Assembly: GCA_964577955.1 (NCBI GenBank)
Contig: CAZOAZ010000013.1
Coordinates: 48,284-112,283 of the forward strand
Direction: 5' to 3'
Length of the DNA stretch: 64,000 nucleotides
Origin: an uncultured Bifidobacterium sp.
Lineage (GTDB): Bacteria; Acidobacteriota; Vicinamibacteria; Vicinamibacterales; CAVVIG01
Position numbers and translations under genes: made by a program. Numbering within the stretch: the stretch's first letter is position 1; each line of letters opens with the position of its first letter. A model generated the notes under the pieces. The model did not search any database. It was given only the letters and a program-made list of their open reading frames with translations, and was not told where the DNA came from. This document shows positions 1-64,000 of this stretch, one piece after another.

Positions 1-2481
1 GGGCTGACGCTGGTCGCGACGCGGCTCGAGGGGGATCAGCCGCGCGTCGTCGGGAGCGCGTCCTACACGGTGACCTCCCCCGGCGCGGCCGAGGCCGCCT
101 TCGCCGTCGCCGGCGATCTTCAGGGGCACGGTCTCGGCATGCTGCTGCTGGAACAACTGGCGGCGCAGGCGCGGAATCATGGTATCGAGCGATTTGTCGC
201 CACGACGTTCACCGAGAACGTCCCGATGCTGGAGGTCTTCCGCCACTCGGGATTCCTCGTGCGCACCAACGTTGCGGCGGGTTGTGTCGATGTCGAGCTC
301 GAGCTGGAGGCTGATCGATCCGGTATCGCCGCCGCGGAGGCAAGGCGCCAGCAGGCCACGGTTCACTCTCTCGACCATCTCCTCAAGCCGCGCCGCGTCG
401 CCGTGATCGGCGCGTCGCGCGATCCCAAGAAGATCGGCAGCCATGTCCTCTCGGCGCTGCTCGCCGGCGGGTACACCGGACAGATCGATGTCGTCCATGC
501 CGAAGCAACGGAGATTCAGGGCCTTCGGACCGTCACGTCTGCGCGCGATCTGTCCGCCGGCGTCGATCTCGCGGTGATCGCGGTACCCGCCAATCGCGTG
601 CTCGCGACCGTCGACGACTGCGGACACGCCGGCGTGCGCACGCTGATCATTCTCAGTGCGGGCTTCGCCGAATCCGGGCCGGACGGCCGAACGCTCCAGG
701 ACGCCGTGCTCGCTCGAGCTCGCGGCTACGGCATGCGGCTGCTCGGGCCCAACTGCCTCGGCGTCCTCAATCTGGATCCAGCGGTCCGGCTGAACGCGTC
801 ATTTTCCCCCGCGATCCCGCCGGCGGGCGACATCGCGTTTGTCTCGCAAAGCGGTGCGCTCGGCATCGCGGTCCTCGATCTGGCGGCGGAACGAGGCCTG
901 GGCCTTTCCACATTTGTCAGCATCGGCAACCGCGCCGACGTCTCGAGCAACGACTTGCTCGAGTATTGGCAGGAGGACGCTGCGGCCCGAGTGATTCTGC
1001 TCTACCTTGAGTCGTTCGGGAATCCGCGGCGGTTCGCGCGCATCGCCCGACGGACGTCACGCCAGAAGCCGATCGTCGCGCTCAAGGCGGGCCGGACCAC
1101 TGGTGGCGCCCGCGCCGCAGGGAGTCACACCGCGGCGCTCGCCAGCAATGACGCGATCGTCGAAGCCGTCTTCCAGCAGACCGGTGTCATCCGCGCCGAA
1201 TCCGCCGACGAATTGTTCGATCTTGCCGCCTGCCTCGACAGCCAGCCGCTGCCGGCGGGTCGCCGCGTCGCGATCGTCACCAATGCCGGCGGACCGGGAA
1301 TCCTGGCGGCTGATGCCTGCGACGGCGCCGGGCTGACGCTCGCGGACCTCTCGCCCGACACCGCGGCACGGCTCCAGGCCGCCCTGCCGGCCGCCGCGAG
1401 CCGCACCAATCCGATCGACATGATCGCCGCGGCCACTGCACCCAACTACCGGGCCACGCTCGACGCCGTCCTCCTCGACCCGGGTGTCGATGCCGTCGTC
1501 GTCATTTACACTCCGATTGACGTGAATCGATCGAGCGGCATCCTGGCGGCCATCGGTGATGCGGTCGTGGCGGCGCGCACCGCGGCAATTCAGAAACCGG
1601 TCCTGGTGTGCTTCACTGGGCGCCAGCGGCCCACGACGGTCGCGGCTGGGGCGGAACGCCTGCCGGTCTATCTCTTTCCCGAGAATGCGGTTCGCGCGCT
1701 CGGGAAGATCACGCGCTACGCCGACTGGCGCCGCCAGCCGGAAGGCGTCTACGTGGAACACGACGACATCCGGGTCGAAGACGCGCGGCGGATCTGTGCC
1801 CAGGCACTCGCCCAGCGCGGCCCGGGCTGGCTGACCGCGGACGAAACGACCGAGCTGTTGCGCGCCGGCACTCTTCCGCTCGTCGCGTCCGCGACCGCGG
1901 CGACGGCCGACGAGGCCGTGCGAATCGCCGCGATGAGTGGGTATCCGGTCGCCGCCAAGATGATCGCGCGCGGCGGACAGCACAAGACCGATGTCGGCGG
2001 GGTCTGCACCGCTCTGTCGAGCGCGGCCGCGGTCAGGGAGGCGTTCGACCTTCTTCAGGCGCGCGCGACACGGCTTCCCTCCGGCAGCGTCGATCCGGGT
2101 GTGCTGATCCAGCCGATGATGACCGGCATCGAAACCTTCGTCGGGCTGACGCACGACCCGGTGTTCGGTCCGGTCATCGGCTTTGGCATGGGCGGTGTGA
2201 ACGTCGAGATCTTCCGCGACGTGCACTTTCGGCCGGCGCCGCTGTCCGATCGCGACATCGCCGATCTCATGGCACAATCGGCCATCGGGCGCCTGTTGGA
2301 CGGGTATCGTGGTCATCCGCCCGCCGATCGGCCCGCGCTCGAACAGGTTCTACAGCGCCTCTCGCAACTCGCGGAAGCGCTTCCTGAAATCGTCGAACTG
2401 GACCTCAATCCAGTCATGGTTCAACCGCGTGGAGAAGGCTGCCGCATCGTCGACGCCCGAATCCGCGTCGCCGCCATTTAA
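1..2481 (+). CDS. GNAT N-acetyltransferase / NDP-forming acyl-CoA synthetase fusion (Pat-like protein lysine acetyltransferase), 5'-partial
   Basis: Frame is open from base 1. GNAT acetyl-CoA motif DLQGHGLG, CoA-binding VAVIGAS, LLGPNCLG, SQSGALG, GSHT and a C-terminal ATP-grasp (ELDLNPV). Confidence 0.85.
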   Translation, partial: GLTLVATRLEGDQPRVVGSASYTVTSPGAAEAAFAVAGDLQGHGLGMLLLEQLAAQARNHGIERFVATTFTENVPMLEVFRHSGFLVRTNVAAGCVDVELELEADRSGIAAAEARRQQATVHSLDHLLKPRRVAVIGASRDPKKIGSHVLSALLAGGYTGQIDVVHAEATEIQGLRTVTSARDLSAGVDLAVIAVPANRVLATVDDCGHAGVRTLIILSAGFAESGPDGRTLQDAVLARARGYGMRLLGPNCLGVLNLDPAVRLNASFSPAIPPAGDIAFVSQSGALGIAVLDLAAERGLGLSTFVSIGNRADVSSNDLLEYWQEDAAARVILLYLESFGNPRRFARIARRTSRQKPIVALKAGRTTGGARAAGSHTAALASNDAIVEAVFQQTGVIRAESADELFDLAACLDSQPLPAGRRVAIVTNAGGPGILAADACDGAGLTLADLSPDTAARLQAALPAAASRTNPIDMIAAATAPNYRATLDAVLLDPGVDAVVVIYTPIDVNRSSGILAAIGDAVVAARTAAIQKPVLVCFTGRQRPTTVAAGAERLPVYLFPENAVRALGKITRYADWRRQPEGVYVEHDDIRVEDARRICAQALAQRGPGWLTADETTELLRAGTLPLVASATAATADEAVRIAAMSGYPVAAKMIARGGQHKTDVGGVCTALSSAAAVREAFDLLQARATRLPSGSVDPGVLIQPMMTGIETFVGLTHDPVFGPVIGFGMGGVNVEIFRDVHFRPAPLSDRDIADLMAQSAIGRLLDGYRGHPPADRPALEQVLQRLSQLAEALPEIVELDLNPVMVQPRGEGCRIVDARIRVAAI

Positions 2482-2508
2482 CAACCGCCCGTCGCCTGGA
2501 GTGTCCTC

Positions 2509-2889
2509 ATGTCTACTCATGCTGTCGTCTGGATCGATCACAAAGAAGCCCGGGTCTTTCATGTCGCCAAGAAGACGGCTGACGAGGTGACGATCCTGTC
2601 GCCTCAGCACCACGTGCATCGCCATCCCAAGGGCCAGGGCGAAGCGCGCGAACATCCCGACGATGCCAAGCGCTTCTTTCACGAGATCGCGGGGTCACTG
2701 AAAGGGATCGATGCGATCCTCATCGTCGGACCGTCGTCGGCCAAGCTCGAACTGTTCAAGTACCTTCATGAGCACGACCGGGCGGTTGGCGACAACGTCG
2801 TCGGCGTCGAGTCGGCGGATCACCCGACCGATGGCGAAATCGTCGCGCGGGCGCGAAGCTACTTCAGGGCGAGCGATCGGATGCGATAG
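2509..2889 (+). CDS. eRF1-domain-2-like / host-attachment-like 'translational machinery' protein
   Basis: 126 aa; HAVVWIDHKEARVF, ILIVGPSSAK and DHPTDGEIVA match this family as I recall it. Confidence 0.7.
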   Translation: MSTHAVVWIDHKEARVFHVAKKTADEVTILSPQHHVHRHPKGQGEAREHPDDAKRFFHEIAGSLKGIDAILIVGPSSAKLELFKYLHEHDRAVGDNVVGVESADHPTDGEIVARARSYFRASDRMR

Positions 2890-2977
2890 AGACCGATCAC
2901 AAGACGATCGAGGCCAGCACCCCGTGACGCGCCGCGGTAGACATCGAAGGAGCGGTTCCTTGCAGACGACGAGCACC

Positions 2978-4837
2978 TCATGGCTGACCGACGCCGGCAA
3001 GCCCTCGTGCCGGCCATGCGGTGCTCGCCTGTGATTCGTCATGGTCACGACGAAACTGGATCGCGTGGAGCATCGCGTAGAGACCGCCGCGATCGAGCAG
3101 TTCCTGATGGGTGCCGCGTTCGACGATCGCGCCCGCATCGACGACGAAGATCACGTCGGCGCGGCGAATCGTCGCCAGGCGATGTGCATTGATGATGCAC
3201 GTGCGACCGGCAGTCAGGTTTCCAAGCGCCTCGAGAACCAACTGTTCCGACTTCGCGTCGAGGCCGGTCGTCGGCTCGTCCATGATCAGGATCGGTGCGT
3301 CGCGAATGATCGCCCGCGCGATGGCGATCCGCTGCCGCTGTCCGCCGGAGAGCGTAGCCCCGCGCTCTCCCACCAGCGTGTCGTAGCCATCGGGAAGCGC
3401 CCTGATGAATTCGTCGGCGTGCGCCAGGGTCGCGGCCCGCACGATATCGGCGCGCGTCGCCGTTGGCCGTCCGTAGGCGATGTTCTGCCAGACCGGCGCA
3501 TGAAACAGGATCGACTCCTGCGGGACGAAGCTGATGTTCTGGCGGAGCGAGTCGAGCGTGTAGCGGCGCACATCCCGATCGTCGATGCGGATCTCGCCTG
3601 ACTGGACATCGTAGAACCGCGGAATCAGATTGATGAGGGTCGTCTTGCCGGCGCCGGTCGGACCGACGAAGGCGGCGATCTGTCCGGGCGCAATCGCCAG
3701 GCTGACGTCTTTCACGGCGAGCCGATCTGCGGTGTAGCCGAACGAGACATGATCGAACGCGATCGCCCCGCGAACCGTTCCGGCCGTCAGCACCTCACCG
3801 CGATCGGCAGTCTGCTCGGGCTCGCGCATGACCTCCTGGATGGCCTCGAGGCCGACCGACGCGCGCGACACCGTGTTGGCCATTCTGGCCAGATCCTTCA
3901 CGGGCGAATAGAGTTTGCGCAGGTAGAGCATGACGATCACCAGCGCGCCGGCCGTCATCGCGCCCGACAGGACCAGCCGCGCGCCGTACCACAAGACGAC
4001 GCCGGTGCCGGCGGCGATGATCACGTCGATGAGCGGCGAGAGACGGGCCTTGAGCGCGCGGGCCTCGAGCGTCGCCTCGACCTGCTCGCGGCTGCCCCGC
4101 TCGAACCGGCGTTCCTCGAAGTCCTCCCCCGCGAACGCCTTGACCACCCGAATCGACGAGAACACTTCGGCAATCGTCGACACGACCTCGCTCTCCTTCT
4201 TCCGCGCCCGTCGCGACATCTGCTTGACCCGTCGTTTGTAGCGGAGTGCGATGCCGAAGAGCAGCGGCGTGATCGCGAGGGCGAGCAGGCTGAACCGCCA
4301 ATTGAGATAGAACATCAGGCCGAGCATGCCGGCGAGCGTCAGCAGGTCGATCAACGCGTCCACCAGCACCGCGGTCGCCAGGCTTTGCACGGCGTCAATG
4401 TCTCTGGTCATGCGATTGATCAAGTCGCCGGTTTGTCGCTGGTCATAGAACTGCAGGGACAGGCGCTCGATGTGGTGATACACCCTGCAGCGCAGGTCAT
4501 GGCCGACCCACTCGCCTACGCTCGACAGCAAGTAGCTCTGGGCGTACGAACTGATCGCATCGATGATCGCGATCGCGACGACCGCCGCCACCGCAAACAG
4601 GAGAATCGCGTTGGTGTTGTCGCCGAATACCGTCTGCAGGAACGTCGTGAGCCAGGCCGGCAGCCGCCGCCCGGCGAGGACGTTGTCGAGGACGATCTTC
4701 AACGGCCAGGGCTGCAACAGGTCGGCGGCGCTGATACCGATCACCGCCACCAGTGCGAGAGCGAGCCGCTTCCAGTGCGGCCGGAGCACCGCCGCGAAGT
4801 CGATGACCCTGGCGCTTGGTTCTTGGAGAACAGGCAA
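2978..4837 (-). CDS. ABC exporter, fused permease + ATP-binding (MsbA/MdlB-like)
   Basis: N-terminal TM helices, Walker A GPTGAGKT, signature LSGGQRQR, Walker B ILIMDE. Confidence 0.9.
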   Translation of the reverse strand: MPVLQEPSARVIDFAAVLRPHWKRLALALVAVIGISAADLLQPWPLKIVLDNVLAGRRLPAWLTTFLQTVFGDNTNAILLFAVAAVVAIAIIDAISSYAQSYLLSSVGEWVGHDLRCRVYHHIERLSLQFYDQRQTGDLINRMTRDIDAVQSLATAVLVDALIDLLTLAGMLGLMFYLNWRFSLLALAITPLLFGIALRYKRRVKQMSRRARKKESEVVSTIAEVFSSIRVVKAFAGEDFEERRFERGSREQVEATLEARALKARLSPLIDVIIAAGTGVVLWYGARLVLSGAMTAGALVIVMLYLRKLYSPVKDLARMANTVSRASVGLEAIQEVMREPEQTADRGEVLTAGTVRGAIAFDHVSFGYTADRLAVKDVSLAIAPGQIAAFVGPTGAGKTTLINLIPRFYDVQSGEIRIDDRDVRRYTLDSLRQNISFVPQESILFHAPVWQNIAYGRPTATRADIVRAATLAHADEFIRALPDGYDTLVGERGATLSGGQRQRIAIARAIIRDAPILIMDEPTTGLDAKSEQLVLEALGNLTAGRTCIINAHRLATIRRADVIFVVDAGAIVERGTHQELLDRGGLYAMLHAIQFRRDHDESQASTAWPARGLAGVGQP

Positions 4838-4852
4838 TCAACGGACGCTCGA

Positions 4853-4866
4853 GCAAAGGCCAGACC
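4853..4866 (-). promoter_or_regulatory. sigma54 -24/-12 element (weaker) for the ABC exporter
   Basis: Minus strand tGG-tctggccttt-GC; 15 nt before the TTG start. Confidence 0.45.
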
Positions 4867-4911
4867 ACCTCGGCACCCGTTCAGCGGCGCTCTTTTTTGT
4901 AGTCCGGCAGC

Positions 4912-4943
4912 GGAGTTTTCCGGACGATGGTGAGATTTTCCCA
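4912..4943. promoter_or_regulatory. Tandem putative enhancer (UAS) boxes
   Basis: GGAGTTTTCC (4912) and GAGATTTTCC (4932), between divergent sigma54 sites. Confidence 0.55.
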
Positions 4944-4987
4944 ACCGCCGCAGCCGTCCCGGTCTCCAGCGGCGATCGGCGCGGCGT

Positions 4988-5001
4988 GGCGGATTTATTG
5001 C
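4988..5001 (+). promoter_or_regulatory. sigma54 -24/-12 element
   Basis: tGG-cggatttatt-GCa upstream of the ATG at 5035. Confidence 0.65.
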
Positions 5002-5034
5002 ACTGAGCCAGGACGCCTTCACCTGGAGATTCCC

Positions 5035-5418
5035 ATGATGAGTCCCGCGCCCTTCAGCTCAATCGGCGAGCTGCTCGAACGCAGCCTGAACATTCGTCAC
5101 GTCTATGGCGAGCCGGTGCATCGTGGCGACACGACAGTCGTGCCCGTCGCTCAGGTCGCCTACGTCTTCGGCGGTGGGGGCGGTCAGGCACCCGCTCGCG
5201 GGCACGGCCGCGTCGCGGATGCAGGTGCGGCAGACCAGGACGGACGGCGGGATGCGCAAGGGGCCGGCGGCGGTGGCGCGGTCCGCATGATGCCGGTCGG
5301 CGCCCTCGAAGTCGGACCGGAGGGCACTCGCTTCATTCACTTCCACCCGTTCAAGCCGCTGCTCGGCGCGGTAGCGGCCGGGCTCGTGGCCGGATGGCTG
5401 CTGGCGCGCCGCCGCTGA
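5035..5418 (+). CDS. GerW/YtfJ family protein
   Basis: RBS GGAG at 5025; VYGEPV...VVPVA, FGGGGG, GAGGGG...PVG and a C-terminal TM segment. Confidence 0.75.
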   Translation: MMSPAPFSSIGELLERSLNIRHVYGEPVHRGDTTVVPVAQVAYVFGGGGGQAPARGHGRVADAGAADQDGRRDAQGAGGGGAVRMMPVGALEVGPEGTRFIHFHPFKPLLGAVAAGLVAGWLLARRR

Positions 5419-5443
5419 CCGTCGCGAGCGACGAGCCCGCGGA

Positions 5444-5539
5444 CCGATCATCGCCGCCGAACGGTTCGGCACTCACGGGTGGATGCTCTGGAACCCGCGC
5501 AACGAGTACTCGGCGACTGATCTGGCGCCGCGCCACTGA
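5444..5539 (+). pseudogene. Orphan 3' fragment of a putative glycoside hydrolase (DUF4015-like) gene
   Basis: Translates IIAAERFGTHGWMLWNPRNEYSATDLAPRH*, resembling that family's C-terminal G-W-L-W-N motif; no start codon or upstream gene body. Confidence 0.45.
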
Positions 5540-5588
5540 CGACTTCGAGTGAATGGCCCGCCTGAAGTTCGTCCGGCCGTTCCAGCCG

Positions 5589-5754
5589 CTAGTGGCCTGT
5601 CCACGCTGAAGCAGTACCGATTGCCGGAGCGCGGCGCCCGGATCGCAAGGCGCGAAGAGCGAGCTTATTGGGCATAAGTGAGCGATGAGCAACGCCGCGA
5701 GGCGGGATGCCCCGCCCGGCAGGCGGTACTGCTTCAGCGTGGACAGGCCACTAG
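5589..5754. mobile_element. MITE (non-autonomous IS derivative)
   Basis: Perfect 31-bp terminal inverted repeats CTAGTGGCCTGTCCACGCTGAAGCAGTACCG (5589-5619 and 5724-5754), 104-bp non-coding core, CTAG at both ends. Confidence 0.8.
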
Positions 5755-6500
5755 TGCCGCCCAACCGGGTGGATCGGGACGGCCGGAACGCCGGCGTAGA
5801 TCTGCCCGCCCGCGAGCTCGGCATGCTTCGGGACAAAACTCAGGGCCCCGACTTGCGTATCGGGCCCGATCTCGACGCCGATCTCGATGACGCTGCTGAG
5901 TCCGATCGTGACGTTTCGACCGAGCCTTACCCGCGCGGTCTTCAGAAGACCGCCCTCCACGGTGTGTCCCGACAGATGCACCCCGCCGCCGATCACGACA
6001 TCGTCGCCGAATTCGAGCAGGTTGTAGTCGCTCACCGAGAGACTATTGATGTACACGCGCTTGCCCAGCCGCGCCCCTCCCAGGCGGACGTGAGCCGTCC
6101 AGATCGGTGTCCCGCGAAACAGTGATCCAGCGATGAACCTGACCAGATGGATCGACGCGCCGTACCGGACCCAGCGCAGGAGCGCCCAATCGAAGTCGGC
6201 GAGCCGCAGTTCAACGTTCACGGGCGTCTGCCACCCCACCAGCCGCCACGCAAGCGGCGCGATCAGCATCAGGCACACCGCAAAAAGCACGTAGGATGGG
6301 ACGATGGCAGCACTGCCCAGGACGGCCCCCATCCCCGGCCCCGTGACCGCCGGCATCAACAGCTGCCACAAGAGGACGACCGGCAGGATGGACACGGCGC
6401 ACACGACGACCTGGACGACGATCAACGTCGCGACCGTCCAGACGATGCGCCACGCGATCACGGCCGTTGACGCCCCTCGGGTTTCTCGCGGCTGCGACAT
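5751..6500 (-). CDS. Membrane-anchored hexapeptide-repeat (left-handed beta-helix) acyltransferase
   Basis: N-terminal TMs followed by LGKRVYI, FGDDVVIGGG, LGRNVTIG and IGPDTQVGA repeats. Confidence 0.75.
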   Translation of the reverse strand: MSQPRETRGASTAVIAWRIVWTVATLIVVQVVVCAVSILPVVLLWQLLMPAVTGPGMGAVLGSAAIVPSYVLFAVCLMLIAPLAWRLVGWQTPVNVELRLADFDWALLRWVRYGASIHLVRFIAGSLFRGTPIWTAHVRLGGARLGKRVYINSLSVSDYNLLEFGDDVVIGGGVHLSGHTVEGGLLKTARVRLGRNVTIGLSSVIEIGVEIGPDTQVGALSFVPKHAELAGGQIYAGVPAVPIHPVGRH

Positions 6501-6508
6501 GAGCCCCC

Positions 6509-7264
6509 ATGATGCCTGACTACGATCCACGGTTGAAGGTCGAAGGAACGGGCCCGGCGCTGATCCTGGTGCCCGGCATGAATGGCAGCGGCGAGCTCTT
6601 CTACGGTCAGATCCCGCGACTCGTGAAGCGCTACCGCGTGGCCACCTACTCTCTGAGAGACGATGCCGGCAGCCTGGACGTCCTGGCCAATGATCTTCTG
6701 AACGTGATCGACCGGGCGGCAGCGCCGGGGGCTCGCGCCATCGTCGTCGGCGAATCGTTCGGCGGCGCGGTCGCCCTCACCTTTGCGTTGAAATATCCGG
6801 AACGGGTCGAGGCGCTGATCATCCTGAATTCGTTCCCGTACTTCGGACCGCAACTGCGGCTGACCCTGGCGCTGTCAGGCCTGAGCATTCTGCCGTGGGG
6901 CGCGATGCGTCTGGTCCGCCGTCTGACGGCGTGGCGCCTGCATTCCCGGCACACGCATCGCGCCGAGGTCACGCGCTTCATCGAGCTCACCGCCGATGCG
7001 ACGAAGGACGGCTACGTGAACCGCCTCAGACTGCTGCGCCGCTACGATGTCCGCGACCAACTCGATCGGCTCCAGCCGCCCGTGCTGTTTCTCGCTGCTG
7101 AAGAGGACCACCTGGTTCCCTCGGTCGCCCAGGCGCGGTACATGTCGGAGCGCACGCCACAAGCCACCCTTCGCATTCTCGAAGGGCATGGCCACATCTG
7201 CCTGATCGCGCCGGATCTCGATCTGAGCGCGATCATCACGGAGTGGCGCGCAAGTCGCGGGTGA
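6509..7264 (+). CDS. alpha/beta hydrolase
   Basis: Nucleophile elbow GESFGG, AEEDHLVP (Asp) and GHGH (His). Confidence 0.85.
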   Translation: MMPDYDPRLKVEGTGPALILVPGMNGSGELFYGQIPRLVKRYRVATYSLRDDAGSLDVLANDLLNVIDRAAAPGARAIVVGESFGGAVALTFALKYPERVEALIILNSFPYFGPQLRLTLALSGLSILPWGAMRLVRRLTAWRLHSRHTHRAEVTRFIELTADATKDGYVNRLRLLRRYDVRDQLDRLQPPVLFLAAEEDHLVPSVAQARYMSERTPQATLRILEGHGHICLIAPDLDLSAIITEWRASRG

Positions 7265-7268
7265 ACCA
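7206..7268 (+). repeat. Imperfect 63-bp direct repeat, copy 1
   Basis: 55/63 identical to 8346-8408 (offset 1140 bp), counted by hand. Confidence 0.85.
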
Positions 7269-7313
7269 CGCGACTTGAGCCGTCAGTGTGGCGGGTTCAC
7301 GTGCCGCGACGCT

Positions 7314-8238
7314 CTACCGATGCCACGTCTGAAGGTCTCGGATGTAGTTCGCCCGCTCAAAGAGCGCCGGACTGCCAACCGTCTTCAGGCTGACCCGCCC
7401 TCGCATCTCCCCAATGGACGACATCTTTCGTCGCCTTCACGCCATCTGACCATGTTTCGATGCCGCCGCCGGCAATCAATGACGGTCGGACGCGACCATG
7501 AAGAATCGCCAGCCAGCGCAGTCTCAAGAGCAGCTCCGCACGGCTCGACAGTTCCAGATGAGACACCGCCGAGAGTGCATCGATGTCGATGTCGGGTTGG
7601 TAAAACCGGTTGAACAGTACCAGCCCGTCGACGCCCGCTTGATCGAGTTGGCTCGCCAGGTTCGCGAACGCTGAATAGAACGGTCCGAGCTTCACCGCCA
7701 CCGGAATCTTGATTGAACTCTTCAGCTCGGTGATCGCCAGCAAGAGGGCGCGTTCGATTGATGCAGCGGAGACCTGCGTCTCTGATGCCACTTCATAGAA
7801 GTTCACCTCGATGGCGTCGGCGCCGGCCGCCTCCACCATCGAGGCATATGACAGCCAGGCACCGCCGCCGGTCCCATTGAGCGAGGCGACGATCGGGATC
7901 TTCAAGGCTGCCTTGAGGCGTCTCACATGCTCGAGATAGTCATCGGGCGCGAAGTAGTAACGATCGAGCGGCGGAAATGCCTCGAGCCTCGAGGCGAACG
8001 GCAGCAACTCCACAGGTGTGGCGCCGTGAATGAGTCCGCTCTTGAACTCGGTGATCTGCTCCTGGAACAGTGAGGGAAGGACAATCGCGGCGGCACCGCC
8101 GTCCTCAAGCCGGCGTGCGCCGTCCAGATCAGCGCTGAGCGGCGAGGCACCAGCGACGAAGGGGTGTTCGAGGCGGAGCCCCAGATACGTCGTACTCATA
8201 TCCACGGCCGGTGCCTTCGCGGTCCTGACGAGATCCAT
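7314..8238 (-). pseudogene. Dihydroorotate dehydrogenase-like protein, frameshifted by an internal deletion
   Basis: MSTTYLGLRLEHPF...VAVKLGPF...LFNRFYQPDID...GGGI. After GVKA the frame diverges, while the typical C-terminus (SSIGEMRGRVSL...PALFERANYIRDLQTW*) continues in another frame to the TAG at 7314. Confidence 0.75.
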
Positions 8239-8345
8239 CGTGCACTCCTTGCGTGCTCACAGTCGAAGAATGCCCGGCGGCCGGGACAAGGCGCTGTCTC
8301 CTTTTGCACAGCTGACGAAGAGCGTGGACGCATCCACCTGTCAGG

Positions 8346-8408
8346 TCGCGCCGGACGTCGCTCTGAGCGCCATCATCACGGAGTGGCGCGCACGTGGTGG
8401 ATGAACCA
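8346..8408 (+). repeat. Imperfect 63-bp direct repeat, copy 2
   Basis: Matches 7206-7268 and contains the stop codon of the dienelactone hydrolase gene. Confidence 0.85.
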
Positions 8409-9026
8409 ATCGCCGGCGAGCGCCGCGACCTGTTCGAGCGCACCAGGCTCCTCGAACAGGTGCGTGGCGCCTGGCACGATCTGCAGCTTCACTTCCCCGC
8501 GCATCTGACGCATCGCGTCGCGGTTCATCTGAATCACCAGCGTGTCCAGGCCGCCGACGATGAGCAGGGTGGGTGCCTTCACGTACGGCAGCGCATCGCC
8601 CGCTAGATCCGGCCGTCCTCCCCGCGACACCACCGCGGCAATCTCGCGCGGGCGATCCGCGGCCGCCATCAGCGCCGCCCCGCCACCGGTGCTGGCCCCG
8701 AACAGTCCAATCGGGAGCGATGCCGTTGACGGCTCACGCCGCAGCCAATCCACAATCCGCACGAGCCGGTCGGCAAGGCGCGGCATGTCGAAGCGATACT
8801 GGCGGGTGTGTTCGTCGATGGCGTCCTCGGCAGGCGTGAGCAGGTCGATCAGCAGCGTCGCCAGGTGCCGCGCCTCGAGGGCCCGCGCCACATGCTGGTT
8901 CCGCGAACTGTGGCGGCTGCTGCCGCTGCCGTGGGCGAACAGCACGAGACCGCGCGACGCCGCAGGCACCGTCAAGTCGCCCTGCAGCTGCGCTCCGGTG
9001 ATCGGCACGTAGACCGGAACAGTCAC
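8376..9026 (-). CDS. Dienelactone hydrolase family protein
   Basis: LFAHGSGSSRHS, GASTGG, SRGGRPDLA and GATHLFEEPG. Start codon (GTG 9026) is uncertain. Confidence 0.85.
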   Translation of the reverse strand: MTVPVYVPITGAQLQGDLTVPAASRGLVLFAHGSGSSRHSSRNQHVARALEARHLATLLIDLLTPAEDAIDEHTRQYRFDMPRLADRLVRIVDWLRREPSTASLPIGLFGASTGGGAALMAAADRPREIAAVVSRGGRPDLAGDALPYVKAPTLLIVGGLDTLVIQMNRDAMRQMRGEVKLQIVPGATHLFEEPGALEQVAALAGDWFIHHVRATP

Positions 9027-9034
9027 CCCAAGCC

Positions 9035-11032
9035 TCACAATCCCGACGGAAATGTCTCGGCCGCGTCGCCGGCCTCCCACAACGGCTCGCGTTCGAGCGG
9101 CTCGAGCGCGCGCGTCTGGTCGAAATGCAGCACGTAGTCGAACTGCTCGGCGAGGTTGGCGCGGAAATAGTGGCTCGGTCGTTCGGTCTCAGGCAGATAG
9201 AGGACGCCGATCGCGCGCTCCAGCCTCGGCGTCGCGACCGCCTGTCGCAAGCCGGGATCGCGCCGCAGCGGCAACAGGAACCGCGGCACACCGACCTCGT
9301 GGAACAGCCGTTCGTAGCTCCCCGCCAGCCCCGGGCGCACCCGCTTGCGCTCGGCCGGCCCATCCCACTCGGATGCCGCCGTCACGGTTCCGGTGTAGGT
9401 GGTGAATCCCACGTTCACGGCGCGATCGCCGTAGCGCTCGCGCACGAGCTGTCCGACGTTGAGCTCGCCGCGCGTGCTCATCTCCGTCGCCCGCGCATCG
9501 CCGAGGTGCGAGTTGTGGGCCCAGACCACCACGCGCGCATCGGGCCGCGTCCGCTCGAGAAAGCGCACCAGCTCCTGCAGCGTGTCCACCATGTGACGAT
9601 CCCGCAGGTTCCACGAATCGGCGCGTCCCAGGAACATCGTGCGGTAGTACTGCTCCGCGTTCCTGACGAGACGGGCGTTCTGTTCCGCGTAGAAGAACTC
9701 GTCGGCCGCGACGCGGCCGTCCCGGCTGGCATAGTCGGCACGCTGCCGGTGGAGCTCGAGCAACTGCGTGACGACCTCGCGCTCGCACGACGGGTGCAGC
9801 CCGGACGTGGTCGCATACCCGTATTCCTGCAACGCCTCGCCGAACTGATCGAAGCATCCGTAGCGGCGGCGGGCGCGGCGCGCGCCGTCCGGATCGACTT
9901 TGTCCAGGTACTGCAGCACCGCTTGCATCGAGGCTCTGAGGCTGTACAAGTCCAGCCCGTAGAATCCGGTGCGCTGGTCCGCGGGCCGTGCTTCGTTGTG
10001 CGTGCGCAACCAGCCGACGAAGTCGAGCACATCCGCGTTGCGCCACATCCAGGTCGGAAAGCGGCCGAAATCGCCGAGCGCCTGCACCGCGTCTTCGTCC
10101 GGACCGCTGCCCCGCACGTAGCGATTGATGCGGTACGCGTCCGGCCAATCGGCCTCGACCGCCACCGCTGAGAAGCCCTTCTCAACGATCAGCCGCCTGG
10201 TGATGAACGCGCGCTCGCGATAGAACTCGTGCGTGCCGTGGGTCGCTTCGCCGAGCAGGACGATGCGCGCGTCGCCGATCCCGTCAATCAGGGCGTCGTA
10301 CTGCGCCGGATCCCCCTTCAGCTGAAGCAGGCCGCCGCGCAGAGTTGCCAGCGCGGCGTCGGGCGTCGCGGCTGCCGCGTTCGCACTCGATGAGGCCGCC
10401 GCCAGCAGCTGTTGGACCTCAACGTCCGACGTTTGATCGAACGTCTCGTACCAGAGGCCAACCGCCTGCAGCGGCTCCGGCATCGACACGCACACCACTT
10501 CGTCGGCGATCGTGCCGAGATGGTCGCAGGTTTCGCGAGCCCCGACCGGCACGGCCACGACGATCCGCGCTGGCGACTGCTGACGCAACGCGAGAATCGC
10601 CGCCTGCATCGTCGACCCGGTGGCGAGGCCGTCGTCGACGACAATCACCGTCTTGTCGCGAACCGCCGCGGGAGGGCGAGTGCCTCGGTACAACCTGTCG
10701 CGCCGATCGAGCTCCAGGCGTTCGCGCACGGCCACCTGCTGCACGAGCGGGTACGGAATCCCGAGGTCGCGAATCAGATCGCGATTCAGCACTTCGATCC
10801 CGCCCGTAGCGATCGCGCCCATGGCGAATTCCTGATGCCCCGGCACGCCCAGCTTTCGCACCAGGAAGATGTCGAGCGGCAGGTTGAGCCGCGACGCCAC
10901 TTCGTGCGCGACCGGAATGCCGCCGCGCGGCAGTCCGAGCACGATCACGTCGGCGCGGCCCGTGTACTTGGTGAGTTTGGCGGCCAGCTGCCGCCCGGCG
11001 TCAAGACGATTGCGAAACCGCATGAAGCTCAT
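9035..11032 (-). CDS. Phosphoribosyltransferase / erythromycin esterase fusion (Rv2030c-like)
   Basis: PRT motifs LGLPRGG and VDDGLATG; EreA-like LLGEATHGTHEFY, AVEADWPD and WAHNSHLGD. Confidence 0.9.
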   Translation of the reverse strand: MSFMRFRNRLDAGRQLAAKLTKYTGRADVIVLGLPRGGIPVAHEVASRLNLPLDIFLVRKLGVPGHQEFAMGAIATGGIEVLNRDLIRDLGIPYPLVQQVAVRERLELDRRDRLYRGTRPPAAVRDKTVIVVDDGLATGSTMQAAILALRQQSPARIVVAVPVGARETCDHLGTIADEVVCVSMPEPLQAVGLWYETFDQTSDVEVQQLLAAASSSANAAAATPDAALATLRGGLLQLKGDPAQYDALIDGIGDARIVLLGEATHGTHEFYRERAFITRRLIVEKGFSAVAVEADWPDAYRINRYVRGSGPDEDAVQALGDFGRFPTWMWRNADVLDFVGWLRTHNEARPADQRTGFYGLDLYSLRASMQAVLQYLDKVDPDGARRARRRYGCFDQFGEALQEYGYATTSGLHPSCEREVVTQLLELHRQRADYASRDGRVAADEFFYAEQNARLVRNAEQYYRTMFLGRADSWNLRDRHMVDTLQELVRFLERTRPDARVVVWAHNSHLGDARATEMSTRGELNVGQLVRERYGDRAVNVGFTTYTGTVTAASEWDGPAERKRVRPGLAGSYERLFHEVGVPRFLLPLRRDPGLRQAVATPRLERAIGVLYLPETERPSHYFRANLAEQFDYVLHFDQTRALEPLEREPLWEAGDAAETFPSGL

Positions 11033-11601
11033 TTCTCTGGCGCGTGAGACGCGACCAACTCAAAGTAGTGCACGACCTTCTGCCCGTTTTCATCGGCGTA
11101 GAAGATCTTCACCCCGACCGCCGTCCGATCGACCGGCGCGGCGCCAGCGGCGGCGGCGCGCTCGGTCAGCCGTAACGTTTCGGTGACGCCGTTGGCGAAA
11201 CGGATGACGATCTCTCTGCGCGAACGGCTGATGCGGACGACGGTCCCTTCGCTGATCCGCAGCCCTTCGTCGCTGACTTGATCGATTTCGGCCGCCATCT
11301 CCCGTGTGCCGGACACCGAATAGTGCACGACGATGGTTCGCCCCTCCTGCAACCCCTCCAGGGCGTCGATACCCGGCCGCTTTCCGCCGTGGACGAGCAG
11401 GTTTTCAGTGAACGTGAAGGCGTGTTCGACGCCATCGATCGTCTTCACAATGATGATGTTCGCGGCTCGATACAACTTCTTCATCGTCCCTTCGAGAGCC
11501 AGGGTGCCGAGCACCGGCGGCGGCGATTGCGCGCGAAGTGGCGATCCGCTTGACAGCGTGGCGGCCAGAAGGCCAGCAGCAGCGATGGCTCGTGTGTTCA
11601 T
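11029..11601 (-). CDS. Hypothetical secreted protein (beta-rich, possibly two OB-like repeats)
   Basis: Signal peptide MNTRAIAAAGLLAA...; start and stop overlap the neighbouring genes. Confidence 0.6.
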   Translation of the reverse strand: MNTRAIAAAGLLAATLSSGSPLRAQSPPPVLGTLALEGTMKKLYRAANIIIVKTIDGVEHAFTFTENLLVHGGKRPGIDALEGLQEGRTIVVHYSVSGTREMAAEIDQVSDEGLRISEGTVVRISRSRREIVIRFANGVTETLRLTERAAAAGAAPVDRTAVGVKIFYADENGQKVVHYFELVASHAPEK

Positions 11602-12224
11602 GACGTCCTCGGCCCGACGCGCAGGCGGATGATGGTGAGGTACCGTTCTGGATCCCCGGCAAAGATCATCCCGGGGCCTTTGACGTACTCTTCTTCGTGG
11701 TCGCCGATCACCTCGAGGCCCTGTGCCGTGATGAAGCGGCGCAGACGTTCGATGTCGGGCTGCTCCGTGCTGTACGACCCGACATGAAGGACTTCGGCCA
11801 CGTCGCCGTACTCCCAGGTGGTGATGGCACTGGGCAGAGCACCGGCAGGGGCCGCCGCCAGAGCCGCGGTTTCCGACACCGGCAATGCGTACTGCCCGAC
11901 CCATCGGTCCTTCGGCGTGTCTTCCGGTCTGGGCCAGCGAGCGCGAGGCGCCGGCGGCCGTGACATCCTCGAGACGCCCGGCAGTGCGAAGTAGGTGCTG
12001 AACAGCTGCTTGAACGACGCCGCGCCCACCACGCTCGGATCGCCTGTGGCCTCCACAACCAGCATGCGTTGTGGGGGCAGATGCGTCAGCCGCGGCTCTC
12101 GCAGATCGGCAAACTGCGATGGATCGGGGCCACGGCGCAGCCAGACCGCCAGGAACGCGCCGCCGATGGCGACGAGCGCCGCGACGGCGATACCCCGTGC
12201 GGTGTTTCTTCCTGAGATCTTCAT
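11598..12224 (-). CDS. GyrI-like small-molecule-binding domain protein with N-terminal membrane anchor
   Basis: LVVEATGDPS, LHVGSYSTE and GDHEEEY...P...TIIR pattern. Confidence 0.7.
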   Translation of the reverse strand: MKISGRNTARGIAVAALVAIGGAFLAVWLRRGPDPSQFADLREPRLTHLPPQRMLVVEATGDPSVVGAASFKQLFSTYFALPGVSRMSRPPAPRARWPRPEDTPKDRWVGQYALPVSETAALAAAPAGALPSAITTWEYGDVAEVLHVGSYSTEQPDIERLRRFITAQGLEVIGDHEEEYVKGPGMIFAGDPERYLTIIRLRVGPRTS

Positions 12225-12238
12225 GCGACGACCATTGA

Positions 12239-12252
12239 GCAATGCGCATGCC
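12239..12252 (-). promoter_or_regulatory. sigma54 -24/-12 element
   Basis: Minus strand cGG-catgcgcatt-GCt; 14 nt before the ATG at 12224. Confidence 0.7.
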
Positions 12253-12276
12253 GGACTGAGCTGCGCACGTCCGACC

Positions 12277-12933
12277 TCAGTACCACAACGAAATCATGAG
12301 TCGCGTGAGGAAGAAGTCGACGGCGATCACCGCGACTGAACCGGCGACGACGGCGCGCGTCGTGGACCGCCCGACGCCCTGCGTGCCGCCGGTTGTCTGG
12401 AGCCCGACATGACACGCGATGCTAGCGTCCGCGATGACCGTCAGCACCGGCGCCATCAGTGTTCCGGCCAGGATGCGTGGCAGGACCAGCTTGCGAATCG
12501 GATCCGTCCCGAGGACGCGCAAGGCGCTGATCTGACTGGTGACTTCCATTGAGCCCAGTTCGGCGGCGATCCCCGCGCCCGCGCGCCCGCACCGCATCAA
12601 ACCGGTCAACACCGGTCCCAGGTTCTTGACCATCGTGGCGCTTACCAGCCGGCCCACGACCGGCCGGGCGCCGTACGCATCGAGCGTGATGCCACTCTGC
12701 AACGCGAGCGCCGCGCCGGTGAAGAACGCCGTCAGCATGATCACGGTTAGTGTGCCCACACCAACCACGTCGAGCTGCTCGATCATGTTGCGGACGTACC
12801 AGCGTTTGAACAGGAGGGCCCGACACGCCGCCGACATCATCAAGCAGTAAGTTTGAACTTCGAGCGCGATCGCCTTGAGGGTCTCGTCGATCCGACGCAC
12901 ACGGAGACCTCGCGCTGGAACCGGCAGTGACAT
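12277..12933 (-). pseudogene. mlaE: MlaE-family ABC permease with an internal in-frame deletion
   Basis: GRAGAGIAAELGSM and ALRVLGTDPIRKLVLPRI; LTVIADA joins directly to SIACHVG, so roughly 40-45 aa are missing; no mlaF or mlaD nearby. Confidence 0.65.
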
Positions 12934-13013
12934 CGTCGGTTTACCTGAATCTGATCAGGAGCACGGCGGTTCGCCGCCGCTCGAGGTGGATTTCGCTCAT
13001 TGGCTGGGCATGG

Positions 13014-13027
13014 GCAACAGCGATACC
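13014..13027 (-). promoter_or_regulatory. sigma54 -24/-12 element
   Basis: Minus strand cGG-tatcgctgtt-GCc. Confidence 0.6.
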
Positions 13028-13083
13028 GACCCTCTCCGCTTCGCATGGCCTGTGTCCGCAACCCATCTTGCCGAATGGTCCAG

Positions 13084-13112
13084 GCAAATTTTCGCGGTCC
13101 TGGGGAATTCCC
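13084..13112. promoter_or_regulatory. Tandem putative enhancer (UAS) boxes
   Basis: GCAAATTTTC (13084) and GGGAATTCCC (13103), between divergent sigma54 sites. Confidence 0.55.
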
Positions 13113-13168
13113 CTCGATCATCCGCCGCTCACACTCGAGAACATGGAGATTGGCCGCCAGCCGAAGTG

Positions 13169-13182
13169 GGTACGCGGTTTGC
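13169..13182 (+). promoter_or_regulatory. sigma54 -24/-12 element for the hsp20 operon
   Basis: gGG-tacgcggttt-GCc. Confidence 0.6.
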
Positions 13183-13231
13183 CTTGCAGTTGTCGCGTCA
13201 TTACCCCTAGTCACTTCTGAGAGGAGTGGTC

Positions 13232-13744
13232 ATGTCCGAACAGAAAAAGACAGAACTGGTTCCCACTCGTGTCGCCCGCGATCCGTTTGCGCTCATGCGC
13301 CAGATGACCTCGGAGTTCGATCGGGTTCTCAGCGACTGGCCCGCGTTTCGATTCCCGACCCTCGGCGCCATGAAGGCCGACGGGCTCTGGGCACCCAAGA
13401 CCGACGTCTTCGAACGCGACGGCCGTCTCGTCACCCGCGTCGACCTGCCCGGCATGAAGAAAGAGGACATCCTCATCGAGGCCACGGACGGTCATCTGAC
13501 CCTGTCCGGCGAGCGTAAGTCGGATGTCGAGGAGAAGAAGGACGGCGTGTATCGCCGCGAGCGCGAATACGGCAGCTTCTCCCGCATGGTGCCGCTGCCG
13601 GAGGGCGTGAAGCTCGACGATATCAAGGCAACCTTCGCCGACGGCGTTCTCGAGGTGTCCGTCCCGTTGCCGGCGCAGCCCGCCAAGAACAGCCGGAAGG
13701 TTCAGATCGAGGACGCCAAGGCCAAGTCAAAGAGCGCGGCGTAG
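13232..13744 (+). CDS. Hsp20 / alpha-crystallin small heat-shock protein
   Basis: RBS GAGGAG; DLPGMKKEDI, LSGERK, ERxYGSFSRMVPLP and FADGVLEV. Confidence 0.93.
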   Translation: MSEQKKTELVPTRVARDPFALMRQMTSEFDRVLSDWPAFRFPTLGAMKADGLWAPKTDVFERDGRLVTRVDLPGMKKEDILIEATDGHLTLSGERKSDVEEKKDGVYRREREYGSFSRMVPLPEGVKLDDIKATFADGVLEVSVPLPAQPAKNSRKVQIEDAKAKSKSAA

Positions 13745-13753
13745 GAGGCTGCC

Positions 13754-14215
13754 ATGAAGGTCAAGGACATCATGACGGTCGAGCCGCGGACCTGCGGCCC
13801 GGACACGAATCTGGCGGCCGCCGCGGCGCTCATGCTCGACGCTGACTGCGGGATGCTGCCGGTCGTGATCGGCGGCAAGCTCGCGGGCGTCGTCACCGAT
13901 CGCGACCTCTACATCGCTCTGGCGACGCGGAACCAGCGGCCGTCGGATCTGAGCATCGGCGACGTGATGCAGACGCCGCTCCACACCTGCGGACCGGACG
14001 ACGACGTGGAGATGGCGCTGGCCACGATGAAGCAGCATCGCGTGCGCCGGCTGCCGGTCGAGGGCTTCGGCGGCACGGTGATCGGGGTCCTTTCGCTCAA
14101 CGACATCGCCAGGGCGGCGGGCAGCAAGAGAGGCATCACGAGCGCCGAGTTGATCGGCACGCTGCAGGCCATCTCACACCAGCACCGGCCGGTTCCGCAC
14201 GTCGCCTCCGTCTAG
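13754..14215 (+). CDS. CBS domain pair protein
   Basis: MKVKDIMT, GMLPVV, GVVTDRD and VRRLPV. Confidence 0.9.
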   Translation: MKVKDIMTVEPRTCGPDTNLAAAAALMLDADCGMLPVVIGGKLAGVVTDRDLYIALATRNQRPSDLSIGDVMQTPLHTCGPDDDVEMALATMKQHRVRRLPVEGFGGTVIGVLSLNDIARAAGSKRGITSAELIGTLQAISHQHRPVPHVASV

Positions 14216-14393
14216 GCCACCAGCGCCGCCGCCCGTCGCCGACGCTCGGGCCGATCGGTGGCGGCGTCAACCAGCCCGCGACGCGTTGCTCGATGCCCTG
14301 ACCGCCGCGCAGTTTCTGATGCGGACCGCCCGCGGCGCCTTCGTGCACTACCGCGGCGAGTCGTAGCCAACAACCCGGAACGGCGGGAGCATC

Positions 14394-15002
14394 ATGGATC
14401 GTCAGCAATACACGCTCAGTGCACTCGACGCGATCTTCACGCGCCGATCGGTTCGCGCCTACACCGGTGAACGGATCGACGCCGCGACCGTTCGATCGCT
14501 GCTCGACGCGGCGGTGCAGGCCCCGACCGCCATGCACGGCGAGCCCTGGGCGTTCATCGTGATCCAGAACGCCGAGACGCTGAAACGGATTTCGGATCGG
14601 GCGAAAGGGCATTGGGCGACGGAGGCGGCCCGCTATCGGGATCTTCATCCCGCCGCCGCCGGATCACTGCAGGGCGGATTTGCCGCGCGCTTCGCGGCGC
14701 CAGACTTTTCGATCTTCTACGATGCGGGAACGCTGATCGCGATCTGCGCCAAGACCACCGGCCCGTTCGTCGCCGCCGACTGCTGGCTCGCGGCCGAGAA
14801 CCTGATGCTCGCCGCGGCGGCACTGGGACTGGGCACCTGCTGTATCGGCTCCGCGGTCCCGGCCCTGAACAGCGCCGACACCCGGACGGAGCTATCGCTG
14901 GCGGCCGGCCTCGAGGTCATCGCGCCAATCGTGGTTGGCGTCGCGCGCGAGCCAGGGCAAGCGTCCGGCCGGAACGACCCAGAGATCGTCTGCTGGCAAT
15001 GA
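14394..15002 (+). CDS. Nitroreductase family protein
   Basis: IFTRRSVRAY, APTAMHGEPWAF and ENLMLAAAALGLGTC. Confidence 0.88.
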   Translation: MDRQQYTLSALDAIFTRRSVRAYTGERIDAATVRSLLDAAVQAPTAMHGEPWAFIVIQNAETLKRISDRAKGHWATEAARYRDLHPAAAGSLQGGFAARFAAPDFSIFYDAGTLIAICAKTTGPFVAADCWLAAENLMLAAAALGLGTCCIGSAVPALNSADTRTELSLAAGLEVIAPIVVGVAREPGQASGRNDPEIVCWQ

Positions 15003-15014
15003 ACGGCCACGAGC

Positions 15015-16826
<1,812 letters not shown>

Positions 16827-17044
16827 CCGGTCGGTTCTCCCTTGACCGGGCGAGCGCGGTGCGCCTGGCACGATCATTCGCCGCCAGCGAAGGTGTCGAT
16901 GCGTGGTGTCCCGAGGACGACCGCTGTAGACGGAAATCGATCTTCGCGCGGCATTCCGCGACAGGCTGGGTCGCGACTTCCGGCCATTCTCCCAAGTTCG
17001 CTAGGACTCAGGCCGTGCACCCGAGAGCTCTCCGCGCGCGTCGG

Positions 17045-17194
17045 TCAGACGACGCGGCGGCCGCTCACGAATCCGGCCAGGACCAACACGATCGCGATGA
17101 CCAGCAGCACGTGAATGAACGCACCAATCGTATAACCACTCACGAGCCCTAACAGCCACAGAACCAACAGCAGGACGGCAATCGTATACAGCAT
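17045..17194 (-). CDS. lmo0937-family small membrane protein (49 aa, absent from the ORF track)
   Basis: Hand translation MLYTIAVLLLVLWLLGLVSGYTIGAFIHVLLVIAIVLVLAGFVSGRRVV*; RBS AAGGAG. Confidence 0.85.
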   Translation of the reverse strand: MLYTIAVLLLVLWLLGLVSGYTIGAFIHVLLVIAIVLVLAGFVSGRRVV

Positions 17195-17267
17195 GTTTCA
17201 TTTCTCCTTGAAAACCCCACACTCCACTGAAACCGCAAACCAAGCCATTCGCCAAGAGCGCGCGAGT

Positions 17268-17281
17268 GGCACTCCGGTTGC
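17268..17281 (+). promoter_or_regulatory. sigma54 -24/-12 element for csbD
   Basis: TGGCAC-tccgg-TTGCT, a near-perfect consensus match. Confidence 0.8.
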
Positions 17282-17348
17282 TCTACAGCACGACAAGTGA
17301 CGCCATCAACACCACAGACGTTCCAGTCTGATCTTGGAGGAGAGCACC

Positions 17349-17528
17349 ATGAAGCCAAGCACGAGAGATCGGGTCGAAGGCAAACTGCATGAAGTCACAG
17401 GGAAAGCGAAAGAAAAGTTGGGCCAGGTGACTCACAACCCGAAGCTGGCGGCCAAAGGCACCGCCGAAAAGCTGGCCGGCAAGGTCCAGGCGAAGGTCGG
17501 ACAGGTGAAAAAGGCATTCGGCCGGTGA
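17349..17528 (+). CDS. csbD: CsbD family stress protein
   Basis: DRVEGKLHEVTGKAKEKLG...GKVQAKVGQVK; RBS GGAGGAG. Confidence 0.88.
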   Translation: MKPSTRDRVEGKLHEVTGKAKEKLGQVTHNPKLAAKGTAEKLAGKVQAKVGQVKKAFGR

Positions 17529-17545
17529 AAAATTCCCCGTTTCGA

Positions 17546-17589
17546 CGGGGGCTCGCGTAGTCGAACCGGCAGAACCTCGCGAGCCCCCG
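17546..17589. terminator. Hairpin between the convergent csbD and ppsA genes
   Basis: 12-bp inverted repeat CGGGGGCTCGCG / CGCGAGCCCCCG. Confidence 0.55.
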
Positions 17590-17595
17590 GCGGTG

Positions 17596-20040
17596 TCAGC
17601 GGATCTGTAGACTCGAATTGGCCTCGACGGCAGGCACCGTCGGCTTCACCAGCGGTTCCGCCGCGGCAATGCGCAGCGTCGTGGCCGCCGCGACGTCCGG
17701 GTTGAGCGAAATGGAGTCGATCCCTTCGCCAACCAGCCAGGTGGCAAAGTCGGGGTAGTCCGACGGCGCCTGTCCGCAGATCCCGACCGGCTTACCCATT
17801 CGCCGTCCCACCGCAATCGCTCTCGCGATCAGCCACCGGACCGCGTCGTTGCGTTCGTCGAACAGGTGCGCCACCGTTGCCGAGTCACGGTCGAGGCCGA
17901 GCGTGAGCTGCGTCAGGTCGTTGGAGCCGATCGAAAAGCCGTCGAACACGCGCAGGAAGTCTTCGGCCAGGATGGCGTTCGACGGAATTTCGCACATCGC
18001 GTAGACCTCGAGACCGTGTTCTCCCTGGCGCAAGCCGTTCGCGGCGAGCGCGCCCAGCACGCGTCGGCCTTCGTCGACGGTGCGGCAAAACGGAATCATC
18101 AGCTTGATGTTGGCGAGACCCATCTCGGTGCGCGCCCGGCGCAGTGCCGCGCATTCGAGCGCGAAGCCGTCCGCGTAGCGTTCGTCGTAGTAACGGGAGG
18201 CACCGCGAAAGCCGATCATCGGGTTCTCTTCCGCCGGCTCGAACTCCTGACCACCGAGGAGTTGCGCGTACTCGTTGGTCTTGAAGTCGCTCAGACGGAC
18301 GATTACCGGCTTCGGATAGAACGCCGACGCGAGGCGGGCGATGCCTTCCGCGAATCGATTCACGAAGAAGGCGCGGGCGTCTTCCCCGCCAATCCGTGCG
18401 GCGATGTCCTTGACCGCCGCCGGGTTCTGAAGCTTCGGGTACCGGACCAGCGCCATCGGGTGAATGCCGATGTGGCTGGTAATGATGAACTCGGCGCGCG
18501 CCAGGCCGACGCCCTGGTTCGGAATCCGCGACAGATGGAAGGCCCGGCTCGGATCGCCGACGATCAGCATCACCTTGGTTGCCGTCACCGGCGCCGTTCC
18601 CGCGTCGACGTGGTCGACCACGAACGGCACCCGTCCGGCATACACGTGCCCCTCGACCCCTTCCGCGCAGCACACCGTCACTTCGTCGCCGTCATGCAGC
18701 GTCGCGGTGGCGTTGCCAGTACCGACGATGCAGGGGAGGCCGAATTCGCGCGAGACAATGGCGGCATGCGCGGTCCGGCCGCCGTGGTCCGTGACGATCG
18801 CCGCCACCCGCCGCATCACCGGCTCCCAATCGGGATCCGTCATCGGCGCCACGAGGACGTCGCCCGGCCGGACGGCCTCGAGCGCGGTCGCGTCGCGAAC
18901 GACGCGTACACACCCCGTCGCAATCCGCTCGCCGACTGCCTGCCCGTGGACGAGTGACTGGCGCGGCCCGGGGCTCAGACGGTAGACCTCGGTTGTGGCC
19001 CCCAACGGTTTCCTCGAATGGACGGTCTCGGGCCGCGCCTGCACGATGAACAGATCGCCGGTGTGGCCGTCCTTCGCCCACTCGATGTCCATCGGCGACG
19101 GATGCCCGGCGCGTTCCGAATAGTGTGCTTCGATGACGCACGCCCACCGCGCCAGCGTCAGCACATCGTCGTCAGTCAGACAGAAGCGCGTGCGCTGCTC
19201 GATCGGTGTCGGCTCGCTGCGGGTCGCCTTGCTGCCGTCGGCGTAGACCAGCCGGACTTCCTTCGTCCCGAGACGGCGTCCGATGATCGCCCGATGCCCG
19301 GTCGCGAGCGTTGGTTTGAACACCGTCCACTCATCCGGTGTCACGACGCCTTGAACGACGAACTCGCCCAGACCGTAGGCGCCTGAAATCTGCACGACGT
19401 CGCGGAAGCCCGACTCGGTGTCGAGTGTGAAGATGACGCCCGACGTGGCCTGGTCGGAACGCACCATCGGCATCACACCGACGGACAGCGCCACCTTCAA
19501 CTGGTCGTAGCCAAGCCGGGCCCGGTAGCTGATTGCGCGATCCGTGAACAGCGACGAATAGCAGGCATGCACGGCGCGGAGGAGGCCGTCGCGGCCGCGA
19601 ACATTCAAGAACGTCTCTGCTGCGCCGGCAAACGACGCTTCAGGCAGATCCTCGGCGGTCGCCGACGATCGAACCGCCATCTCCGCTTCGCGCCCGAGCC
19701 TGGCGCAGAGCCGGTCGTAGGCCCGGAGCACCGCGTCGCTCACGTCCTCCGGGAGCGGTGTTTCGAGGACGGCAGCGCGGGCCGCCTGACCGCGGCGTGC
19801 CAGCTCCTCCAGGTCTTCGGGATCGAAGCCATCGAAGAGCGCGCGGAGGCGAGGCTCGAGCTCCTTCATGGTCAACAGCCGCCGATAGGCGTCTGCGGTC
19901 GTCGCGAATCCATCCAGAATGCCGACCCCTTTGGGTTTCAGCACGCCGAACAGTTCACCGAGCGACGCGTTCTTTCCGCCCACGGTCGCGACATCGGCGA
20001 GCGTGATCTCGGAAAAGTCCCGGACATAGACCGGCGTCAT
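17596..20040 (-). CDS. ppsA: Phosphoenolpyruvate synthase (pyruvate, water dikinase)
   Basis: VGGKNASLGE, AVRSSATAED, phospho-His GGRTAHAAI, GSNDLTQ and GICGQ. Start placed at MTPVYV; the longer ORF extension overlaps the DUF3300 gene. Confidence 0.95.
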   Translation of the reverse strand: MTPVYVRDFSEITLADVATVGGKNASLGELFGVLKPKGVGILDGFATTADAYRRLLTMKELEPRLRALFDGFDPEDLEELARRGQAARAAVLETPLPEDVSDAVLRAYDRLCARLGREAEMAVRSSATAEDLPEASFAGAAETFLNVRGRDGLLRAVHACYSSLFTDRAISYRARLGYDQLKVALSVGVMPMVRSDQATSGVIFTLDTESGFRDVVQISGAYGLGEFVVQGVVTPDEWTVFKPTLATGHRAIIGRRLGTKEVRLVYADGSKATRSEPTPIEQRTRFCLTDDDVLTLARWACVIEAHYSERAGHPSPMDIEWAKDGHTGDLFIVQARPETVHSRKPLGATTEVYRLSPGPRQSLVHGQAVGERIATGCVRVVRDATALEAVRPGDVLVAPMTDPDWEPVMRRVAAIVTDHGGRTAHAAIVSREFGLPCIVGTGNATATLHDGDEVTVCCAEGVEGHVYAGRVPFVVDHVDAGTAPVTATKVMLIVGDPSRAFHLSRIPNQGVGLARAEFIITSHIGIHPMALVRYPKLQNPAAVKDIAARIGGEDARAFFVNRFAEGIARLASAFYPKPVIVRLSDFKTNEYAQLLGGQEFEPAEENPMIGFRGASRYYDERYADGFALECAALRRARTEMGLANIKLMIPFCRTVDEGRRVLGALAANGLRQGEHGLEVYAMCEIPSNAILAEDFLRVFDGFSIGSNDLTQLTLGLDRDSATVAHLFDERNDAVRWLIARAIAVGRRMGKPVGICGQAPSDYPDFATWLVGEGIDSISLNPDVAAATTLRIAAAEPLVKPTVPAVEANSSLQIR

Positions 20041-20906
20041 TTCTTCCCACCCGGCTTGACGGCTTTCGGCAGTTCGCGGGCGCGCTCCTTCGGGGTGCGC
20101 GGCTTGGCCTTGTGTGGGTCGAATGGCTTCGACGGGGGCACAAGCTTCGGAACCACCTTCGGCGGCCGCTTCGTCCAGGCACGCTTCCACGGCGTGCTCT
20201 TGATGATGATCGTACGGGTCGGCCAGACCACGCGTGTCGAGCCCCAGCCCCAGGGAACCGCCCACACGCCCAGACCGACGCCGTAGCCGCAGTAGACCGC
20301 ACTCGCTGGCACGAAGTCGCCACCAGGGACCGGCGGCACAAACAGGATCCTCGGATCGTAGTGCGGCACGACGATGAACCAGGGATCGGCAGGCACGATC
20401 TCGACGTAAGGGCCGAGGCGCACGACCACCGGCCTGCACGATCGGAGATAGCCGAAGTCGTTTGCCCGACGGCGGACACGCTGCACCGCGTCCATCACCT
20501 CCTCGGGCTGCGCCAGAAACGCGTCGCCTAACTGCTCGGTCCATGACAGGTCGGATGCCATGCGCTCCAGCACCGACGGGAACGGCAGTAACGCCTGGAC
20601 GCTCTGATCCCACGGCAGATGATCGGCGGTGATCGCGTCGGTCAGACGACGGCCACGCAGATAGTGATGATCATCGGCCCAGCGAAAGGCGTCGGGGATA
20701 TCGTCGGCGAATGTCGCCGCGGCCAACACCTGCGCGAGCAGCGGGTCAGGATAGAGCGCGATCGGCGCCACTATCCGTTCGAGTTCGACGAACGAAAAAG
20801 ATGGCGGCACGTCCTGCGCCGCACCTGATCTCGCCCATCCCCACAGACTCAACACCGCCGCGACGGCCACCAACTGTGGCGCGTAGGCGATCTTCTTCGC
20901 TCTCAT
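20037..20906 (-). CDS. DUF3300 domain protein with Pro/Lys-rich tail
   Basis: LERIVAPIALYPDPLLAQVL and LGDAFLAQPEEVMDAVQR; signal peptide. Confidence 0.85.
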   Translation of the reverse strand: MRAKKIAYAPQLVAVAAVLSLWGWARSGAAQDVPPSFSFVELERIVAPIALYPDPLLAQVLAAATFADDIPDAFRWADDHHYLRGRRLTDAITADHLPWDQSVQALLPFPSVLERMASDLSWTEQLGDAFLAQPEEVMDAVQRVRRRANDFGYLRSCRPVVVRLGPYVEIVPADPWFIVVPHYDPRILFVPPVPGGDFVPASAVYCGYGVGLGVWAVPWGWGSTRVVWPTRTIIIKSTPWKRAWTKRPPKVVPKLVPPSKPFDPHKAKPRTPKERARELPKAVKPGGKK

Positions 20907-21523
20907 TGTTCCTCTCCAGTCGCTGAAGGATTGGGGGCAAGGATCGGAATCTTCCCGCTCAGAAACCTCTGTGCGGCCGCCAGCAGCTCGACCGTTGGTG
21001 GCTGGTCGACGTCACATGCCGTGACGAGTCCGAACACGCGGCCCTCGATCATCGCGGGCGCGCCGATGCAGCCGACGATGTCGGGCAGGCTCCGGTCGCC
21101 GATCGCGGTCGTCGGCGACACCCGGCTGGCGCGCTGCGGCAGCGCGACGACGTGGTCGGTGCTGTCGACGCCGGCGATGGTGAACGACGCGCCAACGGTT
21201 GGTGACTCGAAGGACATCGGCAGCGCCACGCCTTCGTTCGAGTCGTCCACAATTCGGAGCACGCCGGTCCTGACGGACGCGTCGCTGTCCTCGTCGACGA
21301 CACGGCTGCCGACGGGCGCAAAGAGCTGAGACGAGGTCAGGTAATAGAGCGTGAGACCGGTTGCGTGGCGCTGGCGATCGACCAGCACCGCGGTGCCGTG
21401 CGCGTAGGCGCTCTGTTTCGGCAGTTCCAGCTGAATCACGCTGCCGCGCGGCAGCTGGCCACCATCGGGCTGGGCCAGTCCGACGGTCGAGATGACGGCG
21501 GCGAGCACGGTGGACATTCGCAT
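20903..21523 (-). CDS. Hypothetical exported protein, possibly a degenerate trypsin-like fold
   Basis: Signal-like N-terminus; GTAVLV...YLTSSQ and GAPAMIEGRVFGLV echo trypsin-like motifs without the catalytic His and Ser. Confidence 0.5.
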   Translation of the reverse strand: MRMSTVLAAVISTVGLAQPDGGQLPRGSVIQLELPKQSAYAHGTAVLVDRQRHATGLTLYYLTSSQLFAPVGSRVVDEDSDASVRTGVLRIVDDSNEGVALPMSFESPTVGASFTIAGVDSTDHVVALPQRASRVSPTTAIGDRSLPDIVGCIGAPAMIEGRVFGLVTACDVDQPPTVELLAAAQRFLSGKIPILAPNPSATGEEQ

Positions 21524-21537
21524 GTGTTCGACGAGGG

Positions 21538-21551
21538 GCAACACTCGTGCC
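21538..21551 (-). promoter_or_regulatory. sigma54 -24/-12 element for the ppsA operon
   Basis: Minus strand cGGCACG-agtg-TTGCc. Confidence 0.75.
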
Positions 21552-21605
21552 GCTCCTGGCCGGGTGACCGTGGGCGCCACACCGCCCCGGTCAGCGATCA
21601 TCGAC

Positions 21606-21643
21606 TGCGGAGGATTCCACGGGCGCTGCGAATTAGTTCCGCA
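21606..21643. promoter_or_regulatory. Tandem putative enhancer (UAS) boxes
   Basis: TGCGGAGGATTCCA (21606) and TGCGAATTAGTTCCGCA (21627), between divergent sigma54 sites. Confidence 0.6.
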
Positions 21644-21684
21644 TCCGCGGCGATGGCCGGCTCGCGGCGCCCGCGGATCGCGCT

Positions 21685-21698
21685 GGCATCGCGGTTGC
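21685..21698 (+). promoter_or_regulatory. sigma54 -24/-12 element
   Basis: TGGCAT-cgcgg-TTGCc upstream of the BON gene. Confidence 0.75.
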
Positions 21699-21742
21699 CT
21701 TCTCCGGGGTATCAACCAGCCGCGAATCGGGGAGGACGACTC

Positions 21743-22306
21743 ATGACCGACCGAGATCTGATGGAAAGCGTTGAACGCGCGTTGGATTGGGAACCCAGCC
21801 TGGATGCCGGCGACATCGGCGTCTCGGTCGAAGATGGCGTGGCGACGCTGCGCGGGACGGTGCCTTCGTACTCGCAGCGGATGGCCGCCGAGCGCGCCGC
21901 CCTGCATGTCTACGGCGTGAAGGCCGTCGCCAATGACCTGGCGGTTCGGCTGGGCAGCGCCTTCACACTCAACGACACGGAGATCGCCCAGGCGGCGGTC
22001 GGCGCGTTGAAGTGGAACTCGATGGTGCCCGCGGGGCGAATCACGGTGACGGTGGCCGACGGCTGGATCACCTTGGCCGGAGCGGTCGAGTGGCAGTATC
22101 AGCGCGATGCCGCGGCGCGCGCCGTGCGCGACATCACCGGCGTCAAAGGCGTGTCGAACAACGTGGTCGTCCAGCCGCGTCCGGCCGCCGGCGATGTCCG
22201 CGAGAAGATCGAAGCCGCGTTCAAGCGCAGCGCCGAGATCGATGCGCGACGCATCAACGTCAACGGCAGCACATCGGTCAATTCGGCACGCTCTAGGCCA
22301 TCATGA
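21743..22306 (+). pseudogene. BON domain (OsmY-like) protein, third BON domain truncated
   Basis: RBS GGAGG; two complete BON domains, then AEIDARRINV is followed by unrelated residues and a stop overlapping the next gene. Confidence 0.65.
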
Positions 22307-24045
22307 ATCTCAACGTCATCGCGCTGGACTACGACGGCACCATCGCCCGGGGCGACACGCTCGATCCCCAGGTGCGCGACGCCGTGGCGGCGGCGCGGCG
22401 GGCCGGCATTCTCGTCGCGCTCGTCACCGGACGCATCATCAGCGAATTGCAGCGGGTCGCCGGCGACCTCCATTTCGTGGATGTGGTGATCGCCGAGAAC
22501 GGTGCGGTGGTCCATTACCCGCAAGCCGGACACACGACGGTGCTGACGACCGTGATTCCCACCGCGTTCGTCGCCGAACTCGGCCGGCGCGGCATTCCAT
22601 TCCGGCAGGGACAGTGCCTGGTCGACGCCGACGCCAACGATGCTCAGCGCCTGCTGGAGGTCGTTCGCGCCCTCGAGGTTCCGCTCGTTCTGATCTTCAA
22701 CGCCGGGCGGGTGATGGTGCTCCCCCAAGGCGTGAGCAAGGCGACCGGGCTCCGGGTGACGCTCGACACACTGCGCATCTCGCCGCGCAACACCGTCGCG
22801 ATCGGCGACGCCGAAAACGATCACGAGATGCTGCGGCTCGCCGAGGTCGGTGTCGCGGTCGAATGGGGGAGCACGGCGCTCAAGGCCGTGGCCGATGTGG
22901 TGCTCCGTGGCGCCGGGCCGCAGAGCGTCGCGGAGTACATCCGCAGCCTGACCGCCACGCGACGCCTCCCGGTTCCGGAGCGGGCCCGCCGCCGCCTGCG
23001 GCTCGGCCACACGGCCGACGGCCGGGAATTTTCGCTCGCGGTTCGCGGCCGGAACGTCCTCGTCACCGGAGATGCCAAGTCCGGGAAGTCGTGGGCCGCC
23101 GGCCTGCTGTGCGAACAGTTGATTCTGCACGGCTATTGTTGCTGCGTGATCGATCCCGAAGGCGACTACAGTTCGCTCGAAGGCCTGCCCGGCGTCACCG
23201 TGCTCGGACGTGACGATCCGCCGCCGACGCCGCGTGACCTGCTCCGCGCCCTGCGTTACCCGGATCGCAGCGTCGTCATCGATCTGTCGCGCCAGACCTA
23301 CGACGCCAAGATCGCCTACATTCGCGGGTTGCTGCCGGCGCTGAATGTGTTGCGTCAGCGGACTGGACTTCCCCACCGGATCCTCCTCGACGAGGCGCAC
23401 TACTATCTCCACGATGAGGAGGCGTTGCGACTGCTCGACTTCGAACGGAACGGGTACACGATCGTCACCTATCGCGCGTCATGGCTGCCGGAGGCCCTGC
23501 TCGCGGCCACGGAAGTGATGCTCGTGACCTGCGAGTCGAACCCGGCCGAAGTCGAGCGGCTTCGCGCCCGCTGTGCGCGGTGCCAGGGCGACGACAAGAG
23601 CTGGTCGAGCCTCGGGCATCTGAAGATCGGGCAGGCGGTCGCCCTGCCGGTCACCGAGGAAGCCGGTGGCGAGCTGCGTCTGTTCACGCTCGCGCCCCGG
23701 CTCACCCCGCACGTGCGGCATCGCGAGAAGTACGTCGACGTGCCGGTGAGCCAGGAGGTCGCCTTCAGGTTCGATGGCACCGCCCAGACCGAGCAGCGGG
23801 CGCGCACGCTGCGAGAGTTCGTCGCTGAGCTCGAAAAGCGGCCGGCCGGCGCGTTGGCCGACTACGCGGCGCGCGGCGACTTCTCCCGGTGGATCGAAAG
23901 CGTCTTCGGCGACCGCGCGCTGGCCGAGGAGCTCCGCGCTCTCGAGGCGCAGTATCGAACGGCGAGCCGGCCCGAATTGCTGAACCACATGGCCGTCGCG
24001 ATTCGGGCTCGCTACGATCTGGCCGAAGAGACGACGCCGGCGTAG
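22303..24045 (+). CDS. HAD-IIB (Cof-like) phosphatase fused to a P-loop ATPase and a C-terminal DUF5752-like domain
   Basis: IALDYDGT, KATG, GDAEND; Walker A GDAKSGKS, Walker B ILLDEAH; tail GDFSRWIESVFGD. Confidence 0.8.
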   Translation: MNLNVIALDYDGTIARGDTLDPQVRDAVAAARRAGILVALVTGRIISELQRVAGDLHFVDVVIAENGAVVHYPQAGHTTVLTTVIPTAFVAELGRRGIPFRQGQCLVDADANDAQRLLEVVRALEVPLVLIFNAGRVMVLPQGVSKATGLRVTLDTLRISPRNTVAIGDAENDHEMLRLAEVGVAVEWGSTALKAVADVVLRGAGPQSVAEYIRSLTATRRLPVPERARRRLRLGHTADGREFSLAVRGRNVLVTGDAKSGKSWAAGLLCEQLILHGYCCCVIDPEGDYSSLEGLPGVTVLGRDDPPPTPRDLLRALRYPDRSVVIDLSRQTYDAKIAYIRGLLPALNVLRQRTGLPHRILLDEAHYYLHDEEALRLLDFERNGYTIVTYRASWLPEALLAATEVMLVTCESNPAEVERLRARCARCQGDDKSWSSLGHLKIGQAVALPVTEEAGGELRLFTLAPRLTPHVRHREKYVDVPVSQEVAFRFDGTAQTEQRARTLREFVAELEKRPAGALADYAARGDFSRWIESVFGDRALAEELRALEAQYRTASRPELLNHMAVAIRARYDLAEETTPA

Positions 24046-24048
24046 GGG

Positions 24049-25035
24049 CTACGGGACGAGCACCGCGGCGCCCGACAGCCGGCCGCGGCGCAGATCGTCA
24101 AGCGCGGCGTTCGCGTCGGCAAGCGCGTACGTTCGAATTTCCGTTCGGATCGGCATCGTCCCGGCCAACGCCATGAACTCGCGCGCGTCCGCGCGGGTCA
24201 GATTCGCCACCGAGCGCAGCGACCGCTCTTCCCACAACAGCCCATAGCGGAAGGCCGGAATCTGACTCATATGGATGCCGGCGCAGACCACCGTGCCGCC
24301 GGGCGCGGTGCGCGACAGCGCTTCGGGAACGAGCGCGCCGACCGGTGCGAAGATGATGGCGCTGTCGAGCGGGACCGGCGGCGGTCGATTCGAGAAGCCC
24401 GCCCAGGTGGCGCCCACCCTGAGAGCGAAGCGTATCCCTTCGTCATCGCCTGGCGCCACGAAGGCGTAGACCTCGACGCCCTGTTGGACGGCGACCTGCG
24501 CGATGATGTGCGCGGCCGCGCCGAAGCCGTAGATGCCGAGACGCCGTGTGGCACCGGCCATCCGATACGCGCGATAGCCAATCAGCCCCGCACAAAGCAG
24601 CGGCGCCGCGTGCGCATCATCGTAGCCAGGCGGCAGCGCGACGCAGAACGCCGCGTCCGCCAGGACCGCCTCCTGATAGCCACCGTCGATCAGGTAACCG
24701 GTGAACCGGGCGCGCGGGCACAGGTTTTCGCGACCGTCGCGACAATAGGCGCATTGCCCGCAGGCCCACGCCAGCCACGGCACGCCGACGCGATCGCCGA
24801 TGTGCGGTTCTGCGATCCCGGCCCCCAGCCGCATGACGCGCCCGACGATCTCATGACCAGGAACCAGCGGCAGCTTCGGATCCGGCAGTTCGCCATCCAC
24901 TACGTGCAGATCGGTGCGACAGATCCCGCAGGCCAGCACCTCGAGGAGCACCTGGCCCGGTCCAGGCTCCGGAAGATCGACGTCGACGGCTTCGAGCGCT
25001 CCGGCCCCGGCGCGCGTGAGCGCCATTGCACGCAT
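24049..25035 (-). CDS. Zinc-dependent alcohol dehydrogenase (AdhP-like)
   Basis: CGICRTDLH, GHEIVG, structural zinc CGQCAYC...C and GFGAAA. Confidence 0.93.
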   Translation of the reverse strand: MRAMALTRAGAGALEAVDVDLPEPGPGQVLLEVLACGICRTDLHVVDGELPDPKLPLVPGHEIVGRVMRLGAGIAEPHIGDRVGVPWLAWACGQCAYCRDGRENLCPRARFTGYLIDGGYQEAVLADAAFCVALPPGYDDAHAAPLLCAGLIGYRAYRMAGATRRLGIYGFGAAAHIIAQVAVQQGVEVYAFVAPGDDEGIRFALRVGATWAGFSNRPPPVPLDSAIIFAPVGALVPEALSRTAPGGTVVCAGIHMSQIPAFRYGLLWEERSLRSVANLTRADAREFMALAGTMPIRTEIRTYALADANAALDDLRRGRLSGAAVLVP

Positions 25036-25049
25036 CGCGGGCGCGCCGC

Positions 25050-25553
25050 CTACCGCGCCGGAACCTGACTCGCGGCCGCCTTCGCGTCCGCCGCAACGGC
25101 CTCGCGCTCCAGCGAGCGAATCGTCAGCACCGGACACGGCGCGAGGCGGACCACACGCTCAGCCACGCTGCCCATCAGCAAATGAGCGATGGCACCACGC
25201 CCGTGCGTGCCGATGACGATCAGATCGATCTTCTCCGCCCTGGCGTACTCGACGATGACCGATGCCGGCGACAACGACGACAGCACAGTGGCACGGGCGT
25301 GCAGTTCGCGCCGGTCCGCGTCCGTCAGGAGCGCTTCCAGGCGCGTCAGCGCGGCCCGCTCGATATCTTCCTGCATGTCGGGCGTGAGCAGCACCAGGGC
25401 GTCGCCCGCGTAGCGCGCCATCAGGTCATCCTCGACGTACATGAGATGCAGCGCCGCGCCGTACTGCCGGGCCAGGTCACGCCCGTACGCGAGCGCCGCC
25501 GCCGCGGGTTCACCGAAGTCTGTCGCCACAAGAATCTTCTTCAATGCAATCAT
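25050..25553 (-). CDS. Universal stress protein (single domain)
   Basis: KILVATDF; DLIVIGTHGRG...LMGSVAERVVRLAPCPVL. Confidence 0.93.
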   Translation of the reverse strand: MIALKKILVATDFGEPAAAALAYGRDLARQYGAALHLMYVEDDLMARYAGDALVLLTPDMQEDIERAALTRLEALLTDADRRELHARATVLSSLSPASVIVEYARAEKIDLIVIGTHGRGAIAHLLMGSVAERVVRLAPCPVLTIRSLEREAVAADAKAAASQVPAR

Positions 25554-25572
25554 GATGTCCTCGCCTTGCCAC

Positions 25573-26226
25573 TCATTGCGGCCGTGCCGGCGCACCCGGG
25601 CCCGATCGCGGCGCCGGCGACGGCCAATCCCAGCGCCCCGCCTCCGAATTGGCGTCGTCGGTCGACGCGATCCGTACGGGCATTGCCGCGAGACGGTCGT
25701 AGAGTCTGATGTCCGCGCGGATCGGCCACCAGTCGTAGAGGAAGATCTCCATCGGCCGCCACATCGCGACCCAGCCGCCGATCAGGAGGCTCTCGCGCAG
25801 CACTTCGCCCAGCGTGCCCGCCAAGGCCTTGGCCACCACATCGCCGACGATCACCGAGGCGGCGAGCCACGCGAGACCAATCGCCAGGCTGGTGCGGCCA
25901 ACCCGCATCAACTGCCGCAGACTCTGGGTCGCGGTGCCCGAGCGGTAGGTGAAGAACTCGGCGATCGCGGCGCGCAGAATCGCCGCGGCATCACCGGCCC
26001 CGAGCGGCCTGTCGACGTGGACCACCAGCGCCAGCGCGGCCTCGCGGGGCAGGTCGCGCGCCCACTGCACGATGAAGTCTTCGGCCTTGGGATCGAGATC
26101 CTTCTCCCGAAACGGCGACGGATCGATCGAATTGAACAACTGCTTCAACTCGGCGACATGGACCTCGATCGCCTCCGTCTTCTGATCCGGGCGTGCATCA
26201 ACCGCCGCCGGCGGCACCGAGATCAT
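25573..26226 (-). CDS. Conserved hypothetical membrane protein
   Basis: QLFNSIDPSPFREKDLD...; two TMs; ESLLIGGWVAMWRPMEIFLYDWWP. Confidence 0.75.
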   Translation of the reverse strand: MISVPPAAVDARPDQKTEAIEVHVAELKQLFNSIDPSPFREKDLDPKAEDFIVQWARDLPREAALALVVHVDRPLGAGDAAAILRAAIAEFFTYRSGTATQSLRQLMRVGRTSLAIGLAWLAASVIVGDVVAKALAGTLGEVLRESLLIGGWVAMWRPMEIFLYDWWPIRADIRLYDRLAAMPVRIASTDDANSEAGRWDWPSPAPRSGPGAPARPQ

Positions 26227-26243
26227 CGCTGCGCCTTCGCCGT

Positions 26244-27176
26244 TCACGGCCGTGCCGACGCGCGGACGACATAGACCGGACAGTGGGCGTGCCGCGCCAC
26301 CGCCTCGGAGACACTCCCCACGAGCAACCGCTCCACCCCGCTTCGGCCATGCGACCCCAGTGCGATCATGTCCGCGCCCCACTCGCGGGCCTGGTCAGGG
26401 ATGACCTGACGCGCGTCACCCTGTACGACGACGCCCTCGGCGTTGATGCCGGTCGCGCGCAGGTGTCGAGTCACATCGTCGACCAGCAGCTGGCCATCGT
26501 GGCGGCGCCGCGAGTATGCAGCCACGAGCTCAGGCGCGGGCGGGTTGAAGCTCCATTCGTCGACATGGAGCACTCGCGCCGTCATGTGCTCCTGGACGAA
26601 CCCAAGCGTGATGGCGTCGCGCACGGTCGCCGTCCACTCCGAACCGTCGACCGCCACGAGGACCTTCAGGGGGCGGCGCTCAGCGACGCCTCCCGGCAGC
26701 GCCGAAGACGCGGCGACTCCTGTGGCGGGGTCGTGGCGGACGATCAACACCGAGCAGGGCGCGTGCCTCAGGACGTTCTCGGCGACGCTGCCCAGCATCA
26801 GCCGCGTGAGCCCGGTGCGACCGTGCGAGCCGAGCACAATCAGATCGGCGCGCCAATCGCGCGCGGCAGTGACGATCGCCGCACGCGCGTCGCCTTCCAC
26901 CAGCTCCGACGTGACACTGAACCCCGCGGTGCCGAGGCGCCCGACCACGCGGTCGACGACCGCTTGCGCCTGGCGGCGGCGCGCACCGCGATAGTTCAGC
27001 AAATCGTCGACGGCCGTGGGTCCCTCCCCGAACGCGAGCGACATCGGCAACCCCTTCGACCATTCCGTCACGTGCAGCACGCACACCTCGACGTAGCCCG
27101 ACGCACAGTGCCGGAGCAGAAAGTCAATGGCCAGGTCGGCAAACGGTGATTCGTCTACCGCGAGCAGCAGCTTCAT
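26244..27176 (-). CDS. Universal stress protein (tandem domains)
   Basis: MKLLLAVD and KVLVAVDGS; two G-SHGR...GSV motifs. Confidence 0.9.
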   Translation of the reverse strand: MKLLLAVDESPFADLAIDFLLRHCASGYVEVCVLHVTEWSKGLPMSLAFGEGPTAVDDLLNYRGARRRQAQAVVDRVVGRLGTAGFSVTSELVEGDARAAIVTAARDWRADLIVLGSHGRTGLTRLMLGSVAENVLRHAPCSVLIVRHDPATGVAASSALPGGVAERRPLKVLVAVDGSEWTATVRDAITLGFVQEHMTARVLHVDEWSFNPPAPELVAAYSRRRHDGQLLVDDVTRHLRATGINAEGVVVQGDARQVIPDQAREWGADMIALGSHGRSGVERLLVGSVSEAVARHAHCPVYVVRASARP

Positions 27177-27211
27177 CCGGCCGGCGCCGGCCTGCGTGTG
27201 GAGTGACACGG

Positions 27212-27532
27212 CTACATCACCTTCTTGCCCGACGAATCCGCGGGCTTCTGCCGGCGACGTTTCAGAAGTTCGGCGATCCACTCAGACAGCCGCCCCGCAT
27301 GCGCGGTCTGTACCCGAACCGTTGCCGTGACCTCTTTCACGTCGTCGAGAATCGCGTTGACCCGGCTCAGCGCAGGCGACACCTGCTGGTCTTCGAGGCG
27401 GCGCACGGTCAGCAACACGCTGCGACACAAGATCGCGATGGCGCCGAGGGCCGCGATGATGAACAGGCCTTCGACCACGCTGACGGCGGCCATGACGCCA
27501 AGCAGACGGTTGGTCGTCGTCAGATCACCCAC
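27212..27532 (-). CDS. Small membrane protein with coiled coil (DUF948-like)
   Basis: TM VVEGLFIIAALGAIAIL followed by an amphipathic helix; GTG start overlaps the upstream stop. Confidence 0.55.
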   Translation of the reverse strand: MGDLTTTNRLLGVMAAVSVVEGLFIIAALGAIAILCRSVLLTVRRLEDQQVSPALSRVNAILDDVKEVTATVRVQTAHAGRLSEWIAELLKRRRQKPADSSGKKVM

Positions 27533-27896
27533 GGCGCCGTCCTTTCGGCACCCGCGCGCGACGTGCCGGGGAGCCGTCGTCGCGACTGCACGCGTAGCAT
27601 TCCGCCGCGGTGGGTTCGGCGCGCAGTCTCGCCTCGGCGATCGGCCGGTGGCAAGTCTCGCACACACCATAGCGGCCGGTGCGAATCCGATCGAGGGTCT
27701 GCTGGATGGCGGCGAATTCGGCTCGCGTATGGTCATCCAACCGCTCGAGCACCGGCTCGTTCTCGCGCTCGGTCGCCTGCTCAACCGCGTCATCGTCGTG
27801 ACCGGCCCGCAGATCCCGGGTGATCGCGCCAACGCGGCGGGCGAGCTCGGATCGACGCGCCTCCAATTCAGCTTCGAGAGCTTCAAGATGATTCAT
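27525..27896 (-). CDS. TraR/DksA C4 zinc-finger protein
   Basis: Coiled coil with DDAVEQA; YGVCETC...RL.AEP...CYAC. Confidence 0.88.
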   Translation of the reverse strand: MNHLEALEAELEARRSELARRVGAITRDLRAGHDDDAVEQATERENEPVLERLDDHTRAEFAAIQQTLDRIRTGRYGVCETCHRPIAEARLRAEPTAAECYACSRDDGSPARRARVPKGRRRG

Positions 27897-28306
27897 GGCC
27901 GCACTCCGCGAAACGAGATCGGGTTCACTCGGTGCAGATAGCCGTGACACTGCGAGCAACTGGTGACGAGAGCGGCATACGCGGCCGTCGCCTCATCGCG
28001 GCTCTGCATGGTTGCCGCCTTACGGAGACGCTGGACCGCGTTGAGAAAGGCGGTCGCGCGGTCCGAATAGCCGGATTCCGGCCGCACCTGCCAAGAGGAG
28101 ATCTCCGTGAAGGAAATCCGGGCAAGACGATCGGAATAGCGCTCGATCTGGAGAAAATCGCCAGTGACGATCGGTTTCAGCAACCGCTCGGCGTTTTCGA
28201 CCTTCTCGTGCATCACGGTCTTCATCGACGGCGACTGTCCTTGAACTCCCGCCGGCGTCCCGACAGCCACCAGCACCGTCGCCATCATCCATACGCGCAA
28301 CTGCAT
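27893..28306 (-). CDS. Cytochrome c'-like (four-helix bundle) monoheme protein
   Basis: Signal peptide, helical body, C-terminal CSQCH. Confidence 0.75.
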   Translation of the reverse strand: MQLRVWMMATVLVAVGTPAGVQGQSPSMKTVMHEKVENAERLLKPIVTGDFLQIERYSDRLARISFTEISSWQVRPESGYSDRATAFLNAVQRLRKAATMQSRDEATAAYAALVTSCSQCHGYLHRVNPISFRGVRP

Positions 28307-28331
28307 GTTCGTCCTCCGAGCCGGCCTCAGG

Positions 28332-28345
28332 GCAACTGTCGTGCC
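28332..28345 (-). promoter_or_regulatory. sigma54 -24/-12 element
   Basis: Minus strand cGGCACG-acag-TTGCc. Confidence 0.75.
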
Positions 28346-28444
28346 GTCCCGGGGCGGCGCCGGCGGCCCACCCTCGCCCGCCGCAATCAGAGCGTTTCGG
28401 TTTCCAGCGGGCCATTGAGCTTGAATTGGGGACCCGCGCCGCGC

Positions 28445-28478
28445 GGGAAATGCCGCACCGCAGCCGGAGATTTCCGCA
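28445..28478. promoter_or_regulatory. Tandem putative enhancer (UAS) boxes
   Basis: GGGAAATGCCGCA (28445) and GGAGATTTCCGCA (28466); nearly identical to 32683-32716. Confidence 0.7.
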
Positions 28479-28479
28479 A

Positions 28480-29079
28480 TCACGGTCCGTCGGGCGGCTC
28501 GCGCTCGAGGCTCCTTCGCAGCGGCAGCCAGCGCTGGCGATAGCCCTCGGCATCGCCGTAGTCGACGAACCGGCGATAGTGCGAATGCGGGGCGCGTACG
28601 CGCCTGGCATGGCGGATCGGGCACCAGTACTGCTCGGTGCGCGCCGCTACTTCCCGGACGTAGGCGAACACGCCATTCGCATAGCTGCAATAGAGACAGT
28701 TCAGCTTCTCGAGGGCGTTCAAATACGCCAGGTGATGCCGGTCGATGACGATGTAGTCGGCACGGCGTACGCGAGCGATCCCATAAACGCGAAAACAGAC
28801 TGCCTGATAGAGCAGAATCCAGGCGTCGAGCGCGGCAATCGGCACGAGCAGAGAATAGATCAGCGGCGCCGTCAGCAGGTTGCGGACGTCACTCTCGCGG
28901 AGGAATCGCGGAATGCTCTGCTTCAGCCGTCGGTGCGCCTCACCCACCCGTTCCTCGAAGCGGACGCGCCCATCCTCGATCCGATAGCGCCAACGCCTTC
29001 TGGCCTGAATGAACTCGCTCTCGAGCTGCCGCTCGAGCTGCGTAATGTGCTCGAGCAGTTCATCAATCGCGACAGACAT
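28480..29079 (-). CDS. Conserved hypothetical membrane protein with Cys motifs
   Basis: YQAVCFRVYGI, IDRHHLAYLN, KLNCLYCSYANG and TEQYWCPIRH. Confidence 0.75.
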   Translation of the reverse strand: MSVAIDELLEHITQLERQLESEFIQARRRWRYRIEDGRVRFEERVGEAHRRLKQSIPRFLRESDVRNLLTAPLIYSLLVPIAALDAWILLYQAVCFRVYGIARVRRADYIVIDRHHLAYLNALEKLNCLYCSYANGVFAYVREVAARTEQYWCPIRHARRVRAPHSHYRRFVDYGDAEGYRQRWLPLRRSLEREPPDGP

Positions 29080-29190
29080 CGTGCCTCCCATGACCGCCAA
29101 CCCGCGGATTCCAGCCACCCCATCAAATTGGGGGCCACCCGCGCGACGCCTTTCGCCGGGCAGACTCCCGTCCGAACCCCTGCCGGGCCG

Positions 29191-29220
29191 GGGGATTTTC
29201 CGTCCGGTCCAGGGAAAGTC
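29191..29220. promoter_or_regulatory. Tandem putative enhancer (UAS) boxes
   Basis: GGGATTTTCC (29191) and GGGAAAGTCC (29211). Confidence 0.6.
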
Positions 29221-29264
29221 CGCGCGGCCATCATCCGGGTCGCTGCCTGTGCGACCCGGCGATC

Positions 29265-29278
29265 GGCATGGCGGTTGC
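29265..29278 (+). promoter_or_regulatory. sigma54 -24/-12 element
   Basis: cGGCAT-ggcgg-TTGCc; 14 nt before the GTG at 29293. Confidence 0.7.
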
Positions 29279-29292
29279 CCTGGTTTCCGGCT

Positions 29293-30501
29293 GTGACTGA
29301 CTCCCAGCGTGCGGTTGACATCCCGAGAGGGCGCTGGCGCGCTCTGTCGCCCGCGCGGCCGCTCTTCTGGCTGATCGTGCTGGTGGCCTGCGCACTCCCG
29401 CCGATTGTGCGGACGACGGTGCGCACGGGCCATGGCTTGGCGTTGCTCATTCGCGCGGCAGATCGAAACGGTCTCGTCCGCCGCCTGGCCGACCTCGATA
29501 CCACGGCCATTACCGAATCACGACTCAGCATTCCGTCGGCCGGCGGCGCGCTCGTGGCGCGCGTCTATGCCCCCGTGGATGCCCCCCGCTACGCGGTGCT
29601 CCTGATACCGGGGCTGCACCCCGGTGGGATCGACGAATCGCGCTTTGTGCGGCTGTCGCGGACGTTCGCCGAAGCTCGCGTCACCGTCGTGACCCCGGAG
29701 CTGCCCGCGCTTGGGGCATTCGAGATCACGCCACGGCTGACGGATCAAATCGAGGCGGCGGCGACGTGGCTGGCGCTCCGCTCAGGGCTTGCGCGCGATG
29801 GCCGGATCGGGCTGATGGGCGTCAGCTTCAGCGGCGGACTCGCGGTCGTGGCGGCCGGCCGTCCCGGTCTGCGCCACCATCTGCGGTACGTGTTCGCTCT
29901 TGGCGGCCACGACGATCTCGGCCGCGTCCTGAAGTACGTCTGCACGGGGCCCGAGGATCCGCTGGGCAGCTGCCTTCAGCCGCATGATTACGGTCTGGCG
30001 GTCGTCCTCCTGAACGTTGCAGAACAGGCCGTCCCGCCGGCGCAGGTGGCCCCTCTCCGCGCCGCCCTTCGCCATTTCCTCAACGCGTCGTATCTCGATC
30101 GGATTGACGCTGCCGCCGCCGAACGTGAATACGCGTCGGCCCGGGCGTTCGAGTCCATACTCGCCGAGCCGGCGGCGACGCTGCTGCGTCTGGTCAACCG
30201 GCGCGACGTGACGCAGCTCGGACGCCGCCTCGCGCCGCTGATGGCCACGCTCGCGCATGATCCGGCGCTGTCACCCTCGCGCGCCGCGACACCGGTCGCC
30301 CCGGTGTTTCTGCTGCACGGTCGGACTGACAGTGTCATTCCGGCGGATGAGTCCCGCCACCTGGCCGCGAGACTGCGAGAGCAGGCCGAGGTGCACCTGC
30401 TGATCACCGACGTGTTGACTCACGTGGATACCGCCGGCTCAATTGGCGTCGTCGAAGCTGCGACGCTGGCCCGCTTCTGGGGCGAGATGCTGGCGCGCTG
30501 A
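29293..30501 (+). CDS. Membrane-anchored alpha/beta hydrolase
   Basis: GVSFSGG elbow, LLHGRTDSVIP and LTHVD. Start codon uncertain. Confidence 0.75.
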   Translation: MTDSQRAVDIPRGRWRALSPARPLFWLIVLVACALPPIVRTTVRTGHGLALLIRAADRNGLVRRLADLDTTAITESRLSIPSAGGALVARVYAPVDAPRYAVLLIPGLHPGGIDESRFVRLSRTFAEARVTVVTPELPALGAFEITPRLTDQIEAAATWLALRSGLARDGRIGLMGVSFSGGLAVVAAGRPGLRHHLRYVFALGGHDDLGRVLKYVCTGPEDPLGSCLQPHDYGLAVVLLNVAEQAVPPAQVAPLRAALRHFLNASYLDRIDAAAAEREYASARAFESILAEPAATLLRLVNRRDVTQLGRRLAPLMATLAHDPALSPSRAATPVAPVFLLHGRTDSVIPADESRHLAARLREQAEVHLLITDVLTHVDTAGSIGVVEAATLARFWGEMLAR

Positions 30502-30519
30502 TCGAGCCAACGGCCCGAC

Positions 30520-30533
30520 GGCACGATCTCTGC
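30520..30533 (+). promoter_or_regulatory. sigma54 -24/-12 element for degP
   Basis: cGGCACG-atct-CTGCt; 15 nt before the ATG. Confidence 0.6.
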
Positions 30534-30548
30534 TCTTGCAAACCCGCC

Positions 30549-31970
30549 ATGAAGCTCCCCCGGCTGACCCGACGGCTCATTCTCGTCGGTTCGATGTCGT
30601 TCCTGGCGTGGAGCGCCTCGGCCCAAGACCTCCCGACGCCGACGGCCGACGCGCCCGGCGCCGGGTTCCGGGACATCGTCCGTCGCCAGAACCCGACGGT
30701 GGTATCGATCACCGCGCGGACGCACGTGCAGACCTGGCGGCCCGTCGAAGAGCAGGTCTTTCGGCTCTTTGGGGTGCAGCCCCCGGCGGCAAGCGAGCGG
30801 ATCGAAGAGGTCGCCGCCGCGGGCGTCATCATCAGCGCGACCGGCGAGATTCTCACCAACCACCACGTGGTCGAGAACGCAGACTCGATTGACGTGGTGC
30901 TGTTCGGCGACGAACGGACCCACTATCAAGCGACCGTGGTCGGCGGCGACGCGGTGCTGGACATCGCCCTGATTCGGCTCGAACGTCCGCCGCCACACCT
31001 GCCAATCGCCGTCCTGGGCGATTCGACGGCTCTTCTTCCCGGCGACTGGGTCCTGGCGATCGGCAACCCCTATCAACTGGGGCACTCCGTCACCGCGGGT
31101 GTCGTCAGCGCCGCGCCGCGCGGCGTGGCGATCGGCGATGACGCCTGGCGCGATCTGATTCAAACCGACGCGTCCATCACCTTTGGCAGTTCAGGCGGAC
31201 CCTTGATCGACACCCATGGCGCGGTGGTCGGCATCACCGTTGCGATGTTCGACAACGGGATCGAGGCCAAACCGAACATCGGATTCGCGGTGCCGGTGGA
31301 CAGTATCAAAGCGATCCTCCACCAACTGCGGGCGGGCCATGTGACGCGCGGCCGCATCGACGGCCTGTTCCTGCACCCCGATCCGATCCGGAGCGATGAG
31401 GCCGTGGAACTCGGACTCTCACGGCCGGGCGGCGCGATCATCAAGTCGGTCGCACGCGGCTCGGCGGCCGAACGCGCCGGCCTCCGTGCCGGCGATGTCA
31501 TCGTCACGGTCCAAGGACAGCTGGTCGCACAGCCGCGCGACGTCCTCATCCGCACATCGTCGGCGCATCCGGGTACCCTCATCCCGCTCGACATCGTACG
31601 CGGCGGTTCCACGCTCCGCACGAAAGCGCGGATCGAGGCGGTGCCCCTCGAGCCGGTGGCCCCCAAACCCGCTGCGGAATCAGCGCCAACTGACGGCTTC
31701 ACGTTCGACGACCTGACACCGGCGCTGGCCGCCGCGATCGAGTTTCCAGGCGACGCCCAGGGCGCGCGGGTCCTGGAGGTCGTGCCCGACAGTGCGGCCG
31801 ACGCGGCGGGGCTGGCCGCGGGTGACATCGTGCTGCGCGTGAACCGCGCGCGCATCCGCGGCGCGGCCGACCTCAGTGAAGCGCTGTCACGGATCGATCG
31901 CCGTCGGCCGGTCCTTCTGCTCGTCTGGCGCGAAGACACGGAAGTGTTTCTCTCAATACGAAGGGATTGA
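30549..31970 (+). CDS. DegP/HtrA (Do family) serine protease with two PDZ domains
   Basis: LTNHHVV (His), DIALI (Asp), QTDASITFGSSGGPL (Ser); two PDZ repeats. Confidence 0.92.
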   Translation: MKLPRLTRRLILVGSMSFLAWSASAQDLPTPTADAPGAGFRDIVRRQNPTVVSITARTHVQTWRPVEEQVFRLFGVQPPAASERIEEVAAAGVIISATGEILTNHHVVENADSIDVVLFGDERTHYQATVVGGDAVLDIALIRLERPPPHLPIAVLGDSTALLPGDWVLAIGNPYQLGHSVTAGVVSAAPRGVAIGDDAWRDLIQTDASITFGSSGGPLIDTHGAVVGITVAMFDNGIEAKPNIGFAVPVDSIKAILHQLRAGHVTRGRIDGLFLHPDPIRSDEAVELGLSRPGGAIIKSVARGSAAERAGLRAGDVIVTVQGQLVAQPRDVLIRTSSAHPGTLIPLDIVRGGSTLRTKARIEAVPLEPVAPKPAAESAPTDGFTFDDLTPALAAAIEFPGDAQGARVLEVVPDSAADAAGLAAGDIVLRVNRARIRGAADLSEALSRIDRRRPVLLLVWREDTEVFLSIRRD

Positions 31971-31973
31971 CTG

Positions 31974-32621
31974 ATGAGACCGCCATTTTCGCACGACGCT
32001 TTTCTCGATCTGTTCGGCGCCTACAATGCCGCGCTCTGGCCGGCCGTGACGGCACTGTGGCTCGCGACCGCGTGGCTGGGTCTTCTCACCGTGCGCGCCG
32101 CGGCGCCGGCGCCGCGCGCGATGTTCGGGCTTCTGGCAATCCACTGGGCGTGGTCAGGCGTCGCCTATCACTGGCTTTTCTTCCGGCGAATCAATCCCGC
32201 GGCGACGCTCTTCGCTGGTGCCTTCATCGTGGAGGCAATACTCTTCGCGTGGTTGGCGACGGCGCGCGGTCAGTGGGTCGCGCGGCGAGGGTTCCCGCGC
32301 GCGGTTGGCACAGGCTTTCTGATCTACGGACTGCTCTACCCGGTTCTCGGGATCGCCTCCGGCATGGAGTATCCACGGGTGCCGCTCTTCGCAGTCCCGT
32401 GTCCCACCGCGTTGGTCACGGCCGGTCTGCTGCTGATGTACGCGCACATACCGTGGGGGGTGAAGGTCATCCCGATACTCTGGGCCGTTGTCGCGAGTTC
32501 CGCGGCCATCTTTCTCGGTGTCTGGGCCGACCTTGCCCTCGTGGTGGCAGCCGTGGCGCTGATGGCAGACATGATCCGCTGGCCCGAGTTGACCCACCCT
32601 CGCCGACTCTACGTGCGCTGA
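31974..32621 (+). CDS. DUF6064-like membrane protein
   Basis: FLDLFGAYNAALWP, WAWSGVAYHW and PCPTALVTAGLL. Confidence 0.7.
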   Translation: MRPPFSHDAFLDLFGAYNAALWPAVTALWLATAWLGLLTVRAAAPAPRAMFGLLAIHWAWSGVAYHWLFFRRINPAATLFAGAFIVEAILFAWLATARGQWVARRGFPRAVGTGFLIYGLLYPVLGIASGMEYPRVPLFAVPCPTALVTAGLLLMYAHIPWGVKVIPILWAVVASSAAIFLGVWADLALVVAAVALMADMIRWPELTHPRRLYVR

Positions 32622-32682
32622 CGTCGGAGCGGAACCCGGCAACGACGACGCGGTGTCTCAGGACCCGTCGTCATGCCACCGC

Positions 32683-32716
32683 GGGAAATGCCGCATCGCC
32701 GCCGGAGTTTTCCGCA
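32683..32716. promoter_or_regulatory. Tandem putative enhancer (UAS) boxes
   Basis: GGGAAATGCCGCA (32683) and GGAGTTTTCCGCA (32704), 21-bp period. Confidence 0.7.
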
Positions 32717-32777
32717 ATCCGTTCCTCCCGACGCCGTTTCCGGCGCGAAAACAGGCGGTTCCTGGCCAGGCCGGTTG

Positions 32778-32791
32778 GGCATTGCTCTTGC
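32778..32791 (+). promoter_or_regulatory. sigma54 -24/-12 element for the BON-ABC-groEL operon
   Basis: gGGCAT-tgctc-TTGCc. Confidence 0.7.
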
Positions 32792-32843
32792 CCTCCAGCG
32801 AGACGAGGTTCGTGACACGACTTCGTCAATCAAGGAGAAACCG

Positions 32844-33548
32844 ATGAGCACCCTCAACATGACGACCGCCGACATGCAGCTCCGCGACAACGTGCTCTGG
32901 CAACTCGAGTGGGATCAGGCGGTGGACGCGGCCGGCATCGGTGTCGCCGCGGCCGATGCGACGGTCACCCTGACCGGCTACATCAACAGCTACGCCGGCA
33001 AACTGGCCGCGGAGCGTGCCGCCAAGCAGATCCGCGGCGTACGCGCGGTCGCCAACGAGATCCAGGTCCGCCCGATGCTGGAGCGCACGGACTCCGACAT
33101 TGCCGACGACGTGGTCTATGCGCTGCGGTTGAACCACTATGTCCCGGCGGCCGTGCAGGCCAGCGTCCGACATGGGCACGTCGTCCTGACCGGAAAGGTC
33201 GACTTCCGCTTCCAGAAAGACGCGGCCCAAGACGCTGTCCGCCATATCCGCGGCCTGCGCCACGTCGACAACCACATCGAGATCTCGGCCAAAGGCGCGG
33301 CGCGCGACGTCCGCAAGCACATCGTCAAAGCCCTGCACCAGAACGCGGCCGTCGAAGCCGAACACATCGAGGTCAACATTGCCGGCTCGGTCGCGACGCT
33401 GACCGGCACGGTGGGCAGCCTGGTCCAGCGCGAAACCGCGGAACAGGCGGCGGCGCAGACGCCCGGCATCACGGACGTCGAGAACCGTATCGTCGTCGTC
33501 AACCGATTGCTGCCCTTGAGCGACCCTGCCGCCGACCGCGAGTGCTGA
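32844..33548 (+). CDS. BON domain (OsmY-like) protein, three domains
   Basis: RBS AAGGAG; VTLTG...GVRAVANEI, VVLTGKV...VDNHI and ATLTG...VENRI. Confidence 0.9.
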   Translation: MSTLNMTTADMQLRDNVLWQLEWDQAVDAAGIGVAAADATVTLTGYINSYAGKLAAERAAKQIRGVRAVANEIQVRPMLERTDSDIADDVVYALRLNHYVPAAVQASVRHGHVVLTGKVDFRFQKDAAQDAVRHIRGLRHVDNHIEISAKGAARDVRKHIVKALHQNAAVEAEHIEVNIAGSVATLTGTVGSLVQRETAEQAAAQTPGITDVENRIVVVNRLLPLSDPAADREC

Positions 33549-33567
33549 CCGCGAGTCCGGGAACGAT

Positions 33568-34338
33568 ATGACCGCCCCGCTCATCTCGCTCCGGGACGTC
33601 ACCAAGATCTACAGTCTTGGCGCGGAACCCGTCCACGCGCTGCGCGGCGTCAGCGTCGACGTGCGGCGCGGGGAATTCATCGCGGTGACGGGCCCGTCGG
33701 GATCCGGCAAGTCGACCTTCATGCACATCGTCGGCTGCCTCGACCACCCGACGAGCGGCGAGTACTGGCTGAACGGCCGCAATGTCGCCGCTCTCTCGAA
33801 GGATGAACTCGCCGAGATTCGCAACCGCGACATCGGCTTCGTGTTCCAAGGGTTCAACCTGCTCTCGCGGACGACCGCGCTCGACAATGTCGAACTGCCG
33901 CTGCTCTACTCGCCGGGAGTGTCGACGCGGGAACGGCACGATCGCGCCCGAGCGGCGCTCGAGGCAGTTGGGCTCGGTGATCGGCTCTCGCACACCTCCA
34001 GCCAGATGTCCGGAGGTCAGCAGCAGCGCGTGGCGATTGCCCGAGCCCTGGTCAACCATCCGGCGCTGCTGCTGGCCGACGAACCCACCGGCAATCTGGA
34101 TTCGAAGACCAGCGTCGAGATCATCGACATCTTCCAGCGGCTCAACGTCGAGCGGAACCTGACGATCCTGCTGGTGACACACGAACCCGACATCGCGCAC
34201 TACGCGGCGCGCCAGATTCGGTTTGTCGACGGCCGCATTCAGCGCGACGAGCCGGTTGCGCACCCCCACAATGCGGCAGCCGACCTCGCCGCGATTGCGG
34301 ACCCTGAACGCCGCGCCGAACATGGACTCGTTGCCTAA
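33568..34338 (+). CDS. ABC transporter ATP-binding protein (LolD/MacB type), orphan
   Basis: GPSGSGKS, MSGGQQQRVAIAR and LLADEPTGNLD. Confidence 0.92.
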   Translation: MTAPLISLRDVTKIYSLGAEPVHALRGVSVDVRRGEFIAVTGPSGSGKSTFMHIVGCLDHPTSGEYWLNGRNVAALSKDELAEIRNRDIGFVFQGFNLLSRTTALDNVELPLLYSPGVSTRERHDRARAALEAVGLGDRLSHTSSQMSGGQQQRVAIARALVNHPALLLADEPTGNLDSKTSVEIIDIFQRLNVERNLTILLVTHEPDIAHYAARQIRFVDGRIQRDEPVAHPHNAAADLAAIADPERRAEHGLVA

Positions 34339-34359
34339 CCGATACGCGGAGACATTCAC

Positions 34360-35985
34360 GTGCCACACAAACGTCTGTTCTTCCGATCTGAAGCTCGCGA
34401 AAAGATTCTGAAGGGCGCGACGGCGATCGCCGACGCCGTCCGCGTCACCCTCGGCCCGCGGTCGCGCTGTGTCCTGATTGAGAAGAAATGGGGCAAGCCG
34501 GTCGTCTGCAACGACGGCGTGACCATCGCCAAGGAATTCGCCCTCAAGGATCCCGAGGAAAACCTCGGCGCCCAGATGCTGCGCGGCGCCGCCGAGCGGA
34601 CCGGCGATTCAGTCGGCGACGGCACCACCACGTCGACCATCCTGGCGCACGCGATCGTCGCCGAGGGCGTGCGAAACATTGCCGCCGGTGCCAGCGCCAT
34701 CGATCTCAAACGCGGGCTCGATCGCGCGGCGCAGGTCGCCATCACCGCGCTCCGCTCGCAGTCGAAGCCGGTCCAGAGCGAGCGGGAGAAGATGCAAGTC
34801 GCGACCATCTCCGCGCACAACGATCCCGAGATCGGCGCGCTCGTCGCGCGCGCCATCGAGAAGGTCGGCGGCGAAGGCGTGGTCACGGTCGAAGAAGCCA
34901 AGGGCACCGAGACGACCATGGACATTGTCGAAGGGTTGCAGTTCGACCGCGGCTACTTGTCTCCGTACTTCGTGACCGACCCCGAGAAGATGGAAGCGGT
35001 GCTGGAAGATGCGCTGATCCTGATTTACGAGGGCAAGATCACGAACGTCAAGGACTTCGTGCCGCTGCTCGAGCAGATCGCCAAGCGTGGCAGTCCGCTG
35101 CTGGTGATTGCCGAGGACGTCGAGGGCGAAGCCCTCGCCACGCTGGTCGTCAACCGGTTGCGCGGCGTCTTTGCCAACGTCGCCGTCAAGTCCCCGGGGT
35201 TCGGCGATCGGCGCAAGGCGATGCTGCAGGATCTCGCCATCGTCACCGGCGGGCAGCTGATCGCCACCGAGCTCGGCATCCGTCTCGAAAACGTCGCACC
35301 CGAGCAGCTCGGGCGCGCCTCGCGCGTCGTCGTCGATCGCGACCACACCACCATCGTCGGCGGCAAGGGCGACAAGGCGGCGATCGCCGGACGCTGCCAG
35401 GAACTGCGCAAGCAGATCGCCGATACGACCTCCGACTATGACCGCGAGAAACTCGAGGAGCGGCTCGCGAAGCTGTCCGGCGGCGTCGCCGTGATCCGCG
35501 CCGGAGCGCCGTCCGAAGCGGAGATGAAGAGCCGGCACGAAGCGTTCGACGATGCGATTCACGCCACGCGCGCCGCCGTCGCCGAGGGCGTCGTACCGGG
35601 CGCCGGCCTGGCGCTGCTGCGGACCATTGCCGCCGTCGAGGCCGAGGCCATGCGACTGGAGGGCGACGAACGCTCGGGCGCGCACATCCTGCGCCGCGCC
35701 CTCGAAGCGCCGGCGCGCCAGATCGCCGAGAACTCCGGCGTCGACGGCGGCGTCGTGATCGAGAAGATGCGCAACGGCACCGGCAACTACGGCTTCGACG
35801 CCGCCACGGGGAAGTATGTCGACCTGATCGAGGCCGGCATCATCGACCCGACCAAGGTCGTACGCCTCGCGCTGGAGAACGCCGTGTCGGCGGCCAGCGT
35901 GCTGCTGCTGACCGAAGCCACCATGACCGAAGTGCCCGATGCCAAACCGGAACCGCTGTCGGCAGGCGGCGACGCGGGTTTGTGA
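34360..35985 (+). CDS. groL: Chaperonin GroEL paralogue without adjacent groES
   Basis: VTLGPR, NDGVTIAKE, GDGTTT, QFDRGYLSPYF and IIDPTKV. Confidence 0.95.
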   Translation: MPHKRLFFRSEAREKILKGATAIADAVRVTLGPRSRCVLIEKKWGKPVVCNDGVTIAKEFALKDPEENLGAQMLRGAAERTGDSVGDGTTTSTILAHAIVAEGVRNIAAGASAIDLKRGLDRAAQVAITALRSQSKPVQSEREKMQVATISAHNDPEIGALVARAIEKVGGEGVVTVEEAKGTETTMDIVEGLQFDRGYLSPYFVTDPEKMEAVLEDALILIYEGKITNVKDFVPLLEQIAKRGSPLLVIAEDVEGEALATLVVNRLRGVFANVAVKSPGFGDRRKAMLQDLAIVTGGQLIATELGIRLENVAPEQLGRASRVVVDRDHTTIVGGKGDKAAIAGRCQELRKQIADTTSDYDREKLEERLAKLSGGVAVIRAGAPSEAEMKSRHEAFDDAIHATRAAVAEGVVPGAGLALLRTIAAVEAEAMRLEGDERSGAHILRRALEAPARQIAENSGVDGGVVIEKMRNGTGNYGFDAATGKYVDLIEAGIIDPTKVVRLALENAVSAASVLLLTEATMTEVPDAKPEPLSAGGDAGL

Positions 35986-36005
35986 GGGGCTGACAGGCCC
36001 CTTTT
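35985..36005 (+). terminator. Short GC hairpin plus U-run after groL
   Basis: AGGGGC-tgacag-GCCCCT-TTT. Confidence 0.35.
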
Positions 36006-36017
36006 CAGGAGACGACG

Positions 36018-37076
36018 ATGATGTTCCGACCAGGACCGGCCGCTCGGTGCGGCATGCTGATGTTGGCGGCGATGCTCCTTGACGCCCCCGCGGCAAAGGC
36101 TCAGACCACCAGGCAGCCGGAGTTGAAAACGCTCAAGGCCGACTTCGTGCCCGGCGAGAGGACGATCTTCTTCGACGACTTCAGCGACATGGGCGCCGAC
36201 GACGCGCCGCCGCATTTCAAGTCGCGCGGTGCGGCACCGGAGCTCCGCGCCGGCGACGGCATCAAGCAGCTGACCATCGTTCAGGGGAACACGTTAACCC
36301 CAAACCTGACGGCACTCCCTCCCAACTTCACTTTCGAGAGCGACGTGAAGTTCGACACGCCAAAGGGTCTCGGTCGCATCTTCGTCTCCCTGTTCTCCAA
36401 GAACCGCGAGGCCGTCACCTGGATGTTGTCCGTGCGCGCGACCGGCATCGACACGACGCTGGCGCAGAAGCTGCCGAAATATCAAGAGCTGGCCCGCAAG
36501 ACCGGCATCAAGGTTCCCCTCGCCGAACCAGCCGCGTTGGCCTGGTGGATTCAGGATGGACGGTTGCGCCTCTTCATCAACGGGGAGCGCCATGTCGACG
36601 TCAATCAAGTCGAATTGCCGCCGATCGATCGCGTCGAGATCAAGACCGATATCGTCGGCGCGGGAACCACGGTCGGATTTCGGCGCGTCCGGTTTGCCGA
36701 GTCGGCGCCTGATGTCAGCGCGTCGATCAACGCCGCGGGCCGCTATGTCTCGCACGGGATCACGTTCGACACCGACAGCGACCGGTTGAAGCCCGAATCG
36801 GCGGCATCCGTGCAAGCGGTCGCGAAGGCGCTGGAGTTGAATCCCAACCTCCGGCTGCGCATCGAAGGACACACCGACGCCCTCGGCGACGCGACGCACA
36901 ATCTCAACTTGTCGACACGCCGCGCCGAAGCGGTGAAGGCCGTGCTGGTCGGGCAGTTCGGTGTCGATTCATCCCGCTTGACCGCGACGGGCCTGGGCGC
37001 CACCAAGCCGGCCGACTCGAACGACACGCCGGCGGGACGAGCCCAGAATCGGCGGGTCGAATTCGTCCGCCAATAG
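36018..37076 (+). CDS. OmpA-family (C-terminal peptidoglycan-binding) protein
   Basis: DFVPGERTIFFDDF N-terminus; IEGHTD, LSTRRAEAV and NRRVEF. Confidence 0.88.
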   Translation: MMFRPGPAARCGMLMLAAMLLDAPAAKAQTTRQPELKTLKADFVPGERTIFFDDFSDMGADDAPPHFKSRGAAPELRAGDGIKQLTIVQGNTLTPNLTALPPNFTFESDVKFDTPKGLGRIFVSLFSKNREAVTWMLSVRATGIDTTLAQKLPKYQELARKTGIKVPLAEPAALAWWIQDGRLRLFINGERHVDVNQVELPPIDRVEIKTDIVGAGTTVGFRRVRFAESAPDVSASINAAGRYVSHGITFDTDSDRLKPESAASVQAVAKALELNPNLRLRIEGHTDALGDATHNLNLSTRRAEAVKAVLVGQFGVDSSRLTATGLGATKPADSNDTPAGRAQNRRVEFVRQ

Positions 37077-37105
37077 CCGACGATGCCACCTCGCCCACGG
37101 AACGG

Positions 37106-38104
37106 ATGATGCGGGCCCACTCGATTGCACGCTCCACGTTCGCGGTCGTGGCCACGGCGGCCGCGGTCGGCCTGCTGCTGGTGCAGTGTGGCAAGGGGCC
37201 CACCGAACCGAGCGTCACGCCGCCGCCGGCGGCGGCGACCGTGCCTGCTTCGGCTCCGGGGCCGGTGATCGCCCTGCCGAGTCCGCCGGTGCTGTTCTCC
37301 GGCGCCGGCGACATCGCCAATTGCTCGGTGCCTGGCACGAACCACGAGGGCACCGCGCGCATCCTTGAAGGGATCGGCGGCCGCATCTTCACGCTGGGAG
37401 ACAATGCCTACCCGCGTGGCCAGCGCGAGGACTTTCAGAATTGCTATGACGCCAGCTGGGGCCGGCCCTCGCTGCGGCTCCGGACGTACCCCTCGCCGGG
37501 CAATCACGACTACGGTGATACGGTCCGCCACGAGGCGGCGCCGTACTACAACTACTTCGACAATGCCGGACCCGCGGGCCTTGGCTACTACTCATACGAC
37601 TGGGGCGATTGGCACATCATCTCGCTGAACAGCAACTTTTACGGCACGAGGCCCAACGCCGGCGAGCCCGGCGCGGCGCAGATGTCGTGGCTGTTCCAGG
37701 ATCTGCAGGCCAGTCACGCCAAGTGCACACTCGCCTACTGGCATCATCCGGCATTCTCATCCGGACAGAACGGACCGAGCGTCGGCATGCGTCCCGTCTT
37801 CCGGCTCCTGTATGAAGCGGGCGCGGACGTCGTCCTGAACGGTCACGATCATCTGTACGAACGGTTCGACCCACAGAATTCCGAGGGGCAGCCCGACGCC
37901 GCACGTGGCATCCGGCAGTTCATCGTCGGGACCGGAGGCACGCTGCCATTGTCGCCGGTGGTCAACCTCGCGTTGAACAGTCAGGTCCGCCGCACAGGCA
38001 TGTTCGGCATCTTGAAGATGACGCTCAGCGCCGAGTCGTATTCGTGGGAATTCATCACCGTCGACCACGGCGTTCAGGACAGCGGATCGGCAACGTGCCA
38101 CTAA
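37106..38104 (+). CDS. Calcineurin-like metallophosphoesterase, exported
   Basis: AGDIA, LGDNAY, PGNHDY and NGHDH motifs. Confidence 0.88.
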   Translation: MMRAHSIARSTFAVVATAAAVGLLLVQCGKGPTEPSVTPPPAAATVPASAPGPVIALPSPPVLFSGAGDIANCSVPGTNHEGTARILEGIGGRIFTLGDNAYPRGQREDFQNCYDASWGRPSLRLRTYPSPGNHDYGDTVRHEAAPYYNYFDNAGPAGLGYYSYDWGDWHIISLNSNFYGTRPNAGEPGAAQMSWLFQDLQASHAKCTLAYWHHPAFSSGQNGPSVGMRPVFRLLYEAGADVVLNGHDHLYERFDPQNSEGQPDAARGIRQFIVGTGGTLPLSPVVNLALNSQVRRTGMFGILKMTLSAESYSWEFITVDHGVQDSGSATCH

Positions 38105-38123
38105 TGATCGGATCGAGGTAGCC

Positions 38124-38750
38124 ATGGCATATCCAGTCTCCGTGGACGTCGTGCCGCAGGTGGAGCAGCGAAACCGTCTGACGACGGCCTTCCGCCTCAT
38201 CCTGGCGATTCCCCACGTCATCCTCGTCGGGGGGATCGGCATCGGGCTCTCATACCGACGTGAGAACACCAGCATGTTGGGGGGCGAAGCCGGTCTGCTC
38301 GGAGCCGTCGCGACGTTCATGGCGATCGTCAGCTGGTTCACGATCCTGATCGCGGGGCTGCACATCACCGGGATCCGTCAGTTCACCACGTTCTACATGC
38401 GCTGGCGGGTCCGCGCGCTGGCGTATCTGATGCTCCTCGTCGATCCCTATCCGCCGTTTGGCGACATGCCGTATCCGGCATCGATCGATATCGTGGATCC
38501 GATCGGCCCGCGCGACCGCCTGACGGTCGCTGTCCGATTCTTCCTCGCCATCCCGCACTTCATCGTGCTCGCCTTCGTTCTGCTGGCATGGGGCGTCACG
38601 ACCATCGTGGCGTGGTTCGCGATTCTCTTCATGGGTACGTATCCCCAAGGCCTCTATCAGTTCGGTGTCGGCGTCCTCAGGTGGCGGCTTCGCGTCGAGT
38701 CGTATCTGCTGCTCCTCGTCGACGACTACCCACCGTTTTCGCTGTCGTAG
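38124..38750 (+). CDS. DUF4389 domain membrane protein
   Basis: Two repeats R(N/D)RLT.A.R..LAIPH...YPPF. Confidence 0.88.
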   Translation: MAYPVSVDVVPQVEQRNRLTTAFRLILAIPHVILVGGIGIGLSYRRENTSMLGGEAGLLGAVATFMAIVSWFTILIAGLHITGIRQFTTFYMRWRVRALAYLMLLVDPYPPFGDMPYPASIDIVDPIGPRDRLTVAVRFFLAIPHFIVLAFVLLAWGVTTIVAWFAILFMGTYPQGLYQFGVGVLRWRLRVESYLLLLVDDYPPFSLS

Positions 38751-38756
38751 GCCGGT

Positions 38757-39371
38757 TCAGATCGACAGACTGCGGCAGCACTCCGGGATTTCACCGCGGA
38801 GCCACTGCAGCGCGCGCTCCACCTTGTCCACGAACTCGATCGACGATTCAACGACGAATCGGCGCGGGTGGCTGGCCCAGACTTCGGCGATGCGGGCGTC
38901 AATCTGCGCCGCGACTTCGGCTGACTCGGTCCGCAGCGGATTCCGGTGGTTGTAGCCGTTGTGACCGGCCGGCGTGCGGAGATGCAGCACGGCATCGTAA
39001 CGCGCCATTTCAGTCTCGGGCGTTGTCCCGAGGGCGGTGAAGAAGTCGGAGAGGCCCCCAGGCCAGTAGGCCGCCCCATCGACCGTTCCGCGATCGCACA
39101 GGACGATGGCGGCATTGTGCGAGTCGCCCGCCGCCTCGAGCTCGCGCTGGACGTAGTAGATGGCGCGTTGCGCCGCCCGCTGGCACACGAGATCGTCTTC
39201 GCGCGGGAAGCCGCCGCCGAAGACCACGCCGGCCGACTCGGGCAGAATCCTCACGTGCGGACAAAATGCCTGGCGCACCAGTTCGAGCAGCGCCGTCTTT
39301 CCGGCGCCTGGCCCGCCGGTCAGCGCCACGCGGCGTCGTGCGTGAACCCTCGTGCAGCCGCATGTCGTCAT
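38757..39371 (-). CDS. AAA_28 (NadR/Ttd14-like) P-loop NTPase
   Basis: VALTGGPGAGKT, LCDRGTVDG and YDAVLHL. Confidence 0.8.
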   Translation of the reverse strand: MTTCGCTRVHARRRVALTGGPGAGKTALLELVRQAFCPHVRILPESAGVVFGGGFPREDDLVCQRAAQRAIYYVQRELEAAGDSHNAAIVLCDRGTVDGAAYWPGGLSDFFTALGTTPETEMARYDAVLHLRTPAGHNGYNHRNPLRTESAEVAAQIDARIAEVWASHPRRFVVESSIEFVDKVERALQWLRGEIPECCRSLSI

Positions 39372-41053
39372 TGCGGTACCCGTTTCCTCTCCTTGATGGT
39401 GATCGCGCGATCCCGCGTCACGGCACGAAGCGACCGGTTGAGCGCCGCGTCATGACCATAGATGTCCTCGGCGAAATAGATGCGGTCATCTTCAGGATCG
39501 ACAACGGCGGTCGCGTAAAAAATGACGACCTGCGGCGGATCGCTCAGCGCAATCCTGACGGTTTGCGTCCCCGCGATGACCTCGACGATCTTCGCCCGCG
39601 TCCAGCCAGGCATCGACGAGAGTGCCCATTCGGCCAGACTGATCGGATCGTCGACTCGGATACAGCCATGACTGAAATCGCGCCGCGGCTGCTCGAACAA
39701 CTCCGGCGCCGGCGTGCCGTGCATGTGGACGTCCGCGTCGTTCGCCAGAACGAACTTCACCAGGCCGAGCGCGTTGTCCGGGCCCGGACGCTGCCGCAGA
39801 CGGTACTCGCCGCCAGCCAACTGTTCAAGAATCCCGTCGGTCGCGAGTGGCGGCGCACTGACGCGGCCATCGGGCAACACGACTTCGAAGCCTTGGCGCT
39901 CCAGATAGCGAGCGTCCTGCCGGAGTAACGGCAAAATCTCGTCGTGGACGATCGTCGGCGGCACATCCCAGTACGGCCGGAGCACCACGTGACGCATGGC
40001 GGCCGCCAGGACAGGGGTCTCCGCCCGCATCGCCGCTCCGACGATGACGTTCATCATGAGCATGGGCCGCGCATCCGTGAGCGGCGCGTTCCAGGCCCAC
40101 GCCCGGAACATCGGGATGTTGACGGCGACCAGCGGACGGTTGGCCGGGTCCGGAAGCCCGCGCAGTCGTTCCATCGCCAGCTCGATTTGCCGCACTCGTG
40201 CTGCGGGTGCGACCTGCAGCGCCGCCAACGTGCGCGGACCGATGACGCCGTCCACGCTGAGACCGTGCCGCTCCTGAAACCGCCTGACGCCGGCCACGAT
40301 CGGTTCGTCGTATTTCGGCGGAAGCGGCCCCCCCGGGTCGAGGTCGCCAGTCGCCACGAGCCAGGTCGCCAGCAGTCCGAGGTCGCGGTATGAATCGCCT
40401 GGCTTCACGGTTCGCGGGCCATGTGCCGACACGGGCTTCGGCCGTTGCGTCGCGATCTGGCGATACCGTTTCAACGTGTCGCGCAGCGATCGATATTGCG
40501 GAACGGGCGGCGCCATCGACGCCACCAACGGCTCGACGGTGCCGGCGGACGCCGCCTCGCGCAGTCGGACTGACACGTCGGGCCGTCCCGACAGGGGGAC
40601 GCCCGGCAGGCCGAACCGAACGTCAGTCCTTCCGTAGCGGAGATCATTGAGGAAGCGCAAGAGCCCAGCGGTAAGCGCCACGTCAACCTTGGCGCTGGCG
40701 TCGGCGCTCGCGTTCCTGTCGCCCCTGACCGCGAAGGTCTGCGCCTCGAGTGACGCGACGCCGTAGTCCGATGGCTCCAGCCCTTCGTCCTCCGCGCGGA
40801 TCAGAATCGCGAGTGCCTTCCATCCGGCTTCAGTCAGGCGCCAATCGGCAGTCCACATTGGCCGTCCGGCGTTGTCGCTGTAGATGCGTCGCAGGGTCTC
40901 GCGCTCGTCCCGGCTCAATCCGAATGGGACAGCGTCCTCCGTATCGAGGCGGTGACGGATAGCCTCGCTGACTTGGAGGGTCGACGAAGACGCGAAGGTG
41001 AATTGAACGGTCGCGGCCGCAAGCAGTGTGGCGACCGCACGAAGGAGGAACAT
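39368..41053 (-). CDS. L,D-transpeptidase (YcbB/LdtD-like)
   Basis: PG-binding FQERHGLSVDGVIG, VNIP, W.VP..I and HMHGTP...FSHGCIRV (catalytic His/Cys). Confidence 0.92.
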   Translation of the reverse strand: MFLLRAVATLLAAATVQFTFASSSTLQVSEAIRHRLDTEDAVPFGLSRDERETLRRIYSDNAGRPMWTADWRLTEAGWKALAILIRAEDEGLEPSDYGVASLEAQTFAVRGDRNASADASAKVDVALTAGLLRFLNDLRYGRTDVRFGLPGVPLSGRPDVSVRLREAASAGTVEPLVASMAPPVPQYRSLRDTLKRYRQIATQRPKPVSAHGPRTVKPGDSYRDLGLLATWLVATGDLDPGGPLPPKYDEPIVAGVRRFQERHGLSVDGVIGPRTLAALQVAPAARVRQIELAMERLRGLPDPANRPLVAVNIPMFRAWAWNAPLTDARPMLMMNVIVGAAMRAETPVLAAAMRHVVLRPYWDVPPTIVHDEILPLLRQDARYLERQGFEVVLPDGRVSAPPLATDGILEQLAGGEYRLRQRPGPDNALGLVKFVLANDADVHMHGTPAPELFEQPRRDFSHGCIRVDDPISLAEWALSSMPGWTRAKIVEVIAGTQTVRIALSDPPQVVIFYATAVVDPEDDRIYFAEDIYGHDAALNRSLRAVTRDRAITIKERKRVPQ

Positions 41054-41069
41054 GAACGACAGGGATAGT

Positions 41070-41083
41070 GCAAACCGGTCGCC
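41070..41083 (-). promoter_or_regulatory. sigma54 -24/-12 element for the L,D-transpeptidase
   Basis: Minus strand TGG-cgaccggttt-GCA; 16 nt before the ATG. Confidence 0.7.
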
Positions 41084-41096
41084 ACCGGTTGTGGCG

Positions 41097-41498
41097 TCAG
41101 TGACTGTTCGGCGGCGCGCTTCTGGCGAGGTGAGACTGCTGGACGAGGGCTGGCAGGTCGGCCATGTCGATCGGCTTGCTCAGGACGCGAAAGGCCCCCA
41201 GGCGCTCTGCTTCGGCAATCATTTCCGGGGTGCTGAAGGCGGTCATCATGATCACGGCGGTCTGCGGCTGCGTCCGGCGAATGGTCTCGAGCAGCTTGAG
41301 ATCCTTCGAGTCAGGCATCCGGAAGTCCAGAAGCACGACGTCGGGGGCCCCGCCGCGCGACAGCACCTGCATGGTCTGCTTGGCGCTCCCCGCCTCTTCG
41401 ACCTCGTGACCGGCGCCGCTCAGCGTCTCCGCCAGCGACCATCGAATCAGCGGCTCATCGTCGACGATCAGAATACGAAGCACTGCGAGTTTCTCCAC
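41097..41498 (-). CDS. Single-domain response regulator (receiver only)
   Basis: ILIVDDE, VLLDFRMP, MMTAF and LSKP. Confidence 0.88.
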   Translation of the reverse strand: MEKLAVLRILIVDDEPLIRWSLAETLSGAGHEVEEAGSAKQTMQVLSRGGAPDVVLLDFRMPDSKDLKLLETIRRTQPQTAVIMMTAFSTPEMIAEAERLGAFRVLSKPIDMADLPALVQQSHLARSAPPNSH

Positions 41499-41516
41499 CC
41501 CGTCGGGGAAATTTGC
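41487..41516. promoter_or_regulatory. Tandem putative enhancer boxes overlapping the response regulator start
   Basis: GAGTTTCTCC (41487) and GGAAATTTGC (41507). Confidence 0.45.
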
Positions 41517-41631
41517 TCATCCGCTGCCGGACCTCCGCTCGCTGAACGGACGAATGCAAGGTACGCCTTGACACAATCAAGATCGAGGCCAACTTTTCAA
41601 CGCCCGGCGTCGTACCCGAGGCAGGAACACG

Positions 41632-43470
41632 TCAGGACAACGGCAACTCGATGACGACGGCCGTGCCGCCGGATGGCGGGCATTCAATCGCAATCGTTCC
41701 GCCATGGGCCTCGATGACGCGCTTCGCCGTTGACAGCCCCAGACCTGTGCCTCGCGCCTTGGTCGTGAAGAAGGGCGTGAAGATCTGCTGGAGGACCTTC
41801 GCTGGAATGCCGGGACCAGTGTCGGTCACGACGATCCGGCTGTGGCCTCGGGCTTCGGCCAGCGAAATCCGGATCGCCCCATCGCCTTCCATGGCGTGAG
41901 CCGCGTTCACGAGGAGATTGACGAACACGATCTTCAGCAGTTCGGGATCGGCCATGGTGGCATTGGCCGAACCCGATATTTCGACGCGTATGCCGGCCGC
42001 TTCGGGATCCTGGCCGAGAAGATTCGCCGTGGTCGTGACCAGCTGTCCGATGTCGACCGGCACCTTGCGCGGCTGCGGCGGTCGCGCGAACAAAAGCAGA
42101 TCCTTCATCAACGCGTTCAGGCCGTCGATGCGCGCGATGATGTCCTGGGTCACGCTGGCATCCCGGCTGCCCACCGGGAGACGCGAGCCGATCACCTGAA
42201 TCGCACCGCGGATCCCGGCCAGCGGATTCTTCACTTCGTGCGCGATCACGGCGGCCATCTCGCCGAGCCGGACCATCGCGGCCTGCTCGCGGAGCTGCCC
42301 CTCCAGACGGACCCGGCCGGACAGATCGTGGATGATGCCGGTGAACTTGCGCTCGCCGCTCGAGAGCATCTCGCCGACGGACAAATGGACGGGAAAGGTT
42401 GTCCCATCCCGCTTCTGCGCCACGACTTCGCGGCCGATGCCGATGATGCGGGCTTGCCCGGTGGCCAGGTAGCGCGCCATGTAGGAGTCGTGCTCCTCAC
42501 GATACGGCGACGGCATGAGCAGCTTGACGTTGCGGCCGATGACTTCCACCTCCGTGTAGCCGAACAGCCGCTCGGCGGCCGGATTGAAGGCGTCGATGAG
42601 CCCGAAGGCGTCGATCACGATGATCGCGTCGACGGCTGAATCAATGATCGATCGCCACCGCGCTTCGCTGGCGCGCGTCCGCTCCTCGAGCGCCACCCGT
42701 GCGCTCAGGTCGTGAAGGATGCCGATGAACTTGCGTTCATGGCCGACCGCCATTTCACCGACCGAGAGATGAAGCGGAAACGTGGTGCCATCCTTGCGGC
42801 TCCCGACGACCTCGCGCCCGCTCCCGATGATCTTCCGCTCGCCCGTCCTCATATAGGCGGCGAGATACCCGTCGTGTTCTTCGCGGTACGGCGACGGCAT
42901 GATCGCCGTGACGTTCCGGCCGACCAGTTCGCCTTCGCGATAGCCGAACAGACGCTCCGCGGCGGGATTGAACGCTTCGATCACCCCTTTCGCGTCGATA
43001 ACGACGATGCCGTCAACCGCCGCGTCGACGATCGCGCGCCAGCGCTGCTCGCTGGTCTTGAAGGCGAGTTGGGCGCGTTTCTCCGCGGTGATGTTTCTGG
43101 CGATGGTCGCCGCGCCGAGCACCCGGCCGTCGCGGTCGGTGACCGGCGAGACCGTGAGGGACACGTCGACCAGCCGCCCGTCCTTGGTTCGTCTCACGGT
43201 TTCGCGCGACTCAATCCGGCGGCCGGCGCGCACTTCTTCGAAGATCTCGTCGAGTTCGGTCGGCCGGTCGTCAGGAATCAGCAAGGCGATCGAGCGGCCG
43301 CGGACTTCCTTCGCCGTATAGCCATACAGGCGCTCAGCGCCGCGATTCCAGGTGACGATGATCCCCTCGAGCGTCTTGCCGATGATGGCATCGTCCGAGG
43401 ACTCGACGATGGCGGCGAGATAGCGGTCGGGATCGCCGGCCGGATCGAAAAACGAGGGCTTCTCGCTCAT
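41632..43470 (-). CDS. Cytoplasmic FixL-like histidine kinase with three PAS domains (two heme-type)
   Basis: No TM helices. PAS2 and PAS3 each have REEHD.Y...Y..TG...IIG.GR..V...DGTTFP.HLSVGEM; H-box AHEVKNPL; ATPase motifs NAAHA, DTGPG and GTGLGL. Confidence 0.9.
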   Translation of the reverse strand: MSEKPSFFDPAGDPDRYLAAIVESSDDAIIGKTLEGIIVTWNRGAERLYGYTAKEVRGRSIALLIPDDRPTELDEIFEEVRAGRRIESRETVRRTKDGRLVDVSLTVSPVTDRDGRVLGAATIARNITAEKRAQLAFKTSEQRWRAIVDAAVDGIVVIDAKGVIEAFNPAAERLFGYREGELVGRNVTAIMPSPYREEHDGYLAAYMRTGERKIIGSGREVVGSRKDGTTFPLHLSVGEMAVGHERKFIGILHDLSARVALEERTRASEARWRSIIDSAVDAIIVIDAFGLIDAFNPAAERLFGYTEVEVIGRNVKLLMPSPYREEHDSYMARYLATGQARIIGIGREVVAQKRDGTTFPVHLSVGEMLSSGERKFTGIIHDLSGRVRLEGQLREQAAMVRLGEMAAVIAHEVKNPLAGIRGAIQVIGSRLPVGSRDASVTQDIIARIDGLNALMKDLLLFARPPQPRKVPVDIGQLVTTTANLLGQDPEAAGIRVEISGSANATMADPELLKIVFVNLLVNAAHAMEGDGAIRISLAEARGHSRIVVTDTGPGIPAKVLQQIFTPFFTTKARGTGLGLSTAKRVIEAHGGTIAIECPPSGGTAVVIELPLS

Positions 43471-43586
43471 AGATTGACGACCGCCGCACCCATATGCCAG
43501 CCGACGCGTGGACGTTTGGAGAGCCTCATATTACACGACCGACTGGAGGTGACCGCCAGCCGCCGCTCCCGGTATACTCCCGGTCC

Positions 43587-44960
43587 ATGGCATCAGGAAC
43601 GATTCTCGTCGTCGACGACGAGCAACTCATTCGGTGGTCGCTGTCGAGTCGATTGACCGAGGAGGGCTATCGGGTCGTCGAAGCGGCCAACGCCGCTGAC
43701 GCGTTGAAGGCAGCGCGCGAAGGAGTTGATCTCGTCCTCTTGGACTACCACCTCCCGGACGCCGACGGTCTGACGGTGTTGAAACAGATCAAGGAGACGA
43801 TGCCGGAAACGCTCGTCATCATGCTCACGGCCGATTCCACGGTGAGTACGGCCGTCCTCGCGATGCGCGCCGGCGCCTTCCACTACGCCAACAAGCCGTT
43901 CAATCTGGACGAGATCGTGCTGCTCGTCGAGAAGGCGCTCGAAACCACCACCCTGCGTCGCGAAGTGCGCTCCCTTCGCGCCTCGCAGGCGCAACCCTAC
44001 ACCTTGGATCGGATCGTCGGCACCGACGACGCCGTCGTCAAGATGCGGGCGCTGCTGAAGAAGGTCGCGACCGGTCCCGGATCGACCGTGCTCCTGACCG
44101 GCGAAAGCGGCACCGGCAAGGATCTCGCGGCCAAGGTGATCCACTACGCGAGCCCGCGAGCGAGCAAGCCATTCATGAACATCACCTGCTCGGCGCTGCC
44201 GGAAAATCTGCTCGAGAGCGAGCTCTTCGGCCACGAGCGCGGCGCCTTTACGGGCGCCGACCGTCAGAAGAAGGGGCTCCTGGAGTCCGCGGACGGCGGC
44301 ACGGTGTTCCTGGACGAGATCGGCGAAATGGTACCGCTCCTCCAGGCCAAGCTGCTGCGCTTTCTGGAGGAGCGCGCCTTCAAGCGGGTGGGCGGGTCGA
44401 CCGACATCCGGGTCGACGTGCGCGTCATTGCCGCCACCAACCGCAACCTCGAAGAAGAGGTCCGCAAGGGGCACTTCCGGTCTGACCTGTTTTACCGACT
44501 GAACGTCGTGCCGATCGTCCTGCCGCCGCTTCGCCAGCGGCCCAAAGACATCCCGCGCCTGGTGAACTTCTACGTCGATCTCTACAACGGCGAATTCCGC
44601 AAGCGCATTCAGCGCGTCACACCGGCGGCGATGGAGCGCCTGAGCGGCTACGGCTGGCCCGGCAACATCCGCGAACTCCGCAACGCCGTCGAGCGCGCCG
44701 TGCTGCTCGCGGAAGGCGACGAGCTTTCGCCCGACGACTTCGCAGTACGCGGCGGCGGTAGCGGCGCCGCCGTCGATGCGGTAGAACTGCCGGCCACTGG
44801 CGTCGACCTCGAGCAGTGGGAGCGATCGTTCGTGGTGCAGGCACTCGAGCGCAGCGGCTGGAATCAGACCAAAGCGGCCGGTCTTCTCGGGTTGAACCGC
44901 GATCAGATTCGCTACCGGATCGAGAAGTTCAAACTCGAAAAGCCAGCGGCAACGAGTTAG
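43587..44960 (+). CDS. sigma54-dependent enhancer-binding response regulator (NtrC/AtoC family)
   Basis: Receiver domain, GESGTGKD, ESELFGHERGAFTGA, FLDEIGEM, WPGNIREL and a C-terminal Fis-type HTH. Confidence 0.95.
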   Translation: MASGTILVVDDEQLIRWSLSSRLTEEGYRVVEAANAADALKAAREGVDLVLLDYHLPDADGLTVLKQIKETMPETLVIMLTADSTVSTAVLAMRAGAFHYANKPFNLDEIVLLVEKALETTTLRREVRSLRASQAQPYTLDRIVGTDDAVVKMRALLKKVATGPGSTVLLTGESGTGKDLAAKVIHYASPRASKPFMNITCSALPENLLESELFGHERGAFTGADRQKKGLLESADGGTVFLDEIGEMVPLLQAKLLRFLEERAFKRVGGSTDIRVDVRVIAATNRNLEEEVRKGHFRSDLFYRLNVVPIVLPPLRQRPKDIPRLVNFYVDLYNGEFRKRIQRVTPAAMERLSGYGWPGNIRELRNAVERAVLLAEGDELSPDDFAVRGGGSGAAVDAVELPATGVDLEQWERSFVVQALERSGWNQTKAAGLLGLNRDQIRYRIEKFKLEKPAATS

Positions 44961-44998
44961 CCAACCGGCGTATCCGATTCCGCGTTTCATCCACTCGA

Positions 44999-45460
44999 CT
45001 ACGCCTCGATGACCGCCGACGTCTGAAGCGGTTTGCCAACCGCCACTCTGATCGGAATCCCCTGCCGAATGCTTTCCGTCACCGTGCAGAAGTCCTCGAA
45101 CAGCTGTTCGCAACGATTGAAGCGCGATTGATCGACGTCGGGGCCGAGCTCCGGCACCAGCTCGACGTCGATGCCGCTGATCCTGAAGCGTCCTTGCTCG
45201 TTGCGGCTGACATGCGTGGCCACGCGCGCGGTCAACCCTTCAGGCTCGATCCTGACCTTCCGCAGACAGAACACCAGGCTCGCGGCGAGACAGTTGCCGA
45301 CCGCCGCGCCCAGCACCGCCGCGGCACTGGGGGCGCGCCCCTCGCCGAGCGGCACCGGTTCGTCGAAGACCATTTCCGGCAGTCCGTCGACATCGTCGAA
45401 TTGGGCGACGAATTCGTAGTTGTCCGTCAGCTTGACGGTGACGTGATGGATCTTTTCCAT
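44999..45460 (-). CDS. OsmC family protein
   Basis: DEPVPLGEG, AVGNCLAASL...C and FEDFCTVTESI. Confidence 0.85.
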   Translation of the reverse strand: MEKIHHVTVKLTDNYEFVAQFDDVDGLPEMVFDEPVPLGEGRAPSAAAVLGAAVGNCLAASLVFCLRKVRIEPEGLTARVATHVSRNEQGRFRISGIDVELVPELGPDVDQSRFNRCEQLFEDFCTVTESIRQGIPIRVAVGKPLQTSAVIEA

Positions 45461-45477
45461 GGTTGCTCTCCCCTGTT

Positions 45478-48051
45478 TCAGCCGACGATGCCGACCGCGC
45501 CGAAAACCGCCGCCGGTGTCGTTCGCTCGCGCCCCCGAAAGAACCACTGTTTCGTGAGTTCGGCCGCGAGCATGTAGCACCCGGCCAGCAGGACGATCGC
45601 GCCCACCATGCTGGCCGGCAGCGCCTCGAAGCCGAAGAACGTCGCCCAGGGCACGTATGGAATGCCGATCGCGACGCCAATGAGAAGCACGGTCGACGTC
45701 AGCAACAGCGTGCCGGGCCGGCTGCGCCAGAACGGCCGCCGGGTCCGGACCACGAGCGCCACGACCAGTTCCGTCAGCAGCGACTCGACGAACCATCCGG
45801 TCCGAAAGCGCTCTGGCGAGGCGTGGAAGAACCACGCCAGGATCGCGAAGGTCGCCAGATCGAAGACCGAACTGAGCAGACCGAAGACGACCATGAACCG
45901 GCCAATCATCCGCAAGTCCCAGCGCTCCGGCCTTGCCACCAGTTCCGGATCGACGGCATCGTCGGCAATCCCCGCGGCCGGAACGTCGGACAGAAAGTTG
46001 TTCAACAGGATCTGCCCGGGCAACATCGGCAGGAACGGCAACACGGTCGATGCGAACGCCATGCTGATCATGTTGCCCAGGTTGGCGCTCATCGTCGTCA
46101 GCAAGTACTTGATCGTGTTGGCGAACGTGCGACGCCCTTCCTCGATCCCGCGCCGGATGACGTCGAGATCGTGTTCGAGCAGGACGAAGTCGGCGGTGGC
46201 CCGCGCCACATCGACCGCGCCGTCGACGGACAGGCTCGTATCGGCGGCCCGCATCGCCGGCGCATCGTTCACGCCGTCGCCCAGAAAGCCGACCACATGG
46301 CCACCCTTGCGCAGGGCGCCGATAATGCGCTCCTTCTGATTCGGATCGACCTCGACGAAGAGATCCGTGCGATCGACTGCCCGCCACAAGGCATCGTCGC
46401 TCGTGGCGTCAATCTCGTCGCCGCTCAGCATGCGGGCGCCTTGAATACCGACGAGGCTCGCGACGTGGGCCACCACTGACCGGCTGTCGCCGCTGATGAC
46501 CTTCACGCTGACGCCGAGCTTCGCCAGCGCGTGGATCGCCTGTGGGGCGTCGCTTTTCGGCCGGTCGAAAAACGTCAGGAATCCGAGAAACGAGAGATCG
46601 TGCTCGCTCGCGCGGTCGCACGGTTCATCGGGCTGGAGGTCGCGAGTGGCCAACGCGAGCACGCGAATGCCGCGACTGCTCCAGCGCTCGTAGCGGGCGG
46701 TCAGACGGCTCTGAACCGCGCTATCGATCGGCGTGCCGTCGGCGAGGCGGGCGCAGGCTTCGAGCACGCGGTGGAACGCGCCTTTGGTCACCAGCTGCCG
46801 GCGATACCCCGTGCGATAGGCGACGCTCAGCCGCTTGCGAATGAAGTCGAACGGAATCTCGCCGAGTTTTTCGACCGTTCCGAGATCGGGCCGCCCGGCG
46901 TCGAGAATCGCCGCGTCGAGCGGATTATCGAGGCCGGTCTGCAGCGCCGCGTTCAAGGCGGCGGCGCGCAACACGTCCGGCGACTCCGCGCCATCCGCGT
47001 CGAACGCGCCCTCGAGCTTGACGGCGCCTTCGGTGAGGGTGCCCGTCTTGTCGGTGCAGAGAACGTCGATGCTGCCAAGATTCTCGATCGCGTTCAGCCG
47101 TCGCACGAGCACGCCGTGCGCCGCCAGATTCGCCGCGCCACGTGAGAGGTTCACGGCAAGAATCGCGGGCAGCAGTTCGGGGCTGAGACCGACCGCAAGC
47201 GCGACGGCAAAGAGGAGCGTGTCGATCGGCGAGCGCGCACCCAACAGGTGCACGAGGACGATGGCCAGGACCAGGGCGAGCATCGCGCTGGTCAGGAAAT
47301 AGCCGAACCGGCGCAGTCCGCGTTCGAATTCCGTTTCCGGGGCGCGCTCGAGCAAGTGGGCGGCGATGCGCCCGAATTCGGTGCGCGCGCCCGTGTTGAC
47401 GACCACGCAGGTCCCCCGTCCGCTGCGGACGTTGGTGCCCAGAAAGAGCGCGTTGGTTCGCGCGGTGAGCGGCGCATCGGCCGGAACGGTCCCGACGGTC
47501 TTGGCGACTGGAAAGCTTTCGCCGGTCAGGACCGCTTCGTTGATGAACAGCTCGGTCGCATCCAGGAGCAGCGCATCGGCCGGGACCAGGTTCCCGGCGC
47601 TCAGCAAGACGACATCGCCCGGCGCGAGCTCTTCGATCGGGACGTTGGTGAGCTGACCGTCGCGGAGTACGCGCGAGGTCGTGCGAATGCGCGACTGGAG
47701 CGCGGCGGCGGTCATTTCCGCCGCGTATTCGCGCCAGAATCCGATCGCGACGGTGGCGACCACAATGGTCAGGACCACCGAGGCGTCGATCCATTCGCGC
47801 GAGGCGCCCGAGGCGACAGCGGCGAAGATCAGAATCGCGAGCAGCGGATTGCGGAACTGCTTGAGGAAGACCCGCATCCCGGTCAGCTCGCGGTGGGATC
47901 CGATCCGGTTGGGTCCTCCGTCGCGCAACCGGCGCGCCGCCTCCTCGGTACTGAGGCCGAGCACGCTCGCCGTCAGCGCAGTCAGGACGGCGGCGGCCGG
48001 CTCGGCCCAATAGCGAAGCTCGCGCGCCGGGCCGGGATCTGACGCCTTCAC
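45478..48051 (-). CDS. mgtA: Magnesium-translocating P-type ATPase
   Basis: LTGES, LSPELLP, DKTGTLT, GDGVNDAP and MLPGQILLNNFLSD. Confidence 0.9.
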   Translation of the reverse strand: MKASDPGPARELRYWAEPAAAVLTALTASVLGLSTEEAARRLRDGGPNRIGSHRELTGMRVFLKQFRNPLLAILIFAAVASGASREWIDASVVLTIVVATVAIGFWREYAAEMTAAALQSRIRTTSRVLRDGQLTNVPIEELAPGDVVLLSAGNLVPADALLLDATELFINEAVLTGESFPVAKTVGTVPADAPLTARTNALFLGTNVRSGRGTCVVVNTGARTEFGRIAAHLLERAPETEFERGLRRFGYFLTSAMLALVLAIVLVHLLGARSPIDTLLFAVALAVGLSPELLPAILAVNLSRGAANLAAHGVLVRRLNAIENLGSIDVLCTDKTGTLTEGAVKLEGAFDADGAESPDVLRAAALNAALQTGLDNPLDAAILDAGRPDLGTVEKLGEIPFDFIRKRLSVAYRTGYRRQLVTKGAFHRVLEACARLADGTPIDSAVQSRLTARYERWSSRGIRVLALATRDLQPDEPCDRASEHDLSFLGFLTFFDRPKSDAPQAIHALAKLGVSVKVISGDSRSVVAHVASLVGIQGARMLSGDEIDATSDDALWRAVDRTDLFVEVDPNQKERIIGALRKGGHVVGFLGDGVNDAPAMRAADTSLSVDGAVDVARATADFVLLEHDLDVIRRGIEEGRRTFANTIKYLLTTMSANLGNMISMAFASTVLPFLPMLPGQILLNNFLSDVPAAGIADDAVDPELVARPERWDLRMIGRFMVVFGLLSSVFDLATFAILAWFFHASPERFRTGWFVESLLTELVVALVVRTRRPFWRSRPGTLLLTSTVLLIGVAIGIPYVPWATFFGFEALPASMVGAIVLLAGCYMLAAELTKQWFFRGRERTTPAAVFGAVGIVG

Positions 48052-48064
48052 CCGAGTCCTCGAT

Positions 48065-48949
48065 CTATTTCCGGACCGTCAGCACGGGACAGTCCGCACG
48101 GCGGACGAGCTGCTGTGCCGTCGAGCCGAAGAGCGCGAGGTCGGCCACGCTTCGCCCGTGCACACCGAGGACGATCAGGTTCGACTGCTCCTCGGCGGCG
48201 ACCCGGAGAATCTCGTCGGACGGCCGTCCATGGCTGATGCGAGCCGAGCAGCGGCCACGAAATCCTTCGGGCTCGAGGCCTTCGAGGCGCGTCCGTGCGG
48301 CCGCCTCGCGGCGGGCGCGGAACGACTGCAGCGCCTCGGCTTCCGCACGCGGGATCTCGCCAAACGCCGGCGCCGGCGGTTCATGCCAGGGCCACTCGAG
48401 CACATGAAGCAGCGTGATCCGCGTTTCGCCGCCGAGCGAACCGGCGAGGAGAAACTCCAGCGCTGCCAGCGAGCAATCAGAAAAATCGACCGCGCACAGC
48501 ACCCGCGCGGATGCGAGTGAAAAGGCCGGCGCACTGTGCGGCGGCACGGTCAGGACGGGACACGACGCCCTCCGCAGCACCTTCTCCGCGACCGATCCGA
48601 GCATGGCGCGGTCGAAGCCGCTCGCGCCGTGCGTCCCGATGACGATGAGGTCGGCATGCAGGGTGTCCGCCGCGGCGAGGATCTCGGTGGCCGGCCGGCC
48701 TGGCCGCGTCACGAGTTCGATACCGTCAGACCCGGCGTCGACCCCAATACGCGCCAGAATGGATTCAGACAGGCCGCCGTGACACGCGGTCAACTCCTCC
48801 GCTCGGTCGGTCCCGCTTTCAATCACGCGCAGCGCGGTCAGGCGTGCGCCGGTCCACCGGGCACAGGCCACGGCCTGCGCCAGCGCCATCAAAGACGGCT
48901 CGGACAGGTCGAACGGACAGAGGATGCGTTCGATGCGCGCGGCAGCCAT
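48065..48949 (-). CDS. Universal stress protein (tandem domains)
   Basis: RILCPFDLS and RVLCAVDFS; two G-HG...GS motifs. Confidence 0.92.
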   Translation of the reverse strand: MAAARIERILCPFDLSEPSLMALAQAVACARWTGARLTALRVIESGTDRAEELTACHGGLSESILARIGVDAGSDGIELVTRPGRPATEILAAADTLHADLIVIGTHGASGFDRAMLGSVAEKVLRRASCPVLTVPPHSAPAFSLASARVLCAVDFSDCSLAALEFLLAGSLGGETRITLLHVLEWPWHEPPAPAFGEIPRAEAEALQSFRARREAAARTRLEGLEPEGFRGRCSARISHGRPSDEILRVAAEEQSNLIVLGVHGRSVADLALFGSTAQQLVRRADCPVLTVRK

Positions 48950-48952
48950 GCG

Positions 48953-49222
48953 TCAGTTCCGCGTCAAGTCCGCGCGAACGTAGCGGCCGGTGTGGGTACA
49001 GCACAGGAAACCGCAGCTGACCAACTGATCCAGAAGCGCATGCGCATCGGGTGAGCGGAGCTGCCAGAGGCGCTCGACCTGTGGCTGCGTCAAGGAGAGT
49101 CCCGGCATTTCACCGTACTCGGCGCGAACGATTCGGCTCCAGTCGCCGACGCCGCGAGGGGAACCTGGCCCGTTCGACTCGCGTGCGTTCTGATCCACTG
49201 TGACGTTGAGTGTGTTCGCCAT
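48953..49222 (-). CDS. Small hypothetical protein with a winged-helix-like motif
   Basis: VRAEYGEMPGLSLT..Q..RLW...LLDQLV..GFL...GRYVRA. Confidence 0.7.
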   Translation of the reverse strand: MANTLNVTVDQNARESNGPGSPRGVGDWSRIVRAEYGEMPGLSLTQPQVERLWQLRSPDAHALLDQLVSCGFLCCTHTGRYVRADLTRN

Positions 49223-49249
49223 AAGAGTGCTCCTGCCGCCCCTCTGACG

Positions 49250-49263
49250 GCAAGAACAGTACC
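49250..49263 (-). promoter_or_regulatory. sigma54 -24/-12 element for the wHTH-usp-mgtA-osmC operon
   Basis: Minus strand cGG-tactgttctt-GCc. Confidence 0.6.
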
Positions 49264-49317
49264 GCTTCGACTGTCGCCAATCCCCGCTGTTGTCCGACGC
49301 ATGCCACTCGCGGCTGC

Positions 49318-49348
49318 GGAATTGTTCCCGTCGACAGTGGAATCTTCC
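49318..49348. promoter_or_regulatory. Tandem putative enhancer (UAS) boxes
   Basis: GGAATTGTTCC (49318) and GGAATCTTCC (49339), between divergent sigma54 sites. Confidence 0.6.
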
Positions 49349-49405
49349 AGGGGGACAGTGACCGCACACCAGCTCAGATTCCCCGACCGGGGTGCGATGA
49401 CATTC

Positions 49406-49419
49406 GGCACAACCGTTGC
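49406..49419 (+). promoter_or_regulatory. sigma54 -24/-12 element
   Basis: cGGCAC-aaccg-TTGCc. Confidence 0.75.
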
Positions 49420-49474
49420 CTCATGGGCCACCAACGACTTCGTCATCAATCGCCACCATCTTCAGGAGGAACCA

Positions 49475-49768
49475 ATGACCGAGAAAGCCTGCAACTGGGA
49501 ATCGTTCAAGGCCGAGGGCGCCAGCATCATGGACAAGATCAAGGCGCTCGTCCGCGAAGGCAACGTTCGACGTGTCGTCATCGAGCATGACGGGCGGACG
49601 ATCGCCGAATTTCCGCTGACGGTGGGCGTCGTCGGTGCGGTGCTCGCACCGCCGGTCGCGGCCATCGCCGCCGTCGTCGCGCTGTACAAGGAATGCACGA
49701 TCCACGTCGAGCGCACCGAGCCGGCCGCGGCCGATCCGGCGGCTCCGAAGGCCTCCGCGGCGCGCTAG
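49475..49768 (+). CDS. DUF4342 domain protein
   Basis: RBS AGGAGG; KIKALVREGNVRRVVI...EFPLTVGV. Confidence 0.85.
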   Translation: MTEKACNWESFKAEGASIMDKIKALVREGNVRRVVIEHDGRTIAEFPLTVGVVGAVLAPPVAAIAAVVALYKECTIHVERTEPAAADPAAPKASAAR

Positions 49769-49781
49769 GAGGCGTGGCCCT

Positions 49782-50459
49782 GTGCGGAGGACGCTACTCG
49801 TCTGCGGCCTTCTCTCGTCGCTGCTCTACGCCGCGATGTGCGTGTTCGTCGCGAGGCAGTGGGAGGACTACAGCTCAATCTCGCAGACCGTGAGCGAACT
49901 CTCGGCCATCGACGCGCCGACACGTGGCATTTGGGTGCCGCTTGGCTGCGTCTACGCCCTTCTGACCATCGCCTTCGGATGGGGCGTGTTCCGGTCGGCG
50001 GGGCAAAGCCGTGCGCTGCGCGTCGCCGGCGGTCTGCTCGTCGCCTACGGCGTCGTCTGCGCGACATGGCCGCCGATGCATTTGCGCGAGGTGCTGGCAG
50101 CCGGCGGCGCGACGCTGACCGACACAATGCACCTCGTCTACGCCGCCGCGGCGGTGTTGCTGATGCTGCTCGCCATGGGATTCGGCGCCGCCGGGCTCGG
50201 CCGGCGCTTCGGCCTCTACTCCATCGCCACCATGGTGCTGCTCGCCTTGTTCGGCGGCTTGACCAGCCTGGAGGCTCCGGGCGTCGACGCGGGTCTACCC
50301 ACGCCGTGGATCGGGCTCTGGGAACGGATCAACATCGGCGTGTTCTTGCTGTGGGTGGTGGTGCTGGCCACGACGCTCCTGCGTACGCCGACATCTTTAG
50401 ACTCCCGCGCCTCGGCGCGCCGCTCATGGGCACTGTTGTCGCCGCTGAACCAGAAGTGA
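49782..50459 (+). CDS. DUF998 domain membrane protein
   Basis: YSSISQTVSELSA, TDTMHL and GLWERINIG. Confidence 0.8.
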   Translation: MRRTLLVCGLLSSLLYAAMCVFVARQWEDYSSISQTVSELSAIDAPTRGIWVPLGCVYALLTIAFGWGVFRSAGQSRALRVAGGLLVAYGVVCATWPPMHLREVLAAGGATLTDTMHLVYAAAAVLLMLLAMGFGAAGLGRRFGLYSIATMVLLALFGGLTSLEAPGVDAGLPTPWIGLWERINIGVFLLWVVVLATTLLRTPTSLDSRASARRSWALLSPLNQK

Positions 50460-50650
50460 GCCCATTGCGGGCGGGACCTTCGTTGGCGCGTCGGCGACCG
50501 CGGCGTCTCCTCATCGCGGCGCCGCCAGTCTTGCTGACAAGCATGTACGCCGCGTTTCACGTCCTCGTATGGCCGTTCGGCCTGCGTCTCGGCTACTTCA
50601 CCGGCACGTTTTTCCCGATTCTTCGCGGGCCCTCGCAGATAGCGGAATAA
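50456..50650 (+). pseudogene. Short hydrophobic ORF, possibly the 5' remnant of a membrane protein gene
   Basis: GTG overlaps the DUF998 stop (GTGA); 64 aa with hydrophobic LLTSMYAAFHVLVWPFGLRLGYF, ending at the next enhancer boxes. Confidence 0.3.
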
Positions 50651-50676
50651 CTCCCACCCGCACGAAAACTTTCGCA
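50644..50676. promoter_or_regulatory. Tandem putative enhancer boxes (degenerate)
   Basis: GGAATAACTCC (50644) and GAAAACTTTCGCA (50664). Confidence 0.4.
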
Positions 50677-50729
50677 CCTCCATCGATGCCGAACGCCGCG
50701 ATCGCCCAACAGGCGGCCGGCGCTGCGAC

Positions 50730-50743
50730 GGCACGACGTCTGC
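50730..50743 (+). promoter_or_regulatory. sigma54 -24/-12 element
   Basis: cGGCACG-acgt-CTGCt. Confidence 0.6.
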
Positions 50744-50790
50744 TGTGCACCCTCACGCAGTTTTTATCCATCGACCAGGAGGAACCGACC

Positions 50791-52173
50791 ATGTCAGGAA
50801 CTCAGCGCTGGAGCGCCCACTCCTTCCTCGCCGTCGCCGCACTGCTCGCTCTCCCCATTGCCGCGGGCGCGGCTGAACCGGCCAAGCGGGTGACGTTCTC
50901 GAAGGACGTGGCGCCGATCTTTCAAGCCAAGTGTCAGTCGTGTCACGAGCCGGGATCGATTGCGCCGATGTCGCTGGTCACCTTCGAGGAGGCGCGCCCC
51001 TGGGCCAAGTCGATCCGCAATCGCGTCGCGACCCGCCAGATGCCGCCGTGGCACATCGACCGCAGCGTCGGCGTGCAGAAGTTCAAGAACGACATGTCGC
51101 TGACCGACGAGCAGCTGGACACCGTCGTGGCCTGGGTCGATCAGGGCGCGCCGCAGGGCGATCCCGCCGATCTGCCGCCCGTCCGCCCGATTTCCACGTC
51201 GCTGTACTGGCAGGCCGAACGCGACGGCTATGGTCCACCCGACATCGTCGTCAAGTCGGGCGAACAGACGATGCCGGCGCTCCATCAGGATGAATGGTGG
51301 CGGCCGCTCGTGGACATTCCGATCACCGAACCGCGCTGGGTGCGCATGGTCGAAATCCGCCCCTCCAATCTGCAGGGACGCAAAATCCTTCACCACTCGA
51401 TCGCCTATCAGGTGCTGGTCCCGGAGAACGTGGACGCCGTCAACACCGGCGTCGGACGTGGCTTCCCCGCCGGCGGCAGCGCCGACGACCGCGTCAATCG
51501 CCGGCCGCAGCTGATGGAATGGGCGATCGGCAAGGGCTACGACCGCTACATGGACGGCACCGGCAAGCTGATCATGCCGGGCGAAAAGATTTCGTGGGAC
51601 GAGCACATTCACGCGGCCGGCGAGGACATCACGGCCGGATCGGAGCTCGGGCTCTGGCTGTACCCGAAGGGCGAAGAGCCGAAGAAGCGGACGTACTTGA
51701 TCGCCTTCAGCGGGCTCAAGGACGGACCCGGACGGCTCGACATCCCGCCGAACTCGATCGCCCACACCGAAGGATTCACGGTGCTGCGTGAGAACACGAT
51801 CATCACCAACTTCCAGCCGCACTTCCATCTGCGCGGCAAGGCGATGCAGGTCGAAGCGATCCTGCCTGACGGGCGGACGCAGGTGATCAGCTACGTGGAC
51901 AACTTCAACTTCAACTGGATGACGAACTACATCTACGCCGAAGAGGCGTCGCCGGCGTTCCCGAAGGGCACGATCATCCACGTCACCGCCTTCTACGACA
52001 ACACCAAGGCCAACAAGAACAATCCCGATCCGGATCAGTGGGTCGGCTACGGCGATCGCACGGTCGACGAGATGGCGCACGCCTGGATGAACGTGGTCTA
52101 TCTGACCGACGCCGAGTACCAGACCTGGCTGGCCACACACAAGCCGGCCGGCGCGGGCACACAGAACCAGTAG
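50791..52173 (+). CDS. Exported monoheme cytochrome c fused to a copper type II (PHM/DBH-like) monooxygenase-like domain
   Basis: Signal peptide; CQSCH...MPPW; ILHHS, EHIH, PHFHLRG and DEM; RBS AGGAGG. Confidence 0.7.
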   Translation: MSGTQRWSAHSFLAVAALLALPIAAGAAEPAKRVTFSKDVAPIFQAKCQSCHEPGSIAPMSLVTFEEARPWAKSIRNRVATRQMPPWHIDRSVGVQKFKNDMSLTDEQLDTVVAWVDQGAPQGDPADLPPVRPISTSLYWQAERDGYGPPDIVVKSGEQTMPALHQDEWWRPLVDIPITEPRWVRMVEIRPSNLQGRKILHHSIAYQVLVPENVDAVNTGVGRGFPAGGSADDRVNRRPQLMEWAIGKGYDRYMDGTGKLIMPGEKISWDEHIHAAGEDITAGSELGLWLYPKGEEPKKRTYLIAFSGLKDGPGRLDIPPNSIAHTEGFTVLRENTIITNFQPHFHLRGKAMQVEAILPDGRTQVISYVDNFNFNWMTNYIYAEEASPAFPKGTIIHVTAFYDNTKANKNNPDPDQWVGYGDRTVDEMAHAWMNVVYLTDAEYQTWLATHKPAGAGTQNQ

Positions 52174-52192
52174 CGCGCGAGGAGAGACTCAC

Positions 52193-53119
52193 ATGAGACG
52201 ACAGACCTTGCTTCAGTTCTGCGCGCCGCTCGCCCTGGTGGCGGGCGGCGCCATGCTCTCGGCGCAGACGCTCCTGCCCAGCACGCCGCCGAAGGGATTC
52301 GGCGCGAGCGTCACGCCGGCCTTCGAGGGCTGGTTCGACAATCCCGACGGCACGCACAGTTTTCTGATCGGCTACTACAATCGGAACACGAAGGCTGAAC
52401 CCGACGTACCGCTCGGCCCCGAGAATCACTTCGAGCCGGGCAGCGCCGACATGGGGCAGCCGACGCACTTCCTCACCGGCCGCCGCTACGGCATGTTCGT
52501 CTACAAGATGCCGAAGGAATTCGGGAAGAACCAGAAACTGACGTGGGTGCTCACCGTCAACGGCGTCACGAGCAAGGTGCCGTTCTACATGAGCTCCGAC
52601 TACAACATCACGCCGACCAAAGCGTCCGAGCAGGGACCGAATGGCGGATACAACCTGCCGCCCGTCCTCCGCTTCGCGGCCGCTGGTCCGGGTATCGCCG
52701 GTCCGATGGCCCACCCGGCGACCCCCGCGAAATCGATGAACGCGGTGGTCGGCGTACCGCTGCCGCTCAACTTCTGGGCGGACGACGATGCCCAGTACAC
52801 CAGCGGCGCGAACAGCGAGATGCGCAACGCGCCGCCACCGGTGGAGTTGACGCTCTCGAAGTACCGCGGCCCGGGGAACGTCACGTTCGCGAGCGCGCGG
52901 CCGAAGATGGAAGCCATCAAAGGCGGCAAGCCGGAGGAGCCCTACAGCGGTTCAGCGGCCACCACCGCCACGTTCGATCGCGCCGGCGACTATCAACTGC
53001 ATGTCACCGCCAACGACTACTCCGGCAACGGCGGAGGCGGTGCCGGATGCTGCTGGACGACTGCGATCGTGCAGGTGCACGTCAAGGGTGGTGCGCCGAC
53101 GCCGACCGGCCACAACTGA
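52193..53119 (+). CDS. Exported hypothetical protein, probable partner of the upstream gene
   Basis: Signal peptide; VTPAFEGWFDNPDG...GYYNRN; Ig-like C-terminal half; GCCW. Confidence 0.75.
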   Translation: MRRQTLLQFCAPLALVAGGAMLSAQTLLPSTPPKGFGASVTPAFEGWFDNPDGTHSFLIGYYNRNTKAEPDVPLGPENHFEPGSADMGQPTHFLTGRRYGMFVYKMPKEFGKNQKLTWVLTVNGVTSKVPFYMSSDYNITPTKASEQGPNGGYNLPPVLRFAAAGPGIAGPMAHPATPAKSMNAVVGVPLPLNFWADDDAQYTSGANSEMRNAPPPVELTLSKYRGPGNVTFASARPKMEAIKGGKPEEPYSGSAATTATFDRAGDYQLHVTANDYSGNGGGGAGCCWTTAIVQVHVKGGAPTPTGHN

Positions 53120-53154
53120 TGGCTCCGGCATCGACACCACAACAAGGAGTCTCT

Positions 53155-53667
53155 GTGCCGACGAATCAGATTCTGACCCTGCTCGCCGCCGCGGCGCTGA
53201 TGCTTTCAGGATGCGGCGGTGCCAATCAGACGCCGCCGGCGCAGGCGACGGCGGCGTCAGCGACGACTCCGACGATTCCGGTCAGCATCAATGCGGTGAT
53301 GGTGCGGGTCGTCGACCACGGCTCGCACCGTCTCTGGGACATCGAGAAACCGGAGATGATGCCGAAGAACGAGTCCGACTGGGAAACGCTCGAAGAGCAC
53401 GCCACACAGGTTGCCGCGGCCGGAGCCTTGATTCAGCTGGAAGGTACCGGAGTCAACGATCGCGATTGGGTGCAGCAGCCGGAGTGGCGGAAGTGGGCGC
53501 ATGAGGTCTCGAACGCCGGCCTGGCGGCTTTCAACGCCGCCCAGGCCCGGAACGTCCAGGGCGTGATCGAGGCCAACGGCCGCCTGGTCGACGCCTGCCT
53601 CGGCTGCCACGCCCGGTTCAAGCCAACGCTGCCCAGCGAGGGCATCGTCCATTCGCACGTCCACTAG
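53155..53667 (+). CDS. Cytochrome c'-like lipoprotein
   Basis: RBS AAGGAG; lipobox LSGC; C-terminal CLGCH. Confidence 0.75.
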   Translation: MPTNQILTLLAAAALMLSGCGGANQTPPAQATAASATTPTIPVSINAVMVRVVDHGSHRLWDIEKPEMMPKNESDWETLEEHATQVAAAGALIQLEGTGVNDRDWVQQPEWRKWAHEVSNAGLAAFNAAQARNVQGVIEANGRLVDACLGCHARFKPTLPSEGIVHSHVH

Positions 53668-53673
53668 TGGCCC

Positions 53674-54666
53674 TCACGGCGCCAGCGCCTCGGCCGCAAG
53701 GCGCTGCAGCGAATCGGGCTTGCCAAGCACCACCAGCTTGTCGCCGGGACGGATGGAGACGTCGGGTTCCGGGTTGAACTCCATCCTCCCGTCGGCACGC
53801 TGCACCCCGACGACGATCACACCGAACCGATGCCGGAGATTGGCGCTGACGAGCGACTGATTGGCAAAGGACGAGGCGGCGGCGACGGGCACTTCCTCGA
53901 TGACCAATTCGAGATTGTCGGCGTTGGTGGCCAGTTCGAAGAAGTCGACGACCGCCGGCCTGAGGGCGGTCTGCGCGATCTGGGTCGCGCCGATCTGGTA
54001 GGGAGAGACAACGCGGGCCGCACCCGCCCGCTTCAACTTGGCGATGGCGTCTTCGGATTCGGCGCGAGCGACCACCGGTAGGTCAGGGCGAAGCACGTGA
54101 GCACTGAGCACGGTGTAGACGTTCTCCGCGTCCGAGCCCACCGCGGCGATGAGTCCGCGCGCGCGCGCGATGCCGGCTCGTGTCAACGTCTCCTCCGCGC
54201 TCGCGTCCGCTTCGATGACCAGCCGCCCTTCCTCGATCGCCGCCTGCGCCCTCGCGGGATCGCGTTCCACGACGACGAACGGCACTTTCTCCCTGGAGAA
54301 TTGGCGTGCCACGGTCGTTCCGATGCGGCCGTAGCCGCAGATGATGAAGTGATTGGCGAGGCGTTCAAGCATGGCCGCCCGGCGTCGCCACTGAAAGCGC
54401 GCCGGCAGTCCCCTTTCAATGACGAGGGAAATGACGAGTGTGAAGGTGTAGAAGGCAGCGCCCACGCCGCCCAGGAGGAGCGCCACGGTGAAGACCTGCC
54501 CCGGCCGCGACAGCGGATAGACCTCGCGGTACCCAACCGTCGTCACCGTGATGATGGTCATGTAGAACGAATCCCAGACGCCCCACCCTTCGATCAGCGA
54601 GTAGCCGGCCGTGCCGGCCAGAACCACCAACGCGAGCACGAGCATCGCCAGACGCGGCGTCTTCAT
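53674..54666 (-). CDS. Two-TM potassium channel with TrkA-N/TrkA-C (RCK) domains
   Basis: DSFYMTIITVTTVGY pore helix; HFIICGYGRIG Rossmann motif. Confidence 0.88.
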   Translation of the reverse strand: MKTPRLAMLVLALVVLAGTAGYSLIEGWGVWDSFYMTIITVTTVGYREVYPLSRPGQVFTVALLLGGVGAAFYTFTLVISLVIERGLPARFQWRRRAAMLERLANHFIICGYGRIGTTVARQFSREKVPFVVVERDPARAQAAIEEGRLVIEADASAEETLTRAGIARARGLIAAVGSDAENVYTVLSAHVLRPDLPVVARAESEDAIAKLKRAGAARVVSPYQIGATQIAQTALRPAVVDFFELATNADNLELVIEEVPVAAASSFANQSLVSANLRHRFGVIVVGVQRADGRMEFNPEPDVSIRPGDKLVVLGKPDSLQRLAAEALAP

Positions 54667-54809
54667 CGGTATCCAAAGCCCATCGGCGCGCCGCCGATTA
54701 TCACCATCTCAGCTGAAGACCGCAAAGGCGGAGTCCGAGCGCGGCCATCCAGCATCGCTATTGCAGATGCTCGACGGTGACGTGGCAATGGCACTGATTG
54801 TGAGGGTTC

Positions 54810-55664
54810 ATGTCCAAAGCAATCATCGGATTGACGCTGGTCGTGCTCAGCACCATGGCCGTATCGACGGAATTGGCCGCCCAAACGCGAGACGATGAGC
54901 GTGCGATTCCTGCACAAACAGATGCGGTGGCGCCGCCGGCCGAGCCGCGGGAGAACGAGCTCATCCGGCTGCCAGCAGATCAACCGGGCCCGGAGCCGGT
55001 GGCCAGGACCGGATTTCACGCCTACTTCTACAGCGTGGCCCATGACTTCGGCGCGATGCCCACGATGAAAAGCACCTACGCGGTGCTCGGCGGCGTGGGA
55101 GGGCTGGCGCTGACCGTTCAGGGGCAGGATCCGACCATGAACGCTCACTTCCAAGGCAGCAATACCGGCTTCTTCGCCGCGGGGCAGCACATCGGCCAGT
55201 CCTACACCATCGCTGCCGCGGGATTCGCAACCTACGTCGCCGGCCGACTCACGAAGAACGAAAAGGCGACCCACATCGGCATCGACGAGTTGCGGGCGCT
55301 GCTCGAAACCGAGTTGATCGTGCAGGGCATGAAATACGCGATTCGTCGCGAACGCCCAGATGGGACCGGCTACTCGTTTCCGTCCGGCCACGCGGCGGAC
55401 TCGTTCGCGGCCGCAACCGTTCTGCAGCGACACTTCGGCGCCAAGGCGGCGATCCCGACCTACCTCCTCGCGTCATACATCGCCATGTCTCGCCTGCACG
55501 AGAATCGACACTATGTGAGCGACGTCATCTTCGGCGCCGGTGTCGGCTACATGGTCGGACACACCGTCACCCGCCACGGAAAAGGCAATTTCCTGGAGTT
55601 CGCCATGTATCCGATCGTGGTTCCAGGAGGGGGCGGCATCGCGTTCGTCCGGGTCGCACCGTAG
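54810..55664 (+). CDS. PAP2-family phosphatase
   Basis: K.AIRRERP, FPSGH and SRLHENRHY.SDV. Confidence 0.88.
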   Translation: MSKAIIGLTLVVLSTMAVSTELAAQTRDDERAIPAQTDAVAPPAEPRENELIRLPADQPGPEPVARTGFHAYFYSVAHDFGAMPTMKSTYAVLGGVGGLALTVQGQDPTMNAHFQGSNTGFFAAGQHIGQSYTIAAAGFATYVAGRLTKNEKATHIGIDELRALLETELIVQGMKYAIRRERPDGTGYSFPSGHAADSFAAATVLQRHFGAKAAIPTYLLASYIAMSRLHENRHYVSDVIFGAGVGYMVGHTVTRHGKGNFLEFAMYPIVVPGGGGIAFVRVAP

Positions 55665-55688
55665 CGGACGATCGGCCGGCCGCCGCGA

Positions 55689-55922
55689 CTACTTGCAACC
55701 ACACCCGCCGCTCTGCACGCCGAAGCCGCCGGCGGCGGCTTCGCGCGCTTCCTGCCAGTGGGCGGCGTATGCCGACGCCGACCTGTCGGCATCGAAGATC
55801 ATGCAGGGGTCGGCGAGACGACCGCGCTGCCAGGGTTGAACCGTCGCGCAGCCGCCGCTGGCCAGCGCGACCAACAGCGCGGCGAACGCTGCCGCCCGTG
55901 CGGCGCGTCGATCGGTCGTCAT
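55689..55922 (-). CDS. DUF4266 lipoprotein
   Basis: Lipobox GGC; VQPWQRGRLA...EAAAGG.G...GGCGCK. Confidence 0.9.
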   Translation of the reverse strand: MTTDRRAARAAAFAALLVALASGGCATVQPWQRGRLADPCMIFDADRSASAYAAHWQEAREAAAGGFGVQSGGCGCK

Positions 55923-56410
55923 GGTGCCTCCGCAAGAAGCTGACTGATTTCCGCCTGGTAGCGGTCGAGAATCTTGGTCGAGTAGCCGATGTGCGTGAAT
56001 CTGATCACGCCTTTGCGATCGACGACAAACGAACTCGGCATCCCCTTGACGTTGAAGGCGCGAGGAGCCTCGCCCTTCGGATCGAGCGCAACCGGCATCA
56101 CGTGCGGATGCTCCGCCAGGAACGCGTCTGCCTGCCGGCGGTCCTCGTCGACGTTGATCGCCAGCACCTCGAGCCCGCGCGCGCGTTCGGACTGATACAA
56201 CGCGTCAAGGGCGGGAAACGACGCGCGGCACGGAACGCACCAGCTTGCCCAGAAGTCGACGACCAGGACGCTCCCTTTGTAGTCAGTGGCACGCACCAGG
56301 GTGCCATCAATGAGACGCAACGGGGTGTTGGGGAGCGTCGCGGGTGCGACCGCTTCAGTCCCGGCGAACGTGCTGACGACAATCCCGACCACGAGCGCTG
56401 CGCGAATCAT
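55919..56410 (-). CDS. TlpA-family thiol:disulfide oxidoreductase
   Basis: VDFWASWCVPC and GMPSSFVVD. Confidence 0.9.
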   Translation of the reverse strand: MIRAALVVGIVVSTFAGTEAVAPATLPNTPLRLIDGTLVRATDYKGSVLVVDFWASWCVPCRASFPALDALYQSERARGLEVLAINVDEDRRQADAFLAEHPHVMPVALDPKGEAPRAFNVKGMPSSFVVDRKGVIRFTHIGYSTKILDRYQAEISQLLAEAP

Positions 56411-56443
56411 TCTCACAAAAGCTCCAGGCAATGAGGACCGCGA

Positions 56444-57514
56444 CTACCTCACGGGGACGCGAAGTCCGGCTGATGCAATCGCGGCTTCGAACCCGTTGTC
56501 GCTCCGATACCGATCATACTGAAAGGTCAGCGCCGTTCCCGGCGGCAACCCGAAGAGCCCGCGACGCGGCGAGAGCGCAATCTTCCCGGTATACAGATCC
56601 GACGCGAACGGCTCGAGACGAAAATCGGCGGTGAAGAACTGGGGCGTGCCGCTGTACTCCGGTTCGTAGAAATACGCGCCGGTTTGCGCCGACCGACGAT
56701 AAACGGCGCCAGCGAGCAGCGCCGGCGAGAAATGGTGCGACAGCCCCACCGACCACGCGTTGGCGTGAATCTGCCAGTCGTCCGCGTAGCGCCGATAATC
56801 GGCCTCCAGATAGGTTTCAGCCGGAAGCGCCTGGCGCAGGCGGGCGGTCACGGTCTGTCGGGTTCGCACATCCGGCACATGGCCGAGCATGAGCGTGCCG
56901 CCGACATCGGCACGAAGAAACGGATTGTCCTGATAGCCAAGCAGGCGCGCGAATTCATAGCCAGCCTGGACGATCGTCAGCTTCGAAAGGACCTGGGTGA
57001 GCGACACATAGGCGTTATGGCTGAACTGATTCTCCCGCTGGACGGTGGGATGCAGCTTTGGTTGATTCAGCGACACGGTGTAGCCGCCCGCCAGCGTGGT
57101 GTTGTCGGCTCGAAAGTTGCGGGCGAGTGACGTCAAGAGCGTGGTCGAGCGGTAGAAGTTCTCCTGGCTGTAGGAGCCGCCAACCGTGAATTTGACGGCG
57201 TCGAACTTGCGCGTCATCGACCCGCCGGCCTCCTGCCGGCGGCTGTCCGCGCCGTCATGGTGGCAGCGGGCGCACGAATTCGACGCCGCCGAGATCGCAT
57301 CGAGGCCGTAGCTGATCCGAAGGCTCGTCCGATCGGTGACATCTCTCGTGAAATCGACGGTCGGACTGAAGACCGAGACCGTACGCGAGTCCTGAAAGAC
57401 ATGCATCTGGACGTTGACCTCGTTGCCCTGCGCCCGTCCCAGGGTCACCGACGCAACCCACAGCGCGGACACGGCAGCGGCGGCGAGCACGGTGCGGCAG
57501 CGCATCATCGTCAT
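56444..57514 (-). CDS. DUF3570 outer-membrane beta-barrel-like protein
   Basis: Signal peptide; DAISAAS, YRRYADDWQIHA; alternating beta-strand pattern. Confidence 0.8.
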   Translation of the reverse strand: MTMMRCRTVLAAAAVSALWVASVTLGRAQGNEVNVQMHVFQDSRTVSVFSPTVDFTRDVTDRTSLRISYGLDAISAASNSCARCHHDGADSRRQEAGGSMTRKFDAVKFTVGGSYSQENFYRSTTLLTSLARNFRADNTTLAGGYTVSLNQPKLHPTVQRENQFSHNAYVSLTQVLSKLTIVQAGYEFARLLGYQDNPFLRADVGGTLMLGHVPDVRTRQTVTARLRQALPAETYLEADYRRYADDWQIHANAWSVGLSHHFSPALLAGAVYRRSAQTGAYFYEPEYSGTPQFFTADFRLEPFASDLYTGKIALSPRRGLFGLPPGTALTFQYDRYRSDNGFEAAIASAGLRVPVR

Positions 57515-57517
57515 TCT

Positions 57518-57937
57518 TCAGCGGCGCTCCGCTGCGTCGTAGACCACCATCCAGCGAAACACCAGCGCGGCACGGGCCGTGGCGTCGCCGCTGAAGTACC
57601 GATACATGCTGCCGCCAGGGGCGGACGTCACGACCAGCGGGCTTTGCGCGTCTCCGGGTCGCTGTCCGTCGAGCACGTCGGCGTACGACGCGACTGAATA
57701 CCCGCCTTCGCGCTCGCGCGCCCCATGACAGCTGGCGCAATCGGCATCGAGAATGGGTTTGATGTCCTGAACGTAGGCCAGCGGTCGGGGGGCGAGCGAC
57801 GAGGGGCCAAACGGAAAGCCCGGGTCGGACCGATCAGTCGCCCCTTGCTGCCGCACGCATGACGTGGTTGCCGCCAGCAGAACCACGACGCACGCGGCCG
57901 AAACGAACGGTCCGAGATGGTAGGTTGGCATTCGCAA
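57518..57937 (-). CDS. Small c-type cytochrome lipoprotein (planctomycete cytochrome c-like)
   Basis: TSC lipobox; YVQDIKPILDADCASCHG. Confidence 0.7.
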   Translation of the reverse strand: MRMPTYHLGPFVSAACVVVLLAATTSCVRQQGATDRSDPGFPFGPSSLAPRPLAYVQDIKPILDADCASCHGAREREGGYSVASYADVLDGQRPGDAQSPLVVTSAPGGSMYRYFSGDATARAALVFRWMVVYDAAERR

Positions 57938-57977
57938 AGACGCGGTTCGAATTCACACCCGCCTCCCCATCGACAAA

Positions 57978-57991
57978 GCAAACCTGATGCC
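57978..57991 (-). promoter_or_regulatory. sigma54 -24/-12 element for the cytochrome c-DUF3570 operon
   Basis: Minus strand cGGCAT-caggt-TTGCt. Confidence 0.7.
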
Positions 57992-58078
57992 GTCTTGTTG
58001 GCGTCACAGCGCGGAATTCCGGCGGACGCATACGATGAACTTATGCGTCGGCAATCCCGCTGACACTACAATCCCGCC

Positions 58079-58486
58079 ATGAGAACAGGTGTACTGCCTT
58101 TGCTGATGGCCGGACTGGCGGTGACGAGCGCCGTGGCGCAGGATGCGAAGATCGAACGCGGCAAGTACCTCGTCGAAGAAGTATCCCGCTGCCAGGAATG
58201 CCACACGCCGAAGACCGAGAGCGGCGAGTTCGTCAAAGAGCAATGGATGAAGGGCGCCACGCTCAACATCACACCGTCCGGCACGATCGCAGGATGGCAT
58301 CAGCGCTCGCCTGACATCACGTCGAGCAGCCCGTTGTGGCAGCGGTGGGGTCAGGACGGATTCGAGCGGTTCCTCCAGACCGCGAAGAACCCGCGCGGCG
58401 GCAAAGCCGGTCCGCCGATGCCCGCCTACACGATGAAAGCGGAAGACGCGGCCGCGATCGCCGCATATCTCAAGTCGCTGCCCTGA
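58079..58486 (+). CDS. Periplasmic class I monoheme cytochrome c
   Basis: Signal peptide; RGKYLV...CQECHTP; distal Met in PPMP. Confidence 0.88.
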   Translation: MRTGVLPLLMAGLAVTSAVAQDAKIERGKYLVEEVSRCQECHTPKTESGEFVKEQWMKGATLNITPSGTIAGWHQRSPDITSSSPLWQRWGQDGFERFLQTAKNPRGGKAGPPMPAYTMKAEDAAAIAAYLKSLP

Positions 58487-58528
58487 GGCGTCCCCGAGCG
58501 GCGCTGCGGATTGACCGACGCCGATCGA

Positions 58529-60166
58529 TCACTGCGTCTGTCCGTACCGCCGCCGCATCTCATTCAGGATCTGTTCGGCCTGCTCTTCTGCACCACGCCG
58601 AATCCAGACGTGCTCCGGGCGATCCAGGATCGCGTCGATGACCGCGTTGACACGACGCCCGGCCTCGGCCCGGCCGGTACGCGCCGCGTCGGCCGTGATC
58701 GCGCGGGCCTGCGGCAGCAGCTTCATGTAAAACCGTTCCGCGACCTCGAACATGCCATGCCACTGGGTGTAGTCGGGTGCCATCATCGAGGCCCCCATCC
58801 GCGCGCGCCGTCCTTCGTGGTGCCAGAGGTAGTACCACGTCCACTCGATTTCTTCGTCGTACTGCGTCTTGCTGAGCAGCCCGTTCGACGACAGGGCGGC
58901 CATGATCGCCTGCCCCGGCTTCGCGAACTTCTCGTTGTACTGCACGACCACATCGTCGTACTGGCGATAAAACAGGTTGATGTGATCGGGCGTGTGGCAG
59001 TTCGAACAGACGGTCTTCATCCGATTGCGTTTGGCGTCGGCGGTATCCGCCGTTGCCGCCGCCCGCCTGGCCGGATCGGTCTCCACGACCACGTCGTGCG
59101 CCGCCGTGGTATCCATCACCAGACTCACGGGCGGACGATTCGTCCAGGAAATCCGTTCGCCGGGATCGTGAGTCGACGTCATCCCGTTCCTGAGATTGGC
59201 GCCCATGTGGCAGCTCGCACACGTTGGCGCGGCGCTGTAGTCGCGCCCGAGCACCCACGGCCGTGCGTCGAGATTCATCTCGGCGATCAAGTCGCGGAAC
59301 GCGACGCCGTGTTTCGATTCCTCGTAGATCTCCTTCTGCGGGTGGTCCGGACCCAGATGGCACTTGCCGCAGCTCTCGGGTTGGCGGGCGCGGCGTGCCG
59401 AGAAGTCGTGCCGGCTGTGGCAGGCCGCGCACGAGCCGAGCGAACCGTCGAGATTGATCCGGCCGATGCCGGTGTTCGGCCAGCTGCTGCTCGCAAACTG
59501 CGGCCGGCCGCTGTCGTTCTTCGCGATCCGCCCCAGCGCCTCGCTGTTGGCCGGGACACCGCGATCGTCGGGCTGGAGGTCGCGCACGGTGATGGTCCCG
59601 CCGCTCGTCGCCTGGAGCGCCACGACGGATCCATGACACTGCTGGCATCCGGAGTTCGCCGGCGCGAGACCGTTCACCATCGTCACGGCTTTCCCTGGCG
59701 TCGGCGAATGCGGGCTGAACGGCGTTCGCGCGCCCTCAACGGTCTCGGCCAGAAAGTTGTCGAGCGACGCGAGAATGTTGCCGGCCTTCGAATGATGGCT
59801 GGCGGCGAACTCGGTCGCCTGCGTTGGATGGCAGGCCGCGCAATCACGCGGCGTGACGACGGTCGCGATCTGCGCCCCGTAGTGATTGAAGGCATCGGCA
59901 TCCTTCGGCCCGGCCTTGTGGCAGTCGATGCAGCCGACGCCTTTCTCGGCATGGGTCGATCCCCGCCAGTGCTCGACGATGCCGACATCGACCTGCGTGT
60001 GGCAGTCGACGCATTGCCGCGATGACGCCGGTGGCGTGACGGCCGCGCGGCGTCCGCCAGACTCCTGCCGGCGGCGCGCCACCTCGAGCCACTGCACCGC
60101 CACGAGCGACAGCAGGAACAGCACCCCAAGCCCGCCAATCACCCACCGCTTTTGTTCGAGTGTCAT
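58529..60166 (-). CDS. HAO-family octaheme cytochrome c with N-terminal membrane anchor
   Basis: Eight CxxCH motifs (CVDCH, CIDCH, CAACH, CQQCH, CAACH, CGKCH, CASCH, CSNCH); CHLGPDHPQ; WPNTGIGRIN; MAPDYTQWHG. Confidence 0.88.
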   Translation of the reverse strand: MTLEQKRWVIGGLGVLFLLSLVAVQWLEVARRRQESGGRRAAVTPPASSRQCVDCHTQVDVGIVEHWRGSTHAEKGVGCIDCHKAGPKDADAFNHYGAQIATVVTPRDCAACHPTQATEFAASHHSKAGNILASLDNFLAETVEGARTPFSPHSPTPGKAVTMVNGLAPANSGCQQCHGSVVALQATSGGTITVRDLQPDDRGVPANSEALGRIAKNDSGRPQFASSSWPNTGIGRINLDGSLGSCAACHSRHDFSARRARQPESCGKCHLGPDHPQKEIYEESKHGVAFRDLIAEMNLDARPWVLGRDYSAAPTCASCHMGANLRNGMTSTHDPGERISWTNRPPVSLVMDTTAAHDVVVETDPARRAAATADTADAKRNRMKTVCSNCHTPDHINLFYRQYDDVVVQYNEKFAKPGQAIMAALSSNGLLSKTQYDEEIEWTWYYLWHHEGRRARMGASMMAPDYTQWHGMFEVAERFYMKLLPQARAITADAARTGRAEAGRRVNAVIDAILDRPEHVWIRRGAEEQAEQILNEMRRRYGQTQ

Positions 60167-60203
60167 ACCGCTCCTCAGCACCGTAGACCGCGGACGCCGT
60201 CGC

Positions 60204-61253
60204 CTAATGCGCGACGAGCGCCTCCCACATCGTCAAGCCGATGATCGTCAGCGCGCCGACGACGCCGATCCAGACCGAGATCTCCGGATACTTGAACCGC
60301 TTGACCAGCCAGGCATCGATGAACGGCCAGACGAACATCGTGAACAGGATCAACCCCTGCGTCAGCACGGCCATCGTGCCGGAAAAGAGCTTCAGCCAGC
60401 GGAAGGCGACGTAGAAATACCACTCCGGCTTGATCACCTCCGGCGTGACCAGCGGGTTGGCGCGCGGCCCCATCTCCGCGGGGAGCAGCGTGGCGAGCGC
60501 GCTGAGGAGAATCATCAGCGTCAGGCCGATGATCAGCTCAGTGTAGAAGTGATCCGGGAAGAAGTTGAACTGCTTGGCGGGGCGATCGCGATCCGCGTCG
60601 AACTCGTGCTCGGTCACCCCCAGCATGCGCACCATGCCGATGTGCATCATCAGCACCAGGATCAGCGTCACGGGAAGAACCGCGCCGTGCAGGATGAAGA
60701 ATCGCGACAGCGTGCGGTCGTTGTATGACGCGCCGCCAAGCAGCAAGTCCTTCAGCAGCGGTCCGACCAGCGGGATCGTGTCGCTGATGTTGGCCGCAAC
60801 GGTCGCCCCCCAGAAGCTCAGTTGCTCGAAGACCAGGCTGTAGCCGGTGAAGCCAAGCATCAGCGTGCAGACGAGCAGCGTCATGCCGATCATCCAGTTC
60901 AGTTCACGTGGACGGCGGTAGCTCCCGGTGAAGAACACCCGCATCTGATGCAGGACGACCGCGGCAATCATCAAGGTGGCGCCCCAGCGGTGCAGCCCGC
61001 GGAGGTACCAGCCAAACTGCGCCTGCTCGGTGATGTAGCGCACCGATTCGTAGGCGGTCGACGCCGACGGCTGGTAGTAGAAGGCCAGCAGCACGCCGGT
61101 GACAATCTGCACGACGAAGAGATACGCCGGCGTCCCGCCGAGGGCGAACCACCAGCGCTTGAGGTGATACGGCACCGGCTCGTTGGACATCGCCGCAATC
61201 GAATCGAGCGAGATCGGCACTCGCTCGTCGAGCCATTGACGCGCGCGACTCAT
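60204..61253 (-). CDS. Cytochrome b of a Rieske/cytb complex (fused b + subunit IV type)
   Basis: LHRWG...VLHQMRVF, ILHGA...MMHI and the Qo-site motif PEWY. Confidence 0.92.
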   Translation of the reverse strand: MSRARQWLDERVPISLDSIAAMSNEPVPYHLKRWWFALGGTPAYLFVVQIVTGVLLAFYYQPSASTAYESVRYITEQAQFGWYLRGLHRWGATLMIAAVVLHQMRVFFTGSYRRPRELNWMIGMTLLVCTLMLGFTGYSLVFEQLSFWGATVAANISDTIPLVGPLLKDLLLGGASYNDRTLSRFFILHGAVLPVTLILVLMMHIGMVRMLGVTEHEFDADRDRPAKQFNFFPDHFYTELIIGLTLMILLSALATLLPAEMGPRANPLVTPEVIKPEWYFYVAFRWLKLFSGTMAVLTQGLILFTMFVWPFIDAWLVKRFKYPEISVWIGVVGALTIIGLTMWEALVAH

Positions 61254-61816
61254 GCCCGCCGCCCGTCGCGCGCGCACGCCGCGCCGCGGGCCTGGCGCCC
61301 CATCGACAGCTCCTCGGCCGGCACGAGGATGTAGAGCAGGCCGGCGTCGACGGCCAGTTCGTACCGCGGCAGCGACTGGCCGGCCTCGAACGGCGGACCG
61401 CCGGTCGCCTTTCCCGAGGGATCGAAGGTGCCGTTGTGGCACGGACAGAAGTAGCGGTTGTTCTGCCCTTCCCACTTCACCTGGCAGCCGAGATGCGGAC
61501 ACGTGCTCGAGAGCGCCACCACGTCCGACACCGCGTTGTCCTTCGCGCGCCGGGTGATGTTCACGGTGCGGCCGTCCGGCGTCAGGTACATCAGCGTGGA
61601 TCCGAGCTCGAGCGCATCGAGCTGGGTCACGAACAGGCGATGCTTGCGGCCGCGGTCGGCCGGCAGCATGAACCGCGCGCCGATCCAACCGAAGAATCCG
61701 TAGCCGCCCAGCAGGCCGGCCCCCATGAAGACCCGCGCGACCATCGCCAACACGCCACGACGCGGCAGCAACGGCGGCACCGTCTCGGGAGCGGGCGGAA
61801 GAGGAACGTGGGCCAT
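61250..61816 (-). CDS. Rieske [2Fe-2S] protein
   Basis: Tat-like PRRGVL plus TM; CPHLGC and CPCHNG. Confidence 0.92.
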   Translation of the reverse strand: MAHVPLPPAPETVPPLLPRRGVLAMVARVFMGAGLLGGYGFFGWIGARFMLPADRGRKHRLFVTQLDALELGSTLMYLTPDGRTVNITRRAKDNAVSDVVALSSTCPHLGCQVKWEGQNNRYFCPCHNGTFDPSGKATGGPPFEAGQSLPRYELAVDAGLLYILVPAEELSMGRQARGAACARDGRRA

Positions 61817-61819
61817 GAT

Positions 61820-63442
61820 CTAGAAGGGCGCGAAGCCCTGGGACGGAAAGCCGGGCATCGAGTGCAGACGATAGAGCGGCTCGGCATAGGCGAGCAGGAT
61901 CAGCACGACGCCCACGACGGTCCAGAAACCGAACCGGTCCCAGAGCGACGGCCCCGGCGTCACCGGCACCAGCGATTCGGCATACTCGATCGGTGCCGTT
62001 TCGCCTCGCGGCGCGACGAGCATCGTGCCGACGATCACGAGCAGGAAGCATGCTGACGACAGCACGAGGATGACGCCGCCAATCGCCGAGAAGTTGACGT
62101 ACGGCTGCCAGCTTGCCGCGACGGCCGATCCCGAGTACGCGCTGGTATAGATGCGGCGCGGCATGCCGAGCAGGCCGACGATGTGATTGGGAATGCTGAA
62201 ACACATCATGCCGGCGAACCAGAGATACGGCTGCACCGTCGCCAGCGCCGGCAGGATCAACGCGCGCCCGGTCAGCCGCGGCAGCATCCAGTAGCTGACG
62301 CCCATGAACGTCAGCGCCACCGCCGTGCCGACGGTCAAATGAAAGTGTCCCTGGACCCACGCGGTGTTGTGGACCATCGCGTTCATCGCGTAGGCCGCGT
62401 TGATCGCGCCGCCGAAACCACCGAGCGCGAACGTCACCATCGACAGCGCCACGCCGGCAAAGAACGGATCGCGCCACGGCAGCGCGCCAATCCAGCCGAA
62501 GAGTCCTTGCCCACCGCGGGCCCGCCCCGCATTTTCGAGCGATGCGATCACGGTGAAAGCGGTGACCAGGCTCGGAAACATGATCGCGTAGGTCGTGAAG
62601 GTGTGGACCAGCTTCCAGCCGTTCGAGATGCCGGGATCGGTGAACTGGTGGTGGAAACCGACCGGCGTCGAGAACAAAATGAACTGCACGAAGACGACGC
62701 GAGTCACCGCGTCGCTGAACAATTTGCCGCCGGCAACGCGCGGAATGGTCGTGTACCACAGGACGTAGGCCGGGATCAGCCAGAAGTACGTCAAGGGGTG
62801 CCCGAACCACCAGAAGTACGTCCGCGCGGCAATCGGATCGATGGCGCTGACGAAACCAAGTGACCACGGCAGGATCAGCACCAGGACTTCAATCGCCAGC
62901 CCCGTTGTCGCCAGGATCCAGACGATGACCGCCGCCATCATTCCATGCGCGGCCAGCGGAATCCGCGCGTCCCGGTGCTGCTGCCGCCAGGCGCGATAGC
63001 TGAACACGACAATGGCCGACCACACCCAGGACCCGATGATCAGCAGCGTCGCCCCGATGTAGAAGGCCGGATGCGCTTTGAGCGGCGGATAGAACGTGTA
63101 GAGCACCGTACTGCTGCCCGACAGGATGGCCATCGTCGTGAGCGTGGTCCCGACGACCGCGCACCAGAAACCGCCCCACGCCCATCCGTGCGCGACAATC
63201 CGCCCCAGCGTCGACTCGACGACCAGGTAGCCGAGCGCCATGATGAAGAACGTGGTGAAGACGAGCGCCATCAGCACGCCGTGGGCGGTCACCGAGAGGT
63301 AGTAGAGGCTCGCCGATCCGAACGGCAGATCGATCCCGGCGCGAGCAAGCGCCTGCATCACACCGAGCAGCGACGCCACCGCAAAGGCTGTGACGGCCAC
63401 CCAGAAATTCGACAGGACGAGACGCGTGCCGGCGGCGGTCAC
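61820..63442 (-). CDS. cbaA: B-family (ba3-type) heme-copper O2 reductase subunit I
   Basis: TAHGVLMA, WFGHPLTYFW (His-Tyr cross-link pair), GFHHQF and GHFH. Confidence 0.9.
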   Translation of the reverse strand: MTAAGTRLVLSNFWVAVTAFAVASLLGVMQALARAGIDLPFGSASLYYLSVTAHGVLMALVFTTFFIMALGYLVVESTLGRIVAHGWAWGGFWCAVVGTTLTTMAILSGSSTVLYTFYPPLKAHPAFYIGATLLIIGSWVWSAIVVFSYRAWRQQHRDARIPLAAHGMMAAVIVWILATTGLAIEVLVLILPWSLGFVSAIDPIAARTYFWWFGHPLTYFWLIPAYVLWYTTIPRVAGGKLFSDAVTRVVFVQFILFSTPVGFHHQFTDPGISNGWKLVHTFTTYAIMFPSLVTAFTVIASLENAGRARGGQGLFGWIGALPWRDPFFAGVALSMVTFALGGFGGAINAAYAMNAMVHNTAWVQGHFHLTVGTAVALTFMGVSYWMLPRLTGRALILPALATVQPYLWFAGMMCFSIPNHIVGLLGMPRRIYTSAYSGSAVAASWQPYVNFSAIGGVILVLSSACFLLVIVGTMLVAPRGETAPIEYAESLVPVTPGPSLWDRFGFWTVVGVVLILLAYAEPLYRLHSMPGFPSQGFAPF

Positions 63443-63915
63443 GGGCGATCCTCGACGATGACGGCTGCCTGCATCAGGTGATGGGCCAGGCCGCAGTACT
63501 CGTTGCAGACGACCAGATACTCGCCCGGCGTGTGGAACGTCGTGGTCGCTTCGCTGACGTAGCCGGGCGACACCGTGAGGTTCACGTTGGTATTGACGAT
63601 CTGGAAGCCGTGCAGCACGTCGGCGCTGGTGACGCGAAACGTCACTGGCCGGCCGACCGGCACGTGGATCCGAAACGGACGAAATTCGTACATCGCGGCG
63701 CGGATCACCACGGTCACGCCGCCGTCGGCATCAGCCACGACGCCCGGCGTCGAGAACTCTCCGGACACCGTGAGCGCCGACGGATCGACCATCTCCGAGT
63801 GACTCGGCGGATGCGTCGAGCCGACCACCGCGGTGACGACGATCGCGGCGGTGAAACACACCAGCATCGCGGTGGCGGCCCACATCCAGTAGCGCTCGGA
63901 GGGATTGACGTGCAT
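63439..63915 (-). CDS. cbaB: B-family oxidase subunit II (CuA)
   Basis: One TM; DVLHGF...CNEYCGLAHHLM. Confidence 0.92.
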   Translation of the reverse strand: MHVNPSERYWMWAATAMLVCFTAAIVVTAVVGSTHPPSHSEMVDPSALTVSGEFSTPGVVADADGGVTVVIRAAMYEFRPFRIHVPVGRPVTFRVTSADVLHGFQIVNTNVNLTVSPGYVSEATTTFHTPGEYLVVCNEYCGLAHHLMQAAVIVEDRP

Positions 63916-63923
63916 GCCGTCGC

Positions 63924-64000
63924 CTACGGCGCGTTCCTGGGCATGAACAGCCCGAAGAAGAACGCGAGCCAGCCGAGCACCACCAGCGCCCCGAAGACAC
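63924..64000 (-). CDS. Probable oxidase subunit IIa (single TM), 5'-partial
   Basis: ...VFGALVVLGWLAFFFGLFMPRNAP* immediately upstream of subunit II, the position of cbaD. Confidence 0.6.
   Translation of the reverse strand, partial: VFGALVVLGWLAFFFGLFMPRNAP

Follow-up and report, generated by a model that had tools for sequence, protein, structure and literature searches.

An HAO-family octaheme cytochrome c in the cytochrome c1 gene position of a Rieske/cytochrome b operon that also encodes a ba3-type oxidase

Which protein takes up the electrons of a Rieske/cytochrome b complex when its operon encodes an oxidase and an octaheme cytochrome of the HAO family, and no cytochrome c1, is the question raised by one end of the 64-kb stretch of DNA analysed here (hereafter the window). 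Six co-oriented, abutting genes occupy positions 58529–64000 on the minus strand (Table 1), in the order IIa-like protein, CuA subunit II, B-family (ba3) subunit I, Rieske protein, cytochrome b and octaheme. Their successive junctions measure +7 nt, a 4-nt overlap (subunit II stop with subunit I start), +3 nt, a second 4-nt overlap (Rieske stop with cytochrome b start) and 22–37 nt. Profile matches and these junction lengths confirmed the gene identities and the near-abutting arrangement proposed in a first-pass annotation of this DNA. The same is true of its statement that the operon lacks a c1 or dihaem c gene, since no gene for c1, f or a mono- or dihaem cytochrome c was found within 58529–64000 and the octaheme occupies the c1 position in 80/80 loci compared.

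Table 1. Features of the respiratory operon and of the gene convergent with it
Feature	Position	Strand	Remarks
IIa-like (CbaD-like) small single-helix subunit, 3' end	63923..64000	-	cut by window end
Haem-copper oxidase subunit II, CuA domain	63439..63915	-	PF00116
B-family (ba3-type) haem-copper oxidase subunit I	61820..63442	-	PF00115
Rieske [2Fe-2S] protein, N-terminal RR-containing anchor	61250..61816	-	PF00355
Cytochrome b, 349 aa, fused b6-like/subunit-IV-like	60204..61253	-	PF00033 + PF00032
Membrane-anchored octaheme cytochrome c, HAO family	58529..60181	-	eight CxxCH, PF13447
Monohaem class-I cytochrome c, with signal sequence	58079..58486	+	PF00034, E = 1e-7

Subunit I, the CuA subunit II and the small IIa together place the oxidase in the B-family (ba3). 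Subunit I matched the Thermus thermophilus ba3 structures (1EHK/1XME) with E = 1e-124 over residues 17–527, against 5e-16 for caa3 (2YEV) and 0.0025 for the ccoN model; its GHPLTYFWLIPAY aligned to GHPITYFWLLPAY of the T. thermophilus enzyme, and its helix-VI HPxxY motif, GHPLTY, to GHPITY. Subunit II (PF00116, E = 1e-10; TIGR02866, E = 4e-17) has a single helix, at the N-terminus, and carries no cytochrome c fusion, and its CuA ligand pattern, read off the sequence, is H...CNEYCGLAHHLM, with CxxxCxxxHxxM present. Only the last 24 codons of the IIa-like gene lie inside the window, ending in VFGALVVLGWLAFFFGLFMPRNAP with the stop at 63923, and its full-length homologue, in the same place in the relative L089, has 44 aa and a single helix. 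The set is therefore much like CbaDBA of T. thermophilus, which likewise combines a one-helix IIa with a small CuA subunit II that bears no cytochrome c domain. However, electrons reach the Thermus oxidase by way of soluble c552, from a bc complex that is separate, whereas the window genes are translationally abutted to a Rieske/cytochrome b/octaheme module. In that module, the Rieske protein carries the boxes CPHLGC and CPCHNGTF, the second of which (CPCHNG[VTA]F in 59/71 motifs from related loci) has neither the Ser nor the Tyr found in high-potential Rieske proteins of bc1 complexes. Cytochrome b, whose true ATG was picked out from inside a spurious 887-aa ORF, matched PF00033 (E = 5e-53) and also PF00032; its best solved match was cytochrome b6 (E = 2e-52), subunit IV was matched over residues 240–335, and Ala stands in the place of Cys35, the haem cn ligand. 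The PEWY Qo motif and the four b-haem His ligands are present, so that, with the CxHxGC/CxCH boxes, all the marks of a Rieske/cytochrome b complex are found, without a c1, f or small c subunit.

The comparison with other genomes shows how general this arrangement is. Among 80 fetched genome loci of the octaheme, from Acidobacteriota, Gemmatimonadota, Planctomycetota, Chloroflexota, Binatia and others (at least eight phylum-level groups), cytochrome b stands directly upstream of the octaheme in all 80 and a Rieske gene was detected upstream in 69, the loci without a Rieske match being short contigs that end just upstream, plus L012. The linkage is still seen in relatives of 43–46% identity. Octaheme sequences are 64–82% identical across phyla, compared with 40–69% for the Rieske partner, and a single cluster at 50% identity takes in the entire cross-phylum octaheme family, a sign of strong constraint; a search for the family gave over 7,900 clusters when sequences were grouped at 90% identity, and a collection of species-representative genomes contained about 590 confirmed matching stretches. 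The conserved unit is thus Rieske–cytochrome b–octaheme, and not the oxidase-containing operon. To our knowledge, this three-gene module has never been studied biochemically. Residues F22, S25, L26, Q30 and E33 of the octaheme's N-terminal helix are invariant in 29 cross-phylum sequences, a pattern that speaks for a fixed partner within the membrane, and the earlier suggestion that the octaheme stands in for c1 was borne out by these residues and by the conservation of the triad in the 80 loci. One structural point counts against a stoichiometric substitution, namely that HAO-family proteins are trimers and Rieske/cytochrome b complexes dimers; the anammox complex poses the same problem of fitting a trimer-type enzyme into a dimeric bc complex.

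Members of the HAO family are homotrimers with seven bis-His haems and one five-coordinate haem per subunit. The window protein, whose likely true start is the ATG at 60166 with a GAGGAG box in front, has CxxCH motifs at residues 57, 84, 114, 179, 251, 271, 321 and 392, and belongs to this family by its match to PF13447 (E = 3e-20; 73.1 bits, cut-off 21.9); thirteen further His are invariant among its relatives, enough for seven distal ligands. As a single sequence it matched the solved HAO-clade structures 4QO5 (1e-43), 6H5L (5e-21), 4FAS (9e-16), 4N4J (3e-12) and 6HIF (8e-10), the first three being IhOCC, a Kuenenia HAO-like protein and NeHAO; a family profile strengthened every match, that to 4QO5 reaching 4e-53. 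The AlphaFold2 monomer model, which contains no haems, had a pLDDT of 57.5, too low for a judgement on the haem ligands. D279–H280 aligned to the distal pair D267–H268 of NeHAO, and both residues, together with R349 and all haem motifs, are invariant in the 29 cross-phylum sequences; a further set, of 42 close homologues, shows no exception for H280 and retains D279 in 90% or more of the sequences. It is unlikely, then, that the octaheme is an electron wire only, a large c1 substitute with no turnover of nitrogen compounds. Such a role would suit the c1 gene position that it holds in all loci and the half of the loci without an adjoining N-oxide reductase gene; nevertheless, the distal Asp–His pair, with residues next to it, does not vary between phyla, the octaheme is far more conserved than the Rieske protein, and its closest relatives of known activity are enzymes (PMC8042395).

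The direction of that predicted catalysis is indicated by the cross-link site. NeHAO Y467, which forms a cross-link to the catalytic haem of the adjacent subunit and the position of which was verified in 4FAS, aligned to Q473 of the window protein, and to His in most relatives, in a MAFFT alignment with 18 homologues, and fell on the invariant W474 in a smaller alignment; both are gapped around the site, and an invariant Tyr471 lies 2–3 residues upstream of the aligned position, though neither puts a Tyr at the position itself, where an oxidative HAO/HDH (P460) would have its cross-link. A missing cross-link Tyr is a mark of reductive HAOs, and εHao and HAOr are reductases (PMC8042395). The octaheme is most likely, therefore, a nitrite, hydroxylamine or NO reductase and the c-subunit of the complex, not a hydroxylamine oxidiser, a prediction based on the retained Asp–His pair, the absence of the cross-link Tyr and its nearest known relatives, IhOCC, Kuenenia HAOr and proteins of εHao-like context, all of them reductive. 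The first-pass annotation had also offered hydroxylamine oxidation into the oxidase, and a family member adjoining an oxidase, as well as the label hydroxylamine dehydrogenase given to its relatives by JGI, could be read in that way. An oxidative role, with electrons from hydroxylamine (or from hydrazine or NO) passing through the octaheme to ba3, is nonetheless very improbable, given the Gln or His at the cross-link position and the links to NapAB and a quinol oxidase, which fit electron flow toward the octaheme; the loci examined showed no amo-like genes in its vicinity.

The linkage to nitrate reductase is widespread. In 40/80 loci, napA–napB lies directly downstream of the triad, NapA being confirmed by an NCBIfam equivalog match above cut-off and the NapB-like gene being tetrahaem; moreover, an octaheme relative of 36% identity closes a napGHB..LD operon and has the motif DY[AT]HWHG in common with the window protein. 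The family therefore combines the absence of the cross-link Tyr with nitrate/nitrite gene linkage, as reductive HAO/εHao proteins do, and the proposed link to N-oxide chemistry holds, given these napAB genes and the invariant Asp–His pair. In the 64-kb window itself napAB is absent, which suggests that nitrate is not supplied to the module in this genome.

For the pairing of a Rieske/cytochrome b complex with an HAO-like protein, precedents exist in Kuenenia (PMC12954380) and Caldithrix (PMC5317091). In Kuenenia stuttgartiensis, all subunits of R/b-2 (Kuste4569–4574), a b6-like Rieske/cytochrome b complex with the HAO-family octaheme Kuste4574, also without the cross-link Tyr, co-migrate, and Kuste4574 is proposed to reduce nitrite with quinol electrons (PMC12954380). 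Unlike the window operon, in which cytochrome b is fused, the octaheme is the sole c-type subunit and ba3 is co-encoded, R/b-2 keeps b6 and subunit IV as separate proteins, includes a further hexa/octahaem cytochrome as well as an NAD(P) oxidoreductase subunit, and is without oxidase or Nap genes. An anammox-type complex with an NAD(P) oxidoreductase was rejected for the window, where cytochrome b is fused and no NAD(P) oxidoreductase/FeS subunit gene lies between 58529 and 64000. The Rieske/cytochrome b genes of Caldithrix abyssi adjoin εHao in a nap cluster and were proposed as electron donor to both εHao and Nap (PMC5317091). The εHao proteins of that organism and of Campylobacterota are likewise octaheme relatives of HAO that lack the cross-link Tyr and are genetically tied to nap, and they reduce nitrite and hydroxylamine (PMC8042395, PMC5317091); however, they are described as periplasmic and fed by other quinol dehydrogenases, whereas members of the window family share a conserved membrane helix, are in every case encoded after Rieske–cytochrome b, and are only about 36% identical to the relative of εHao context. 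IhOCC (Igni_0955, Ignicoccus hospitalis, 4QO5), the best solved-structure match, is also an octaheme of the HAO clade without P460 and is listed as a nitrite reductase (PMC9250108), but it has Asp–Val where the window family has Asp–His, is archaeal, occurs in soluble and membrane fractions, and has no reported Rieske/cytochrome b link. Actinobacterial bcc-aa3 also wires a Rieske/cytochrome b complex with a non-c1 cytochrome directly to an oxidase, although with dihaem QcrC, an A-family oxidase and no catalytic octaheme. In Campylobacter, the Qcr Rieske/cytochrome b complex can feed periplasmic Nap electrogenically (cited in PMC6896113), there with dihaem/monohaem c and no catalytic octaheme.

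On balance, we consider it probable that the window holds a composite microoxic/anoxic respiratory operon of a Vicinamibacterales-like acidobacterium, with a menaquinol-oxidising Rieske/cytochrome b core and the anchored octaheme as c1/f substitute. Quinol would be oxidised at the Qo site (PEWY), one electron passing through the b haems in a proton-motive Q cycle and the other through the low-potential-type Rieske cluster to the haem chain of the octaheme. The latter may be both wire and enzyme, its HAO-type haem reducing nitrite, hydroxylamine or NO, like IhOCC, εHao and HAOr, and its outer haems would pass electrons to partner reductases of the same operon, here the CuA of ba3 and in most relatives NapB/NapA too or instead. 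The outcome would be a single electrogenic quinol dehydrogenase for O2 and N-oxide acceptors. The gene identities, the tightness of the operon, the conserved triad and active-site residues and the counts of Nap and ba3 linkage are observations. The direction and substrate of catalysis and any stable supercomplex are inferences, as is a direct wiring of the octaheme to CuA, which is plausible. The octaheme family is routinely labelled hydroxylamine dehydrogenase/oxidoreductase across many phyla, and if its members are Rieske/cytochrome b c-subunits, usually coupled to NapAB, then 'hao' in soil, sediment and wastewater metagenomes would stand for nitrate/nitrite reduction, not nitrification. A Q-cycle complex in place of NapC/NrfH-type quinol dehydrogenases would make periplasmic nitrate/nitrite reduction proton-motive, with a higher energy yield, and the joining of ba3 suggests that, at the oxic–anoxic boundary, abundant soil Acidobacteriota use a common quinol-oxidising engine for both O2 and N-oxides.

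How closely the oxidase is tied to the triad is a separate matter. The ba3 genes are joined to it in 21/21 Vicinamibacterales-like loci, and among 80 related ba3 loci the two are adjacent in 33, in three different gene orders, and ba3 stands alone in 47. Since the order cox2–cox1–Rieske–cytb–octaheme recurs in 27 independent genome loci, the arrangement is not due to chance. The expected co-conservation of oxidase and triad thus stood within Vicinamibacterales, and across three gene orders, but not family-wide, as ba3 is near the octaheme in only 11/80 octaheme loci, with none within 8 kb in the other 69. These solitary ba3 and triad loci mean that the adjacency may reflect co-regulation only, ba3 having been placed before the triad(/Nap) as a low-oxygen island without physical coupling. 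In that case a diffusible cytochrome c would reduce CuA, as c552 does for Thermus ba3, the carrier being encoded elsewhere or, for instance, by the monohaem c gene that is convergent with the octaheme gene and lies 43 bp past its stop; another small cytochrome c gene is found nearby, at 57518–57937. We regard this explanation as possible but less likely. It has to accommodate the 4-nt overlaps or 3–7 nt gaps across the oxidase/Rieske boundary and a linkage that has no exception among the Vicinamibacterales-like loci and has arisen anew in two other gene orders, and neither neighbouring cytochrome c gene is conserved in any relative examined, no homologue of the monohaem c having been found in any fetched locus. 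The monohaem protein is possibly a soluble shuttle, and not a conserved part of the module. Neither this convergent gene nor the Nap connection appears in the first-pass annotation. For Vicinamibacterales and sporadic other Acidobacteriota, a physical branched supercomplex, in which the octaheme on the Rieske/cytochrome b dimer would feed CuA, NapAB and its own nitrite/NO/hydroxylamine-reducing haem, is doubtful. If it were true, abundant soil bacteria would carry out simultaneous, fully proton-motive respiration of O2 and N-oxides, and many 'hao' matches in soil metagenomes would be markers of hybrid respiration rather than of nitrification. In L089 only, a GltD-like gene was observed beside a second Rieske/cytochrome b pair, 4–7 kb away.

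Six co-oriented genes occupy positions 58529-64000 of the minus strand, with 4-nt overlaps between the subunit II stop and the subunit I start and between the Rieske stop and the cytochrome b ATG (located inside a spurious 887-aa ORF), 7 bases from the IIa-like stop to the subunit II start, and a Rieske start 3 bases downstream of subunit I. Between cytochrome b and the octaheme gene, which encodes an eight-haem protein of the hydroxylamine oxidoreductase (HAO) family, there are 22-37 nt, and the octaheme start is likely the ATG at 60166, with GAGGAG ahead of it. No c1-, f- or dihaem-type gene was found in the operon. The first-pass annotation had described a co-oriented six-gene operon without c1, which is confirmed. 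A promoter and terminator scan returned no promoter-like site, and terminator-like sites were no more numerous than in shuffled controls.

Features of the operon and of the neighbouring genes, in window coordinates
Feature	Position	Strand	Evidence or remarks
IIa (CbaD)-like small hydrophobic peptide, last 24 codons	stop at 63923	-	tail ...VFGALVVLGWLAFFFGLFMPRNAP, then stop
CuA subunit II, 158 aa	63439-63915	-	PF00116, TIGR02866; ligand pattern H...CNEYCGLAHHLM
ba3 subunit I	61820-63442	-	E = 1e-124 to Thermus thermophilus ba3
Rieske	61250-61816	-	CPHLGC and CPCHNGTF boxes
Cytochrome b, 349 aa	ATG at 61253	-	b6-like half (E = 2e-52 to cytochrome b6) fused to subunit-IV-like half
Octaheme	58529-60181	-	eight CxxCH; PF13447
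Monohaem class-I cytochrome c with signal sequence	58079-58486	+	convergent with octaheme gene
Three-gene cluster	55919-57937	-	small cytochrome c (139 aa, CASCH), DUF3570 protein (356 aa, CARCH), TlpA-like thiol-disulfide redoxin (WCVPC)
Three co-oriented genes	50569-53667	+	534-aa protein with one cytochrome c domain (CQSCH), 308-aa protein, 179-aa protein ending CLGCH
P-type cation ATPase (866 aa), tandem universal stress protein (295 aa) ahead	45478-48952	-	

The partial peptide at the window edge fits a subunit IIa (CbaD)-like reading, since in the related locus L089 this position holds an entire single-helix peptide of 44 aa that shares the tail. Exact-sequence look-ups of window proteins in the contig collection gave no hit, and relatives therefore stand in for the DNA past 64000. 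Because subunit I matches the T. thermophilus ba3 enzyme over nearly its full length, at an E-value far below that for caa3 (5e-16), and has the helix-VI stretch GHP(L/I)TYFWL(I/L)PAY in common with Thermus ba3, the oxidase is assigned by sequence to the B family; its subunit II lacks a cytochrome c domain. Cytochrome b has both His pairs and PEWY, with an alanine in place of the b6f haem cn-binding cysteine.

In a scan with a single genome for each species, about 590 stretches were confirmed to encode octaheme relatives, and the best 80 of these were analysed. They include Acidobacteriota (Vicinamibacterales, Thermoanaerobaculia and others), Gemmatimonadota, Planctomycetota, Chloroflexota (Anaerolineales), Binatia, a Chlamydiae bin, UBP7, Myxococcota-like bins and more. 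The octaheme gene (64-82% identical) directly follows a cytochrome b gene (58-86% identical) in all 80 loci, and a Rieske gene is found upstream in 69; the loci with no Rieske match are short contigs ending just upstream, plus L012. The protein-cluster search recovered more than 7,900 octaheme clusters at 90% identity, and the whole cross-phylum family falls into a single full-length 50%-identity cluster in a library of 1.84 billion representatives, the next full-length relatives being 42-52% identical. Two more distant relatives (46% and 43% identity) are still behind a cytochrome b gene, one 36%-identical relative is the last gene of a napGHB..LD operon (an εHao-type context), and one 38%-identical relative has neither cytochrome b nor nap context. 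Since cytochrome b is upstream in 80/80 loci and the Rieske gene in 69/80, and the linkage is kept in the 46% and 43% relatives, the conserved unit is the Rieske-cytochrome b-octaheme triad, with the octaheme in the c1 position, which supports the earlier claim that the octaheme replaces c1. At L012 7441-7926, on a complete Gemmatimonadota chromosome, the DNA upstream of the octaheme yielded no Rieske gene and no more of cytochrome b than its C-terminal part, possibly because of masking, a frameshift or degradation of the copy.

Genes for ba3 lie within 8 kb of the octaheme in 11 of the same 80 loci. From the oxidase side, 80 loci were fetched with subunit I 60-78% identical, and all 21 with subunit I identity of at least 72%, which are Vicinamibacterales-like, have cox2-cox1-Rieske-cytb-octaheme, with napAB next in most of them. 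Among the more distant ba3 loci, this order is found in six, Rieske-cytb-octaheme-napA-napB-cox2-cox1 in five and the two units divergently adjacent in one, and 47/80 oxidase-side loci have ba3 alone, without the triad. One gene order keeps the linkage stably, and three arrangements of it have arisen; it is more than an accident, yet not a property of either whole family. In the acidobacterial locus L156 (9706-16008) the entire arrangement recurs in a much more divergent form (cytochrome b 47%, octaheme 47% and NapA 43% identical), once more immediately after cox2-cox1, which suggests that the link to the oxidase predates the main clade or is independent of it.

The standalone ba3 operons, together with the cytochrome c genes in the neighbourhood, favour a possible though rather doubtful alternative, in which the two units are only co-regulated and a soluble cytochrome c carries electrons to ba3. 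The overlapping gene junctions and the recurrence of the ba3-triad linkage argue against it, as does the fact that the neighbouring cytochrome c genes are not conserved in relatives. The monohaem cytochrome c gene, which the first-pass annotation had not recorded, is 43 bp from the octaheme stop and has no homologue in the roughly 165 fetched loci. The cluster at 55919-57937 may form a module for the maturation of cytochromes or copper centres, or for outer-membrane redox reactions, and is not conserved beside the operon in relatives. In the genes at 50569-53667, the 308-aa and 179-aa proteins have no Pfam match, and the ATPase and stress-protein genes look like ordinary neighbours, unrelated to the operon.

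Half of the 80 octaheme loci (40/80, with napA presence counted by direct tblastn) have napA directly downstream of the octaheme, followed by a NapB-like protein of 190-200 aa with four CxxCH motifs; the napA identity is given by an NCBIfam equivalog match above the curated cut-off. NapC and NapGH genes were not encountered in the inspected loci, which makes the Rieske/cytochrome b complex the obvious quinol dehydrogenase. By tblastn, napA is absent from the whole 64-kb window, and two close relatives (L081 and L084) are also without napAB. The NapB-like genes at L012 12011-12613 and L006 12073-12648 gave only a marginal Pfam NapB match, and may represent a doubled or tetrahaem NapB variant adapted for docking on the octaheme.

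The PF13447 match of the octaheme is well above cut-off, and its best solved relatives all belong to the HAO clade, namely the Ignicoccus hospitalis octaheme IhOCC (4QO5, E = 1e-43), a Kuenenia HAO-like protein (6H5L, 5e-21), Nitrosomonas europaea HAO (NeHAO, 9e-16) and Kuenenia HOX and HDH, with stronger scores when the family profile replaced the single sequence. D279-H280 aligns with the catalytic Asp267-His268 of NeHAO, whereas IhOCC has Asp-Val there, and Arg349 aligns with NeHAO Tyr334. Across 29 aligned family members from different phyla, every haem motif is invariant, as are D279, H280 and R349, and the invariance of the D279-H280 active-site pair makes it improbable that the octaheme is a pure wire. 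The N-terminus is a long hydrophobic helix followed by a charged stretch, and F22, S25, L26, Q30 and E33, in or flanking the helix, are also invariant. Invariant positions within a membrane anchor speak for a fixed partner inside the membrane and against a cleaved signal peptide. An AlphaFold2 model (42-sequence alignment) reached a mean pLDDT of 57.5 and a pTM of 0.38, too poor for a fold search or for reading haem ligation.

Absence of the cross-link tyrosine marks reductive HAOs (PMC8042395), and reductive forms are reported to have His at the key site (PMC12758564). When NeHAO residues 424-503, checked against 4FAS (...NPGGWTY467TEGW...), were aligned with the window octaheme and 17 homologues of 34-79% identity, Tyr467 fell on Gln473, where most family members and the εHao-context relative have His (motif DY[TA][HQ]WHG); in a smaller alignment it fell one residue over, on the invariant Trp474. 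In neither alignment does a tyrosine occupy the cross-link site, and the evidence for its absence is good but not final, because the loop is gapped and an invariant Tyr471 lies two to three residues upstream. The site was beyond the reach of a PDB search with the C-terminal 64 residues, which did not reach NeHAO, and of an hhalign alignment, which ended at residue 438. The first-pass annotation had proposed N-oxide chemistry in either direction, and its interpretation is supported in part; the reductive branch is favoured by the HAO pocket and the Nap linkage, while an oxidative HAO feeding hydroxylamine electrons into the oxidase is very improbable given the missing tyrosine and the electron direction implied by the Nap and quinol-oxidase linkage.

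Of the 71 Rieske motifs in the 80 octaheme loci, 59 have CPCHNG[VTA]F as box II, without the Ser and Tyr of bc1 Rieske proteins. In bc1, hydrogen bonds from these residues raise the cluster potential, as mutants demonstrate. Their absence suggests a lower-potential cluster, suited to menaquinol.

Beyond what was observed on gene identities, the tightness of the operon, the conservation of genes and residues, and the frequencies of linkage, we propose that Qo-site electrons would pass through the Rieske cluster to the haem chain of the octaheme, whose catalytic haem would reduce nitrite, hydroxylamine or NO; haem 4 would be five-coordinate. We predict this reductive direction because the HAO-type pocket is conserved and lacks the cross-link, the family is linked to Nap, and the nearest relatives to have been characterised are reductive. 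The outer haems would feed co-encoded acceptors, CuA of ba3 in the window (directly, and perhaps within a supercomplex) and NapB/NapA in relatives, and all such reductions would be proton-motive because the quinol dehydrogenase is a Q-cycle enzyme. Any model has to cope with a mismatch in symmetry, HAO-type proteins being trimers and bc complexes dimers, and AlphaFold3 reportedly failed to place the HAO-like octaheme Kuste4574 on the Kuenenia complex too (PMC12954380).

That complex, Kuste4569-4574, is the closest characterised system: its HAO-like octaheme co-migrates with it and nitrite reduction has been proposed, but, unlike in the window, its b6 and subunit IV are split, and it carries additional cytochromes as well as an NAD(P) oxidoreductase (PMC12954380). 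Among genomic precedents Caldithrix abyssi comes closest, with Rieske and cytochrome b genes in a nap cluster adjoining εHao, for which electron transfer from Rieske/cytochrome b to Nap and εHao was proposed (PMC5317091). Surveys of MAGs, several of which are among our fetched loci, catalogue hao, napAB and R/b genes together and leave the operon itself undescribed (PMC10732223). The octaheme beside the bc-like operons of Nitrospina and M. oxyfera (PMC3578206), where cytochrome b is split, was not counted in the family. Within our incomplete coverage of the literature, we found no published description of the triad fused with a B-family oxidase, and searches combining hydroxylamine oxidoreductase, B-family and bc complex, Vicinamibacter, hydroxylamine, oxidase and nap, or εHao, bc and Rieske returned nothing relevant.

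In L089, a second Rieske and cytochrome b pair, preceded by a 653-aa GltD-like FeS/FAD protein (1-3133, minus strand), lies 4-7 kb upstream of the ba3 operon, an arrangement that recalls the anammox R/b complexes in which one subunit is an NAD(P) oxidoreductase; it is present in only 2/16 relatives, and the window ends before this position. Members of the octaheme family from the protein-cluster search (P0005, P0011, P0015, P0018 and P0045) are labelled 'hydroxylamine dehydrogenase' by JGI, and some 'hydroxylamine oxidoreductase' by NCBI. Since the cross-link tyrosine appears to be absent and the context is Rieske/cytochrome b and Nap, such labels could inflate the apparent nitrification potential in metagenome surveys.
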